DNA from: Leucoraja ocellata
Taxonomy: Eukaryota
DNA length: 64,000 nucleotides
Reading direction: 5' to 3'
NCBI GenBank assembly: GCA_036785375.1
Contig: JAWMAR010000006.1
Location: 3,472,001 to 3,536,000 of the forward strand
The number at the start of each line of letters is the position of its first letter. The stretch's first letter is position 1. Below, one piece after another: positions 1 through 64,000 of this stretch. The notes beneath the pieces were generated by a model, which had not been told where the DNA came from, searched no databases, and was given only the letters and a program-made list of their open reading frames with translations. Both the position numbers and the translations under genes were made by a program.

Positions 1-999
1 AACAAAAGCAAAGCCCCGAGGCAGCACCTTTGAGAATATTGAGGACGAATTGTAAAAGTACGGCCTGGTAGAGTGGGAGTAGCCATCTTTGGAGAGGCTG
101 TGAGGTTGACAGGCTGCTGTTGAGGTCAAAGTGCACAAGTGAGCGTTGGGCTACAGTGTGGAGGGTGAGCAGCCACAAGGTGAGGAATTTTTTTCTCAGA
201 ATGGATGGGACTGGAATAAAGGGCCTGGAAGCCTGGACATTGGAACGCTCCTCCAGCAGAATGTGGTTGAGAAGGAACATTTTCCATGTCCCTGGTGACT
301 ACCTGTGGGAACTGTGCCCAGCTGCAGCTTCTGCCCGACCACTAAGAGAGTTGGATTGGGGTTGGACTCCCTAAAGTGTAAGCGGGGTGTGGATAATATG
401 GGTAATGGGTGGTGGATACCATGGACAGAAAGAGAGCAGTTATTGACCACTAGGAAGGGCAGACAGGTAGGTGCAGGTGTCCCAGGCTCATTCCTCTATC
501 AGACAGGTATGCTGCGTTGGATACAGTGGGGGCAATGACTTCTCAGTGGACAACAGCAGCAGCAGTCCGGTTTATGGCACCACTGATGCACAGCTGGGGC
601 GGGACAGGTCTTGACAAGCAGTAGTGGAGGTGACACAAGAGACTGCCGATCTTGAGCAAAAAACAAAGCGCTGGAGGAATTCATCGGGTTAGGCAGCAAC
701 AAATGGCCAGACAAAGTTTTGGGTCGAGACCCTTCCGCAGTCATGGCGGGGGATGAGTAAATGAGGGCAACAGAGAAACATTTCTGTGGTTGAGAGCAAG
801 TGTCCAGAATGGTGTGTTGCCTGCCTGCTGCCAAGATCAGGGCCATCTCGGGCTGGGTTCAAAAGGGGGAGCGCGGAATCAGGCCCTTCAGCCCTCGAGT
901 CCCAGCCGACCAGCGATCACCCCGTACACTGGCAATATCTTAAACACCAGGTACAATTTAGATTTGTTTTAACCAAAGCCAATTAACCTACAAACCTGA

Positions 1000-1770
1000 A
1001 GATAGACACAAAAAGCTGGAGTAACTCAGCAGGACAGGTAGCATCTCTGGAGAGAAGGAATTGGTGATGTTTCGGGTCGAGACCCTTCTTCAGACTGGGA
1101 CCATGATCCTACAGATGAGCACCAGGCCTTAATCTCAAAGACCATTACTGATTTCATCACTTCTGGCTCCCTGCCTTCCACAACCTTCAACCTTATCGCT
1201 TCCCAGCCCCGCACAGCCCGTTTTTACCTTCTCCCCAAGATCCTCAAACACAACTGCCCTGGCAGACCCATTGTTTCTGCCTGCAGTATCTGATTGCCTG
1301 GTGGCTAAACACTTTAATTCTCCTTCCCATTCCCACCCAAACCTTCCTGTCCTAGGTCTCCTCCATTGTCAGAGTGAGGCAAAACGTAAATTGGAGGAGC
1401 AGCATCTCATATTTCTGTTGGGCAGCTTACAGCCCAATGAAATCAATATGAATATATGAATTATGAATATTGATTTCTCTAACTTCAAGTAACTCCGGCT
1501 TTTCCTCTCTCTTTACCCCTTCCCCACCCAAGTTGCACCAGCTTCTCGTTTTCACCCAACAAACAGCTAACAATGGCCTGTTTCCTTTATCATCGTTACA
1601 TTTTTGCATATCTTTCATTCATTGTTCTTTATCTCTCTACATCATCATCTACATCTCTCCTTTCCCTTATCCCTAACTCTTCTGAAGAAGGGTCTCAACT
1701 TGAAACGTCACCCATTCCTTCTCTCCAGAGATGCTGCCTGTCCCGCTGAGTTACTCCAGCTTTTTGTGTC
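1000..1770 (+). mobile_element. Degenerate Penelope-like element fragments with terminal hammerhead-like repeats
   Basis: ORF 1271-1459 (VAKHFNSPSHS..LGLLHCQSEAKRKLEEQHLIF) is the GIY-YIG C-terminus shared with the other copies. CTGAAGAAGGGTCTC..GAAAC motifs lie at both ends in opposite orientations. Confidence 0.75.
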
Positions 1771-2436
1771 ACAAGGACAGGTATCTTTCTCTTTGGAAGT
1801 GTGACTGGGACTGTTCCGCTGGAATCAGTGCTTGGACTCTTGTTGGTTATCATATATGTTAACGACATGGATGTGAATGTAAGAAATATGTTTTGTAAGT
1901 TTGCAAAATGACATGTAAATTGGTGGTGGTGTTTTAAATTAGGAAGATTATATGGAGGCATAGATGGAGGACTGAGGAGAGGGGATGAGGAAGCAGACGG
2001 CTGTGTGGGGGTTTGGGAGTGTAGAGTGTGGTGACTAGGCATGTGGTTGATGGAAAGTAGTGCAAGAAACTATCAGTTGACAAAGAGGAACTCCCTCGAG
2101 TAACATAAACCACACCACAAGCTGTAAATAAGGGGTGAAGGAAAGTACCTTTATTCTAAAGTTGCAGTAAGGCAGATATTCAATTTCCTATGCTGTCCCT
2201 GGCCTCTATCCGATGCTAGGTTGCTGAAGAAATGCTCAAAGACTCATTATAATGTAATGCCAAAATGACTCTTGCTGTCCCAGTGAACGTTGTCTTGGTA
2301 GGGTTAGGATTACGTTGGGTTCGGGTGAAAGATATGGCCCGTTAGGTTCAGTAGGTTAATGGCTAGGGTTAAGTGATAGGTGGGGCCAGTGTTGGGGTCA
2401 GGTGTGATGGGCGGGTGGCTACTGCACCCTGGCTAC

Positions 2437-2548
2437 CTTCAGCTCAGGCATGTTGCCAATCAATTCATATGGGATCTTCACATCTGGATTGTCCTTATAA
2501 TCGAGTGGCACTAGCTGAGGAGCCAGGTCTCGATAGCGGTGAAACAAT
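2437..2548 (-). CDS. CIB3: CIB3 coding exon 3 (calcium and integrin-binding family member 3)
   Basis: Minus strand ...ttattgcag|A TTG TTT CAC...CTG AAG|gtagcc. The 112 bp exon encodes (R)LFHRYRDLAPQLVPLDYKDNPDVKIPYELIGNMPELK, closely matching human CIB3 LFYRYQDLAPQLVPLDY..PDVKVPYELIGSMPELK. Downstream exons are outside the window. Confidence 0.93.
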
Positions 2549-4404
2549 CTGCAATAAAAGGGAGAGCAAACTTTATTATTGGAACAAAAGCATTATTTGA
2601 TTCAAGCTGCTCAATTGACCATTACAATGCCTGTAGTTAGTTGTTGGGTCACAATCTATGCACCTCCTCCAACTCTAAAACTCACCATTAAATACACCTT
2701 CAAATGTCATGGAGTGAATGGGCAATACAGCACGGAAATGGGCCCTTGGGCCCACCAAGTCTGTGCCAACCATCAAGTGCCCATCCAGCGCTGTAATATT
2801 AACTGTCTGTAGGAAAATAACAAGTACAGGTGTCACAGGATATCCTTTGTTGAAGGGAGCAACTCTCAACTGAGCAACAGTGTCTGGTACGACAATATAT
2901 CAAAGTCATACTAGGTGGCACACTTACGTAAATACACCTTACACTACTCAATATCATTTTCTCCCTCTGACCTGTTTGTCTGTGGCCTCCTGTTCTGCGA
3001 CAACCTGGTTCAAGATAATCCTCAGGAACAGCACCTCACCTTCTGTTTGACCACAATGCCGCCTTGCAAACTGAATATCAAGTTCCATAACTTCAGGGTA
3101 TGTGCTCCCTGTGTCCCCGTCAGAATTGCAATTTTCAGCTGGAAAATTGCATCCATCTGCAAAATTGTTTCCATTTTTCTTTCTCAATTAACTCTGCTTG
3201 ACTTTGTATATCATATCCTGTGGCTTCACGTTTTCCAACATTTATGTATCTTTGTTTGTAGTCTCATTCACCAAATGCCGCATAAAATTATCAGCATTTA
3301 TGTTCCAACTGTTCATATTAACCCCCACCAAATGAACCACATCGTTATACCCCCATTCTGGTTTTATTGCCAATCGCCTTCATCTCATGTCTCTTTTTTT
3401 CTTATTCATGCACTGATGGAAACAGTTTCTCTCTGTATACTCCATCTCCCCCTCATTCGGAGTCTAGTCACAACCCTGGAATATCAGTACAACATATCTT
3501 TGGGTGTTGACTTTCCTCTTAGACTGATCACAACCACAATGTTGGTTCTATGTTCCTTCGTCATTTTCACTATGCCCTCATACTTGGTCTGTAGATTGTG
3601 GCTCCAATAGGCTCATCAACATCACATTCACCTCCAGCTCATCACCTCATCACCCCCCCCCCCCCCCCCCCCCCACCACCCCTCCTACATATCACTATGT
3701 TGCCCTCTCTGTGTCCACGCTGGGACTTTTCCATTTGTTAAATATTCATTGTGTGGGTAACTGGCTGAGTCCACTTGTGTATCTGAGCTTCACCAATGTA
3801 CCAGGGACCCACTGACTCTAACCTCACCACTCTTCTACTTAGTGAACACTCACTCATAGTGCACCAGCCTGCTGTTGCAAACTCAAAATCAACGCCAACA
3901 ATGGTAAAAAAAAACAAATGTTGGAGGAACTCAGCAGGTCAGGGCAGCATCTGTGGAGTGAACGGACAGGCAACATTTCAGGGTCGGGAAACTTCTTCAG
4001 ACTGACAGCAGTAGGAGGGAGAGGGCTGGAAAAGAGAGGTGGGGGCATAGTATGTGGTTTCCTCATGTTTCTGCAAGCATAGATAATTAAGTAGGTGTGG
4101 AATTTTAAACAGAACATCCTTACTGAAGGCAGTATCTCTCAACAAAACAGTGTATCTGGGACAGCACTGTATCAAGGGTGCATTCATTAATGACACACTT
4201 ACAATTCTAGACACTGTAGTTTTCCACCAGGCAGAGTGCTGCATGGGTTTGTGAGTATTACAGGCTTCCTAAAGTTTGAGGAAATAGACTGCACTCCTCC
4301 AGAACTGCAGTCTGCCTTCAAATCCCAAAGATGACTGTTGGTGCTGCCTGTGTGAAGTTTGCACATTCTCCCTGTGACAGTGGGTTTTCTTCGTGTTCTC
4401 TAGT

Positions 4405-4860
4405 TTCATAGAAACATAGAAAATAGGTGCAGGAGTAGGCCATTCGGCCCTTCGAGCCAGCACCACAATTCAATATGATCATGGCTGATCATCCAAAATC
4501 AGTACCCCATTCTGGCTTTTTCCCCATATCCCTTGATTCCCCGAGCCCTAAAAGCTAAATCTAACTCTCTCTTGAAAACATCCAATGAATTGGCCCCCAC
4601 TGTCTTCTGTGGCAGAGAATTCCACAGATTCACAACACTCTGGGTGAAAAAGGTTTTCCTCATCTCAGTCCTAAATGGCCTACCCCTTATTCTTAAACTG
4701 TGACCCCTAGTTCTGGACTCCCCCACCATTGGGAACATTTTTCTTGCATCTACCCTGTCCAATTCTCTAAGAATGTTATATGTTTCTAGGAGATTTCTCA
4801 TTCTTCTAAATTCCAGTGAATACATGTCCAAACGACCCATTCTTTCATCATATGTTTCCT
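4405..4860 (-). mobile_element. CR1-type LINE 3' fragment
   Basis: ORF 4499-4867 (YSLEFRRMR...RTRGHSLRIRG..FFTQSVVNLWNSLP) is the CR1 ORF2 C-terminus, followed by the 3' UTR with a (TTTCTATG)n tail. Confidence 0.88.
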
Positions 4861-5289
4861 TCCACATCCCAAAAATGTGGGGGTGGTGGGTCCATGAAAA
4901 TTTCCCCTAATGTGCAGGTGAGTGCCTTAATTTGGAGAGAATTGATGAGATTGAGAGAGAATAAATTGAGGAAGACACTGAGTGCTGGAGTAGCTCAGCA
5001 GGTCAGGCAGAATCTCTGGAGAGAAGGAATGGGTGACGTTTCGGTCGAGACCCTTCTTCAGACTAATATAAAAAATCAGAATCAGTCAGAATAAATTGAG
5101 ATTAGTGTAAATGTGTGCTTGCTGCTGGATGTAGACTTGATGGGCTGAAGGGTCCTTTTCTGTGGTAGACACAAAATGCTGGAGTAACTCAGCAGGACAG
5201 GCAGAATCTCTGGAGAGAAGGAATGGGTGACGTTTCGGGTCAAGACCCTTCTTCAGATCCATTTCTGTGCTGTATAAATCTCTGGCTCC

Positions 5290-6316
5290 AGGATCCTTTC
5301 AGATCACATGAAGCTCATCTTCATGACCAATTTCCATTCTGCACTCAAATTCACATGGACCTCCCAACCGTTTCTAGATCACACCGTCTCCATCACAGGA
5401 GACACCCTATTGACCAACATCTACTACAAGCCCACTGACCCCCATAGTTATCTAGACTCTACTTCTTCCCATCCTGCTTCCTGTAAAGACTCTATCCCCT
5501 GCTCTCAATTCCTCCGTCTCCACCGCATCTGCGCCCAGGATGAGGTTTTCCATACCAGGGCATCGGAGATGTCCTCATTCTTCAGGAAAAGGGGGTTCCC
5601 CTCTTCCAATATAGATGAGGCTCTCACTTGGGTCTCCTCGATATCCCGCAGCTCCGATCTTGCTCCCCCACCCCCCATTCATAACAAGAGCAGAATCCCC
5701 CTTGTCCTCACCTTCCACCCCATCAGCCGTTGCATACAGCATATAATCCTCCAACATTTCCGCCACCTCCAACGGGATCCCACTACTGGCCACATCCTCC
5801 CATCTCCACCCCTTTCTGCTTTCTGCAGACACCGTTCCCTCCACAACTCCCTGGTCAACGTCCCTTCCCACCCAAACCATCCCCTCCCAAGATACTTTCC
5901 CCTGCAACCACAGGAGATGCAACACCTGTCCCTTTACCTCCCCCCTCGACTACATCCAAGGACCCTGACAGTCTTTTCAGGTGAGGCAGAGGTTCACTTG
6001 CACCTCCTCCAACCTCATCTACTGTATCCGCTGTTCCAGGTGTCAACTGTACATCGGTGAGACCAAGCGCAGGCTCTGCGATCATTTCGCTAAACACCTC
6101 CTCTCAGTCTGCCCTAACCTTCCTGATCTCCCGGTTGCTCAGCACTTTAACTCCCCCTCCCATTTCCAAATTGACCTTTCTGTCCTGGGCCTCCTCCATT
6201 GTCAGAGTGAAGGGCCTGTTCCACTTAGGCGATTTTTCCGCGGACTGCCGGCAACTGTCAAGTTTGCGGCACTCGCCTGAAAAACCGGGAACTGGAACGG
6301 CGACTGTCAGAGTGGA

Positions 6317-6406
<90 letters not shown>

Positions 6407-7405
6407 CGCAAAGGCGGGGGTCAGGGAAAGCAGGGGAGCGCTGTCTGAAATTCACACGGTGCAAAGCCAAGGTGATACAGACACACACCGCGATGAACAG
6501 GAAGGTTAAAGCGGTTGGCATATTGTACGGTAAGTCCTTTAAAAGGGGGGGAAGAAGGAGGGGGGAGGGAGAAGGGGGGAGAAGAAGGGAGGGGGAGAAG
6601 AAGGGGAGGAAGAAGAAGAGGGGGGAGAAGAGGGGGGAAAAGAAGGGGGAGGGGAAGAAGGGGGGGGGGGGGGAGAAGAGGGGAGACACTTTTAAGAAGC
6701 CAGACAACTTTTAATAAGACAGAGATACACAGCTGTGAAGTTTGGCAGGCATTTAACATTACCGGTCGGTTATCCTTGGTTCTGAAAACTCGTGTTTACG
6801 TTTTTGATCCCCAATGAAAATGCCCGGTCAGCAAAGGTGATTAACTAAAACTATCTACGACTACCCATAACCACATGGCGACCCCACTACAACTGCACCT
6901 ACGGCTACGGGATTATCGATTTTCTCCATGGCGAGTAATTTTTGGTCGCGGACCATACTAAGGCCGCAACTAGTTCCCAAAATGCAGGAACTCCTCGCAA
7001 CCATGAAGGAGACTCACCAGCGAACATGTGGCGACCATGTGGCGATCATGAGGCGAGCACAGAGTCTCCTGCACTCGCCTAAAAAGTTGCCTAAGTGGGA
7101 AAGACCCTTGAGGCCCAGGGCAAATTAGAGGAACTGCACCTCAGATTTTGCTTCGGTAGCTTACACCCCAGCGGTATGAACATTGACTTCTCTAACTTCA
7201 AATAGTTCTTGCTTTCCCTCTCTCTCCATCCCCTCACTCTTCCCAATTCTCCCACCAGTCTTACTGTCTCCGACTACATTCTATCTCTGTCCTACCCACT
7301 CCCCTGACATCAGTCAGAAGAAGGGTCTCAACCCAAAACATCACCCCATTCCTTCTCTCCAGAGATGCTGCCTATCCCGCTGAGTTACTCCAGCATTTTG
7401 TGACT
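5290..7405 (+). mobile_element. Penelope-like retroelement, 5'-truncated, interrupted by a Harbinger-type insertion at 6211-7108
   Basis: RT thumb motifs (FLD...YYKPTD...YLD..SSHP...SIP.SQFLRL.RIC) and GIY-YIG (NLIYCIRCSRCQLYIGETKRRL) in ORFs 5308-6060 and 5981-6280. The element sequence resumes at 7109. Confidence 0.88.
6211..7108. mobile_element. Non-autonomous PIF/Harbinger-type DNA transposon containing (CA)n and purine-rich tracts
   Basis: Imperfect TIRs AGGGCCTGTTCCACTTAGGCGATTTTT / AAAAAGTTGCCTAAGTGGGAAAGACCCT, with a 3-bp TSD TGA (6208-6210 and 7109-7111). Removing it restores the host Penelope sequence cagagtgaggccc. Confidence 0.8.
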
Positions 7406-8016
7406 AGCAAGGATTGCTTCATCTCATGATGTGCACACCATCAACTGCCACTCCTGGCTTTATACAGAATGTTGTAGTCATTGGGAAGCCACATTAATCC
7501 ACAGTGAGGTTAGGACATCTGCTAGGATTACTTTGAAAATGGTTTGTTACACTGAACATACTGTGGCTGCTTAATGAAGAGATTGCAAAGATTAATGAAT
7601 TATTGTCACACAAATAATTATTGCCTTCAAGGGCATTCAACAGACAGATTTAGGGGGAATTCCAGTGAGGGAGGACAATGCATCTATCGTGGTCTCTCCG
7701 CTCCATACACATCTCCAGGTGGATTCTTGATACTTATTGATGGAAATAATATTTTAATATCAGTTCACCAAATTATCAATCAAAAATCAAACTTAATACA
7801 TTAACTTTATTGATAATCATTATTTAACGTGATGGAGTGCCAGAGAAGCTCATCTACCGCCTCCTTCTACACTATTTTGTTGATAAAGTTGGCGTTATAT
7901 TAATTTGATGATCGATTGTTTGTAAAACTGTCAGCATAGGCAGTCTTTGATTGTGCTAATTTGCATATGACGAATAAATACTCTTGAAATGCAGTTGGCG
8001 GGCATGGATTACTCAC

Positions 8017-8051
8017 CTCAGGATCTCCTTCCTTGTGAAAAAGGTGCAGTC
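8017..8051 (-). CDS. CIB3: CIB3 coding exon 2
   Basis: 35 bp exon, tttaaag|GACTGCACC...CTGAG|gtgagt, encoding DCTFFTRKEIL(R). FFTRKEI is CIB3-type rather than CIB2-type (FFNKKDI). Confidence 0.93.
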
Positions 8052-9628
8052 CTTTAAAATACAAATGTAAAAAAGCTGTTAAAATAAATTAACTGAAGGA
8101 TTGCAATGATGTTAATATGATAGATCTCATCCCTGTTAGGATGAAAGCTCTGTTAATGCTCAAATTGGATTCCCTCCAGATTCAGGGACAGATTCTTCCC
8201 GGCTGTTATCAGGCAACTGAACCATTCTATCAACAACTAGAGAGAAGTCCTGAACCACTATCTACCTCATTGGAGACGCTCGGATTATCATTAATCTGAC
8301 TTTATCTTGCACTAAAACGTTGTTCCCATTATCATGTATCTACATTGTGGATGGCTCAATTGTAATCATGTATTGTCATTTTGCTGACTAGTTATCATGC
8401 AACAAAAGCTTTCCACTGTACATGCAACAATAAACTATTCTTCCTCTCAGGAACTGAGCTCATTTACCCAAGGGTGGGAAAACAAAAGTTTCTCATTTCT
8501 CACTCTTCCAACAAAAGGTCAACCGGGGTAGGGCCAGTATTACCAAAGAAAGCTGGTGCATTGCGAGGTAGGTGAGATCTGTGGGAGCTCAAAGTTGGGG
8601 TGTTATGGCTTCTCACCGTGCTTTTAGCTGCATCTACTTGAAGTATCGCACGGTCCCTGCAACAACCTCTTTAAAGTAGATGCCACGAGAGAACAGCTAA
8701 TGAAACCATGGACCCCATCAGTGGGGGTGCCAGCATCTCATCACCCACAACTTCCTCTGACGTTCTCTTGCTAGGATCCTCCCAAAGTTGGGTGGCAATT
8801 AAACTATTATTTTCAGACAATTATTTACCTATTTGGTTTCATTCGTTTTCACACAAGGATATTTAATTTCCAGATATTCCTCCTACCTAGCGCAGGAGAG
8901 ATCGTAACTGATCGCGCAGTATTACGATACAATATGATAGAACTTTATTTATCAGGAAGGAAATTGTTCTGCCAACAGTCATAAAACACAACATGAAACA
9001 TGAAATTAAAGTGACGAGTGGAAAGTCCAGAAATGGGGATGTGCGATGACTGGGTGAGGGGGAGAGGGGGAGAGGGGGAGAGGGGGGGAGGAGAGTCAGT
9101 CTACCCCACAACAGAAGGGGGAGGAGTTGTACAGTTCAATAGCCATAGGGAAAAAGCATCACCTGTGGCGTTCTATTCTGCATTGTGGTGGAACCCGTCT
9201 GTTGCTGAAGGTGTTCCTCAGGTTGACCAGTGTGTCATGGAAGGGGTGAGCTGTATTGTCTAATCATGGACAGAATAATGGGATATTACAGAAGAGATCA
9301 ATACCAAACAGTGGCTGGGGATTGAAACTGGGGGAGATCAAACCTCATGGGCATTACAGGGAGATAAGTAAGAGAATAAGTAAATAAGGAATAAGTAAGA
9401 GACGGTGGCTCGAGTCGTTTTTAAAGGAGTGACAGTAACTTTGTGCGCGTTAGGGGAGAGAGTAAAATTACGAGTTTCTAGAAAGATCAGAAACGGGAGA
9501 ACTTTGCAGAATTTTCAAGCTCTCCTGTGATTTTGAACCAAACACATTTTGCTTCATAGTCGGGTGGTTTAGAACAGATGATGCTTGTCACATTTTCTGA
9601 CAGGAGTGCACCTGGACTGAGCTCCTAC

Positions 9629-9679
9629 CTGATACGCATCAAGCTGCTGCGCTGTGAAGACGGTCTGCTTGTTGCCCAT
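9629..9679 (-). CDS. CIB3: CIB3 coding exon 1
   Basis: aaacATG GGC AAC AAG...TAT CAG|gtagga. 51 bp encoding MGNKQTVFTAQQLDAYQ, with the CIB-family N-myristoylation start MGNKQT. Phases join exons 2 and 3 in frame. Confidence 0.94.
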
Positions 9680-9738
9680 GTTTGCCAGTCAGGGTGAACA
9701 TCAGGCTCTGCCCAACTCTCTCCTCCTCCACTCAATAC

Positions 9739-9745
9739 TTAAATA
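9739..9745 (-). promoter_or_regulatory. Candidate TATA-like box (TATTTAA) ~60 bp upstream of the CIB3 ATG
   Basis: Motif and position only. Confidence 0.3.
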
Positions 9746-11644
9746 TGAGGAGAGCTGATCTGGAGCCAGGCGGGAGGATCACATTGCTCTTTGCATCGGC
9801 CAGTTTATTGCTGAATAATAATGGGATCATTTCACCCATTCTCATGTAAAAGGCTATGAATAAAAAGAATGCGATCTGGTTGACCTCCAACAGGCCCTGC
9901 ACACACTCCTTTTTGTGCCACGGATGTGTTGACTTCCAGCTTATGTTACACACATTCACAGGCATGACAGCTAGACAGTAATATTCCAACAATATTCCAA
10001 TTTATTATTTATGAGCATCTGACATTAGCCATCTGTATACTACAAGCCCAGAGATTAAAACAGTCTGGAGCAGTTACTTTGATACTCTCTGGCCATAATG
10101 AGTTAATTAAGACAAAGATTACTCCAAATTTAGATATTTCATGTACAAATCAGAGGCTGTGAAACACACTGCTCACACTGACATTTGACACTGACATCCC
10201 TGTGCATGGCAGAGGTGTAATTTCCCATTCCCATTGGAGCAAATGTAAGAGAGGAATGGGGAGTATGCATTAGGAAGCATGCTGACACAAACAAACGGCC
10301 ACAGTACCAGTGGAACGTGCGCATAACAATGATGCCTGCTGGCATTTTGTGTTATTCATATGCTGAGTGGAAGTGTTAGGTGGAAAGTTACCAAGCAACT
10401 CCCTTATAGCATTTCCCTTACATAAGAAAAAATGTGTCTGTCCCGTTTAATTTTTATATTAGATCGCATTTTCCTTGTCATCGGCTAGGCTGAGGGAGCA
10501 CAGAGGGTAATATCCAGGGCAGTTCCACAGTCACACGAGGCACATATGCGAGCCAGAGGAGGGGTGAGGCATTGGCAAGCAGTTTCATGGACCAGTGCAG
10601 TTTTTTCATGTGTGAACCTGCAAGTTCAAGATTGTCACTGCGCAACATGGAGGTATTGTTCTGAGGCCTGCCAGCCTGTCACTGCCACACAGTGTCAAGG
10701 ATTAAAACATTTCAAAGTCCAAACATTGCTGAAAGTTCAACACAGGTCAATAGGACTGTCAAGAAAAGTTTCCTTCAATCGCTGGGGAATGGAATAGAAA
10801 AACAGGAAGGTCTTGGTAAAACTTTATGAAACATTGGTGAGGCCACAGGCGGCATACTGTGTGTAGTTAGACACAAAATGTTGGAGCAACTCATTGTGTG
10901 TCTATCTTACTGTCTGACAGTAAGAAATGTTTTCCCATGGCAGAGTTCCCATTCCCATTCCAAATGGAGCAAATGTGACAGAGGAACAGGGAAAATGCAT
11001 TAGGAGGCAGAATGGGTTGAACAGTGGTCAAGTTAGCTGTGGGAGTCAGTTAGCTTGTAGTGGATGTTAATAGCTAGTCTTTCTCTTGATATGGAAAGAG
11101 AAAGGGAAGCAACAAGTCAGACGCTGACCATATGAAGGTGAGAGTGGGATGGAAATAGACAACAGAAGAGACGGCAAAATGCTAGGATTTGGCGCAATAA
11201 TCAAACTGCAGGATTGAGAAACAGTGCTGGAGCCTGATATAGTGTCTCAGCCCAAATATTGTCCATCCCTCTGCTTCCACCGATGCTGTTTGGTCAGCTG
11301 TGTTCCTGCAGCAGTTTGTTTTTTTGCACTAAAGTAATGTAACTGTTGAATTCTGCATGGGTGCAGGTGGCTGCTCCAATTTAGCCAACAATGTACGGGA
11401 ATAGGAGTTGAGGAAGTGAAACAAAGACTGTTCCACATGTCACACAAGACAGACATTAGTTGGGCCCAAGTGTCTGCCCCTAACTGCACCTTTGATATGG
11501 AAGAAGTGGGTGTAGAAGAAAAAAATGTACAATTTGAGAACAAGATCAGCCAGGCCATGAGGCCTTGTTGAGTGTCTGCTCCTCGAAGACGCAAATATCC
11601 CTCAGATTCTCCAGAAGTGGGATGGAGTTGTAAAGGAATTGAAT

Positions 11645-12408
11645 AGGGAGGTTGCACGGCAGTCAAGGTCACGCAACGCCGTCTGGAGTACACGCGGTGA
11701 ATGTCAGGTAAGCACATACTATGGTTGCCAGTATAGTTGGCCATTCTTCTGTCCCAGCATCCAGACTCCACACTCTGGTTCCACACTCGCGGACCTCAGG
11801 CCGTCTGTCCCTGCGGTGGGGGGGGAAGGGTCGGTCGGTTCGGTGTGTCACCTACAGCGCGTGACAGTGCGGCTGCACAGGGGGAGACGGGGCTGTTTTC
11901 CAATTATTTACAGCACAAAAATGGTTCATTTCGGCGGTTTTTAACCTAGATGCAGGAAGATTGTTCCCGATGTTGGGGAAGTCCAGAACAAGGGGTCACA
12001 GTTTAAGGATAAGGGGGAAATCTTTTAGGACCGAGATGAGGAAAACATTTTTCACACAGTGGTGAATCTGTGAAATTCTCTGCCACAGAAGGTAGTTGAG
12101 GCCAGTTCATTGGCTATATTTAAGAGGGAGTTAGATGTGGCCCTTGTGGCTAAAGGGATCAGGGGGTATGGAGAGAAGGCAGGTACAGGATACTGAGTTG
12201 GATGATCAGCCATGATCATATTGAATGGCGGTGCAGGCTCGAAGGGCCGAATGGCCTACTCCTGCACCTATTTTCTATGTTTCTATGTAAGAAAGTACGC
12301 GTTTAATGCATTAACAGTGTATGCCGTAGGCTGTCATATCCTCCACATGGATTGAGCTGCTCCTTGCGTCACGCCCTTTGACCCGATGACCTTACCCGAT
12401 AACCCCCT
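11645..12408. mobile_element. THAP-associated TIR element (ISL2EU-like), interrupted by a CR1 3' fragment at ~11947-12288
   Basis: The left end AT|AGGGAGGTTGCACGGCAGTC matches the reverse complement of the 18574 end. The right end (12289-12408) matches the reverse complement of the 17653 end. 11895-11946 is the reversed THAP ORF start. Confidence 0.7.
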
Positions 12409-13137
12409 TATGTGCATGGTAAACCTGACCTGTTGGGACCAGTGAAAAGATCAAAGTGGTGGAGGGGAGGGGGCACAGAAATAACAGCGAAGGGACAGAA
12501 CCAAGTCCTGATCCCAAAACATTGTCCAGGGTATGGAATGACATTTCTGGTGGAGACCCTTCATCAGAACAGACGGCGGGGAGAAGCGGTCCTGGCCAGA
12601 GACCCTGGTGTTAGCCGCCCCGGCCCGGGCCCGGCCCAGCTTCTTCTCTTCCTCCGCTGACCGCCGGTAGCCTCCATGTTTCCCCATCAGCGGGCAGTGG
12701 CGCGCAAAGATCGTAGAGGGACAAGATAGACCACTCCTTCGAAATTCAATGGGCTGACGTGTAGTACGCAACGGAACGTCACGGCCGCCATTTGTTACAG
12801 CGACACGCGACTTCCGGTATTCCACCCGCTGTGATTCAAAGCAAAGATTATAGAGCTCCGCTATAATCTTTGATCCAAAGCAAAGATCCTCAAGTATCTT
12901 GTAGCGGGAACAGACCCCTCCTTTGTGTAGTTTCCCTTGCATTGTATTGCTTTAACACACACTGCAAAAAATTAAATTTAACGTATATATATTTAATATA
13001 TTTATATGAATGTGTGTCTGTGTGTGAGAGGCAAGTTAGAGATAATAGTTTATTCTCATGTATCAGAAGCTACTTTGATTTAAATAATCGCTATTAATTT
13101 ATTTGTCTTGTAAGATGATATACATAAACCATAAAGG

Positions 13138-13279
13138 NNNNNNNNNNNNNNNNNNNNNNNNNNNNNNNNNNNNNNNNNNNNNNNNNNNNNNNNNNNNNNN
13201 NNNNNNNNNNNNNNNNNNNNNNNNNNNNNNNNNNNNNNNNNNNNNNNNNNNNNNNNNNNNNNNNNNNNNNNNNNNNNNN
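13138..13279. other. Assembly gap (run of N) adjoining an (AT/AC)-rich microsatellite at 13280-13405
   Basis: N characters in the sequence. Confidence 0.99.
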
Positions 13280-13414
13280 ACACACATACATATGGATACA
13301 TTTATATGCATACATACACACATATAAACATATATATACATACATATATACACACATATACATATACATGCATATATATACACATACATATATATTTATA
13401 CATATGATTAACAT

Positions 13415-14950
13415 GTAGAGGAACCAACGAGAGAGCAGGCTATTTTAGACTGGGTATTGAGTAATGAGGAAGGGTTAGTTAGCAATCTTGTTGTACTGCC
13501 CCCTTGGGCAAGAGTGACCATAATATGGTTGAGTTCTTCATTAGGCAGGCAGTGACTAGTGGGGTACCGCAAGGCTCAGTGCTGGGACCCCAGCTATTTA
13601 CAATATATATTAATGATCTGGATGAGGGAATTGAAGGCAATATCTCCAAGTTTGCGGATGACACTAAGCTGGGGGACAGTGTTAGCTGTGAGGAGGATGC
13701 TAGGAGACTGCAAGGTGACTTGGATAGGCTGGGTGAGTGGGCAAATGTTTGGCAGATGCAGTATAATGTGGATAAATGTGAGGTTATCCATTTTGGTGGC
13801 AAAAACAGGAAAGCAGACTATTATCTAAATGGCGGCCGACTAGGAAAAGGGGAGATGCAGCGAGACCTGGGTGTCATGGTACACCAGTCATTGAAAGTAG
13901 GCATGCAGGTGCAGCAGGCAGTGAAGAAAGCGAATGGTATGTTAGCTTTCATAGCGAAAGGATTTGAGTATAGGAGCAGGGAGTTTCTACTGCAGTTGTA
14001 CAGGGTCTTGGTGAGACCACACCTGGAGTATTGCGTACAGTTTTGGTCTCCAAATCTGAGGAAGGACATTATTGCCATAGAGGGAGTGCAGAGAAGGTTC
14101 ACCAGACTGATTCCTGGGATGTCATAGAAACATAGAAACATAGAAATTAGGTGCAGGAGTAGGCCATTCGGCCCTTCGAGCCTGCACCGCCATTTAATAT
14201 GATCATGGCTGATCATCCAACTCAGTATCCCGTACCTGCCTTTTCTCCATACCCTCTGATCCCCTTGTCAGGACTGTCTTATGAAGAAAGACTGGATACA
14301 CTTGGTTTATACTCTCTAGAATTTAGGAGAATGAGAGGGGATCTTATAGAAACTTACAAAATTCTTAAGGGGTTGGACAGACTAGATGCAGGAAGATTGC
14401 TCCCGATGTTGGGGAAGTCCAGGACAAGGGGTCACAGCTTAAGGATAAGGGGGAAATCCTTTAAAACCGAGATGAGAAGAACCTTTTTCACACAGAGAGT
14501 GGTGAATCTCTGGAACTCTCTGCCGCAGAGGGTAGTCGAGGCCAGTTCATTGGCTATATTTAAGAGGGAGTTAGATGTGGCCCTTGTGGCTAAGGGGATC
14601 AGAGGGTATGGAGAGAAGGCAGGTACGGGATACTGAGTTGGATGATCAGCCATGATCATATTGAATGGCGGTGCAGGCTCGAAGGGCCGAATGGCCTACT
14701 CCTGCACCTAATTTCTATGTTTATATTATTTTCCAACGATCAATAGATTTACGATCAGTTCCTGTGGATTGGAGGATAGCTAATGCTATCCCACTTTTCA
14801 AGAAAGGAGCGAGAGAGAAAATGGGGAATTACAGACCAGTTAGCCTGACTTTGGTGGTGTGAAAGATGCTGGAGTCAATTATTAAAGATGTAATAATGGG
14901 GCATTTGGATAGCAGTAAAAGCATTAGTCCAAGTCAACATGGATTTATGA
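13415..14950 (+). mobile_element. CR1-type LINE ORF2 (RT to 3' end) with a nested inverted CR1 3' fragment at ~14124-14266
   Basis: ORF 13504-14127 has SGVPQGSVLGP..F..YINDL...SKFADDTKL, and ORF 14199-14636 continues to the C-terminus. The inserted piece is the reverse complement of the 3' tail at ~14600-14720. Confidence 0.92.
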
Positions 14951-15244
14951 TTTTACAATGCATTTAAGCCTCTCCCATTTTTATGAGATGAATTCCTGGA
15001 ATATGCAGGAAGTTTATTGTAACCTAGTGCTACTTGCCTGAACAATGGATGATATATCACTTAAATGCAATTGTTTTCAGTTGTGTGGAGAGACCTGTAT
15101 ATTGAAAATGTGTTTTGCCTCTAATATGTCAATTTACCTTAAATGTAGAAGAGCTTATTAAAATCTTCTTACAAAGACAATTAAGTATTTTCTATCTATC
15201 CTCTTTTGGACCCAAGGCATAGCAGAGCTGCCAACTCTCACGAA

Positions 15245-15308
15245 GAGGTAAGGGAGGGAGAGATGGAAGGGTGGGAGAGAGGGAAGGGAAGGAGATCGCG
15301 AAGAGAGG

Positions 15309-15342
<34 letters not shown>

Positions 15343-15510
15343 GAGAGAAGAGAGGGGAGCGAGAGATCGAGAGGAGGGGAGAGAGAGATCGAGAGAAGAG
15401 AGGGAGAAGGGGGGAGAGGGAGAAGGGGGAGAGGGAGAAGGGGAAAGGGGGGGACAGGGAGAAGGGGGACAGGGACAAGGGGGAGAGGGAGAAGGGGGAG
15501 AGGGAGAGTG
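15245..15510. repeat. (GA)n / G-A-rich low-complexity tract
   Basis: Direct observation. Confidence 0.9.
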
Positions 15511-16254
15511 GAACGATAGCACATTATAACGCGCAGCCGTCCCATTCCGACCAAAGATTATAGAGCAGAGCTCCACTAGTATCTTTGATTGCGGCCGCCG
15601 CCACCGAACCCCCCAACCCACCATTGCACCCAAAGATGATAGAGCAGAGTTATATAATATTTGATTGCACCCTTCTTCACGGCGGGCTTGTGATGTCTTG
15701 TATGCATGTGAGTGTTGTTTGCTATGTCCCTATGTTCGAGGAATATAACGGGTAACAGCCGCCCATTCTCGGACTCAAAAAATCTCCTGGTCACTGGACC
15801 TAATGTGTCCGCGGGCCATATTGTGCAGACTAATCCCTTACAAAACAAAACCAAAAACGTACAGAAGTGTTAAAATTGTCTTTATTATTGTGGTGAGTAA
15901 AGAACTATTAAAAATAAGTCTAATAACTTTCTAATGTACCGACTAATGTTTCCCAATGGCCGTTGATGGGAGAACAGAAAATACAATTTTCACGACAGAA
16001 TATCGACTGAAAATAATAAAAATATTTTCTCACCTTTCTTTTTTATTGGGGAACCTAAAGAATGACAGGTTGGGTCGTTTAGATTTACGATTAGAATACT
16101 TGATAGCAGAGCAGTGAGATGAAATTTAGATAAGGGCGCCATGACAGTGTGGGGGAAGCTCAATAAAATGCTTAACAATATGGCGTCGACGGTCACACAC
16201 GTCATACTACGCGTTTTTCGAGGAGTGGTCTATCTTGTCCCTCTACGATCTTTG

Positions 16255-16933
16255 GTGGCGCGGGTCACGTGCCGACGGAGTTGGGAGCGCGCGGGGTGTG
16301 AGGCCGCTCGGGGCCGGGAGCGCGCGGTCGGGTGAGGGCGCGGAGCAGAATCAGGCGGGGACGATCAGTCGGGTGAGGGCGCGCAGCTGGAGTCAGGCGG
16401 GGACGCGCAGCTGGAGTCAGGTGAGGGTGCGGAGCTGAGTCAGGCGGGGACGCGCAGCTGGAGTCAGGCGGGGGCGCGGAGCTGGAGTCAGGCGGGGGCG
16501 CGGAGCTGGAGTCAGGCGGGGGCGCGCAGCTGGAGTCAGGCGGGGACGCGCAGCTGGAGTCAGGTGAGGACGCGCAGCTGGAGTCAGGTGAGGGTGCGGA
16601 GCTGAGTCAGGCGGGGGCGCGCAGGATCAGGCCGCTCGGAAGCGGCGCAGGAGTTGAGTCGGGCCGGCGAGCGAGTGCGTGCAAAGCTCTATGATCTTTG
16701 GAGTGTGTGTCCGTCCGACCGTCCACAGCTCCGCGCCCTCCAGTTGCAGGCGGCCTTTGGCCCGTGTCCAGGGTGGGGTTGAGCTCGGTCCGGTCCGGTC
16801 CGGTCCGGTCATCCCCCACCGACCCCGTCTGTCGTCCATGTCCCGGAGCTCGGACATCCGTGAGTCCCCTCTCTTCGTTTGTAAATATGCTTTTGTCTTG
16901 TGATCACCGTGACAATGATTTGCCATCAGGAAG
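16255..16933 (+). promoter_or_regulatory. CTNS: CpG island: probable CTNS promoter and non-coding first exon
   Basis: Very GC/CpG-rich. CLEAR-like GTCACGTGCC at 16264-16273. Candidate donors cc|gtgagt (16860) and aag|gtaggg (16934). It is the nearest CpG island upstream of the ATG exon. Confidence 0.7.
16340..16632. repeat. GC-rich minisatellite, ~24-bp unit GCGCAGCTGGAGTCAGGCGGGGAC, about 11-12 variant copies
   Basis: Direct observation of tandem units. Confidence 0.92.
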
Positions 16934-17652
16934 GTAGGGTCAAGCGGGGATTTTCATGTGCTCAGTCAGTGTTTGGCTTGTAACTATGGTATTCTGTGGA
17001 ATAACGTGTCAGCAAGTTTGTGTCCAAACAAGATTAATGCTGCTATAACGACATGTTAAAGAATTACAAGAATCAGTCTGAAGAAGGATCCTGGCCCGAA
17101 ACTTCACGTGTCCATGTTCTCCAGAGATGCTGCCTGGGCCGCTGAGACTTCAGCACTCTGCTTCTTTCTTTGCAAACCAGCATTTGCAGTTCCTTAATTT
17201 CTCTTCCGTAAAGGACTGTAAGCCTGTACCGTATCTTCTTACTTTCCCAGCCTGACTGCAGCATCCGAGGTCCTGATTATTTGCGTAGGAAGGAACTACA
17301 TATAATGGTTTACACTGAAGATAGATACAAAATGCTGGAGTAACTCAGCGGGACAGGCAGCATTTCTGGAAAACGAGCCTGAAGAAGAGTCTCGAACCGG
17401 AACGTCAGCCATCCTTTCTCTCCAGCGGTGCTGCCTGTCCCGCTAAGTTATTCCAGTATGTTGTGTCTAACCTGATTGTTTGACCGTCTCCCCCTTTCAA
17501 ATCACTTCAACCCTGTGTATCTAATGTTCCCGGTCCATTCCCTCCCCGGCGCATTGTGGACGCAGCCCAGACCATCACACAGCATAGCAGTATAATCAAG
17601 GACGTGTTGCAACCCTGGCCACTCCGTCTTCACCCCTCTCCCATCAAGCAAA

Positions 17653-18574
17653 AGGGGGTGTGCACGTAAGGTCCCCGGGCATAGGGCTTGACGCACGGAG
17701 CCGCTCAATCCATCTGGAGGACATCCGTAACTTCCGGTATATGTTATTAATGCAAGATATGCGTACTTTCCTACCTGTTAAAAACCGCCAAAATGTTACA
17801 TTTTTGCGCTGTAAAAAATTGTGGAAATCGGGGTAAGCGTGAGAGACATTTACCCAACTTCAGAATTCCAAAAGTGAAGCGAAATGAAGGTAAAGAGAAG
17901 CGAGAGCTGAAGGGAAGGGATGGGGAGGGGGGGCAACAACAGCTAAAGTGCTTGGCGAACATTGGCCGTGCAGATATCGGAATTGAAAATATTGGGAATT
18001 ATCGCGTTTGCTCACTGCATTTCATCAACAGTAAGGCATTATTTGTGGTTTTTCTTGATTCCTTTGCCGGTATCTAAAAAGTCTCAGAAGTGATCAATCT
18101 GGCTGTAAATTTTGCTTCAGAGGCGTTTTCTTTTTGTATGTAAAAACCCACTTGAGAACCATGGGCGATTTTAAAATCTTACAGTCAGATTTATCGCCTC
18201 TTAAACTTTTTAGATGCCAATGGAATCAAGAAAAAACACAAATAATGGGCCTTAGTTGATGAAATGCAGTGAGCAAACGACCAATATTTGCCATGCACTC
18301 TGTCTGTTGTTGTCCCTTCAGCTCTCGCTTCTATCTACGGTCATTTCTCCTCACTTTTGGAATTCTGAAGTAGGCTAAATGTCTCTCACGCTTATCCCGA
18401 TTTCCATAATTATTTACAGTGCAAAAATTGACAATTTTGGCGGGTTTTAACGGGCCCACTACGCTGGGAAGAATGGTCAGTGCTTACCTGCAGTTCATCG
18501 CGTGTACTCCAGTTGGCGTAGTGTAGCAACAGTCCGGGTCATTGGACGTGACCCGACTGCAGTGAAACCTCCCT
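17653..18574. mobile_element. Fold-back THAP-carrying TIR element (ISL2EU-like) inserted in an older LINE 3' end
   Basis: ORF 17793-18077 MLHFCAVKNC...FRIP...YRVCSLHF carries the THAP C2CH signature. A degenerate reversed copy lies at ~18200-18455. Ends are AGGG.../...CCCT|AT. Confidence 0.75.
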
Positions 18575-18794
18575 ATAGAAGTGTGAAAACGCACACCACC
18601 GGATTCAGACACAATATCTTCCCAGCTGTTTTCAGGCAACTGAATCATCCTACCACAACCAGAGAGCACTACTGAACTACTATCTACCTCGGACTATCCG
18701 TAATCGGACTTCACCTTGCACTAAATGTTATTTCCTTATCATGGATCTTAACACTGTAAATGGCTCGATTGTAATCATGTATTGTCTTTCTGCT

Positions 18795-19010
18795 GAAGAT
18801 AGACACAAAAAGCTGGAGTAACTCAACGGGACCGGCAGCATCACTGGAGAGAAGGAATGGGCGACATTTCGGGTTGAGACCCTTCTTCAGTCTCGACCCG
18901 AAACGTCACCCATTCCTTCTCTCCGGAGATGCTGCCTGTCCTGCTGAGTTACCCCAGCATTTTGTATCTATCTTGGGTTTAAACGAGCATCTGCAGTTCC
19001 TACCTACACA
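18795..19010. mobile_element. Short palindromic Penelope-derived element (two inverted terminal repeats); similar units at ~17290-17470, 19360-19590, 24495-24720, 47060-47260, 49160-49375
   Basis: The left arm gatagacacaaaa.gctggagtaactca...cccttcttcag is mirrored by the right arm cccgaaacgtcacccattcc...tgagttac.ccagcattttgt.tctatc. Confidence 0.8.
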
Positions 19011-21123
19011 TATTGTCTTTCTGCTGACTGGTTAGCACGCAACAAAAGCTTTTCACTGTATCCGGGGTACACGTGACAATAAACTAAACTGAACTGACAG
19101 ATGCTGTCAAACAGAGTTCCTGAGGCACTCTGTGTTTTGCTGGTGTTGATGAATAGTTAGCCAGCACACCCACTAAACCCACTATCAGTACTCCACTCCA
19201 TGACGGCTTGACACAATTACCCGGCCTTGTGGACTTGACTCATGACATTTCCAGAGTTTACTAATTTACTTCCATTACTGGGGGAAACCCACAGGGGAAA
19301 GGTTACATAAACTTGTTGGAAACAAATTTGTGAGGAGAGATAAACTTAAGAGACAGAGATACATGGAAATGCAGATGCTCGTTACCAAAACAAAATGCAC
19401 AAAGTGCTTGTGTAATTCAATTGATCAGGCAGCATCTTTGGAGCACATGGACTGGTGTCATTTTGGCTCCGTTTCCATCTGCAGACTTAGAAGGATCCCG
19501 GACCGAAACATTGCTAATCCATGACCTCCTGGGATGTTGCCAGGCCTGTTAAATTACTCATGCACTTTATGTTTTTTGACTGGTAGCATAAAAGACATTG
19601 CACCGGAGGCGTTGAAAATAAGTGGGGGGGGGGGGAGGGGGGAAGATGTTTGTTGACAGACTGGGTTGGAGAGACCAAGGGGATCGCTAATGTGGACCGG
19701 TAAAGGTGGGTGAGAGCAGAAATGTGGGAAAGTGAAAGAATGGTGTTAAAAATCCACACAACTATGATGGAGAGGAATTATTGGTTCAGTGGAAATATTG
19801 TTGCTGGATGTGGTATTATCCAAATAGATGCAAAGTAGATGTGGTATTGAAAGCAAGGTAGTGGAAAAGAAGTATAGTTAAGTTACAGTAAAACTGATTG
19901 CACTGCCAGGCTATCTTCCCCTCTCCACTCCTTTCTGCTTTCCACAGGGACCACTCTCTTGATGACTTCTTGGTCTGCTCATCCCTTCCCATCCCCCAAC
20001 ACCTTCCCCAGGAAATGCAGGAGGTGCACCGCTTATTCCAACACCTCCTCCCTCACCACCATCCAGCGACCTTAGCAACCCTTCCAAGTGCGGCAAAGAT
20101 TCATATGCTCTTCCTACAATATCATCTACTGCATTCAGTCCCTGTTTGAAAGACAGAATGTCCCGTCACATACCTGGGAACATATTGCTAGATGTTTGTA
20201 TCAAATTTAGAAGCACCCTGCCATTGATGTTGTGGGAGACCTGCTGAGTGGTTTACAGCACAGCCCACCATCACTACTCTCGAGGGTAATAATGCTGACT
20301 AGTGATGTCACGACCTGTAAATCAATTTAAAAGTGCACATTTTAAAATCAAGCTGCGCTATTTTCAGTTATAAAACATAATGGTGGTAATAAGGATATAA
20401 ATTTGCAGCATATTTAAAACAAACCTTGATTACTGTCAGTACGTCTTTTTACATGTTATAAGTAGATGAAAGAGAATTTAAATTGTATTTGAAAATAAGT
20501 AATGGAGGGGGCGGGGCGAGGAGAGGGAAGGGGGAGGGGTCACATTTTAAAATAACGATTGCTTTTTCAAACTGCTGGTTTTATCTTGCCTAATTTAAAA
20601 CTATTTTAAACTGATAATGTTGGGGACTACTTACTCATGCAGTCACAAGAAATCAGGCACATTTTTCCCCTGAGAATGCATCTTGGCCAGAGTATAAATG
20701 GGAAAATAGATCACTTGAATTTTAAGGCAAAGTGTCTGTTAACAGCTATTGAACAAGGCAAGTAAATGGAGTTAAACAGATCCGTCATAAACTCACACAG
20801 TGGTGATAGGGGACAGACTGAGGGCTGAATGTCACAGCCTTGTGCCAATGCTGATTTCTTCGTTGAGATTGCCAGTCAAATTTGAAAGTACTGATAGTTT
20901 CGTAAAACCCAAAGACAGAAATTAAAGGAAAACTTTGCTCTATAGAACAAATCATATCTTGTTTTATGGAATATTATAGATCTGAATTAAGAATTCAATT
21001 TTGCTTGCAGAGACCATCAGTCATGGAGCTATAAAGCATGGAAACGGGCCCTTCGGCCCACCCTGTCCATGCCAACCAAATTTGCGAAGTGAGCTAGTCC
21101 CATTACCCTGCATTTTGCTCTTA

Positions 21124-22706
21124 CAGTGCCCTCCATAATGTTTGGGACAAAGACCCATTATTTATTTGCCTCTGTACTCCACAATTTGAGCTTTGTAATA
21201 GAAAAAAAAATCACATGTGGTTAAAGTGCACATTGTCAGATTTTAATAAAGGGTATTTTTATACATTTTGGTTTCACCATGTAGACATTACAGCAGTGGT
21301 TATACCCCTCATTTCAGGGCACCATAATGTTTGGGACACAGCAATGTCATGTAAATTAAAGTATTTACTGTATGTTTAGTATGTTGCATATCCTTGCATG
21401 CAATGACTGCTTGAAGTATGCGATTCATGGACATCACCAGTTGCTGGGTGTCTTCTCTGGTGATGCTCTGCCAGGCCTGTATTGCAGCCATCTTTAGCTT
21501 ATGCTTGTTTTGGGGGCCGGTCCCATTCAGTTTTCTCTTCAGCATATAAATGGCATGTTCTATTGGTTCAGTTCCGGGATTAACTTGGCCACCCAAGAAT
21601 TGACTTTTTTAGCTTTCAAAAACTCCTTTGTTGCTTGAGCAGTATGTTTGGGATCATTGGCTTACTAGAATGAACTGCCGGACAATGAGTTTTGAGGCAT
21701 TTGTTTGAACTTGAGCAGATAGGATGTGTCTATACACTTCAGAATTCATGATGCTACCACCATCAGCAGTTGTATCATTCATAAGTGTGTTTCACAGATG
21801 AGGTGATATGCTTTGGATCTTGGGCAGTTCCTTGTCTCCTCCATACTTTGCTCTTGCCATCACTCTGATATAAGTTAATCTTCATCTCATCTGTCCACAA
21901 GATCTTTTTCTAGAACTGTGATTGCTCTTTTAAGTACTTATTGGCAAATTGTAATCTGGCCATCCTATTTTTGCGGCTAACCAGCGGTTTGCATCTTGCA
22001 GTGTAGCCTCTGTATTTCTGTTCATGAAGTCTTCAGCGGACAGCGGTCATTGACAAATCCACACCTGACTCCTGAAGAATGTTGGACTGGTGTTTGGGGA
22101 TTTTTCTTTATTATGGAGAGAATTCTTCTGTCATCAGCTGTGGAGGTCTTCCTTGGCCTGCCAGTCCCTTTGTGATTAGTAGGCTCAACAGTGCTCTCTT
22201 TCTTCTTAATAATGTTCCTAACATTTGATTTGGGTAGTCTAAGGTTTGGCTGATGTCTCTAACAGTTGTATTTTTGTTTCTTAGTCTCATAATGGCTTCT
22301 TTGACTTTCATTAGCACAACTTTGGTCCTCATGTTGATAAACAGCAATAAAAGTTTCCAAAGGTGATGGAAAGATTGGAAGAAAGACTAGGTGCTGAGAG
22401 CTCTCTTATACCTGCATTAAGGAGGCAATTAAACACACCTGAGCAATTACAAACACCTGTGTAGCCATGTGTCCCAAACATTATAGAGCGCTGAAATTTG
22501 GTGGGGATGACGACTATATATAAACTCTGCTGTAATTTCTACATGGTGAAACCAAAATGTATAAAAATACCCTTTAATAAAATCTGTCAACATGCACTTT
22601 AATCAAATGTGATTTTTTTTTTCCCTACTACAAATCTCAAATTATGGAGTACAGAGGCAATTAAATAAATGACGGGTCTATGTCCCAAACATTATGGAGG
22701 GCACTG
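21124..22706 (-). mobile_element. Tc1-family transposon, near full length, degenerate transposase
   Basis: TA|CAGTGCCCTCCATAATGTTTGGGACA...TGTCCCAAACATTATGGAGGGCACTG long TIRs with an internal direct repeat. Transposase pieces in ORFs 22111-22347 (N-terminal HTH) and 21309-21596 (PIEH..LKRKL...AWQSI...LV.SM..LQAVI). Confidence 0.9.
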
Positions 22707-23083
22707 TGTCTGTCTAAATCCTTCCTATTGCATAAAATCAGTCCAAATGTCTTTTAAAAATCATAATTGTTTCCACTTCTGTAACTTCCTCTGGCAACTC
22801 ATTCCAAACACCCGACTATCTTCTGAATGAAGCAGTTTCCCCAGAGCTCCCGTTTGAATCTCACCTTAAGACTAGGCCCTCTAGTTTTTGATCCTCAATT
22901 CTAGCAAAAGTGTTCCCTTTATCCATGCCCCTCATGATCTTGACACAGTAAGGTCACTTCTCAGCCTCCTATGCTCCAAATATTGTAAATAAATAAAGCA
23001 TTGCCAAAGCCTGTCCTGGGGTTGCAAAAAAAAAAGATTATTGATGCTCATTTCTTGTCTCTGTCTAGGCTTAACTCTGAAGC

Positions 23084-23147
23084 ATGAAACTGTGTATAAT
23101 GCAGTTGGTTCCTGTCTGCTGTTTGTTCACACTCGCAGTACAAGGCC
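23084..23147 (+). CDS. CTNS: CTNS first coding exon (signal peptide)
   Basis: Acceptor tctag|(23069), agcATG AAA CTG..., donor C|gtaagt. Encodes the hydrophobic leader MKLCIMQLVPVCCLFTLAVQG. Phase 1, as in human CTNS. Confidence 0.8.
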
Positions 23148-23772
23148 GTAAGTATACAGAACGACCCAAATAGTTTGTCATGGTGTCTATTATGCATTCT
23201 GCCTACTTTATAGAAATCCTTCAGTAAAATCATGGCTGCTTCTGCGCCTCAAACCCATTTACCAATGTCCATATCCCTCATTTCCTTTACCATCCAAAAA
23301 TCTGATCTTGCCTTTGATGTACATTTGTTCGGCATATTCATAGTTCTCAGGAGTTTCAAAGTTTCCCAGTCCCCATATTTTTTCCCATCCCTGTTTGAAC
23401 ACCTTGAGTCTCCAGTTAAAGAAAATAGACTTGCAGCATATTGTGAATCAAGCTTGTCAATCCTTTTGGTAATTAGTTACATTTCAGTGAAACTACCTGT
23501 TCTTCTATACCTCAGATGAGAAAAGGCAAGACATGCTCAACAACTCCTTATGCATTCAAATACATCTCGATCCAGGAAGCAATATTCTGCAGTCAAACTG
23601 GCAGACTCTTTATTGCCCTCCTGATATGTGAGATGCATCACAGCATACATTCAATTGCCCATTTACAAACTCTTTCACTTCAGATTCACTCCTTTGCAGC
23701 TCTTTATAGCCATGTTGTTATGCTGATTCCTATTACAGAGGTAGAAAGTCAGTTATCTCTGTTTGTCCACAG

Positions 23773-23851
23773 AAACTACTGTGACACTTAAAGCACCAAA
23801 ATTTGTTGGTCTAGAAATTGGAAGTCCTCGAAACATCAGCGTTACTCCAAG
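23773..23851 (+). CDS. CTNS: CTNS coding exon 2
   Basis: ccacag|...ccaag|gtaggt. 79 bp, same as human c.62-140. (Q)TTVTLKAPKFVGLEIGSPRNISVTP aligns with [25 protein letters not shown]. Confidence 0.88.
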
Positions 23852-25310
23852 GTAGGTGCAGTTTGAGGTAATGCTCAGGCAAGCGGAGCACCTAATTGGT
23901 GATTTTGCGCACAGGTCTTATTGCACTGGGGTGCTTATGACATCCAGGGAAGAACATCCGAACTGCAGTTCAAGGCTAACTCAGTATTCAGTTAATTATG
24001 TCCTATTTGTAGGTTATCCCAATAAAGCCACACTGTAGGAAGGATATGATTGTGCTGGAGATGAGATGTTGCCTGGGTAGCAAGATGTTTTGGGGAAAGA
24101 TTGGATAGAGTCATAATATCATACAACATATAAACAAGCCACTTGGCCTGCCAACCAGTGGGCTACCATCCATATTAATCCCATTTTCCTATACTTAGCC
24201 CATAGCTTTCTGTGCATAGGCAATTCATGTGTTCAGAGAACATAGACAGTACAGCCCATAATGTTTGTGTCGAACATGATGCCAAGTGAAACTGATCACA
24301 TTTACCTGTACATGATCCATATCCTTCTATTCCCTGTACTTCAATGTGCCTATCCAAAAGCCTCTTAAATGCCACTATCATATCTGCCTCCACTACCACC
24401 CTGGCAGCACGCTCCAGGCCCTCACCTCTCTCTACGTTAAAAAAACTTGCCCCGCACATCTCCAAGGGTTCCTGCACTCTGCCCTATTTATGTGTAGGAA
24501 AGAACTGCAGATTCTGGTTTAAACCGAAGATAGACACAAAATGCTGGAGTAATTTAGCGGGACAGGCAGCATCTCTGGAGAGAAGGAATGGATGACGTTT
24601 TGGGTCAAAACCCTTCTTCAGTCTCAAGAAGGGCCTCAACCCAAAACGTCACCCATACCTTCTCTCCAGAGATGCTGCCTGTCCCGTTGAGTTACTCCAG
24701 CATTTTTTGTCCATCTTTTGCCCTATCTACACCAGTCATCATTTTATAATCCTTAATCATGTCCTCTTAACTTTCTCTACTCGAGGAAAAACAGACCTAG
24801 CCTCTCCAACCTCTCCTCAAAACTGAAATGCTCTACCCCAGGCAACATCCTGGTGAATCTCCTATGTTCCCCTCCCGATCCACCCTTCCTCAGCCCCTTT
24901 TCCCAACCTAAAACTACTCTCCACACTGTCAATAAATCTGCCAATATTCATGTAATCTACAATTTTCATGATCATCGATCCTGCATCCACATCATTCATC
25001 CCTCCTTTCAAGAGTCAAGAGAGAGTCAAGAGTCAATTTAATTGTCATTTGGACCCCTAGAGGTCCAAACGAAATCAAGGGTCCCCACACTGATCTGTGG
25101 AGAGCATCATGAGTCACAGGTATCCAACTGCATAAACAACTCTCACCACCAAGCCAGTTTTAGATCAAACTTGCTGCTATGTCTCCTCAAATCACAAAAC
25201 TTTGGTTGTATTCAGATATCCTGAGGGTTTAAAAGGTGCTACATAAATGTAGATTGTTATTTATCACTGTGACGAATGTTTAGAAATGCCCTGATCTGCT
25301 CTTTCCTCAG

Positions 25311-25395
25311 TGAACCTCTGCAGGAAATGTTATTTGTTACATTTAATGTGACATTCTCCTCCAAACAGGCTTCAGTTGTTGAACTTCCAAAAAAT
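25311..25395 (+). CDS. CTNS: CTNS coding exon 3
   Basis: cctcag|...aaat|gtaagt. 85 bp (human c.141-225). Encodes EPLQEMLFVTFNVTFSSKQASVVELPKN. Confidence 0.9.
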
Positions 25396-26846
25396 GTAAG
25401 TAATGACAGAATTTTCAAACTCTGCTCAATGTTCCATTTTAATTGGTTCTTTATTTACCTGGGAGATTTTTATGAGATGCAAATCATGAGCATGATATAC
25501 TGGAAACACAAATCTTCTTTCGTGTGGAGTGCACAGCCTAAAATTGTTGGACAACTTGTTCTATTTGATTTTCCGTTTGTGCACGTTGATTGCATTAGTC
25601 AAAACAGGGCGGACCACGTGAAGGTTGCAATCTTCCACCCCGAAACACAAATAAGCTGGCATCTCTTAACAACGTAGAGAAGTGGAGTCATAGAGTTCTA
25701 CAGAACGGAATCAGACCCTTTGGCCAATCGTTCCATGCTGACAAACTTCCCTACCAGAGTCAGTCCCATTTGCCTGCATTTGGCCCATATCCCCAAAAAT
25801 CTTTTCTATCCCTATACCTGTGCAATATCTTTCAAATATTGTAACCGTACCCACCTCTGCCCTTTCCTCTTCATTGACTCTCCACAAGAAACAAGCAGCG
25901 ATGCTTATCACCAAATGTCGATTTTGCCTCCAACTCGAGTCCCTGTAAAAGTGCGTTCTGATCTTTAATGATTAGAATTCAGTAATGAGTGTGTCATTAG
26001 AATATTTTTTCACATGCAGCAATTCTTAGGAATGTGACATACCTGTGTGATGTGCTTTCACTGACAAATTTTATGTAATCCTAAAACTTTAAACTGTGAA
26101 AAATCAAAGTAATTGCCTAATTGTGCTGCAGAGATGGTGGCTAGATTGATATAATCTATAAAAGTTTGCAAGGTTTTGGAGAGGAATTGAGGGTGGAAGA
26201 CTGCTAATGCAACACCATTCCACAAGAAAATGTTGCTTTGTTGTTCGGGTTATACTTTGTGGATAGCTGCAACTATGTGATTGATCACCCAATGAGAAAC
26301 ATAGACAGTCAGAACCTTTTTCCCAGGATGGAAAAATCAAATACTAGAGGGTATAGGTTTAAAGTGAGAGAAGCATAGTTTAAAGGAGATGTGCAAGGGG
26401 GCAATCTTTTTACACAGAGGGTGATGAGTGCCTGGAACGTGCTTCTGAGAGTAGTGATTGCATAGAGACTTTTGCATAGGTATTTGGATATGTAGCGAAT
26501 GGAGGGATTTGGATTATGTGCAGCTAAAGGGGCCGAGCTTAAGTAGGCATCATGTTTGGCACAGACATAACATATAAGATTGTTTGAAACATATAAGATT
26601 ATTAAGGGCTTGGACACACTAGAGGCAGGAAACATGTTCCCGATGTTGGGCGAGTCCAGAACCAGGGGCCACAGTTTAAGAATAAGGAGTAAGCCATTTA
26701 GAACGGAGACGAGGAAACACTTTTTCTCACAGAGAGTTGTGAGTCTGTGGCATTCTCTGCCTCAGAGGGCGGTGGAGGCAGGTTCTCTTGTTGCTCCTCT
26801 CCAGAAATATTATAAATATTAACCTTTGTGTGCTTTATTTGAACAG

Positions 26847-26935
26847 ATTACATTGCCCGCTCACTCAAATGCAACATTTTTCCAAGTTAAAGGAGTTGGA
26901 ATTGGTCGGGTCACCGTATTCCTTGAAAGCAGCAA

Positions 26936-26968
<33 letters not shown>

Positions 26969-26977
26969 TGTGACCGG
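26847..26977 (+). CDS. CTNS: CTNS coding exon 4 (with poly-Ser insertion)
   Basis: gaacag|ATT ACA...ACC GG|gtgagt. 131 bp encoding ITLPAHSNATFFQVKGVGIGRVTVFLESSNGSSSSSSSSSNVT(G). Confidence 0.88.
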
Positions 26978-28299
26978 GTGAGTTGATGTCCCCTGGAAAG
27001 TCTTTGCGCCTTTTTTTGTAAATCAGCGTCTGCTGTTCCTTGTTTCTACATTCTGGTAAACCTTCTCTGCACCCTTTCCAAAGCCTCCACACCCTTCCTA
27101 TATTGGAGCAACCAGAACTGCACGCAAAGTTCCTATAAAGCTGCATTATGAAAATTTGTGAATTTGAATCGATTCATGTTGTAATATAAGTCCTAAGCAG
27201 TGAAAATGTGAAATAAATTGACATAGGAAGAAAAGTGGATAATTGTCAGAGGATGACAGTTCATTCTTTAGGTTAAGATATGAGTTGGATAAATTAGTAC
27301 AAGGAGCTGGCGGGTGCTATGAGCCAAACAGAAGGTAAAAGGATATTGACAGGCTGGGCAAGGCAGCATGGAATTGGAAGAACACATGTGAAGATTAAAT
27401 CAGGAGACATAGTTGAAACAGAGAGGATTGGTGTTAACAAAACTGATGAATTGGCTCCACAAGGTGGAGAAAATAATGAAATAAAAGTGTTAGCAAGAAC
27501 TCGAGTTGAAAGTTGTACAGGAGGAGACAATTTTGTGAGAAAAAAGCTCCTTGACTGTAACAGGCGTGCTTTAGAAGAGGTAGGTTTACAAATGGTCAGT
27601 TGATTATCCCCGTTGATCGGAACTGAGCAGTTGTGTTGTTTCTGCATTTCACTTGTTCACCCTGGTGAGGGAGTCCAAGATCATCGTATGCATCTAAAAC
27701 CTTTCATCTTGCACGAACACATTCGAGAAATGACATGGAACCTCTCTGGTTCATTTAAGAGGATGGTTCTACCCATGTGCTTCATTTAATCTTTGTTGTC
27801 TTTGAAACAACAGCTGTTTGTATTACACAGTGAAATGTCCCAGATGCTTCATGGAGCACCTTCTCTGAATCTAACACTGGGCCACGGGACAGAGGTCCCA
27901 AGGCAGACAGATATAAGGAAGGTATTACAATCTAGGAGCTTAGGCTGTAGACACATTTATTTGCGGTTAGACCAAGCGTAGGCTTGGCGATCGCTTCGCC
28001 GAACCCCTCCGCTCGGTTCGCAATAACCAACCTGATCTCCCGGTGGTTCAGCACTTCAATCCCCCTCCCATTCCGAATCTGACCTTTCTGTCCACGGCCT
28101 CCTCCATGGCCAGAGTGAGGACAACCGTAAATTGGAGGAGCAGCACCTTATATTTCGCTTGGGCAGTTTGCATCCCAGCGGTATAAACATTGACTTCTCT
28201 AATTTCAGGTAGTCCTTACTTTCTCCTTCCTTTCTCCTTACTTTCTCCTTCCCTTCTCAGCTCTCCCTCAGCCCACTGGCTCCACTTCATTTCTTCTCC

Positions 28300-28332
<33 letters not shown>

Positions 28333-28728
28333 ACCCCCCACCCCACATCAGTCTGAAGAAGGGTTTTGGCCCGAAACGTTGCTATTTCCTTCGCTCCATA
28401 CATGCTGCCTCACCCGCTGAGTTTCTCCAGGACTTTTGTCAACCCTCTATTTGAGGTTAGTTTTGATTTCCCAGTTATCCCAGCACTGACTTCCTATTTG
28501 TGGTCCTTGATGACAACTGTGTTTAGGCCATGACTATAGAATTCCCTCCCTACACCCCAGCTATCTTCTTCCATGCTGAACTTCCTCAAAAGCTCATCTG
28601 TTACCAAACTTTTCATCATTCTTCCCAATATTTTCCACGCAACGTCTATCCTGTTAAGTTTAATATGTTCTTCTTGTTGCTTATCTGTAATTAATGTAAA
28701 TTGTTTAACTATATCATTGTTTTTGTAG

Positions 28729-28866
28729 AACTCTGGCAATAATTCATTTTCTGGTAATGCAGAGCAGTGTTCTGAACATCTTGATTGAAGTGGTTGGCTG
28801 GGTTTATTTCTTGGCCTGGTCTATCTCATTCTACCCTCAAGTGATTGAAAACTGGAGACGTAAAAG
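28729..28866 (+). CDS. CTNS: CTNS coding exon 5 (TM1, first PQ motif)
   Basis: ttgtag|...aaaag|gtaagc. Encodes [45 protein letters not shown](S). Confidence 0.96.
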
Positions 28867-30693
28867 GTAAGCTGCGTGCTGGAAACATTTGAATATCATT
28901 TCATAACATGAGAAGCCTTATGTGACAAGGACATTTATACATTTGGTGTATTAACTCGTTATCATCTTTCCCACAGCCAACAATGAACCATTGTGGGCTC
29001 CACATTTCCTTAATTATCACTGCTTTCTGCGCATCTTCCATTCATTTGTCCCAAGGACCATCTATAACTCTCGTTCCCCTTTCCCCTGACTTAGACTGAA
29101 GAAGTCTCGATCTGAAACGTCACCTATTCCTTTTATCCAGATCTGCTGCCTGCCTTGCTGAGTTATTCCAGCTTATGGTGTCTGTATACAATTGCTGAAT
29201 TCTGTAAGATAGTCAATTAATTTAATTGGAAATCAAACATCTATTGACGTGTATCTTTTCCATCTGTGGGATGTGCACCACTTTGACAAAGCCACAATTT
29301 ATTGCCAAATCCTGATTGCTCATAAGGTGATGATGAACCACCTTCCTGATCTGCTCCAGTAACTGCAAGGATAATTCACAGGTCATCTTGAGTAGTGAAT
29401 TCAAGTACTTGATCAAGATAAGAGGTGGGTCACCTCTGTTGCTGCAGTATCTGCTCAGTTGTAGGAAATTAATGATAAAAGCAGCAACACTGTCTAGAAT
29501 AGGATGAGGACTGACCATTGTAGTCATCCAGTACAGAAAAAGACCCTTCAGACCACCGTCTCCATGCCAACTATCAAGTATCCATCTATACAAATCCCAT
29601 TTACTAACAGTTCGTTCACAGCCTTCTATGCCCTAGCAATTCAAGCACGTTTAGATGCTACTTAAATGTTATGGGAGTCTCCTTCTTCACCAAGCCCACA
29701 GTTATAAATTTGTGATCACACTCGGGACGAAAAATTCTTCCCTCATATCCCCCTTAAATCTCTTACCCCAGTCCTTAAACCAATTTTTCCTGGTTTTAGT
29801 CATCTTTATTTGGGGAAAGGTGTTGTTTATCCTGCAATATAAATTTAAGAAACTATTTTTCAGATTCAAGAGTCTCCAAAATTATAATCTCTGGATTATT
29901 CGTACACATTCCAGTGAGCATAGGAATAGCAAGATAGATCGGGTGAATTTATGACTATAGATCTGGATAGGAGGGAGTGATAGCTCTAGACTGCTGAATC
30001 GTTGTGATTTTTTTATGGGGAAGGTGGGACATGTAGAAACTAGGCAAGTTGCATCTGAACAGGGATGGGACCAACATCCTTATGGGAGGATTCCTGATGC
30101 TGTTGAGGAGGGACTTGAAGAGATTCACCAGGATCTTGCCCAGGATGTAATGTTTTAATTATGGGCAGAGACTAAGAAAGCCACGTTTCTTTTTGTTGGA
30201 GCAGATGGACATGGGACAGATCTATGAATAATTATGAGGGCATAGATAGAGCAAATAGTAGGAAACTTATCCCGATCGCTGAGATGTCAAAAAAAGGGCA
30301 TAGGTTGGGGTCAGGGTTGAAGAGATTTAGAGGTTCAGTGGAAGAACTCTCACCCACAGGATAATTGTAATTTTGAACATTGCCTGATGGGATGGCGGAG
30401 GTAGGTACGGTCACAACTTATGAATAGTATCTAGACCAGCACTTGAATCAGCAGGCGTAGAAGACTACAGACTAAGTGCTGGTAATGGGATTAAGAAGAT
30501 TAGTTGCAATGGACATAATGAACTGAAAGGAATGTTTTTCGCTGCATGACTTGGGAATTGTGCCTCAAAAATTAATTGTATGTAGAGCTCAATGTGTTTT
30601 AGATTTTGTTTACTATTTGTGAATTGTATTGTAAGCAAATGGATTTATAATGAGCAAGGTGCTACTGCATGACATATTTCTTCTCTATCTCAG

Positions 30694-30793
30694 TGTGGTT
30701 GGATTGAATTTTGATTTTCTGGCGCTGAATCTGACTGGTCATATTGCTTATGGAATGTTCAATGTCGGTCTCTACTGGATTCCTCTTATTAAG
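30694..30793 (+). CDS. CTNS: CTNS coding exon 6
   Basis: 100 bp with AG/GT boundaries. Encodes [33 protein letters not shown]. Confidence 0.97.
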
Positions 30794-30904
30794 GTAATAT
30801 TTAATTCCATATATTACTGTAATATTCAATTTAGTTCTTCCCAAGCACTGAAAACTTGTAGTGATTCCATGTCAGTGCTATCCTGGCCATTGTTCGATAT
30901 GACT

Positions 30905-32393
30905 CAGCGTTTCTCAACCTTTTTAACCTTGCGGAACCTTTGAAATAATTTTCATGTCTCAGGGAACCCCTGAGTTGGGGGATGCCAGGCCCGCCACCAT
31001 TTTGAGATTGCGTCATAACGGTAATGTCTGGTGTCACAACGGGGACCCGTCAGCCGCACCTGCAGTTGGGGGAGGATTGCCGGGCCAGGATCGCCATTTT
31101 AACATCCAGCGTTGTGTATAGGTGAGGGGGAATATTGCGTTGGGGGAGGGGGACCCAACAGGTCCACACTTGGTCTGGTTCAGGGGTGTCAAGCCCATTT
31201 TAAGTCACGGGCTGGATTGGGCAAAATGCGACTTCATGCGGGCCGGATCAGTTAGGCACACACGCATGCTCCCACAACTTTCGTTGCCTTCGTTTTTTCA
31301 ACCTGCTCTCATATGTCTCAGTCTCTGCTATAACTACAAAGTGTTTCACTTTACGAATTTTGTTTCTTATGAAGAAGATTGCCTAGCAAGCATTACTTTT
31401 ATGATTGGTATTAACTTACAGTCATAGGCTACAAGAAAGTTGTGATGAGAGAGAGAGAAAAAACTGCTATTTTGGCGAAGATTATTTTGGGAACCACACC
31501 CTTTCCATTAATAAACCATTTGAAATTGTACATTAGCAGACACAAATGTAGACCTAGCGAAACAAATTGTTTCGTTAGGTCTACTTCTCTGCTACCATTT
31601 CAGTGCTGGCATCCAAGAGAGATGACCCTCCTAACGTGGGAGACAACCAGCGATGGTGATTATACATCAAGGTACAGATACAGAGACTCCGGGTTGTGGC
31701 CTCTCCCGGTCATTGCGGGTTCCTGGGACGATTGGGAGACTGGGAAGGGCGTAGAACAAAGATGCTTTGCAGTCGGTTGAGCTCCCTCCTCCGCCGTTCA
31801 GCTCCACACAGTGTGAAGAGAAAAGTATCCACAGTGCAGTCCGCACCGCATTTTTACCCCCCCCCCCCCCCCCACACAGCATTCGAACCCAGCACCTGGC
31901 CGCTCCGCACCAGGCAACCTAACCCCGCTCAGCGCCCGCCCCCTCCCTCCCTCATTGGCCACAGCTGACTGCCAAGAGGGCGGTCCCTTCTCCTATTGGG
32001 CCATCCTGCAGTCAGTCACGCGGGATGACGGCCAGCCTGTTTGTCTGACTCTCGCCGGGTTCAGACCTGCCCCCCCCCCCCCCCCGAACGGCATCTGCGG
32101 TTCAACTGGTCGGGTGTCAGTCAAGGAGTCATCACAATGCTGGCATATAAGGAGCGAGAGGCTGACTAGGGAGGTGGGTCAGACGCACGAGCAGTGGCTC
32201 AAGGGGAGCCCGGACGTCCCGTCACCATGGGACATCTGCACCCCGATCTGGTACCGGAGACAGCTTCAGCCTGCTCTGGCATTGGGGAAATCATCCCATG
32301 GGCCGGATGCGGCCCGCGTACCAGTAATTTGACACCCCTAGCGACCTCTCGCGGAACCCTAACGTTCCGGGGAACCCCGGTTGAGAAACGCTG
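30905..32393. mobile_element. hAT (Charlie-like) non-autonomous element with a nested second hAT-like element at ~31181-32340
   Basis: TIRs CAGCGTTTCTCAACC / GGTTGAGAAACGCTG with an exact 8-bp TSD ATATGACT (30897-30904, 32394-32401). Inner ends CAGGGGTGTCAA / TTGACACCCCT. Confidence 0.88.
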
Positions 32394-32510
32394 ATATGAC
32401 TGGTCCAGGACAAATTGCTGATGATATTTACTCGTAAGAACTTGAAGCTTTCAACCATCTCTACTTCGGCGCTGAATATTGTCCAAAATTGTTTTTTGCT
32501 GGTGTTTCAG

Positions 32511-32630
32511 AGTCAGTTCATGAAGAGTAATCCAGGAGGGATAAACCCAGTCGGAGCCAGTGACGTCTTCTTCAGTCTTCATGCCATCTTGCTGACAGCA
32601 TTTACAATCTGTCAGTGTTTCCTGTATGAG
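32511..32630 (+). CDS. CTNS: CTNS coding exon 7
   Basis: 120 bp, tttcag| and |gttagt. Encodes SQFMKSNPGGINPVGASDVFFSLHAILLTAFTICQCFLYE. Confidence 0.97.
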
Positions 32631-34060
32631 GTTAGTCAACCTGTGAGACTTATTTAGAATTTTGCAATAATGTGGCCCTTTGCCTGTGTTTGTTTTCACT
32701 TTACCTGATCAAATCCCATTCTAATTCTATTTTTAATCAATTTATTCTCTTAATTAGTTGTTCTGTTGTAAAGTGTAAATAATTTTGCTTTTATTTGGTG
32801 TAATTGCTCATTTCTTCAAATATACTGAATTCTTCAAATATGTTTTCTTCAAATATTGAAAAATATATAGTTATCAACACACGAACCACTAGTCTTTTGA
32901 GATCTGATTAGATGCCTCACGTCCCACTGGACGTATCTATTCCACTCCAGGCTTTCATTCTAACTCTTAACCATTCATTCCAGACAAATTTGAGTGAAAC
33001 TTCAGTCGCCCCTTATGAGAACAGGGCCTAATATTTTCCATATGATGTATCTGGGATCATGTAAAATAGTTTGTACTGAACTATACATCTTGATGTATAA
33101 GATGCAATTTCTGCCTTTTCAGTTCTCTTGTGTGTCTACAACTGGATCGCCAATGATTTAAAAAAGAGTCTATTTGATTTGCAACCATTTTCTGTTGTGT
33201 TGTTCCATCTCTCTGTACTGATACATTCTCTGTCAGCAGGTTTGGTCTGTTCACTAGTCAGTTCCCTCCATCACCCCTGCATTTACTATAAGTAACATTG
33301 TAACATTCTAGAGTCAAGGTTGTTTTAATGTCATGTCAGGGGGAGGGAGATAGATAGATAAGGGAATGTGAAGGTGTGAAAACTGCAAAGGGAATGGAAA
33401 TCAAGGAAAATATAGAATAGATCATTGTCAGCTGGGAGAAGGCAACGACAAAGCAAACAGATAAAATGTAGTCGGAGACAGCAAGGCTGGTCAGAGAACT
33501 GGGAAGTGGGAGGGATGGAGAGAGGGAAAGCAAGGGTTACTTGAAGTTAGAGAAGTCAATGTTCATACTGCTGGGGTGTAAGCTGCCCAAGCGAAAAATG
33601 GGGTGCTGTTCCTCCAGTTTGTGCTGGGCCTCACTCTAACAATGGAGGAGGCCCAGGACCAGGTTTATTGGAATAAAAAATAATGAGAGGTTATCAATGT
33701 ACAAGATTCCTACATGGTAGATTGGAGGTAGTAGCAAGTTTCATTTGATTTTACAAAGTATTTCCCTTTATAAACTTTAATTAACTCTGCATTCTTTGTG
33801 TCCTGTGCTTATATATTTATAAGTTTATGTGAAATGTTTAAATGCCCCCTTAAAATCATTGTGAACAAGTTCCCACTGCATAATTCCAATTAATGTTGTA
33901 ATCCTCTGATCTGCAATCTTCCCTGTTGCCCCAGATGCTCCTATACACAGAGCCTGGCTTCATTTTGATCCAACATCTCTTATTTTGCTTTTGTCATTTG
34001 AGACATTTTGTTCAAAGTTATGAAGGTTCTGACATACTTTCTTGTATTCATTCCACACAG

Positions 34061-34231
34061 CGAGCTGAGCAGAAAGTGTCGAAGATTGCTACTGTAATTC
34101 TAGTAGCTACCTGGCTGTTTGGTCTTGTCACCCTGTTTGTGACCATTGCCAACAAAATCACGTGGCTGCAATATCTTTACTATTTCTCCTACATCAAACT
34201 TGCAATTACACTGATCAAGTACATCCCCCAG
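34061..34231 (+). CDS. CTNS: CTNS coding exon 8 (second PQ motif)
   Basis: 171 bp, cacag| and |gtaagt. Encodes RAEQKVSK...WLQYLYYFSYIKLAITLIKYIPQ. Confidence 0.97.
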
Positions 34232-34689
34232 GTAAGTGGTGAAGAATCTGCATGTCATGGGATACAGTGGGAAAATGTGGCTGGTTTCTCATTAGTGAGA
34301 CATTGTTAGAATGGGAATTCAAGTGCCGCTTGAATGTTACTGGTTCTCGTGATCTCCAGCTGTTCCAAGGGATGGAAGTTCAATAGCATGAGAATGCTGA
34401 GGACCGTGCATCGTAAGGCTGACTTCTGGGAGATGGCAGGATTCCTGTCCAGCAAATTAATTAACCTTTCTATATAAATGGCCAGAGTGCCAACACTGGC
34501 ACCTTGGTAACCAGACAACACCAACCCGTGTTTACATTGCTGCCTTTGATTAAGATGTTGAGGGGAAGGATTTAATATCATGCAAAGAGTCACAATCGCA
34601 AGACAAAATGTAAAGCTCTCTTACTGCAAAGTGGCAGTAGACTGCAAACATACACCTTTCCCCTCTTCCGACAACAGCAGTGTCCTCTT

Positions 34690-35360
34690 TCCACAATGGC
34701 ATTCAGTGTACAGCAGGCAGCGAAGAAAATTAATGGCATGTTGGCCTTCATTGCGAGAGGATTTGAGTTTAGGAGCAAGGAGGTCTTACTGCAGTTGTAC
34801 AGTGTCCTGGTGAGACCGCACCTGGATTATTGTTTGCAATTTTGGTCTCCTAATTTGAGGAAGGACATTATTGCTATTGAGGGAGTTCACCAGTTTAATT
34901 CCCAGTATGGCAGAACTGACATATGAAAGAATGGGTCGACTGGGCTTGTATTCACTGGAATTTAGAAGGATGAGAGGAGAATCTTATAGAAACATATAAA
35001 ATTCTTAAAGGATTGGACAGGCTAGATGCAGGAAAAATGTTCCCGAAGTTAGGAGAGTACAGAACCAGGGGTCACAGTTTAAGAATAAGGGGCAGGCCAT
35101 TTAGGACTGAGATGAGGAAAAACTTCTTCACCCAGAGAGTTGTGAATCTGTAGAATTCTCTACCACAGATGGCAGTGGAGGCCAATTCATTGGATGTTTT
35201 CAAGAGAGAGTTAGATTTAGCTCTTAGGGCTAAAGGAATCAAGGGATATAGAGAAAAAGCAGGAACGGGTACTGATTATAGATGATCAGCCTTGATCATC
35301 TTGAATGGCGGTGCTGGCTTGAAGGGCCGAATGGCTTACTCCTGCACTTATTTTTCTCTA
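34690..35360 (+). mobile_element. CR1-type LINE 3' fragment
   Basis: VQQAAKKINGMLAFIARGFEFRSKEVLLQLY..LVRPHLDYC, followed by the CR1 3' UTR. Confidence 0.88.
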
Positions 35361-35735
35361 TATAATCCTTCAGCAGAGGCAAAGAGAAAGAAAAAAAATT
35401 ACACTCTATACACCTCGTTCTTTGAAACCAACATGGCGTATATTATCTGTAAAACCACTTATTTTCTTTGTGTTTGTACGGCTCAAGATCCAATTTGATT
35501 CCCCCTTGAAAGGTAAAAGAAGTGCGGACATCCACAGCATTAAACTGGAACGCATTCCAGAGGCTCATCGAACATAGAACAGAGCAGCACAGGAACAGGC
35601 TCTTTGACACACAGTGACTGTGCCGAACATGATGTCAAGTTTACTTGATCTCTGCTCCCTACAAAGTGAGCAGGGCCTCCTGTTCAGCAGATGCTAACAA
35701 TCTATATCGTACCCTTGTGTTTCACTCTCCTATAG

Positions 35736-35853
35736 GCCTACATGAACTATCGAAGGAAGAGCACACTGGGCTGGTCCATTGGGAATGTGCTGTTAGATTT
35801 TACTGGAGGCAGTTTGAGCATCGTGCAGATGTTCCTACAGTCCTATAATAATG
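35736..35853 (+). CDS. CTNS: CTNS coding exon 9
   Basis: 118 bp, ctatag| and |gtaagc. Encodes [39 protein letters not shown]. Confidence 0.97.
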
Positions 35854-36354
35854 GTAAGCGTGACCTGACCTGGGAATAAAACATTCTTTAGAAAAGTTAC
35901 AGTTGAGCGAGTGGTGGAATCAAAGACTCCTGAACATCCTGAAGTTCCCTCTCCCCGGGCTCTCATTCTGAAGAAGCGTCTCAACCCGAAACATCACTTA
36001 TTCCTTTTCTACAGAGATGTTGCCTGACCCGCTGAGTTACTCCAGCATTTTGTGTCTTATCTTCCATTCTACGCACCTGCTAATGTCCTCCCTGTTCCAA
36101 GCCACCGAGTGAGGTGATCCTGCGATTTTGTCTACATGGTGTTTCTCCACCAATAGAAGATGTTGATTGAAATCTCATCATTTTAGTCTGAGGCCATGTT
36201 TTAATCAGAATGAGGTAGTTAGACATACAGCGTGGAAACCAGCCCCTCAGCCCACCGAGACTGCGCCGACCAGCGATCCCCGCACATTAACACTATCCTA
36301 CACATATTAGGGACAATTTACAATTATACCAAGCCAATTAACCTACAAACTTGT

Positions 36355-37330
36355 TCAAGAAGGAACTGCAGATGCTGGAAGATCGAAGGTACACAAAAAT
36401 GCTGGAGAAACTCAGCGGTTGCAGCAGCATCTATGGAGCAAAGGAAATAGGCGACGTTTCAGGCCGAAACCCTTCTTCAGACTGATGTGGGGTGGGGGGG
36501 GAGAAGGAAGGAAAAATGGAGGAGGAGGAGCCTGAGGGCAGGGGGATGGGAGGAGACAGCCAAGGGTTAAGGAAGGGGAGGAGACAGCAAGGGCTAGCAA
36601 AACTGGGAGAATTCAACGTTCATGCCATCCGGACGCAAGCAACCCAGGCGGAATATGAGGTGCTGTTCCTCCAATTTCCGGTGTTGCTCACTCTGGCAAT
36701 GGAGGAGACCCAGGACTGAGAGGTCGGATTGGGAATGGGAGGGGGAGTTTAAGTGCTGAGCCACCGGGAGTTCAGGTTGGTTATTGCGGACTGAGCGGAG
36801 GTGTTCGGCGAAACGATCGCCCAACCTCCGCTTATCCTCACCGATGTAAATCAGCTGACATCTAGAGCAGCGGATGCAGTAGATGAGGTTGGAGGAGATA
36901 CAGGTGAACCTTTGTCGCACCTGGAACGACTGCTTGGGTCCTTGAATGGAGTCGAGGGGGGAGGTGAAGGGACAGGTGTTGCATTTCTTGCGGTTGCAAC
37001 GGAAAGTGCCTGGGGAGGGGGTGGTACGGGAGGGAAGGGAAGAATTGACAAGGGAGTTGCGGAGGGAGCGGTCTTTGCGGAAGGCAGACATGGGAGATGG
37101 GAAGATGTGGGGTCGCGTTGGAGGTGGCGGAAATGGCGGAGGATTATGTGTTGTATTTGCCGGCTGGTGGGGTGAAAGGTGAGGACTAGGGGGACTCTGC
37201 TCTTGTTGCGAGTGCGGGGATGGGGAGAGAGAGCAGTGTTGCGGGGTATGGATGAGACCCTGGTGCGAGCCTCATCTATGGTGGCAGAGGGGAATCCCAG
37301 TTCCCTGAAGAACGAGGACATTTCCGAACT
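36355..37330 (-). mobile_element. Penelope-like element (5'-truncated) inserted in a tRNA-derived SINE (36215-36354 plus ~37335-37500, minus strand)
   Basis: ORF 36594-37091 contains the GIY-YIG domain. The direct repeat TACAAACTTGT is present on both sides. Confidence 0.88.
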
Positions 37331-37933
37331 TGTACAAACTTGTACATCCTTGGAATGTGAGAGGAAACCGATCTCGGAGAAAACCCACGTAGGTCACGGG
37401 GAGAGCGTACAAACTCCGTACAGACAAACACCTGTAGTCAGGATCGAACCCAGGACTCTGGCGCTGTAAGGCAGCAACTCTCCCGCTGTGCCACCGTGCT
37501 ATTCTGTTGTTTTAATCTGGGAGATATTTTGTTCATTTAAGGCTGGCTTTACTCTGAGGAAGGTACTCAACATCTGGTGAAGTCTCTTAACATTAAGTTT
37601 GCTGATGAATCATGGGGTTTTCTCTTTAACTTTTCAAGCTGTTCAAACAAATGATGTGACTGCACAGAAGATAGACACAAAGTGCTGGTTCAGGCAGCAT
37701 CTCTGGGGAAATGGAATAGCTGCTGTTCGGGTCGAGACCCTTCTTCAGACTGCGCAGGTCTGGTTTGGGCCAGTAGAGGTTTCCGTGGGTATAGGCATAT
37801 GGGTTGTGTTTATGCAGCAACCTGACCTGAAATGCTGGTTGCTTTTAACACTGATATTCATTGATTCAAATTGAACTTGTTGCTTTGTAGTTTGATTGCA
37901 GTTCAGTGAACACATGTCCTGTTTTTCTTACAG

Positions 37934-38085
37934 ATGAATGGTTGCTGATTTTTGGAGATCCAACAAAGTTTGGCCTTGGAGTATTCTCAGTTTTGTTTGA
38001 TATTCTCTTCATTGTCCAGCATTACTGCTTGTACAGACACAAATCTGATGACTACAGGTCAATGAGTGAGGATAACCGAGACTGA
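37934..38085 (+). CDS. CTNS: CTNS last coding exon
   Basis: ttacag|AT GAA TGG... encodes (D)[49 protein letters not shown]. All ten exons sum to 1158 nt (385 aa plus stop). Confidence 0.97.
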
Positions 38086-40812
38086 TCCTGCACCACATAA
38101 CAAGAACTGTAACAGAACCACTCAGCAAATCAGGCAGCATCATGAAGGGAATTCTGGATTTTAGGTTTCAGGTCATTGACCTTTCATCAGTGCCAGGAAA
38201 AGTTATAGATGGACCAGATGTGAGTGAAGAAACTGGTGGAGAGCAAAAAGGAATCTGTTAAATAGCAGAACCCAGCAGACATTGCATGTGCACAAAAAGA
38301 GATGTGTGCAGAGCAAAAGGAGATGGTAATGAGACAAAGAAGGTAAAGGTCATTCTGGATGGGCATAAATGGAAGAAGTCTGATTTTATCTGAAATTATC
38401 AGTGGAAAGACTGAAATAAAAATTATAAAGATAAATGTTACCTTAAATTGTTGAGTTGTCTGAGATTAGGCAGGCTGTAATACATTGTGAGGGAAGAAGT
38501 GCTTTCCCTCACTAGCACCAGATCTACAAGTTTGCTCCACCAGCATTCTAGGAGCAGTCTTCAGCTTTCATTTTTCTTAATGGCTATTATTAAACTGAAA
38601 TGTCAGATGTTAATCTAACAAGGTTTCCTCTACTGGATTCCAATTTCCCTTTAGTTGCAATTGCTTTGTTAAAAATTACTGTGGCCCCACGACCAACAAA
38701 ACCCCCTGGATCAGTTTGGCACGGACAAAAGCTTTCTACAAGACTCGCATGTTGAAATGGAAAGTTTACTCATTTAAATTTGGCCGAGAAGCACAAGGAA
38801 ACTGCAAATGCTGGAATCTTGAATAAAATAAAAGTGCTGGAAGAACTCTGCGGGTCAGGCAGCATGAAGAAAGGTCCTGTCCATTTCCCTCTACACTTGC
38901 TGCCCGACCTGCTCACATCCTCCAGCACTTTGTTCTTGCTCAAAATTCAGCCTGGACTTTAGTGTTAAGTTTCAGGACCCTTGGGTTAAAATAAGTTGGT
39001 GTTCACTTCAATTACATGCTAACTAATTGTAGGAAAACATAATGTTAACACCGAGGAAGGGGTGCCTTGCAGTTGGATTCATGGTGCCTGGGCAAATGTG
39101 GAGAAAACATTTCTGCTGGGTGCCTGTATTCATCCAACCCTGTCTTCTGCAAGAACTCCATTCCGTTCACCCAGGTTTTCTGTGTCTGTGTATGATTATG
39201 TCGACTTTCACACTGAGCTCCTCTTATACCTTTTTCCTTACTCATGGATACCACACTGCATCAAAGTCCCCAGGCACATTACTATGATTGATTCTCAACC
39301 TTATCATAATCATAATCACCAGTCTCCATGTTCACAATATCATCCTCTCTTATTCCCGACCTCTGCCCAGTATTTCAAGGTACAGTACCCTGGCTCACTC
39401 CACTGTTGCACTTCCACTCTTGCCCTGTAGCACCCTATCCATCTGTCCTTTCAGCATACATCTTCACATGGGATAGAGTCCCAACCACATCCTCTTGGTT
39501 AATCAGTTATCAGTATGTGACCTCAAACAGAAAGATGACTACCTTGCAGCCTGTACTTGCAATCCTGGCCATCTCCAGTCCCACTGTCCTCTGCTGTCTA
39601 ATGAAGTTCAATGTAAACTCTAGTCTTCCAAATTCAATAAGAGTTCAACCATTTCCAATAACAATTCTGCTGCCAGGCAGCCTCAATCAGATCTATCTTT
39701 TGAATGCTTACCAGCTATTCATCACACACCCATTTCCTCATGCCCTTTATTCTTTACTGTTTTCTGCCCTGTCACTTTTTTTGTTTTCTCCACCCACCCC
39801 ACGGTCTCCTTTCTAATTTATAACTTTGAGCCTTTTTGATAAATGGTCATTGACTTAATGTAAACCCTGTTTCCACAGAATCTGCCTGAGCTGCAGATTA
39901 TATTCAGTGTTTTCTGCTTTTATTTTAGATTTACAATATTCAGTGCATTTTGTTCTTACATTAATATTTAGATCTCTCGATACCAGCCTCAAGATTTACA
40001 ATTTAGCTTTTATTTGCCAGTGTGTGCTGTTTTTTTCACGAGGAAAATGTATTACTCATAATTTCCTTTGTTTGTGGATGCCTGTGTGGTTTGAAATTTG
40101 ATACGACTGAACCAGCTGGTTTTACCTCACATTGATGGCAGTGAGACTGGATTAGGTCTGTCCAGAAGTTTAGTGTTGAGTTTGTGCACTTTGTCCATCT
40201 TTGGCTTCTTCAACCTCCTGAATTGATTTGATAATTGGAATATGTCTTTAGATCACTGGAAATAATTGTATGCCAATGGCTGCCTTAAAACTGAACACCC
40301 ATGCACTTTCTGTAAATGCTCACATTGCACAAAATTTATCAAATGAAAAGTATTAAATCTTTGTTAAAAATAAACCTGATTTCATTTTCTTGAATGGTGT
40401 GTTGCATTCCTGTTCTTCACTGCACCCCCTCTGTGGTAACTCATTTCCCATCTATCATTCCAATGTACTTAGATTAGGTGAAAAAAAAGTGCTGGAGGAA
40501 GACAGCAGGGTGATGTATCGGTTCGTGACCCTTCAATTGGACGATTTTGGACTTAAGTGCACACTGGGTGGGTGGGCACATTTGTTGGTAAGTCTGGGAT
40601 CCTTTAGAAATGTTTTTTTTTACCGTGAGTTTGTAGTTCAAATGTAGGAATGAGAGGAATACGAGAAATACACCGGGTCTTGTGACTAGATTGTGGGTGA
40701 ATACAGTTGCTGCTGTTGACAGTCTATTCTGCCAAAGCAATTTCATTACTAAATCAGGTCTTCAAGCTCATATTAAGTGTGGCAGAGAACATAATGAAAG
40801 ATGTTACCAGAG

Positions 40813-41045
40813 TAAAGCCCCTGTCCCACTTTCCCGAGTTACCACGAATTCTGAGTTTTCCCCTCGATTCAAACTCGGAGAACTACGGTAATAGCCAGTA
40901 CTCGAGGCTATTTTTTTTTACTCGTGGACATTTTTCAACATGCTGAAAAAACGTCCCGACTTACCTGATGCCCCGAGTACCTACGAGCCGCTACAAAATA
41001 TCTACGGGCTCCTACGGACATTCTCCGAGTTTGAATGAATGGGAC
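40813..41045. mobile_element. Harbinger-like MITE remnant
   Basis: Starts GCCCCTGTCCCACTT, similar to the 6211 terminus. Internal inverted repeat ATTCAAACTCGGAGAA / TTCTCCGAGTTTGAAT. Confidence 0.5.
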
Positions 41046-41299
41046 TACACAAGAGAATTTGTGAGTAGCTTGGGACAGAGGCTTAAGAGGAATTATGCAG
41101 TTTCTGCTGATGATCATGGACAGATGCAACTGGGAGTAGTAACCTATTTCTGAAATTAAATACATTGTTGCTCTGTGGGTTTTTTTGCTGAAAAACGTTT
41201 GACAGATATTTAAATCTCAAGCCAGTGACCATTCTGGGAGCTTGCTATTTTTCAAGTGAAGCTTAATGAAATTCTACTGATGCAGGCAAGGACGTAACA

Positions 41300-42558
41300 G
41301 GATTGGTCCAAGTCAGCATGGATTTACGAAGGGGAAATTATGCTTAACTAATCTTCTGGAATGTTTTGAGGATGTAACTAGGAAAATGGAGAGCCAGTGG
41401 ATGTAGTGTACCTGGACTTTCAGAAAGCATTTGATAAGGTCCCACATAGGAAATTAGTGGGCAAAATTAGAGCACATGGTATTGGGGGTAGGGTACTGAC
41501 ATGGATAGAAAATTGGTTGGCTACAGGAAACAAAGAATAGGGATAAACAGGTCCCTTTCAGAATGGCAGACAGTGACTAGTGGGGTACCGCGAGGCTCGT
41601 TGCTGGGACCGCAGCTATTTACAATATATATTATTGATTTAGATGACAGGATTAAAAGTAACATTATCAAATTTGCAGATGACACAAAGCTGGGTGGCAG
41701 TGTGAACTGTGAGGAGGATGCTATGAGGATGCAGGGTGACTTGGATAGGTTGGGTGAGTGGGCAGATGTTTAATGTGGATAAATGTGAGATTATCCACTT
41801 TGCTGGCAAAAACAGGAAGGCAGATTATTATCTGTATGGTGTCAAGTTGGGAAAAGGGAAAGTACAACAAAATCTGGGAGTTCTTGTTCATCAGTCACTG
41901 AAAGTAAGCATGCAGGTACAGCAGGCAGTGAAGAAAGCGAATGGCATGTTGGCCTTCATAACGAGGAGTTGAATATAGGAGCAAAGAGGTCATTCTGCAG
42001 TTGTACAGGGCCGAAGTGAGACCACACCTGGAGTATTGTGTGCAGTTTTGGTCTCCAAATTTGAGGAAGGACATTCTTGCTATGAGGAGTACAGCATAGG
42101 TTCACAAGGTTAATTCCTAGGACTGTCATGTGTTGACAGAATGGAGTGGCTGGGCTTGTATACTCTGGAATTTAGGTTGAGGGGATCTTATTGAAACATA
42201 TAAGATTATTAAGGATTTGGACACTCTTGAGGCACAACACATGTTCCCGATGTTGGAGGAGTCCAGAGCCAGAGGCCACAGTTTAAGAATAAGGGGTAAG
42301 CCATTTAGAACGGAGATGAGGAAAAACTTTTTCACACAGGGTTGTGAATCTGTGGAATTATCTGCCTCAGAAAGCAATGGATGCCAATTATCTGGATGCT
42401 TTCAAGAGTTAGATAAAGCTCTTAAAAATAGCGGAGTCAGGGGATATGGCAAGAAGGCAGGAACGGGGTACTGATTGCGGATGATCAGCCATGTTAATAT
42501 TGAATGGCTGTGCTGGCTCAATGGGCCGAACGGCCTACTCCTGCACCTATTGTCTATT
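41300..42558 (+). mobile_element. CR1-type LINE ORF2 RT to 3' end, frameshifted
   Basis: YLDFQKAFDKVPH, SGVPRGSLLGP and KFADDTKL motifs, plus the CR1 3' tail. Confidence 0.92.
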
Positions 42559-45282
42559 GACGTGCAGGTGATAAGCAGAGTTTTTCCTTTGGTAATACAG
42601 CCCGGCCAACTAACCTAAATCGTCATCTAGATACTTAAATGTTGTGAAAGAACTGGTAATGTTTCAGATTCCAACTTTAAAAAATAATTCCTCAGATCCT
42701 ATTTTCCACTCATCTTTGATTGGTAACTCCCAACAGAATATTTACATCTGTTTCTTCAATCTTTCCCAAGATAGGCTGACTTAATGCAGTAAAACATGAA
42801 TCATTAATTCTACAATAAGTGCAAGATGCAATTAAATCTACAATTTACATTAGTAATATAAATTGGGGATGTCACAGCTTCAAATTGCATTTGATTTGTG
42901 AAGTAATCCCTCCAAATTCTGCACTGGTACAAGCAACATGCTTTGTATTCAGTATCTTAATATTCAGATACTTAGCTAGCTTGTTTCACCCTTCCGATGT
43001 CTTGGTTTTGATTTAAAACTATTTAAGACTACAGTATTACAAAATGTAAAGGAGTCTTGAAACTTCCCAAATATAATTTATTCTTTAGCCCCGGTGCTTC
43101 ATGTTCCAAACAATCAACTCTAGATCAAGGAAGATGCTGCACCTGCTGGCCCTCCACATGGGCTGGAAGCTGATTGTGATCCTGTTACTGGCTTGGCCAA
43201 TGCATCAGCGTCTACAGGATGCACTGCAACTCATTCCCTCGCTTCACCCCTTCCCAGTAATGTAATCATCAAAAACACACAACACCTCTGTTCAGTGATC
43301 CACTCTAGCAAGTGTATTTATTGAAAGCAATTTAACTACAGTAATTGTGCAAGGAGCAATGTTATTTCTTCCAAATCATCACCAGCAGATCCACCCAATT
43401 AAAGTTGTTTACATAAATACAAAACTGAACAAATTATGCAGAAAGGCTGTAAAAAATGTGCCATCATCACTTGCTCATAAAAAAAAAGAGATCCTAAACT
43501 TCCACGCGTCCAGGTTGGTGTAAGGAGCACAGCCTCAGCATGTAGGATTCATATACAATCCAGCCAGGTTGTACTTGTACCAAATGTGTATTGCCCCTCA
43601 ATAGAGGGGAACATGCAATGGTACACAGTATTCACTGGTACAGCTGGATGTTATGATCCAGGAACCCCAAGCTGCTTAAAGACCAACATGTAAAGACCAT
43701 TCAACCATACAGCTACAGATAGGCCTAAAGTACTGATACAACTAAGTATTCACAACCAAAGTCGTGCAATTGTGTCTGACAGTGATTAATCTAGTGTCAA
43801 AAGTTCTGCCATGTTATGTTTATATACATTTAAAAATTGAAGAGTGGCTTTACCCAACAGTCACAGAAAAGGAATGCAATGTGCAGCAGTCGCTGCAGTT
43901 AAATATTCTGGCACTATGTATACTTTGGTTTTTTTGCAACACACTAGGAATGAGTCCGAAGGCACTTTAAGGGGGCCCTGAATCGTTACCAGGTTACATT
44001 ATAAATAGAAGCAGCTCAGTATTCTGCATATAAAATTGCACTGTAATAATGTGGCTCTGGTCCTCCCGAGGATACATAATTACCTCAGAGATGCCTTGCA
44101 ATCAGAAGTTGTAGAAGGTGTGAAGGCACAGGATTCCGTTTAAAATAATAAAGAATATTCAGTAAAAATCTATAAAAGTACATTTTGAACAATGATCCAT
44201 TCTCAAGAACTTCAAGAAATATGCACAGGTTCTGAATTTATGGATATAGGCTGCTTTGGATCAGTGTTATTTTGAATGAATCATAATATTATGTTTACTT
44301 TGATCCATAGCCACAGATAGCCATGGAACATGCAATCCAGAGGTCATAGCCTTAGAATTAAAGGGTGCGCTTTTAGAAAGGAGGTGTGGAGCAACTTCTT
44401 TAGTCAGAGGGTAGTTAATCTGTGGAATGTATTGCCACGAGGGCTGTGGAGTTTAAGATAGTGGATATTTTTAAGGCAGAGATAGACAAATTCTTGATTA
44501 GAACTGGTGTCAAGGGTTATTGGGAGAAGGCAGAAAATGGTATAAGGAGGCAGAGATCAGCCGTGATTGAATGGTGGAGTAGACTCAATGGGCCGAATGG
44601 CCTAATTCTACTCCTATAACTGGTGAACTACATCATTTTATGTATCAGCACACACCAAATAAAGCAATGTTGTCTCTGCACACTTGGCACTGCAAACTAG
44701 TACTTCAAACTCAACTATCCTTGTGGTTCTTCAATGTTAGTAAAATAAACAATTGCTAATCAGTTGTATCATTTAAAAGGGCCTTTGTATATTAGTGTCA
44801 TTTTCTCTTAGTATGCATAGGCCAATTCAGCCCTCCCTGGGGTCCCAGCAATGACTTTGGGCAGCAAACCTGCATTTGGATAGTTGAAAGCTGATTAAAA
44901 AGCCTAAAATCTGCATTTAAATAGCAATCAGGAAATGTATGAGAGAAATAAATCAAGTGTCTGTCTATTAATGCTATTAATAAGCTTGAGATTCTGAATT
45001 CTCTCACTTTGGAGACATGGTCCTAGTGGTTAATTTGCTGAATTAGTTTAGTGCAGTTTATCAATCATTATATTAAAGGGAGTTTTTATGCAATTCTCAG
45101 TGAAATCTGTGCTAATTGTAGTTGTTGGTGACTCAAACAGTGGTGCCTTTGATGGCTCGCCTGTGTAGTGTACTGAGAACAAGGTATATTGCCGTGGAAT
45201 AAAGTTTCTAAAGACTAAACGGCTTTCTGACACAAGATAATTTCACAATTGTTATGTGCCGCCTATTCCAATGAGAACTTGG

Positions 45283-45417
45283 CTACTGCAGCGAATGTTG
45301 TACGGCCTGCTGAAGAGATTTACGGGTTACCAGAAGCCGAACTACATCTTCACTCTTCTTTGTGAGACGTTTCCTGGCCTGGTCATGTGTTACCATTGTC
45401 ATATCCCAACCATTTAC
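45283..45417 (-). CDS. TAX1BP3: TAX1BP3 (TIP-1, PDZ protein) exon 4
   Basis: ttgcag|GTA AAT GGT... encodes VNGWDMTMVTHDQARKRLTKKSEDVVRLLVTRKSLQQAVQHSLQ*. Confidence 0.97.
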   Translation of the reverse strand, partial: VNGWDMTMVTHDQARKRLTKKSEDVVRLLVTRKSLQQAVQHSLQ

Positions 45418-45699
45418 CTGCAAAGGAATCAGACATTACATGAGTGGACGAGAACACCATCGATTTCATTCACACATCTGCAATTTGTAATTTAAGTTTG
45501 CTTTTTTTCTCAATTGGGTGTTTAATTTGGGTTGAAAGTTCAGACCAATCCATAAGAGGACCAGGTGACTTCTTTCAACCAGGTGTACGCTTTATTCCCT
45601 GGATTTCAAGGCTCATTATGTGAACAGATATTTCAACACCATATTCTATCTTACCAGGAAGTATCATGAGTGAAGCTACTTTTCTTCCACACAGGCCGG

Positions 45700-46003
45700 G
45701 GGACACAGTAGCACAGCGGTAGAGTTACTGCCTTACAGCACCGGGGACCTGGGTTTGATCCTGACTAAGGGTGCTGTCTGTACAGATTTTGTACGTTCTC
45801 CCTGTCACCTGCGTGGGTTTTCTCCGGGATCCGTTTCCTCCCACATTCCAAATACGTACAGGTTTGTAGGTTAATTGGTTTGGTATAATTGTAAATAGTC
45901 CCTAGTATGTATAGGATAGTGTTAATGTGCGGGGATCGCTAGTCGGCGCGGACTCAGTGGGCCGAAGGGCTGGTTTCCACGCTGTATCTCTAATCTAAAC
46001 TAA
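45700..46003 (+). mobile_element. tRNA-derived SINE (V-SINE/HE1-like); partial copies at ~870-1000, 46280-46460, 58200-58460
   Basis: Pol III A-box-like TAGCACAGCGGTAG and B-box-like GGTTTGATCC, a central gttctccctgt..ctgcgtgggttttctccggg domain, and a LINE-like tail ending (CTAAA)n. Confidence 0.8.
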
Positions 46004-46640
46004 CTACCTCATTCTAATTTAAACATGGCCTCAGACTAAAATGATGAGATTTGAATCAACATCTTCTGTAGGTGGAGAAACACCATGTAGACAACACCAC
46101 AGGATCGCCTCACTCTGTGTCTTGGAACAGGGAGGACATTAGCAGGTACATAGAATGGAAGATAAGACACAAACCGCTGGAGTAACTCAGCGGGTCAGGC
46201 AGCATCTCTGTAGAAAAAGAATAGGTTAACGTTTCGGGTTGAGACCCTTCTTCAGACTGAGAGTCCGGGGAAGGGGCGCTTCTTCGGGTGCTCCGGTTTC
46301 CTCCCACGCTCCAGACGTACAGGTTTGTAGGCTAATTGGCTTGGTAAAATGGTAAAATTATCCCTAGTGCGTGTAGGATAGTGCTAGTGTGCAGGGATCG
46401 CTGGGTGGCGTGGATTCAGTGGGCCGAAAGACCTGTTTCTGTGCTGTATCCCTAAACTACTTAACAATGGATGGTTGCCAGATATGAACCAGATTACTAG
46501 ATTATTGGACACTGGGACATGACAAAAATTAGAGCAAGATGGTGGCACAAGAATACATTTGCTGGAATAATAATTCAGTAGTCCAGGACAAACAATCTAG
46601 AAATTAGAGTTCAAACTTCATACATTGGCTACATTTAAAA

Positions 46641-46644
<4 letters not shown>

Positions 46645-46709
<65 letters not shown>

Positions 46710-46721
46710 CACACACACACA
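46645..46721. repeat. (TG)n microsatellite followed by a short (AC)n
   Basis: Direct observation. Confidence 0.95.
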
Positions 46722-46866
46722 ACATGCTTTGCTCTTTACCCTCCCCCAAGCCCACCCTTAGTTCTACCTTTACCTCTGTGCTACCTTTTTTCTGCCACCT
46801 CCCCTGCTGTTTCATGATCCAACCCCACCCCCATCATCATTGTTGCACGAACACTGGAAACCACAC

Positions 46867-46944
46867 CTGCATTATCTTGTCTCCGATCAGTAGTCCTGCA
46901 ACTTCAGCTGGTCCACCTTCAGAGACTCTAGTAACATATATACC
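46867..46944 (-). CDS. TAX1BP3: TAX1BP3 exon 3
   Basis: 78 bp, ttacag| and |gtgtgg. Encodes GIYVTRVSEGGPAEVAGLLIGDKIMQ. Confidence 0.97.
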
Positions 46945-48855
46945 CTGTAAAAACAACAGAGTAATGATTGGTGGTAAATAAATATAGGCTGGAAGTTGCC
47001 TTCAAACATTCATTGATCAAATATGGAGACCCGAAAGAAGATAGAGAATGAGAATAAAAGGCACAAAGTACTGGGGGAACTCAGTGGGGCAGGCAGCATC
47101 TCTGGAGAACATGGAGAGGTGACGTTTCGGGTTGGGACCCTTCTTCCGAACCTGAAACGTCACCTATCCACGTTCTCCAGAGATGCTGCTTGACCCACTG
47201 AGTCACTCCGCAACTTTATGTCTTTTTTTGTAAACCAGCACCTGCTGTTTCTTGTGCCTTGAGAGAATGAGAATAAACAAGCAAACAATGTAAAGCAAAA
47301 ATCAGAAGAGCAGTTATGGATATAAAAAGGAAGGCACTCGCTAAAGTAAAACATTCATCACTTAAAGGACGTCACTGTGGAATTATGGGAAACAGGAACA
47401 GCTGTGACACTAATTATATTGGTTCGTTTTTTATGTTGGATCGCACATCTCATTTGAGCCTTGCACCTCTCACCTTAAATCTATGCCCTCAAGTACTTGA
47501 TTCTTCCACCATGGGAAAAGGATTCTGACTCTACCCTATCCATGCCTCACAATTGTACATACATATATATATCCTATGATTTGCCTATCTATCTGTTCCT
47601 TCATCTTTTAAGTGGGCTTTTGAGTGATCTCCTTTTTATTTCTAATTCCTACTCAGAAGACACCCTTCCTCATTACTGCAGTGATGTGTCTCAGAGAAAT
47701 AATGCAATAATCCTATTTTATTTTTTAATCCTCTAGTCCCAACAATCTTGAAATGTATATATCCTGGAATGTTGAGTTGCCAGTCTTGCCTTTCTTTCAA
47801 CCATTTTTCAGTGAATGCAACAATATCATGTCAATGCTCCAAGTTCAACTGTTTTACTGGTTAGGTTTCTTGCATAATAAATGCAATTTCACCTTCCAAT
47901 CCTCCCCTGCGCTTTATCATGCCTACGTCTGCTCTGCCTACTGCACTGGCCAGGCCATTGTGCAATTATCTGAAGGAATATGTATTTTAGCAGGAAACCT
48001 GAGACGTTAGGTACAATTTCTTGCTATGAGAACAGTATTTGTCCTGCATGATGCTTTGCATGCTACCTTTTAATCTGAAATAATTAGGCTATACTGGAAA
48101 AATATTAAAAGTGCAAATGTATTAAAAAAAAAAGATTTTGAGGGGTAGTACCTTTGTTAAAGACTACGACAAGCTCAGATTATTAATAGTCACGTCAAAT
48201 TTTAGAGCGCTAACGTCAGAGGTTAAGAAACTGTGTGATAGGAAGGGTGTGCTTGAATTAGAAAGGGTGTAGAAAGGCTTAGCAGAAACATTACGTGGTC
48301 TGGAGGACTTGAGTTACAGGATCAATTGATTAGGCTGGGACCATGTAGCCTGAGTGAAGACGGCTGAGAGGTGACTTTAAAGATGTTTATGAGGGGCAAA
48401 GATAGAGAAGATATTCGTAGTATTTTTCCCAGAATAGGATAACCTAAACACTAGATTGCATAGGAGGTTTCTTCCACACAGAATGTGACAGGGGGGAGTG
48501 GGCATATGAAACAATATGCCAGAGGAGGTTGTAGAGTCAAGTACCTGTAAAATGTTCAAAGGACAGTTGGAGAGGTACATCAATGAGAAACATTTAAAGT
48601 AATTTGGGCATAATACATGCAAATTGAATTGGGCATGTTGGTCAGAATGTACGAGTTGGACTGAAGGGTGCGTTTCAGTTTTGAATAACTCTACAATAGG
48701 GTCTGAAGCCAATAGCTTCAGTTTGGCAATACTTAGTTGGACAAAATGTCTACTCATTCAACACTCTGGTCATCAGTGATGAAAGGGTTGGGGAAAGGAG
48801 TACATCTAGAAATTAATTGGTGGAGCTATTTCTTGACAATGGCACACTCTCATAC

Positions 48856-48975
48856 CTTATCTGTTTTGTCCTCAGAGTAGGGGTTTTGTGCAGGATCCTG
48901 GTCAATTCCACCTCCAATACTGAATCCCAGGATAAGGTTATCACCATGACGCAATTTACGGATTTCAATACGTTG
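48856..48975 (-). CDS. TAX1BP3: TAX1BP3 exon 2
   Basis: 120 bp, tttcag| and |gtatga. Encodes QRIEIRKLRHGDNLILGFSIGGGIDQDPAQNPYSEDKTDK. Confidence 0.97.
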
Positions 48976-50395
48976 CTGAAAGAAAGCAATTAAAATCAAG
49001 ATCTGGAAATATCTGTGATGAATAAATTCAAAGCATTGTTGCAGTCAGAGCACAAACTATTTTCGGGAAAGGGAAAATTATTTTGATCCAATGTCCCTTG
49101 AAAGAGCTCAACCTCCATGAAACACATGACCACATATTTTTATGGTGTTTTTCCTCGAAGATAGACACAAAATGCTGGAGTAACTCAGCTGGACAGGCAG
49201 CATCTCTGGAGAGAAGGAATGGGTGATGTTTCTGGTTGAGACCCTTCTTCAGAAGAGTGGTCTCGACCCGAAGCGACACCCATATCTTCTCTCAAGAGAT
49301 GTTACCTGTCCTGCTGAGTTACTCCAGCATTTTGTATCTACAGTCTAAACTAGCATCTGCAGTTCCTTCCTACACACTATTTTTCCCCTCATTCTTTCCC
49401 TCTTGTGCCCAGTTATCATTTTATAGTATATCAGTCAATAGGCTTCTCACATGCATAACGTCTTAAGCAATCCCACCAACTTCCTTTCTTTGGGAATTTT
49501 TTAAAATCATGCACTCAGAATTTGAGTAATTGCTATGATGAGCACCATGCATGTGTAAACATGACCCTGTAAACTTCAAATAGTGTACTTTAGCAACTAA
49601 TACATTTTCCCCCCATAAATTTCTAATACTGAGAATCATCAATACTCTTATCAAATATTCACTCAAATGATTCCTGGTCCTCCCTGTACTAAAACCAACA
49701 AATAACAGATTAATTTATATTGTATGAAAATATAACATTAACTATAATTGCAGGTTCTCCATCTGCTGAATCAGAAAGTTACAACCAAAAAAAACATAAC
49801 AAGCTGTTCTTTCCATTGACACTTCTCCAAAGACTTCTCTTTGCAATTTAAAACAGCACGTCATTCTCCATGAAACACCCAGTAGCTTTGCAAACAAGAT
49901 AAACAATAGTCACTCCCTTTAATCAATCGGACTGAAGAATTGTCATCCCAAAAGTGATTAGAGGGATATTTTGACTATGTATTTATATAATGCAAGTCTC
50001 TTAATCTATTTTCCTTCTATTCCATTAAATACAAGACAACAGAACAAAGTAATTTTAAGCTAATACATTTTGTATCTACAGTCTGAAGAAGGGTTTCGGC
50101 CCGAAACGTTGCCTATTTCCTTCGTGCCATAGATGCTGCTGCACCTGCTGAGTTTCTCCAGCACTTTTGTCTACCAAAGTAATGTTTTAAATCTGCAACA
50201 AATGGCATCTGAAGCAAGTCTCCATGCTAACATGCAGGTCTAAAAAGATTAATTACCATGCATTACAATTTATCAACTGTTAAAAATTTTAAATCATGAC
50301 GTGAACATTCTTGCAAAACATTCTCTTCATTCTCCACAGGAAAGATATGATGGGACTGGAATGTGGTGAGCAGGGCTGTATGCCATGGTCTAACT

Positions 50396-50601
50396 CAGGG
50401 GTTCCCAGCCTTTTTTGTTCCGTTTACCCCTGGCAACTTTAATAGCAGATAACAATGTTATTTCACTTATTTATGAACAACTAATGATGAACAGAACCAG
50501 AACCAAACACAGTCAGTCAATGAGAAAAAATATGTATAAATCCAGAATCAACAAATTTGCCCCCTGGGTAGTCGAAATTTACCCCAGGTTGGAAACTCTT
50601 G
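50396..50601. mobile_element. hAT-type MITE
   Basis: Ends CAGGGGTTCCCAGCC / GGTTGGAAACTCTTG. 8-bp flanks GTCTAACT / GTCTAACG. Confidence 0.75.
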
Positions 50602-51859
50602 GTCTAACGTATAGAGTTCTAGCATTACATCCCTGCTTATATGAAGGCTGAGCTACTCAATTATCAACATCCTGATAGGGATGTTTGACTGGATACATAC
50701 ATCTTCCAGAGATGCAACCTGGCATTTGAACAACAAGCACTGGTTGTTCCTTGGCATGTAGGTCGGCAGAGTACACAAGGTCCTTCCATCAGATGCAAGG
50801 CAAGTGCCAGAGGCGTAGAAAATGGCAAATATTGGCAACACCCTTATCCAAAAGAAAAGGGGATGCAAATTCATATCTGGTAACTACAGGTCAGTTAGTT
50901 CAACCCAAAACACAGCAAGCATTTGGAAAAGTGAGTTGTAATCTGATAAAATCCAACAAAAAAGGCAAATCCACAACATCAAACACTTGGAATTAAGAAA
51001 TCGTGGATTCCTTATTTCAGGCTTCAATGGCTATGATTCTTGCTGTCATTTCTACAGCAAAGTACAGTTATTTTGCTTCAATTGGATGTACACTATTATG
51101 ACTATTTTGAATTTTGACATTTACACTCAGTACAATGATGACCTCAAAATTAATTTCTGATTAACAACATCAAATCCAATGAAAGCAACAGTTAACAACA
51201 GAAAACAATACTCTCAGTACAAGGCCACATGGAGAATCTCACAGGGTCTTCCACCCACCTCAATTTAGCTACATACCATGTCATCAGAAATCTTAAACAA
51301 GAAGCTTATCATGTGGTAGTCACAAATGGAATTGGTGTAGATGGGTATAAAGGTCAGTATAGACAAGGTGGCTCATTTCTGTGCTGTATGACTCAAAGGA
51401 ACTCCCTGTAGAAACTCACACAATGCACTTACTGGTGCAAAGTACAACCTTAACCTAATCACAAAATGAACAGTGCTCAGTTACATTCTTAAATAATGCT
51501 TTGAAAATGTGCTACTTCATTCATCACCGTGTGCTGTACTGGAATGTATCCCTGCAAAACGCAGCCCTTTAAGCCTCGTGTTTTCCCCGATCCAGAGCTA
51601 CAGAACAGCAGTCACACAACAAGGGAGGAGACTGAGCGTGTCAACTCTGTGGAATTCAATTCATGCAGAGGCAAGCACACCCCATTCAAGGAGTGGGGGA
51701 CTGAAACAAGACCATAGAGCCCAAATACGGCACGCAGTAGAGGAAGTACCATATGTTCCAAGACAGTTAAACGCGATTTACAACAGCTTGCATTTATTAC
51801 ATATCATAATTGAGAAAAAATAATCCTTGACAATGGCCCCCTCCCTGCATCAAAACGGG

Positions 51860-52490
51860 AACAAAAGGTTGAGCGAGGAGCTGTGCAGCAACTGAAGGCT
51901 GCGGAGGGCGGTGACGAGAGGCTGGGGGTGCGGGGGACCGGGGTGAGGAGGGCAAGAGTGGGGCTGGGGCGGGAGAGGGACCGGGGCAAGCGGGACCATG
52001 GATGGAGCAGGAGGGCGAGGCTGGGGCGGGAGAGGGGCTGACGGTGGCAAGAGCGGGAGAGGGCGAGTGAGGGGCTGGGGAGGGAGGGAGCATAGTCCGG
52101 GACCAGGGATCAAGAGCGGGGCTGGGACGGGAGAGGGAGCGGGGCTGGGCGGTGACCCAGCGGCTTCTGAGCACCGCAACCCCCGCAACAATAGGGGCTG
52201 GGTGGGGGCGGCGATGGGGGACCACCGCCCGGCTGCGACTCACCACGACCGCGGTGACGGGCTGCCCGGCCACGAACGCCATCGTGGAGCGGCCGCCGTG
52301 TCGCGCGGGCGCCGGTTGCTCCGGGTCACGGCCGTGACCTCGTGACCCCTCAGCCGCCTCCCTCTCGTCAGAGCCGCGCCCTCGCGGTGGGCGGGGCCTG
52401 CGTCGGCCCGTCCCCTGATGGACAGGCGAGTGCCCGCCCACTCGCCCAGGGCGGGGTCGGGGCGGCCTCGCGCTGCCCGGACCAGGTGAA
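51860..52490. promoter_or_regulatory. CpG island: TAX1BP3 promoter, probably bidirectional
   Basis: GC/CpG-rich with multiple GGGCGGGG boxes, surrounding exon 1. Plus-strand donor-like ccag|gtgaag at ~52485. Confidence 0.75.
52244..52282 (-). CDS. TAX1BP3: TAX1BP3 exon 1
   Basis: acgATG GCG TTC...GTC GTG|gtgagt encodes MAFVAGQPVTAVV (human MSYIPGQPVTAVV). Confidence 0.95.
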
Positions 52491-52679
52491 GAGATGCAAA
52501 ATGCTGCAGTAAACTTAGTGGGTCAAACAGATCATAAGTGATAGGAGCAAATTAGGACATTCGGCCCGTCAAGTCAACTCCGCCATTCAATCATGGATGA
52601 GCAATCTCTCCCTCCCTCTAACCCCATTCTCCTGCCTTCTTCTCCCCTCCCATAACCTCTGAAACCCGTATTAATCAAG

Positions 52680-53410
52680 CAAGTTTATTCATATAGCACA
52701 TTTCAGCAACAAGGCAATTCAAAGGGCTTTACACAAAGCATTAAAAAGCTATCAAAAGCAATTAAAAAGTCATGAAAAAGAATAGAAAATAAAAACAAGC
52801 TAAAATAGAATAAGACAAGTATAAAATACAAGAATAAAAATTACAGTGCAGTGTTAGAAATGAATAATTATTGAATTTAATTAAAATTAAAAGTAATTAA
52901 AAGCAGCGTCAAACAGAAAAGTCTTCAGCCCCGATTTAAAAGAACTGAGAGTTGGGCGGACCTGCATTTTTCTGGAAGTTTGTTCCATATATGTGGTGCA
53001 TAAAAGCTAAACGCTGCTTCTCCGTGTTTAGTTCTGACTCTGAGGACAGAAAGCAGACCTGTCCCAGGCCACCTCAGGTCTGAATGGTTCATAATGTAGC
53101 AGAAGATCAGAAATGTATTTTGGCAATTCAATGCTTTATAAACCAACAGTAATATTTTGAAATCAGTTCTTTGACAGACTGGAAGCCAGTGTAAAGACCT
53201 AAAAACTGGAGTGATGTGATCCACTTTCTTGTTCTTAGAGAGGACTCCAGCAGCAGCGTTCTGAATCAGCTGCAGCTGTCTAATCGATTTTTTAGGGAGA
53301 CCTGTAAAGACAGCATTACAGTAGTCAAGTCTACTGAAGATAAATGCATGGACAAGTTTTTCCAAATCCTACTGAACCATGTTCTTTAACCCTTGATATA
53401 TCCTTAAAGT
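52680..53410 (-). mobile_element. L2-clade LINE 3' fragment nested in a CR1 tail
   Basis: ORF 52925-53365: EKLVHAFIFSRLDYCNAVFTGLP...LQLIQNAAA...HITPV..SLHWLPV..R.DFKILLLVYKAL. Confidence 0.88.
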
Positions 53411-54002
53411 TTTCAGTAAGAATCGATAGTCAAGAATCCATCTATCTCTGCCTCAAATATATCCATCTCTGGAGAGACCTTTTATCAGACTCACTTCCCC
53501 CCCCCCCCTTCCCATACCTCTAGTTTTCCCTTCCTGACTCTCGGTGTGATGAAGAGTCTTGACCCAAAACATCACCTATTTATTTTCTCCAGACCTGCTG
53601 AGTTATACCAGGATTTTGTGGCTATGTTCTTGTTTTGGAAACCAGAATCGTCAGTTTCCTCTTCTATCTGTCATTATAACATATATCACTGTTTAACTTT
53701 GAGTATATAACAGTTGAGAACAGGTATGTCAGTACTGATGGGAACAATACTCTCATAAATCACCTGAATACAGTACTGGTGGTAGCAGGGATAAAGGCGT
53801 AGACTATTTTCCGAATGGGGAGAGAATCCAGAAATCAGAGGTGCAAAGTGCTGGTAAAGGATTCCCAAAAAGTTAATCTGCAACTTGAATCGGTAGTAAA
53901 GAAGACAAATGCAATGCTAGCATACAGCGAGGGCTAGAATACAAAAACAGGGATGTAATGCTGAGCCTACAAAAGATGATGGTCAGGCCGCATTTGGAGT
54001 AT

Positions 54003-54488
54003 AGGGTGATTTCATGAAAGGTCACTGGAGCGCAGATCCACACCCACGTGACGGAAAATCTGAAGTGGAGGACATGCTACACATCCGGTACATGTTAGTG
54101 AATGGGAAAACACGCACTTTCACACCCGTTAAAAACATCGAAAACGGACAGTTTTTGAGCTGCAATTTACTGTGCCAGTCGGGGTGACCGTGAGGCACAG
54201 CTACCTACATTTACAGTCCAAAAAAAAGATAGAAACTAAGGTAAATTCAAGAGGGAGCTGAAGGTGCAAATCCAGCGGAAATGCTTATCGGACATTTGCC
54301 GTGGAGATTTAAAGATCCAAAATATCAGGAATTATCGCGTTTGCTCGCTGCATTTCATCAATAAATAAAAAAGTCAATAATGCCTTACTTTTGATGTATG
54401 TACCGGATGTATAGCATGTCCTCCACTTCAGATTTTCGGTCACGTGGGTGCGGATCTACGCTCCAGTGACCTTTCGTGAAATCACCCT
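54003..54488 (+). mobile_element. THAP-carrying MITE-like element with ~90-bp TIRs and AT TSD (ISL2EU-like)
   Basis: AT|AGGGTGATTTCATGAAAGGTCACTGGAGCG... and ...CGCTCCAGTGACCTTTCGTGAAATCACCCT|AT. The interior has a degenerate THAP exon (..NYRVCSLHFI). Confidence 0.85.
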
Positions 54489-54635
54489 ATAGAAAGTGTA
54501 GAGGTTACTTAAAATATTTTATATGTAGGTTAAAGTTCTCCATGTTTATTCTATTATTGTTGTTACTTTCAATATAATTATCTGATTTATACTGTGTTGT
54601 TACCATTTATAGTATGGACACCTGTATGTAACTGT

Positions 54636-56444
54636 TCAAGAAGGAACTGCAGATGCTGGAAAATCGAAGGTACACAAAATTGCTGGAGAAACTCAGCAGG
54701 TGCAGCAGCATCTATGGAGCGAAGGAAATAGACGATGTTTCGGGCCAAAACCCTTCTTCAGACTGATGGGGGGTGGGGGGGGGGGGGGGGGTGGGGGGGA
54801 GAAGGAAGGAAAAGGGGAGGAGGAGGAGCCCGAGGGCGGGCGGATAGGAGGGTGGGAGGAGACAGCTAGAGGGTTAAGGAAGGGGAGGAGACAACAAGGG
54901 CTAGCAAAATTGGTTGAATTCAATGTTAATGCCATCCGGACACAAGGTCCCCAGGCGGAATATGAGGTGCTGTTCCTCCAATTTCCGCTGTTGCTCACTC
55001 TGGCAATGGAGGAGACCCAGGACAGAGAGGTCGGATTGGGAATGGGAGGGGGAGTTGAAGTGCTGAGCCACCGGGAGGTCAGGTTGGTTATTGTTCAACG
55101 TAGGGATTGTTTACGTTGAACATTCCCTGTTCAATACGTACCAGGGCCCCATCCCCGACCTCTATCTCCGTTACATTGACGACTGCTTTGGGGCCACCTC
55201 CTGCACCTACACACAACTGACTGACTTCATCCACTTCACCACCAACTTCCACCCGGCACTCCAATACACCTGGACCATTTCCGACACTTCCCTACTATTC
55301 CTTGACCTCACCATCTCCATCGCAGGGGACAGACTCCTGACCGACATACATTACAAACCCACTGACTCACATGGCTATCTGGACTACATGTCTTCCCACC
55401 CTGCCCCCTGTAAAGACTCCATCCCCTACTCCCAATTCCTCCGCCTACGCCACATCTGTTCCCAGGATGAGACATTCCATACCAGGGCATCAGAAATGTC
55501 CTCGTTCTTCAGGGAACGGGGATTCCCCTCCGCCACCATAGATGAAGCTCACAACAGGGTCTCATCCATACCCCGTAACACTGCTCTCTCTCCCCATCCC
55601 CGCACTCGCAACAAGGGCAGAGTCCCTCTGGTCCTCACCTTTCACCCCACCACCCGGCAAATACAACACATAATCCTCCGCCATTTCCGCCACCTCCAAT
55701 GTGACCCCACCACTCGCCACATCTTCCCATCTCCTCCCATGTCTGCCTTCCGCAAAGACCGCTCCCTCCGCAACTCCCTTGTCAATTCTTCCCTCCCGCA
55801 CCACCCGCTCCCCGGGTACTTTCCGTTGCAACCGCAAGAAATGCAACACCTGTCCCTTCACCTCCCCCCTCAACTCCATTCAAGGACCCAAGCAATTGTT
55901 CCAGGTGCGACAAAGGTTCAGCTGCATCTCCTCCAACCTCATCTACTGCATCCTCTGCTCTAGGTTTCAGCTGATTTACATCGGGGAGACTAAGCGTAGG
56001 TTGGACGATCGTTTCGCCGAACACCTCCGCTCAGTCCGCAATAACCAACCTGACCTCCCGGTAGCTCAGCACTTCAACTCCCCCTCCCATTCCCAATCCG
56101 ACCTCTCTGTCCTGGGTCTCCTCCATTGCCAGAGTGAGCAACAGCGGAAATTGGAGGAACAGCACCTCATATTCCGCCTGGGGACCTTGCGTCCGGATGG
56201 CATTAACATTGAATTCTCCCAATTTTGCTAGCCCTTGTTGTCTCCTCCCCTTCCTTAACCCTCTAGCTGTCTCCTCCCACCCTCCTATCCGCCCGCCCTC
56301 GGGCTCCTCCTCCTCCCCTTTTCCTTCCTTCTCCCCCCACACCCCCCCATCAGTCTGAAGAAGGGTTTCGGTCCGAAACGTCGCCTATTTCCTTCGCTCC
56401 ATAGATGCTGCTGCACCCGCTGAGTTTCTCCATCAATTTTGTGT
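54636..56444 (+). mobile_element. Penelope-like element with an inverted copy of its own 3' end at the 5' side
   Basis: ORF 55091-55963 has RT YLRYIDDCF...FLD...KPTD, and 55701-56231 has GIY-YIG. 54636-55097 is the reverse complement of ~56035-56444. Flanked by the direct repeat ACCTGTATGTAACTGT (54620-54635, 56445-56460). Confidence 0.92.
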
Positions 56445-56759
56445 ACCTGTATGTAACTGTCACTGTTGTCTTCTGCCCCCTGCTGTTTCTTAGCTCGACC
56501 TCAAATGAATCTATTCCATGTTTTCTGAAGTAAAACCCATCCTCTCTATCTTATTCTATAAAATCATCTTTTGCAATGTACCTCCCTCCTGGAATATGGA
56601 ATATTTGATATGCCAACGTTAATCACTTTACAACCACAGTGCTTTAATGTCTAAAAGATTTTACTAATTTATTGATAAGGAATGTTGAAGATTTTATGAA
56701 AAGATAAAAAGGAAATATATGACCGGTAATGGGAACTGGACACTGAAGAATCTCTTGAT

Positions 56760-57060
56760 TATCCCATGCCAATGCCAAGATGCTATTGGACGATGCTGCT
56801 CTGGTCATCAACTCTCCTGAGACAGCAGACCCTGATGACTTGTTCATCATCGACAGCGACTTGAATCAAGCCGACTTCAGGAATGTCCTCCCCAATTATT
56901 ATCAGCAATGTCTTCTGCCACTCGCAGGCTATTTGTACCCTTGACCACTGCTACATCATCATAAAGTACGCAAATCGCTCCATTCCTCACCCACATTCTG
57001 GACAGTCTGATCACCTGCCAGTGCTGCTCCTGCCAGCTTACAAACATAGACTGAAATGTA
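56760..57060 (+). mobile_element. Old Rex1/Babar-type LINE AP-endonuclease fragment
   Basis: Translates to PDDLFII.SDLNQAD..VLPNYYQ...TLDHCY...PH.GQSDHL.VLLLPAYK.RLK. Confidence 0.7.
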
Positions 57061-57064
57061 ATAT

Positions 57065-57600
57065 AGGGTGATTTCACGAAAGGTCACTGGATCATAGATC
57101 CTCACCCACGTGGACGCAGAATTTAACTGGGGTACAAACGTCACTTCCGGTACATGTTATTGATGCTGGAAACGCGAACTTTCACACCCGTTAAAAAACC
57201 GCGAAAACGGTCCGTTTTTGAGCTGTAAATTACTATGCCAGTCGGGTGTGACCGTGAGGCACAGTTGTCTTACTTTAGAGTCCAGAAGATAAAGAAAAAC
57301 AAAGGTAAAGACAAGAGGGAGCTGAAGGGGCAACAACAGCGGAAGTTGTTAGCGGACATTCGCCGTGGAGATATAAAGATAGAAAATATCGGGAATTATC
57401 GCGTTTGCTCACTGCATTTCATCAAAAGTAAGGCATTATGTTTATCTTTATTAATTTGTTATATAAAAATTTTTAAAAGTGAAAAATCCATCATTAAAAT
57501 TGCAAAATCTTCCATAGTTCTCAGGTGGGTTTTAACATGCAAAACGAAAATGCTTCTGAAGCTACATTTGCCATTTAAAAAATTGTAAACCATAAATGCA
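57065..57600 (+). mobile_element. Fourth THAP-carrying element copy (left TIR plus THAP exon; right end not found)
   Basis: AT|AGGGTGATTTCACGAAAGGTCACTGG. ORF 57235-57588 contains IENIGNYRVCSLHFIK, followed by gtaagg. Confidence 0.75.
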
Positions 57601-58745
57601 TTTTGAAATGAATTTTACTCAGATGCAAGCTGAGGAATGGGATAATTGTCAGCTGTTAATTGGACAAAATTAGGACATTTTATTATTATTATCCAATTAA
57701 CAGCTGACAATTATCCCATTTTATATTATGATTCAAAGTGACTTAGTTCCTCACAAAACAGATCCAGAAAATCATATAGTTATGCATGTCATCGTTTGAT
57801 GAGATCTAACTAACCACATATGTAGGTGTCTCTGCTTTGAAAGATATAACCAACTTCAATAGTTCCACAGGTCTGTTCCAACAGCAAACCTGTGACTAAA
57901 CAAAGAAATGCCACGCAACCTTGCTGTGGCAGAAATACATAAAAATGCATTACGGTAAACCAGCAAGGATTAATATTTAATGGATAAATAGATAGTTTGA
58001 CAACAAATGTTTAATCCTTTAAGAACAAAAAGTCTGCAATAAGAAAAGTGGTCCTACCACAGGCTATAAAGAGAAATGAAAGATATACTAGGTCAAAGGA
58101 AAATACTTAAATTGTGCAAAAATGAACAGCAAGTCTAAGAATTCAGAACGTTTCAAACTTTTACAAGATCGAGTAATAGAGCAAGGATAGAGAAAGTAGA
58201 AGGGTGCTGTCTGTACATTGTTTGTACGTTCACCCCGTGACCTGCGTGGGTTTTCTCTGAGATCTCCGGTTTCCTCCCACACTGCAAAGATGTACAGGTT
58301 TGTAGGTTAATTGACTTGGTGTAAAATGTTTAAAAAAATTGTCCCTAGCGGGTGTCAGATAGTGTTAGTATGCGGGGATCGCTGGTCGGCGCGGACTCGG
58401 TGAGCCGAAGGGCCTGTTACCGCGCTGTATTTCTAAACTAAACTAAATTACACTAAATGTGAATGCAATTTAGCAAGATGCAAGGATGGACTGTACAGGT
58501 TGCTGTAGATATAACAGGAAACAATTAGTGCCAATGGGACTAAAATTGGTGGTACAGTTGACAATTAACATTATTACAGCAGAATTTTGAACAGTTGGGC
58601 CAAATGGCTGAGGAATGGCAAATGGTTTAATTCAGCTAAATGGATGAGGTTGCATTTTGATAGGACAAAGTAGGGCAAGACTTACACAGTAAATGGTAGA
58701 GCAGTAAGGAGTATTGTGGAACAGAGACCAAGGGATGTAGGTACA

Positions 58746-59233
58746 TGTAGTGACCATTTGGCTTGTTTTGTGTATCATTCATGATGCTGCGTATTAAATT
58801 TTAGACTGCCCGTTATTATGTGGTGGGATTTATGACGTATTTTAGGGCATGTTTGGAGCTAAGTTTATTGCACAGACGCTTCGTTTTTGGTTTTCTTTTT
58901 GGACCACCTTCCTCCACTCGTGCACTTTAATCTTCATCGAACCCCATATTGCTTAAAGAAGAGTTTTCTAACATTTAAAGCAATATGCTGGAGTTCGATG
59001 AAGATTAAAGTGCACGAGTTGGAGGAAGGTTGGATCTGTACCTCATTGTTTTTCCATCAACAATAAAGAATCTTTTATCAAAAGACTGTAGTATGAAGAT
59101 TTATCTGTGAAGAAGCTCTGAAGGTCTCTGAAGGAGAGCTCTCATGCATACAACGAGATTCTCCTTAATCGTGCAGTCCACTTAGCGGCTAGAGGGGGTA
59201 ATCTCTTGAACGATATAAAAATCTGCCGCTACA
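58746..59233 (+). mobile_element. Probable solo LTR (488 bp)
   Basis: TGTAG...CTACA termini, 5-bp TSD GTACA (58741-58745, 59234-59238) and an internal AATAAA at ~59063. Interrupts an old CR1. Confidence 0.7.
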
Positions 59234-60231
59234 GTACATAATCCTTGAAAGTGGTGATTAATGTAGATAGGGTATTGAGTACATGTTAGGATGTCATGTT
59301 CGAGCGGTACAAAACTTTGGTAAGGCCACATTTGGAATATTTGTACACTTCTGGTCCACCTAGTATAAGGAGGATGTCATTGAATTGGAAAAGGTTCAAT
59401 AATGATTCGAGGATGTGGCTGAGACTGGAGGATTTTGAAGGAGAGGCTGGATAAGCTAGGACTATTTTTTCCACTGGAGCATAAAGGCTTATAAAAACAC
59501 TAGGGGCATAGATAAGGTGAATAGCTACAGACGTTTCCGCAAGGTGGGGGGAATTTAAACAAAGGACATTGGTTTAATTGTGATGCCTAAATTTACCTCC
59601 AAGGAGATTTGGGAGTGTGAACATTCAACATGTAAGGTTCATTCCTTTATCATGTTTATGAAACACACAGGCCACAGTGCCCTGCCCAATGCCAACCTCT
59701 TCCACATGGAATATATATCACGACACAACCTTTATTCAAGCACTGAGCCAGACCCACAGCCCGAGTCACATTCCCCAATTATATAACCATGGCCCATAGA
59801 TACCAGTTTTTGTGGTTAAAAATAGAACGTACCCATCTTGATCTTTTGTGAACTTGAATAAAAGTTAATACTGGCATCATCATTCCATGTATGAAGAGGA
59901 GTATCTCGATAGTTATCGTGCTTCTTTATCAATAACGTATTAGCAACCAGGTACTAGTGTTCCAAACTATATTTATAATTTATATTTACAATTTTATAAT
60001 TAAACCAAGTGGGTTAAAATAAAAACTTGCCCAAACATTGTATTCCTCTTTTGTGTGTTTGGGAAAATATTGTGTTCCTCCCCCCTATGATCAGTCTGAA
60101 GTAGGGTCCCCTCAAGAAAAGTCATCTACCCTTTTTCTTCCAGAGTTGCTGCCTGACCTGCTGAATCACTCCAGCATTTTGTGTCTACCTTTCATATAAA
60201 ACACCATCTGCAGTGCATTTCTATTTAATTA

Positions 60232-60332
60232 CTAGACTAAGTGGGACCCGTTGGGTCCCAGCATCACGCGGGAGGGTTGGTCCCCCAATGCAATATTCCA
60301 CCTCTCCACCAATTCCAATATTGGTGGCGTAA

Positions 60333-60364
<32 letters not shown>

Positions 60365-61543
60365 GCGCTAGTATGGGTGTTGTGGGCTAAAGGACTGGTT
60401 TCCAGGGGCTAGTATGGACAATGTAGGCCGAATGGATTCTTGGGCTGGCGGCTCAGCTCATTCAAGCCTGTTGTGCTGGCAGCTCACTCACTCACGGCTG
60501 GTGGGCCTGTAGTTGACTCGCGGCTATTCTTGGAAATTCCATTTCAAGCAGGGTGCAAGTCCACCAAATTCAAGTGCAGTTTCTTACCACTTCAAGCAGG
60601 GTGCAAGGCCACCAATTCACGTGCAGTTTCAAACCATTTCAAGCAGGGTGCAAGACACTAAGACAGCGAGTCGTGACCCTCTCCTCCTCCATCTTGCAGA
60701 GATTGAGCCACGCCCACACTTCTGGGTTTTATAGTCCCTCCCCCTCCCACCAGAAGGGGCGTGGCCTTCATGGCATGATTGACAGGAGAGAGTATCTCAA
60801 CATTTTTTAAACACTAATAACTCTTTTATATTTCATCAATGGGAAAAATCCTCAGCACCTGATGAGCAGAGGGGGACTCCGAGTAAGATGGCCAAAATCA
60901 CAGCCATACGTGGTAGCGTTTTATTTCTAAAATCAATATGAAGTACAAACAGGAAGTGACATTTAATTATATAGAATACAAGGCAACTTTAATTGGGCAA
61001 GGCAACTTTAATTAGGCAAGGCAACTTTATTAGGCAACACAGCTTTCGCATTTTCCAAACCAAAGGCAACACAGCTTTAGCATTTCCAAACCAAAGGCAA
61101 ACAGCTTTAGCATTTCCAAACCAAAGGCAACACAGCTTTAGTATTTCCAAACTATATTTTCAAACCACATTAAGGGCACTGACAGGTCAGTAAAACACTC
61201 AGAATTTAGTAGACATGTGTTCAGTGGTATTCACAGCTCAGACTGAGAGACATGACCCTCTCGCTCCCCCCATCTTGCAGAGACTGACTGAGGCACTCAA
61301 GACTTCCAGGTTTTACAGTTACTCCGGAAGGGGCATGGACTTCAGGAGAGAGAATCTCAACATTTTTTAACACAAATTACTCTTTTATTTTTCATAGATG
61401 GGAAAAATCCTCTTGTCCTGCACAGCGGAGGGAGACTCTGAGTAAGATGGCCAAAAATCACAGCCGTAAGTGGCAGCGTTTAAAAAAAAATCAATATACA
61501 GAACAACAGGAATGGTCAAAGATCAGACTTTTAGTAATATAGA
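60232..61543 (-). mobile_element. Non-autonomous Helitron (composite)
   Basis: On the minus strand: A|TCTATATTACTAAAAG...GGGACCCAACGGGTCCC hairpin, ACTTAGT, CTAG|T. These are canonical TC/CTAG ends in an AT target with no TSD. Confidence 0.85.
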
Positions 61544-62029
61544 TATTAAATATTGCTTTACACTTTTTGTACCTTCTCCAATGCTTCTTATCTTTTCATT
61601 TTGTTAGTTGATCAATTGAAGTGCAATCTTCACGAATTGAAGGAGTTGTATAAAACCTGTGTATGAAAGAAATTAAGGTAGAGAGGCTGTTGGACTGGAG
61701 CAACCCCACCTCTGAGCCACAAAGACCAGTGGCACGATGAAGTGTTACAACTGATAACTTATTTGGCTGTAGGTGGATGGCAAGTCTTCTGCTCAGTCAA
61801 ACCCCACGCACTCCACCATACAATGCCCAGTCTGCAATCCTAGTTGTTGAACCACTCTGTTGATTTCCTCCGCCTGTTCAACCAGAATAGTCTTTGCAAA
61901 TTATGGTGAACCTCCCAACTTTACTGTGGGTTTGAGACTCATCAACTAACCTCATCTGGTTTAGCCGGCCTGTCAAAACCGTTGGAGATGTGACAGGTTC
62001 AGCAGCTTCATGTGGGCAGGACTAGAGGG

Positions 62030-62449
62030 TGTGTGCTAGAGGGAGAGGTTGAGTAGGCTGGTTCTCTATTCCATGGAACACAGGAGGATGAGGGGCGATC
62101 TTATAGAGGTGTACAAAATCATGAGAGGAATAGATCGGGTAGTGCCACAGAGTCTCTTGCCCAGAGTATGGGAATTGAGGACCAGAGGACATATGTTCAA
62201 GGGGAAAAGATTTAATAGGAATCCAAGGGGTAACGTTTTCACACAAAGGGTGGTGGGTGTATGGAACAAGCTGCCAACGGAGATAGTTGAGGTGGGACTA
62301 TCCCATAATTTTAGAAACAGTTAGAGAGGTACATGGATAGGACAGGTTTTGGAGGGATATGGACCTAGCATAGGCAAGGTGAGACTAGTGTAGCTGGGAC
62401 ATTGTTGGCCGCTGTGGGCAAGATGGGCCGAAGGGCCTGTTTCACACTG
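62030..62449 (+). mobile_element. CR1-type LINE 3' fragment
   Basis: ORF 62049-62324: LYSMEHRRMRGDLIEVYKIMRG...FTQRVVGVWNKLP. Confidence 0.85.
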
Positions 62450-64000
62450 TCTATATTACTAAAAGTCTGATCTTGACCGCTTTTGGCCTGCGATTTCCAA
62501 GAGAACGCCGCCACTTTTACGGCCGTCATTTTTGGCCACTTCGCTCAGAGCCTCCCTCCGCCTTCCATGACCGGAGGATTTTTCCCATCGATGAAAAATC
62601 AGAGAGATATTAACGTTTTTTAAAAAATTGCCATTCTCTCTGCTGCCCCTGCTGGAGGGAGGGGAAGGGACTATAAAACCAGGAAGTGGTGTGCCTCACT
62701 CAGTCTCTGTAAGATGGAGGAAGCCAGATGGTCATGTCTCTCTGAGCTCTGAATAACACTGAACAGTCTGAATAACACTGAACAAAAATGATAGTCTACT
62801 CAATGTGAGTGCGCTTAATGTGGTTTGAAAATAAAATATGGTTTGTTTGAAGTAAAAATGCACTGCTTGCAAATGGTTGTTTGGGGGGTTTGGGTTGAAG
62901 TAAAAAGGCACTGCCTGCAAATGGTTGTTTGGGTTGAAGTAAAAAGGCACTGTCTGCAAATGGTTGTTTGAGGGGTTTGGGTTGAAGTGAAAAGGCACTG
63001 CCTGCAATTGGTTGTTTGGGGGGTTTGGGTTGAAGTGAAAAGGCACTGCCTGCAAATGGTTGTTTGGGGGGTGGTTAGGTTGAAGTGAAAAGGCACTGCC
63101 TGCAAATGGTTGTTTGGGGGGGTTTGGGTGAAGTGAAAAGGCACTCCTGTAAATGGTTGTTTGTCTAAACTTGACAACTTCCTGTTTGCACTATATTGAT
63201 TTTAGATAAAACGCTACACTAACGCTGTGATTTTTGGCCATCTTACTCAGTTCCCCTCTGCTCATCAGATGCAGAGGATTCTTCCCATCAATGAAAAACA
63301 AACGTGTTATTAGTGTTTAAGAAATGTTGAGAATCTCTCTCCTGTCATCACGCATGAAGGCCACACCTTTTCCGGTTGGGGGGGGGGGGGGGGGGGGGGG
63401 GGGATTATAAAACCCGGAAGTGTGGGTGTGGCTCAGTCTCTGCATGAATGGGGTAGGGAGAGGTCATGACTCTGTCTGAGCTGTGAATCAACTGAACACA
63501 CTGAATGTCTACTGAACTGTGAGTGTGGATTTTGTGTAGTTTATGGTGGTTTCACCCTGCTTGAAATAGTATGAATGCATTTGAATGTGGTGGCCTTGCA
63601 CGAAATGGTATGAAACTGCATTTGACTATGGTGTCGTTGCACCCTGCATGAAATGGTATGAAACTGCATTTGTATTTGGTGGCCTTGCACCCTCCTTGAA
63701 ATGGTATGAAACTGCACTTGAATTTGGTGGCCTTGCACTCTGCTTGAAGCAGTATGAAACTGCACTTGAATGTAAGGCCTTGCACCCTGCTCGAAGAGGT
63801 AAGAAACTGCACTTGAATTTGGTACCTTGCACCTTGATTGAAATGGTAGGAAAATGGATTTGAATTTGGTGGCCTAGCACTATGTTTGAAATGGAATTTC
63901 AAGGAATAGCCGTGAGTCAACTGCCAGCCCACCAGCCGTGAGTGAGCTGCCAGCATATCCGGGCTTGAGGGACTGAGCTGCCACACCAAGAATCCATTTG
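62450..64000 (+). mobile_element. Second Helitron of the same family with expanded internal minisatellites; runs off the window
   Basis: Starts TCTATATTACTAAAAGTCTGATC and is colinear with the reverse complement of 60232-61543. ~49-bp array at 62850-63165 and ~48-bp array at 63555-63900. Confidence 0.8.

Follow-up and report, generated by a model that had tools for sequence, protein, structure and literature searches.

Four short remnants in the 64,000-nucleotide stretch of the Leucoraja ocellata genome analysed here (the window) are best read—with a probability that we put at roughly 0.88—as end-joined scars left by the excision of P-superfamily transposons through a long staggered break. 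Each of the four (12842-12872, 15552-15587, 15631-15663 and 16682-16700) is present as a preliminary description of the window had written it, and the 15-nt tip motif occurs in the genome far above control (3131+3257 matches versus 4+3). That description had read them as staggered-cut footprints, which the variable junctions, 8-bp duplications and sharp limit of the tips bear out. Its claim that each lies between 8-bp repeats holds for remnants 1, 2 and 3 (1, 2 and 0 mismatches, respectively) and less well for remnant 4 (7 of 8 positions, offset by one extra base), which lacks, on the plus strand, the CAAAGAT.ATAGAG start ascribed to all four.

Remnants 1–3 reside in a multi-copy P element

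Remnants 1–3 are cargo of an internally deleted P element of 3,550 bp (12705..16254; minus strand, in the orientation of the transposase gene), which is delimited by matching TIRs and flanked on both sides by the perfect 8-bp duplication GTGGCGCG (12697-12704 and 16255-16262). The terminal motif is extended by AAGATAGACCACT at 12705 (plus strand) and 16254 (minus strand), and both the left TIR (12705..12744, plus) and the right TIR (16215..16254, minus) consist of an 18-nt tip followed by AAGATAG. The element also carries an inserted piece that we take to be LINE-like. Over its first 433 bp it shares 99% identity with a transposase-coding copy; the transposase frame itself is absent from the window copy. 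A frame-shifted remnant of transposase exon 1, comprising the first half of the THAP domain (16030..16140, minus), agrees, when translated and compared by eye, with exon 1 of full-length copies, and a Pfam scan of this 31-aa piece returned no match.

Remnant 1 (12842-12872; 12834..12880 with both target copies) is a 31-bp sequence, ATTCAAAG/ATCCAAAG, that can be read as a 15-nt and an 18-nt tip joined over a common GC and inherited in the subterminal region of the element; it is found also in paralogues and in transposase-coding copies. A second, decayed remnant abuts it (12881..12901), recognized from sequence and alignment, with its right-hand duplication absent. Remnant 2 (15552-15587; 15544..15595 with target copies; 36 bp) reads as 20-nt and 18-nt tips over a common GC, the 18-nt tip being still undecayed in the copy at locus L048, and sits, in the parent element, between the first and second THAP exons. 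Remnant 3 (15631-15663; 15623..15671 with target copies; 33 bp) reads as a decayed 20+15-2 join in the same intron; both are placed in intron 1 because THAP-like exons flank the pair.

The window element has further copies at loci L001-3, L007-8, L013-15 and L023-24. Among loci with the 15-nt tip, four other copies align to it with the remnants present and their flanks identical; remnant 3 has been lost from one copy (L008), and at least 14 copies of remnant 2 are found among the first 100 strand matches listed. As remnants 1–3 recur in many copies with the same flanks and spacing, they are inherited cargo rather than three events at this promoter; most likely each arose a single time, in an ancestral P element with which it was then copied. 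Their retention in non-coding and coding copies of the family could also be explained if they were functional subterminal repeats of the element and not scars at all. This is extremely improbable: an 8-bp duplication flanks each of them separately, their junctions are of the types seen in free scars, and remnants 2 and 3 show decay, with remnant 3 already gone from the L008 copy, and sister families have no remnants at the matching place.

The subterminal regions of the element (window 12705-12830 and 16130-16254) contain GCCGCCATTT, ACTTCCGG and TGACGT motifs, which are presumably YY1-, ETS- and CRE-like. The element may bring promoter motifs to CpG islands.

Parent elements encode a P transposase

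A genome search with PF21788 gave 129 matches, and we examined 20 kb around 10 of these, picked by hand for long frames and variety. The terminal motif was found in all 10 regions, including around the best-scoring copy of each kind among those examined, and we could place both ends of the element in 8 and a single end in 2; in 3.3-kb loci around transposase matches, termini were found in 0 of 30, whereas the 20-kb regions had them. Perfect 8-bp duplications flank six of the eight full elements, as well as the window element. The family of the window element is represented by three full elements of 10.5-11.9 kb, two of which contain remnants 1, 2 and 3 and the third remnants 1 and 3.

A 773-codon frame (the L086 ORF) matches PF12017, PF21787, PF21788 and PF21789, all above cut-off, giving the parent transposase a helix-turn-helix (HTH) and an RNase H domain that is split by a GTP-binding insertion. 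Compared with the fly transposase 6P5A (E 4e-41), the catalytic residues D230, D303 and E531 are identical (3/3) and seven of eight GTP residues are kept, K400 being replaced by R, on the residue list given in section 6 of PMC7776569. A THAP-like Cys/His motif is divided between two exons, as seen in translations of full-length copies only. Because copies that encode a P transposase have identical TIRs, the remnants likely originate from a P-element clade. The preliminary description had preferred a P-type to a hAT origin, and this is supported; a hAT origin was rejected on finding the CAAAGAT termini around P transposases in the regions examined. Several P families have frames of 700-890 codons in copies that are 97-99% alike, many of them on small contigs, and these families have likely been active recently.

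A genome-wide class of scars

Two-tip matches of 16-40 bp number 13,054 in the genome versus 1,247 in the control, some 12,000 above chance; intact ends number 5964+6152 (12,116) versus 50+54. Among 50 two-tip matches listed from the first 11.2 Mb of contig C1, 37 are flanked by 8-bp duplications that differ at no more than one position, and none (0/50) has a duplication of 7 or 9 bp. The 13 others comprise 6 with two mismatches and 7 with three or more. By their flanks the 50 matches fall into 29 clusters, of which 5 were dropped because no member combined a duplication of at most two mismatches with a tip of at least 11 nt. About half of the matches are thus copies inside other repeats, and independent events therefore likely number in the thousands. 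At the target sites, T is preferred at position 2 (32/48) and A at position 7.

Rather than the single family of fixed length and fixed junction that the preliminary description had set against its own reading, the 24 independent sites hold 24 different sequences of 21-40 bp, the 40-bp upper length being fixed by the search pattern, a ceiling from which the tip-length tests below are free. The commonest lengths, 31-37 bp, agree with the predicted genome-wide mode near 30-36 bp; the lengths imply cuts 18-20 nt inside each end and not, as had been supposed, 17 nt. For three scars embedded in common repeats, there are empty paralogous sites that hold a single target copy; such sites are available for only three because most flanks are unique among the loci examined, and matches of remnant 1 were excluded from this test as artefacts of the abutting second remnant. 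We saw no pair of alleles of one locus, one filled by an intact element and the other reduced to a scar.

The 8-bp duplications and empty paralogous sites would equally be expected of mobile micro-MITEs that insert on their own, and some junction types do recur at unrelated sites (37 bp, 22/61). Yet the recurring types are those predicted by microhomology, the 24 independent sites show neither uniform length nor uniform sequence, and the inner repeat, which is retained at intact ends (12,116 matches), is missing from the scars. Moreover, at one paralogous site inside a MITE family (L050, L056, L058, L062 and L063) the junctions differ, falling into L050, L062 and L056 types, which suggests separate repair events or re-cutting of a scar. 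We consider independent mobility very unlikely, and excision scars remain the preferred reading.

At L050 (1493-2204), a tandem repeat contains two scars and an intact 562-bp element, all on the 8-bp target CTCAGTAC, and the intact element abuts a scar directly. Loci L004-L030 contain many one-tip remnants, in which a 15-20 nt tip is fused to unrelated DNA; these are likely excisions with flanking deletion. A longer two-tip class of 41-71 bp is also in excess (4,474 versus 1,795 in control). Of 50 listed, 14 were seen by eye to be coincidences inside a repeat that we assume to be SINE-like, the others being nested, compound or chance matches together with a few scars with insertions, and 0 of these 50 loci continues into AAGATAG.

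The flanks of scars are richer in CpG (observed/expected 0.60, n=24) than 73 window tiles (0.38) and 32 chance-locus tiles (0.45), with p 4e-6, and island-like flanks occur at 6 of 24 scar sites versus 8 of 105 background tiles, although this background is crude and 3 of the 24 scar sites fall in the P element itself. To this extent the enrichment at CpG-rich sequence foreseen in the preliminary description is upheld.

Tips stop at a sharp, family-specific point

Genome-wide, 3659+3632 (7,291) strand matches reach the point GAGC|AAGAT, and 26+60 (86) pass it by AA. Among sampled tips, none (0/48) extends beyond this stop point, which was defined after inspection of the data, and 17 of 48 end exactly on it; among the first 30 listed matches to the 15-nt tip, one is intact, one runs one base beyond and 28 end at or before it. 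A one-base overrun was seen in two tips (L021 and L223). Of the 86 matches past the point, 22 clearly continue into the inner repeat by eye, and most of the remainder are explained by the other tip's own letters. Seventeen of the 86 belong to one compound scar repeated at 33-41 kb steps (C8:11.29-11.74 Mb and C1077), which marks a large tandem or segmental array.

The distance from the end of the element to AAGAT is not constant. At 102 intact ends, 18 nt precede AAGAT in 18, 19 nt in 12 and 20 nt in 72, and tip length differs by family and even between the ends of one element, as in an intact 391-bp element with one 20-nt and one 19-nt tip. The 2x17-nt value of the preliminary description is replaced accordingly by tips that stop at 18, 19 or 20 nt. 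At 60 loci genome-wide two full tips are joined blunt, and blunt joins of 18+18, 20+20, 18+20 and 19+20 exist; among 50 listed, 25 are of 36 bp (18+18), 21 of 40 bp (20+20) and 4 of 38 bp, and all 15 blunt joins examined have duplications with at most two mismatches. Among joins with 19-nt tips, 37 bp is found in 22 of 61 (mostly 19+20-2) and 32 bp in 17; A follows the tip in 5 and AAGATAG in none, and there is one blunt 19+20 join. Duplications with at least four mismatches occur in 6 of 29 of this set. A fixed 20-nt ruler is disfavoured, as A or AA would be expected on the shorter tips and is rarely seen. From these tip sequences the stagger is likely 18-20 nt rather than 17, and the depth of the cut appears to be set by sequence and not by distance.

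A sharp stop would say nothing about cut depth if the remnants were extreme internal deletions, produced when gap repair by SDSA was aborted and the ends were joined, or by replication slippage. In the fly, incomplete synthesis followed by end joining gives most repair products (PMC2895639); 22 of the 86 listed matches continue into the inner repeat, as aborted gap repair predicts; and a GC microhomology, which would by itself promote joins, lies at the stop point. The fall from 7,291 matches at the point to 86 two bases further is nevertheless abrupt, blunt joins free of microhomology stop exactly there in the 18-, 19- and 20-nt families, and an AT microhomology just past the point is hardly used. 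Taking these together, we hold such internal deletions to be very unlikely, and favour joining of cut ends.

Remnant 4 is site-specific and lies beside a putative first exon

Remnant 4 (16682-16700; 16673..16708 with target copies; minus strand) is a lopsided 19-bp scar to which one tip, on the minus strand, contributes 15 nt and the other 5 nt, flanked by the imperfect duplication described above. It lies outside the 12705-16254 element, its site is single-copy (a single genome match) and it is the only site-specific one of the four. The contigs of two related organisms, B and C, show no differences over 16682-16700, and an empty allele sought in sequence runs of the same organisms was not found; remnant 4 is likely an old single event at its own site. 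Four RNA reads from organism B span 16699-16860 and stop at a GT donor, so that the remnant likely adjoins a non-coding first exon. A coding exon of cystinosin (CTNS) lies downstream on the same strand (window 30692-30808, plus), and together with the exon that ends at the GT donor it would identify the promoter as that of CTNS. A search directed at a bidirectional CTNS/SHPK promoter returned nothing.

A GC-rich 24-bp tandem array of 10.4 copies (window 16377-16624) separates the element from remnant 4. A THAP domain (PF05485, E 2e-5) lies at window 17751-18454 in an imperfect palindrome of about 700 bp, a separate foldback or MITE-like element in which CAAAGAT ends are absent.

The preliminary description had explained the cluster by repeated insertion and excision at this promoter, through a hotspot or local hopping. 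The 3.55-kb element and remnant 4 do represent two P events at the site, the DNA around scars is richer in CpG than the background, and fly P elements prefer promoters (PMC7776569). Three of the four remnants, however, recur elsewhere in many copies with identical flanks and spacing, having arrived as cargo of a multi-copy element, and a local hotspot is exceedingly unlikely.

Proposed mechanism of scar formation

Insertion would duplicate 8 bp of the target. On excision, one strand would be cut at the edge of the element and its partner at a depth of 18, 19 or 20 nt, just before AAGAT, leaving the donor with two 3′ overhangs that are the tips of the element. End joining would close these in one of three ways: blunt, with a small insertion, or across a microhomology of 1-2 nt, mostly GC. 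We observe directly the scars and the 8-bp duplications around them, the sharp stop, the family- and end-specific tips, the empty paralogous sites and the P transposase between identical TIRs, and infer from these the cleavage itself and the route of repair.

AAGAT, the five-base sequence that follows the stop point, is also found at terminal positions 3-7, and families differ in length at about positions 13-16. On this basis we give even odds to a sequence-placed inner cut, in which the new 5′ end would pair with the 3′ end of the element and leave a single-stranded loop of perhaps 18, 19 or 20 nt; the two ends of a single element would then be cut at different depths. The proposal resembles the fold-back of the fly transpososome, in which the transferred strand forms a loop and base-pairs with the 5′ portion of the non-transferred one, nucleotides -14 to -18 being disordered (PMC7776569, in part); the same source documents the long stagger for the fly enzyme only (17 nt) and calls the route of the ends to the folded form unclear.

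Discussion

The window remnants are very probably P-element excision scars, and mark neither a local hotspot nor a new system. Excision of fly P elements leaves 17-nt 3′ overhangs, which end joining closes through microhomology, blunt or insertion junctions between both target copies (PMC2895639, Table 1). The anatomy seen here—target copy, tip, microhomology, blunt or insertion junction, tip, target copy—agrees with those published footprints, and the system is not the undescribed one that had been suggested. The 8-bp duplication and the catalytic and GTP residues of the transposase (3/3 and 7/8) are also shared with Drosophila. What differs is that tips end here at 18, 19 or 20 nt by family and by end, that full-tip blunt joins occur, and that the scars are standing genomic fossils in their thousands, whereas the fly events were induced in the laboratory.

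Among vertebrates, the zebrafish Pdre2/THAP9 P-like elements, as far as PMC10983969 could be consulted, resemble those described here in their 8-bp duplications and internally deleted copies, but have 13-bp TIRs of another sequence and about 50 copies, compared with some 12,000 intact ends and repeats of at least 30 bp here, and come with no stagger length; excision products placed in the supplements of that paper may bear on stagger length. The P elements and P-MITEs of Anopheles similarly include autonomous elements, repeats of 27-31 bp, 8-bp duplications and MITE derivatives, but the P-MITEs keep whole repeats and subterminal sequence, unlike scars (PMC1562414), and the word ‘footprint’ is absent from the main text of that source. 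In the open literature searched, we found no description of P scars across a vertebrate genome, nor of a stagger that differs from 17 nt; the families may be in Repbase or Dfam.

For repeat annotation these scars call for caution, as they would pass for tiny MITEs. The depth at which vertebrate P elements are cut, which varies by family and by end, can be read from them with no need for an assay, and they yield an exact prediction—a cut directly before AAGAT—that natural copies with long open frames allow to be tested. They also provide many natural products of germline end joining between known ends and, if the inner cut is indeed placed by sequence, thousands of them would constitute a genome-wide record of vertebrate germline end joining on defined long overhangs.

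Follow-up and report, generated by a model that had tools for sequence, protein, structure and literature searches.

P elements transpose by means of a 17-nt staggered cut, generate an 8-bp target-site duplication (TSD), prefer promoters and hop locally (PMC7776569). It is on account of this 17-nt stagger that excision of the Drosophila element leaves stubs of the terminal inverted repeat (TIR) at the junction; 28 of the 63 P junctions tallied from Table 1 of PMC2895639, a count that omits three isolates with flank deletions, measure 30-37 nt. Insect P TIRs span 27-32 bp, and a single P family, that of the BuT5/repleta group, has TSDs of both 8 and 9 bp (PMC3698922). In vertebrates, it is from zebrafish that mobile P-like elements have been described, THAP9 being elsewhere a single immobile gene, and the genomic targets of THAP9 are given as an open question (PMC7776569); the zebrafish transposase, zfTHAP9, excised but did not integrate, leaving larger deletions at the donor (PMC10983969). 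An 8-bp TSD also defines the hAT superfamily, a preference for 5' gene regions has been suggested for the hAT element Tol2 (PMC2874221), and hAT cutting proceeds with a hairpin in the flanking DNA (PMC5499845), from which we infer that no TIR stubs should be expected on the donor. As for cartilaginous fish, no paper on their P elements was found outside subscription journals, repeat databases may well hold automatic 'DNA/P' annotations, the supplement to a genome paper on cartilaginous fish mentions neither P nor THAP9 in 12 files (one scanned file apart), and P is not named in the available part of the PMC4350176 text.

The element described here probably represents a non-autonomous, internally deleted DNA transposon of the P (THAP-transposase) superfamily in the skate Leucoraja ocellata; all coordinates are positions in the window, i.e. 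the 64-kb stretch of skate DNA that was analysed. A previous sequence-only reading had reported a perfect 34-bp TIR and an exact 8-bp TSD, and both are confirmed: 12705-12738 (plus strand, the putative 3' end) is the reverse complement of 16221-16254 (minus strand, the putative 5' end) at 34/34 positions, and GTGGCGCG occupies both 12697-12704 and 16255-16262 (8/8). By chance, an inverted repeat of such quality would be expected ~1e-10 times in 64 kb, and the TSD match ~1e-4 times. The TIR pairing extends to 39/40 with one gap, and weak inverted similarity reaches out to ~95 nt, with a global score attained by 0.1% of 2000 shuffles. A subterminal inverted motif stands at unequal distances from the two ends, 81 nt from the left (12786-12801, plus strand) and 69 nt from the right (16170-16185, minus strand), the local match having a P of ~0.013 in 2000 shuffles; its left copy contains what we take to be a YY1-like word. 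The motif and the 34-bp TIR are compatible with P, for which a TIR of ~13-32 bp accompanied by unequally spaced subterminal inverted repeats is the rule, yet they are not specific to it. Even with up to 10 mismatches allowed, the 64-kb window contains no third TIR copy. A prokaryotic origin was rejected, as 25 nt of the TIR gave 0 matches in GTDB genomes and the right arm had no match among plasmids; the five Rfam matches, all far under gathering scores, carry no meaning. The perfect ends had also been taken for those of a young insertion, a claim for which the data supply only a bound, 0 differences over 42 sites being equivalent to a pairwise divergence below 6.9% (~7%).

The element lies 6.8 kb upstream of the intact coding sequence of skate CTNS, a real gene whose ten coding exons run from 23084 to 38076 on the plus strand. 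GC-rich DNA is present on both flanks as formerly proposed, but it is lopsided, with 136 bp on the left (GC 0.68, CpG observed/expected 0.72) and 638 bp on the right (GC 0.70, CpG observed/expected 1.0). The right flank corresponds to a host CpG island (16263-16900, plus strand), putatively the CTNS promoter with a non-coding exon 1, which contains a 24-bp tandem array at 16377-16624 and a candidate splice donor at 16860. An E-box, GTCACGTG (16264-16271, plus strand; one of four in the window by motif scan), which we take to be a CLEAR-like lysosomal promoter motif, begins 2 nt from the TSD. While CTNS itself is certain from its exons, the promoter label follows from this island being the closest one on the upstream side of coding exon 1 and from the E-box adjoining the TSD, and on these sequence grounds the island holding the element is likely the CTNS promoter. 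A head-to-head SHPK gene, the arrangement with CTNS seen in human, was sought and rejected, since DNA to the left of the element showed no SHPK motif and no credible Pfam match in 117 of the 162 left-side ORFs, the remainder mostly lying in retroelements.

The proposed length of ~3.55 kb agrees with the 3550 bp assembled, a count that includes a 142-N assembly gap (13138-13279) hiding the true length and content; an AT microsatellite then runs to ~13405. Since the two TIRs stand on opposite sides of this gap, one might suspect that the assembly is faulty here, or that the gap bridges ends from two unrelated elements; but each TIR is bordered by one and the same 8-mer, with CpG-rich host DNA carrying on beyond it left and right, which a misjoin would not yield, and we regard this explanation as very improbable. 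The interior further comprises a GA-rich simple repeat (15244-15507) and a nested CR1 cargo (13404-14950, plus strand; RVT_1 E 8.8e-12). The CR1 content had been recognized before, as a single, later insertion; it consists instead of three or four nested pieces, namely older pieces with a frameshift (~13404-13540) and with a stop (14727-14950), a younger 5'-truncated CR1 with open frames (~13541-14726) and an inverted CR1 3' end of 135 nt with a 5-bp duplication (14130-14266). Its lateness is doubtful too, in that the oldest pieces are interrupted by a stop and a frameshift whereas the element ends are perfect, so that part of the cargo may be older than the element's jump.

More revealing as to the mode of transposition are four head-to-head stubs of 19-36 nt that resemble the TIR start, each between direct repeats of 8-9 bp, three of them inside the element and one in the candidate host promoter 428 bp away. 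FP1 (12834-12880) has 31 nt of stubs (12842-12872; 14+17) between 8-bp repeats matching at 7/8; FP2 (15544-15595) has 36 nt (15552-15587; 17+2+17) and 8-bp repeats at 6/8; FP3 (15623-15671) has 33 nt (15631-15663; 17, filler and ~12) and 8-bp repeats at 8/8; and FP4 (16673-16709), in host DNA, has 19 nt (16682-16700; 5+14) and 9-bp repeats at 8/9. Directly after the right repeat of FP1 there may be a second, damaged stub (12881-12901, plus strand), which begins with the same 8 nt as the TIR and has no duplicated flank. No stub exceeds 19 nt per side, and this anatomy fits the Drosophila P excision junctions of Table 1 of PMC2895639. Loosely defined stub pairs number 47 in the 64 kb, four of which have flanks matching at 6/8 or better, three of these four inside the element; 150 shuffles under the same criterion gave a mean of 0.18 and a maximum of 2. 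At a strict threshold only two pairs occur, both of them inside the element and with duplicated flanks, whereas 150 shuffles gave 0. A scan run without knowledge of the TIR returned 14 matches, FP1, FP3 and FP4 among them; its background was high, with 11 other matches in the real window compared to 0-1 in shuffles. Two further stub-like matches were discarded, that at 22475 as part of a Tc1-like element and that at 48130 as an AT-rich chance occurrence. Judged by their sequence, the stubs in and beside the element look like scars of P-type cutting. If FP1-FP4 are footprints, they retain TIR stubs, which a hAT-type footprint, free of TIR sequence, would not.

The internal stubs may, however, owe their similarity to shared ancestry or to a structural role. 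The 14-mer of FP4 matches the outer TIR at 13/14, both mismatches in FP4 being CpG transitions, whereas the left stubs of FP1 and FP2 match it more weakly, at 12/14; since FP4 is closer to the outer TIR than the internal stubs are, the latter would derive from a sister family. Another possibility is that the outer element is P-like and FP4 the only true footprint, FP1-FP3 being one ancestral scar or structural palindrome (a binding site or decoy end) copied internally. In keeping with this, the flank repeats of FP1-FP3 all start with AT(T/C) in the same orientation, an alignment of FP2 with FP3, flanks included, spans 51 nt at 76%, the left flank of FP3 matches the right flank of FP2 at 6/8, as well as FP2's own pair does, and the left sides of FP2 and FP3 share 19 nt rather than 17, i.e. 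two extra bases. Copying would predict otherwise for FP1 and FP3, where the last five flank bases agree within each and differ between them (the flanks match at 7/8 and 8/8 within, and at 3/8 and 4/8 across). The internal flanks differ at 3/24 sites against 0/42 at the outer ends (P 0.044). We hold copying to be unlikely, while granting it appreciable weight. It is compatible with membership in P and would alter only the account of repeated self-targeting.

A trace of the transposase itself may survive 129 nt inside the right end, where a custom THAP HMM picked up, weakly, the N-terminal part of a decayed first exon of a THAP-domain gene (16033-16125, minus strand). It has lost the second Cys, is without an ATG and ends at a GTGAG donor; its score (E 0.005 in a set of 1266 pieces; 15.5 bits when run alone; a 24-residue match) exceeds the best match of all 13 decoy windows, and it is a high-ranking atlas lead. 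The position of this first exon would make the right end the 5' end. Pfam had no match for the piece, PDB came back empty, and a weak homologue search gave three candidates, none significant. The former statement that no transposase is recognizable holds in Pfam and gives way to a weak THAP first-exon remnant under the custom HMM. Among 68 element-overlapping ORFs, a set that omits gap-spanning and most CR1-internal ORFs, Pfam matched only RVT_1 and, as noise, MASE2, with no catalytic domain; 18 stop-read-through frames gave nothing better than E 0.046, and an RNase H DDE core with a GTP-binding insertion was found in neither set. THAP is not specific to P: a neighbouring repeat family carries it, and its relatives are HTH/DDE_Tnp_4 transposases (HTH_Tnp_4 in 4 of the 24 scanned, two of them also with DDE_Tnp_4; a P domain in 0/24). 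A word-based search for these neighbouring repeats was empty. They were rejected as the autonomous partner, having different termini and no DNA similarity to the element, and on the same grounds membership in PIF/Harbinger-ISL2EU, the group of these repeats, which has AGGG-type termini and 2-3-bp TSDs, was rejected as well.

A non-autonomous hAT element, THAP-bearing or Buster/Tip100-like for instance, whose palindromes would be subterminal repeats inherent to its structure or would stem from abortive gap repair, has to be weighed at this point. THAP-bearing hAT-derived proteins exist, one of which shares a similar N-terminus and first-intron position, and a Spin-doc-type C2H2 zinc finger, a type linked to hAT, is hinted at on the strand that also bears the THAP exon (15070-15245, minus strand; Pfam PF18658, E 0.12 and 0.068). 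This trace leans toward hAT if it points anywhere; it scores level with clear false matches of the same Pfam runs, gains nothing from PDB (empty) or from frameshift read-through, and may be due to chance. BED finger, hAT catalytic and dimerisation domains were not found in the element frames. The 8-bp TSD and a possible 5'-gene preference (PMC2874221) suit hAT, as does its occurrence in all vertebrate lineages (PMC4350176); the perfect 34-bp TIR exceeds the quoted, admittedly soft, range of 5-27 bp (PMC2874221), and flank-hairpin cutting should leave a donor free of TIR (our inference from PMC5499845). The limit of 19 nt per stub and the presence of FP4 in host DNA are left unexplained by it. 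We regard hAT as improbable. Slightly more so is some other or unnamed cut-and-paste group that combines an 8-bp TSD with a long staggered cut and converges on P: the TIR is unlike that of Pdre2, the THAP piece is without homologue in the weak search, and there is no transposase for placement in a tree, but we know of no other superfamily with such a long staggered cut. Besides, the combination of THAP, an 8-bp TSD and ~17-nt stubs is that of P (PMC7776569).

P is favoured because of the footprint-shaped TIR stubs with duplicated flanks of their own, and because of the THAP exon trace, neither of which the earlier reading had noted. The earlier P-like call was probably right, though not for the reasons offered, since TSD, TIR and CA termini fit hAT equally; CA termini occur in hAT too. 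P-type TSDs measure 7-9 bp, with 8 bp in canonical P and Pdre, and here the TSD agrees at 8/8 and the footprint flanks are 8, 8, 8 and 9 bp long. The element would descend from a gene for a THAP transposase, oriented along the minus strand with its start at the right end, and exon 1 would be all of that gene that can still be recognized. Transposase supplied in trans would have cut flush at the 3' ends and ~17 nt inside on the 5' strands, and the element would have entered an open, CpG-rich site by way of an 8-bp stagger, 2 nt from the E-box of the presumed CTNS promoter. The 19-36-nt stubs would be donor-site scars where a sister element inserted, with an 8-9-bp duplication, and then left, end joining having fused two single-stranded tails of up to ~17 nt. 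FP4 would imply that the CTNS promoter was struck at least twice, and FP1-FP3 that the CpG-rich, promoter-like arms of the element lineage were themselves targets before the present jump.

These observations hint at a P-type transposon jumping in cartilaginous fish. The wider proposal, namely that skates had a recently mobile, integration-competent P family with ends unrelated to zebrafish Pdre and a Drosophila-type ~17-nt stagger in a vertebrate germ line, which repeatedly struck CpG-island promoters and its own arms, is tentative and falls just short of an even chance. Were it true, the 19-36-nt scars would preserve, throughout the genome and independently of any transposase, a fossil signature of P/THAP9 chemistry, and the CTNS promoter would record either a local hop of ~430 bp or a hot spot of recurrent insertion. 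Real scars would mean that the 17-nt cut has operated in the germ line of a vertebrate. They would also supply a simple string, duplication-stub-stub-duplication, by which former P activity and its choice of targets could be mapped in whatever genome is at hand, and would make skate genomes a place to seek a vertebrate P transposase that is still integrating. An insertion 2 nt from the E-box of the putative promoter of a lysosomal gene is, moreover, a testable regulatory variant.

Compared with described systems, the skate element shares with non-autonomous hAT elements the 8-bp TSD, a short TIR and the possible 5'-gene preference, and differs from them in that hAT has TIRs of 5-27 bp and a BED finger (PMC2874221) and a flank-hairpin cleavage from which TIR stubs are not expected (PMC5499845); its 34-bp TIR is above that range and near the 27-32 bp of insect P (PMC3698922). 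Like BuT5 of the repleta group (Drosophila buzzatii, D. mojavensis), it is non-coding, putatively P-mobilised and recognized from its ends, whereas BuT5 has a 3-bp TIR with a 16-17-bp sub-TIR, measures ~1 kb and has an identified partner transposase; the 8- and 9-bp TSDs of that family make the 9-bp duplication of FP4 tolerable for P (PMC3698922). With zebrafish Pdre2/zfTHAP9 it has in common a vertebrate host, an 8-bp TSD, a TIR with subterminal repeats and internal deletion, whereas the Pdre2 TIR is 13 bp long and of other sequence (by eye, agreement within the first five bases is limited to the terminal CA and base four), its 12-bp subterminal repeats lie ~400 bp in, and no 17-nt stubs are known to us from its excision (PMC10983969). 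From the P element of Drosophila melanogaster it departs in a TIR unrelated beyond CA, in having no transposase in its assembled part, in an apparent intron that splits the THAP region, and in that its putative scars belong to a natural genome, where they are fixed, and sit inside the element, with a 9-bp repeat at FP4. It nevertheless shares with that element the 8-bp TSD, the ~30-bp TIR starting with CA, the unequally spaced subterminal motif, the likely promoter insertion and possibly the THAP N-terminus (PMC7776569), together with putative TSD-stub-stub-TSD junctions of 19-36 nt (PMC2895639).

The ends of the element bear out the perfect inverted repeat and exact duplication that the sequence-only reading had described: the terminal inverted repeats (TIRs; 12705-12738 and 16221-16254) agree at 34 of 34 bases and the same 8-mer lies on both flanks (12697-12704 and 16255-16262), an arrangement whose chance occurrence is negligible, so that the feature, nominally 3.55 kb long with a 142-N gap inside, is real and an artefact is scarcely credible. 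The TIR similarity is prolonged to 39 of 40 bases with one gap, and the arms remain loosely alike in inverted orientation to ~95 nt (P 0.001, 2000 shuffles), a stretch that includes a subterminal inverted motif (12786-12801 and 16170-16185; 81 and 69 nt from the respective element ends); no further TIR copy was found within the 64-kb window. The outer ends differ at 0 of 42 sites (upper bound 6.9%), and within that bound the insertion may be called young; mutation rates in chondrichthyans are low, and "young" may therefore still mean millions of years.

The evidence that carries our interpretation comes from four short structures, putative excision footprints FP1 to FP4, in which paired TIR-like starts stand face to face between direct repeats: FP1 (12842-12872, 31 nt, flanks agreeing at 7/8), FP2 (15552-15587, 36 nt, 6/8), FP3 (15631-15663, 33 nt, 8/8) and FP4 (16682-16700, 19 nt, 8/9). 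A TIR-guided scan returned 47 loose stub pairs in 64 kb, four of which have 8-bp flanks matching at 6/8 or better, namely FP1-FP3 and one AT-rich site, against a mean of 0.18 and a maximum of 2 in 150 shuffled windows. A TIR-blind scan gave 14 matches, comprising FP1, FP3 and FP4, a cluster of six inside a single microsatellite and five more besides, and 20 shuffles gave 0-1, the real background thus lying above the shuffled one; among the 14, only FP1, FP3 and FP4 begin with the first five bases of the TIR. Because FP4 sits in host DNA, 428 bp away from the right TIR, it is excluded as a structural component of the element. The 14-mer of FP4 matches the outer TIR at 13/14, and both of its mismatches are CpG transitions. 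FP1-FP3 have a common sister terminus whose left and right versions diverge after base 12, FP2 parsing as 17+2+17 and FP1 as 14+17.

The internal flanks differ at 3 of 24 positions as compared with 0 of 42 at the outer ends (P 0.044), so FP1-FP3 probably predate the present insertion. For FP4 no significant difference in age emerged (P 0.12); it may mark the site from which the element made a 430-bp hop, or else an earlier hit. Each of the three internal flank pairs starts AT(T/C), in the same orientation. FP2 and FP3 are alike beyond the stubs, with 19 nt in common on the left, and there may consequently have been two internal events rather than three, or a structural repeat; the flanks of FP1 and FP3 vary in step within each site, and this speaks for separate target sites. 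A further TIR-start-like stretch at 12881-12901, adjoining the right repeat of FP1 and devoid of its own duplication, is possibly a re-insertion at the same site.

According to PMC7776569, cleavage of the 5' strand by P transposase falls 17 bp inside the TIR; the enzyme generates 8-bp duplications, prefers promoters and hops locally. PMC2895639 (Table 1) depicts end-joined P donor sites as duplication, tail of at most 17 nt, optional filler, tail and duplication, and in our tally of that table, which omits three isolates with flank deletions, 28 of 63 P junction isolates measure 30-37 nt. Conversely, in hAT, MULE and Transib the hairpin arises on the DNA flanking the element (PMC5499845), so that their footprints should hold no TIR. 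Since the stubs fit P donor junctions, a P-type reading is favored, and we consider it likely that the element belongs to the P superfamily, as a new member from a skate. It would be a non-autonomous element mobilized in trans, the scars being left by earlier visits of its relatives; its CpG-rich arms (o/e 1.41 and 1.25), carrying what we take to be promoter-type words, would themselves be targets for a promoter-seeking transposase.

The earlier statement that no transposase is recognizable holds as far as Pfam, which finds none in the element, but a weak coding trace is present. An HMM derived from 41 THAP proteins matches a 31-codon minus-strand frame (16125-16033; E 0.005 among 1266 pieces) that terminates at a GTGAG donor and reaches 12.3 bits in the window scan, versus 3.7-11.1 for the best decoys of 12 shuffled windows and 8.0 for the reversed window. 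The atlas gives THAP at 0.80, as a lead only, and a homologue search returned no significant match; with moderate confidence, we read the frame as a decayed THAP exon 1. A Spin-doc zinc finger, which if real would presumably favor hAT, scores E 0.12 and 0.068 at 15245-15070, no better than evident false matches alongside, and given the TIR-bearing stubs we regard assignment to hAT as improbable. Counting against the P-type reading, THAP also occurs outside P: THAP-carrying repeats at 11645-12412 (minus), 17655-18575, 54.0-54.4 kb and 57.06-57.6 kb have relatives that are HTH_Tnp_4/DDE_Tnp_4 transposases and are therefore probably PIF/Harbinger-ISL2EU. These neighbors are non-autonomous: their termini are AGGG and their flanks mostly AT, and the left arm encodes THAP and in the 17.7-kb copy is folded back on both arms. 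That the element belongs to some other group is slightly less probable still than hAT. Two of the neighboring copies lie on either side of the CTNS promoter, inverted relative to each other.

Nested CR1 makes up ~1.55 kb of the element. Open frames persist in the younger piece, which is broken by an inverted 135-nt CR1 3' end (14130-14266; 132/135 identical to the end of its host CR1, in reverse to it, with a 5-bp duplication). The older pieces bear a stop and a frameshift whereas the outer ends show 0/42 differences, and judging from these two lesions the older CR1 may have travelled with the element, although the sequence-only reading had spoken of a later CR1 insertion.

Intact cystinosin is encoded by ten exons (23084-38076). 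Among the best 120 of 638 matches to the last exon, the top named one of near-full coverage comes from the skate Rhinoraja longicauda (88% over 96%); sawfish and devil ray follow at 83%, a ranking that points to a skate as the source organism. The attribution of the insertion site to the CTNS promoter is now a good inference: a splice acceptor preceding the first coding exon implies a non-coding exon upstream, and the nearest CpG island (16.0-17.1 kb) contains an E-box at 16264, 2 nt beyond the duplication, which we assume to be a CLEAR-type motif. Within that island, a 24-bp GC-rich tandem array (16377-16624; 10.4 copies, 88% matches) is a candidate promoter or 5'UTR repeat of variable length. 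Left of the element the island measures 136 bp only; Pfam on 117 of 162 left-side ORFs and a motif search found no head-to-head gene there, and no SHPK-like exon head-to-head with CTNS was found in 1-12700, unlike the arrangement in human. A minus-strand ATG in good context at ~12679 opens a short frame only, of no known family. Minus-strand exons from 52.3 kb (45.4-52.3 kb), tail-to-tail with CTNS and presumably TAX1BP3-like as judged from motifs, have their own CpG island (51.7-52.7 kb), where no CAAAG-type footprint was found. The CTNS 5' intron holds an element (about 21123-22706), presumably Tc1/mariner-like; its inverted ends are long, and its terminus recurs inside it. Elsewhere, a sub-threshold MTABC_N Pfam match (9735-10001, minus; E 0.0035) is probably due to chance, and the frames at 60.4-60.8 kb and 62.7-64.0 kb are repetitive, the same short peptide units coming back several times, which suggests tandem or satellite arrays with an inverted pair (60487-60654/63779-63946).

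Searches of the open-access literature turned up no description of P elements from cartilaginous fish and none of P footprints occurring naturally in the genome of a vertebrate. The footprints turn a guess based on TIR and duplication into a sharp genome-wide test. Comparison with the zebrafish P-like elements, Pdre, led us to reject the element as a Pdre. On every feature open to indirect examination it behaves as P elements do, its membership of the P superfamily being putative.
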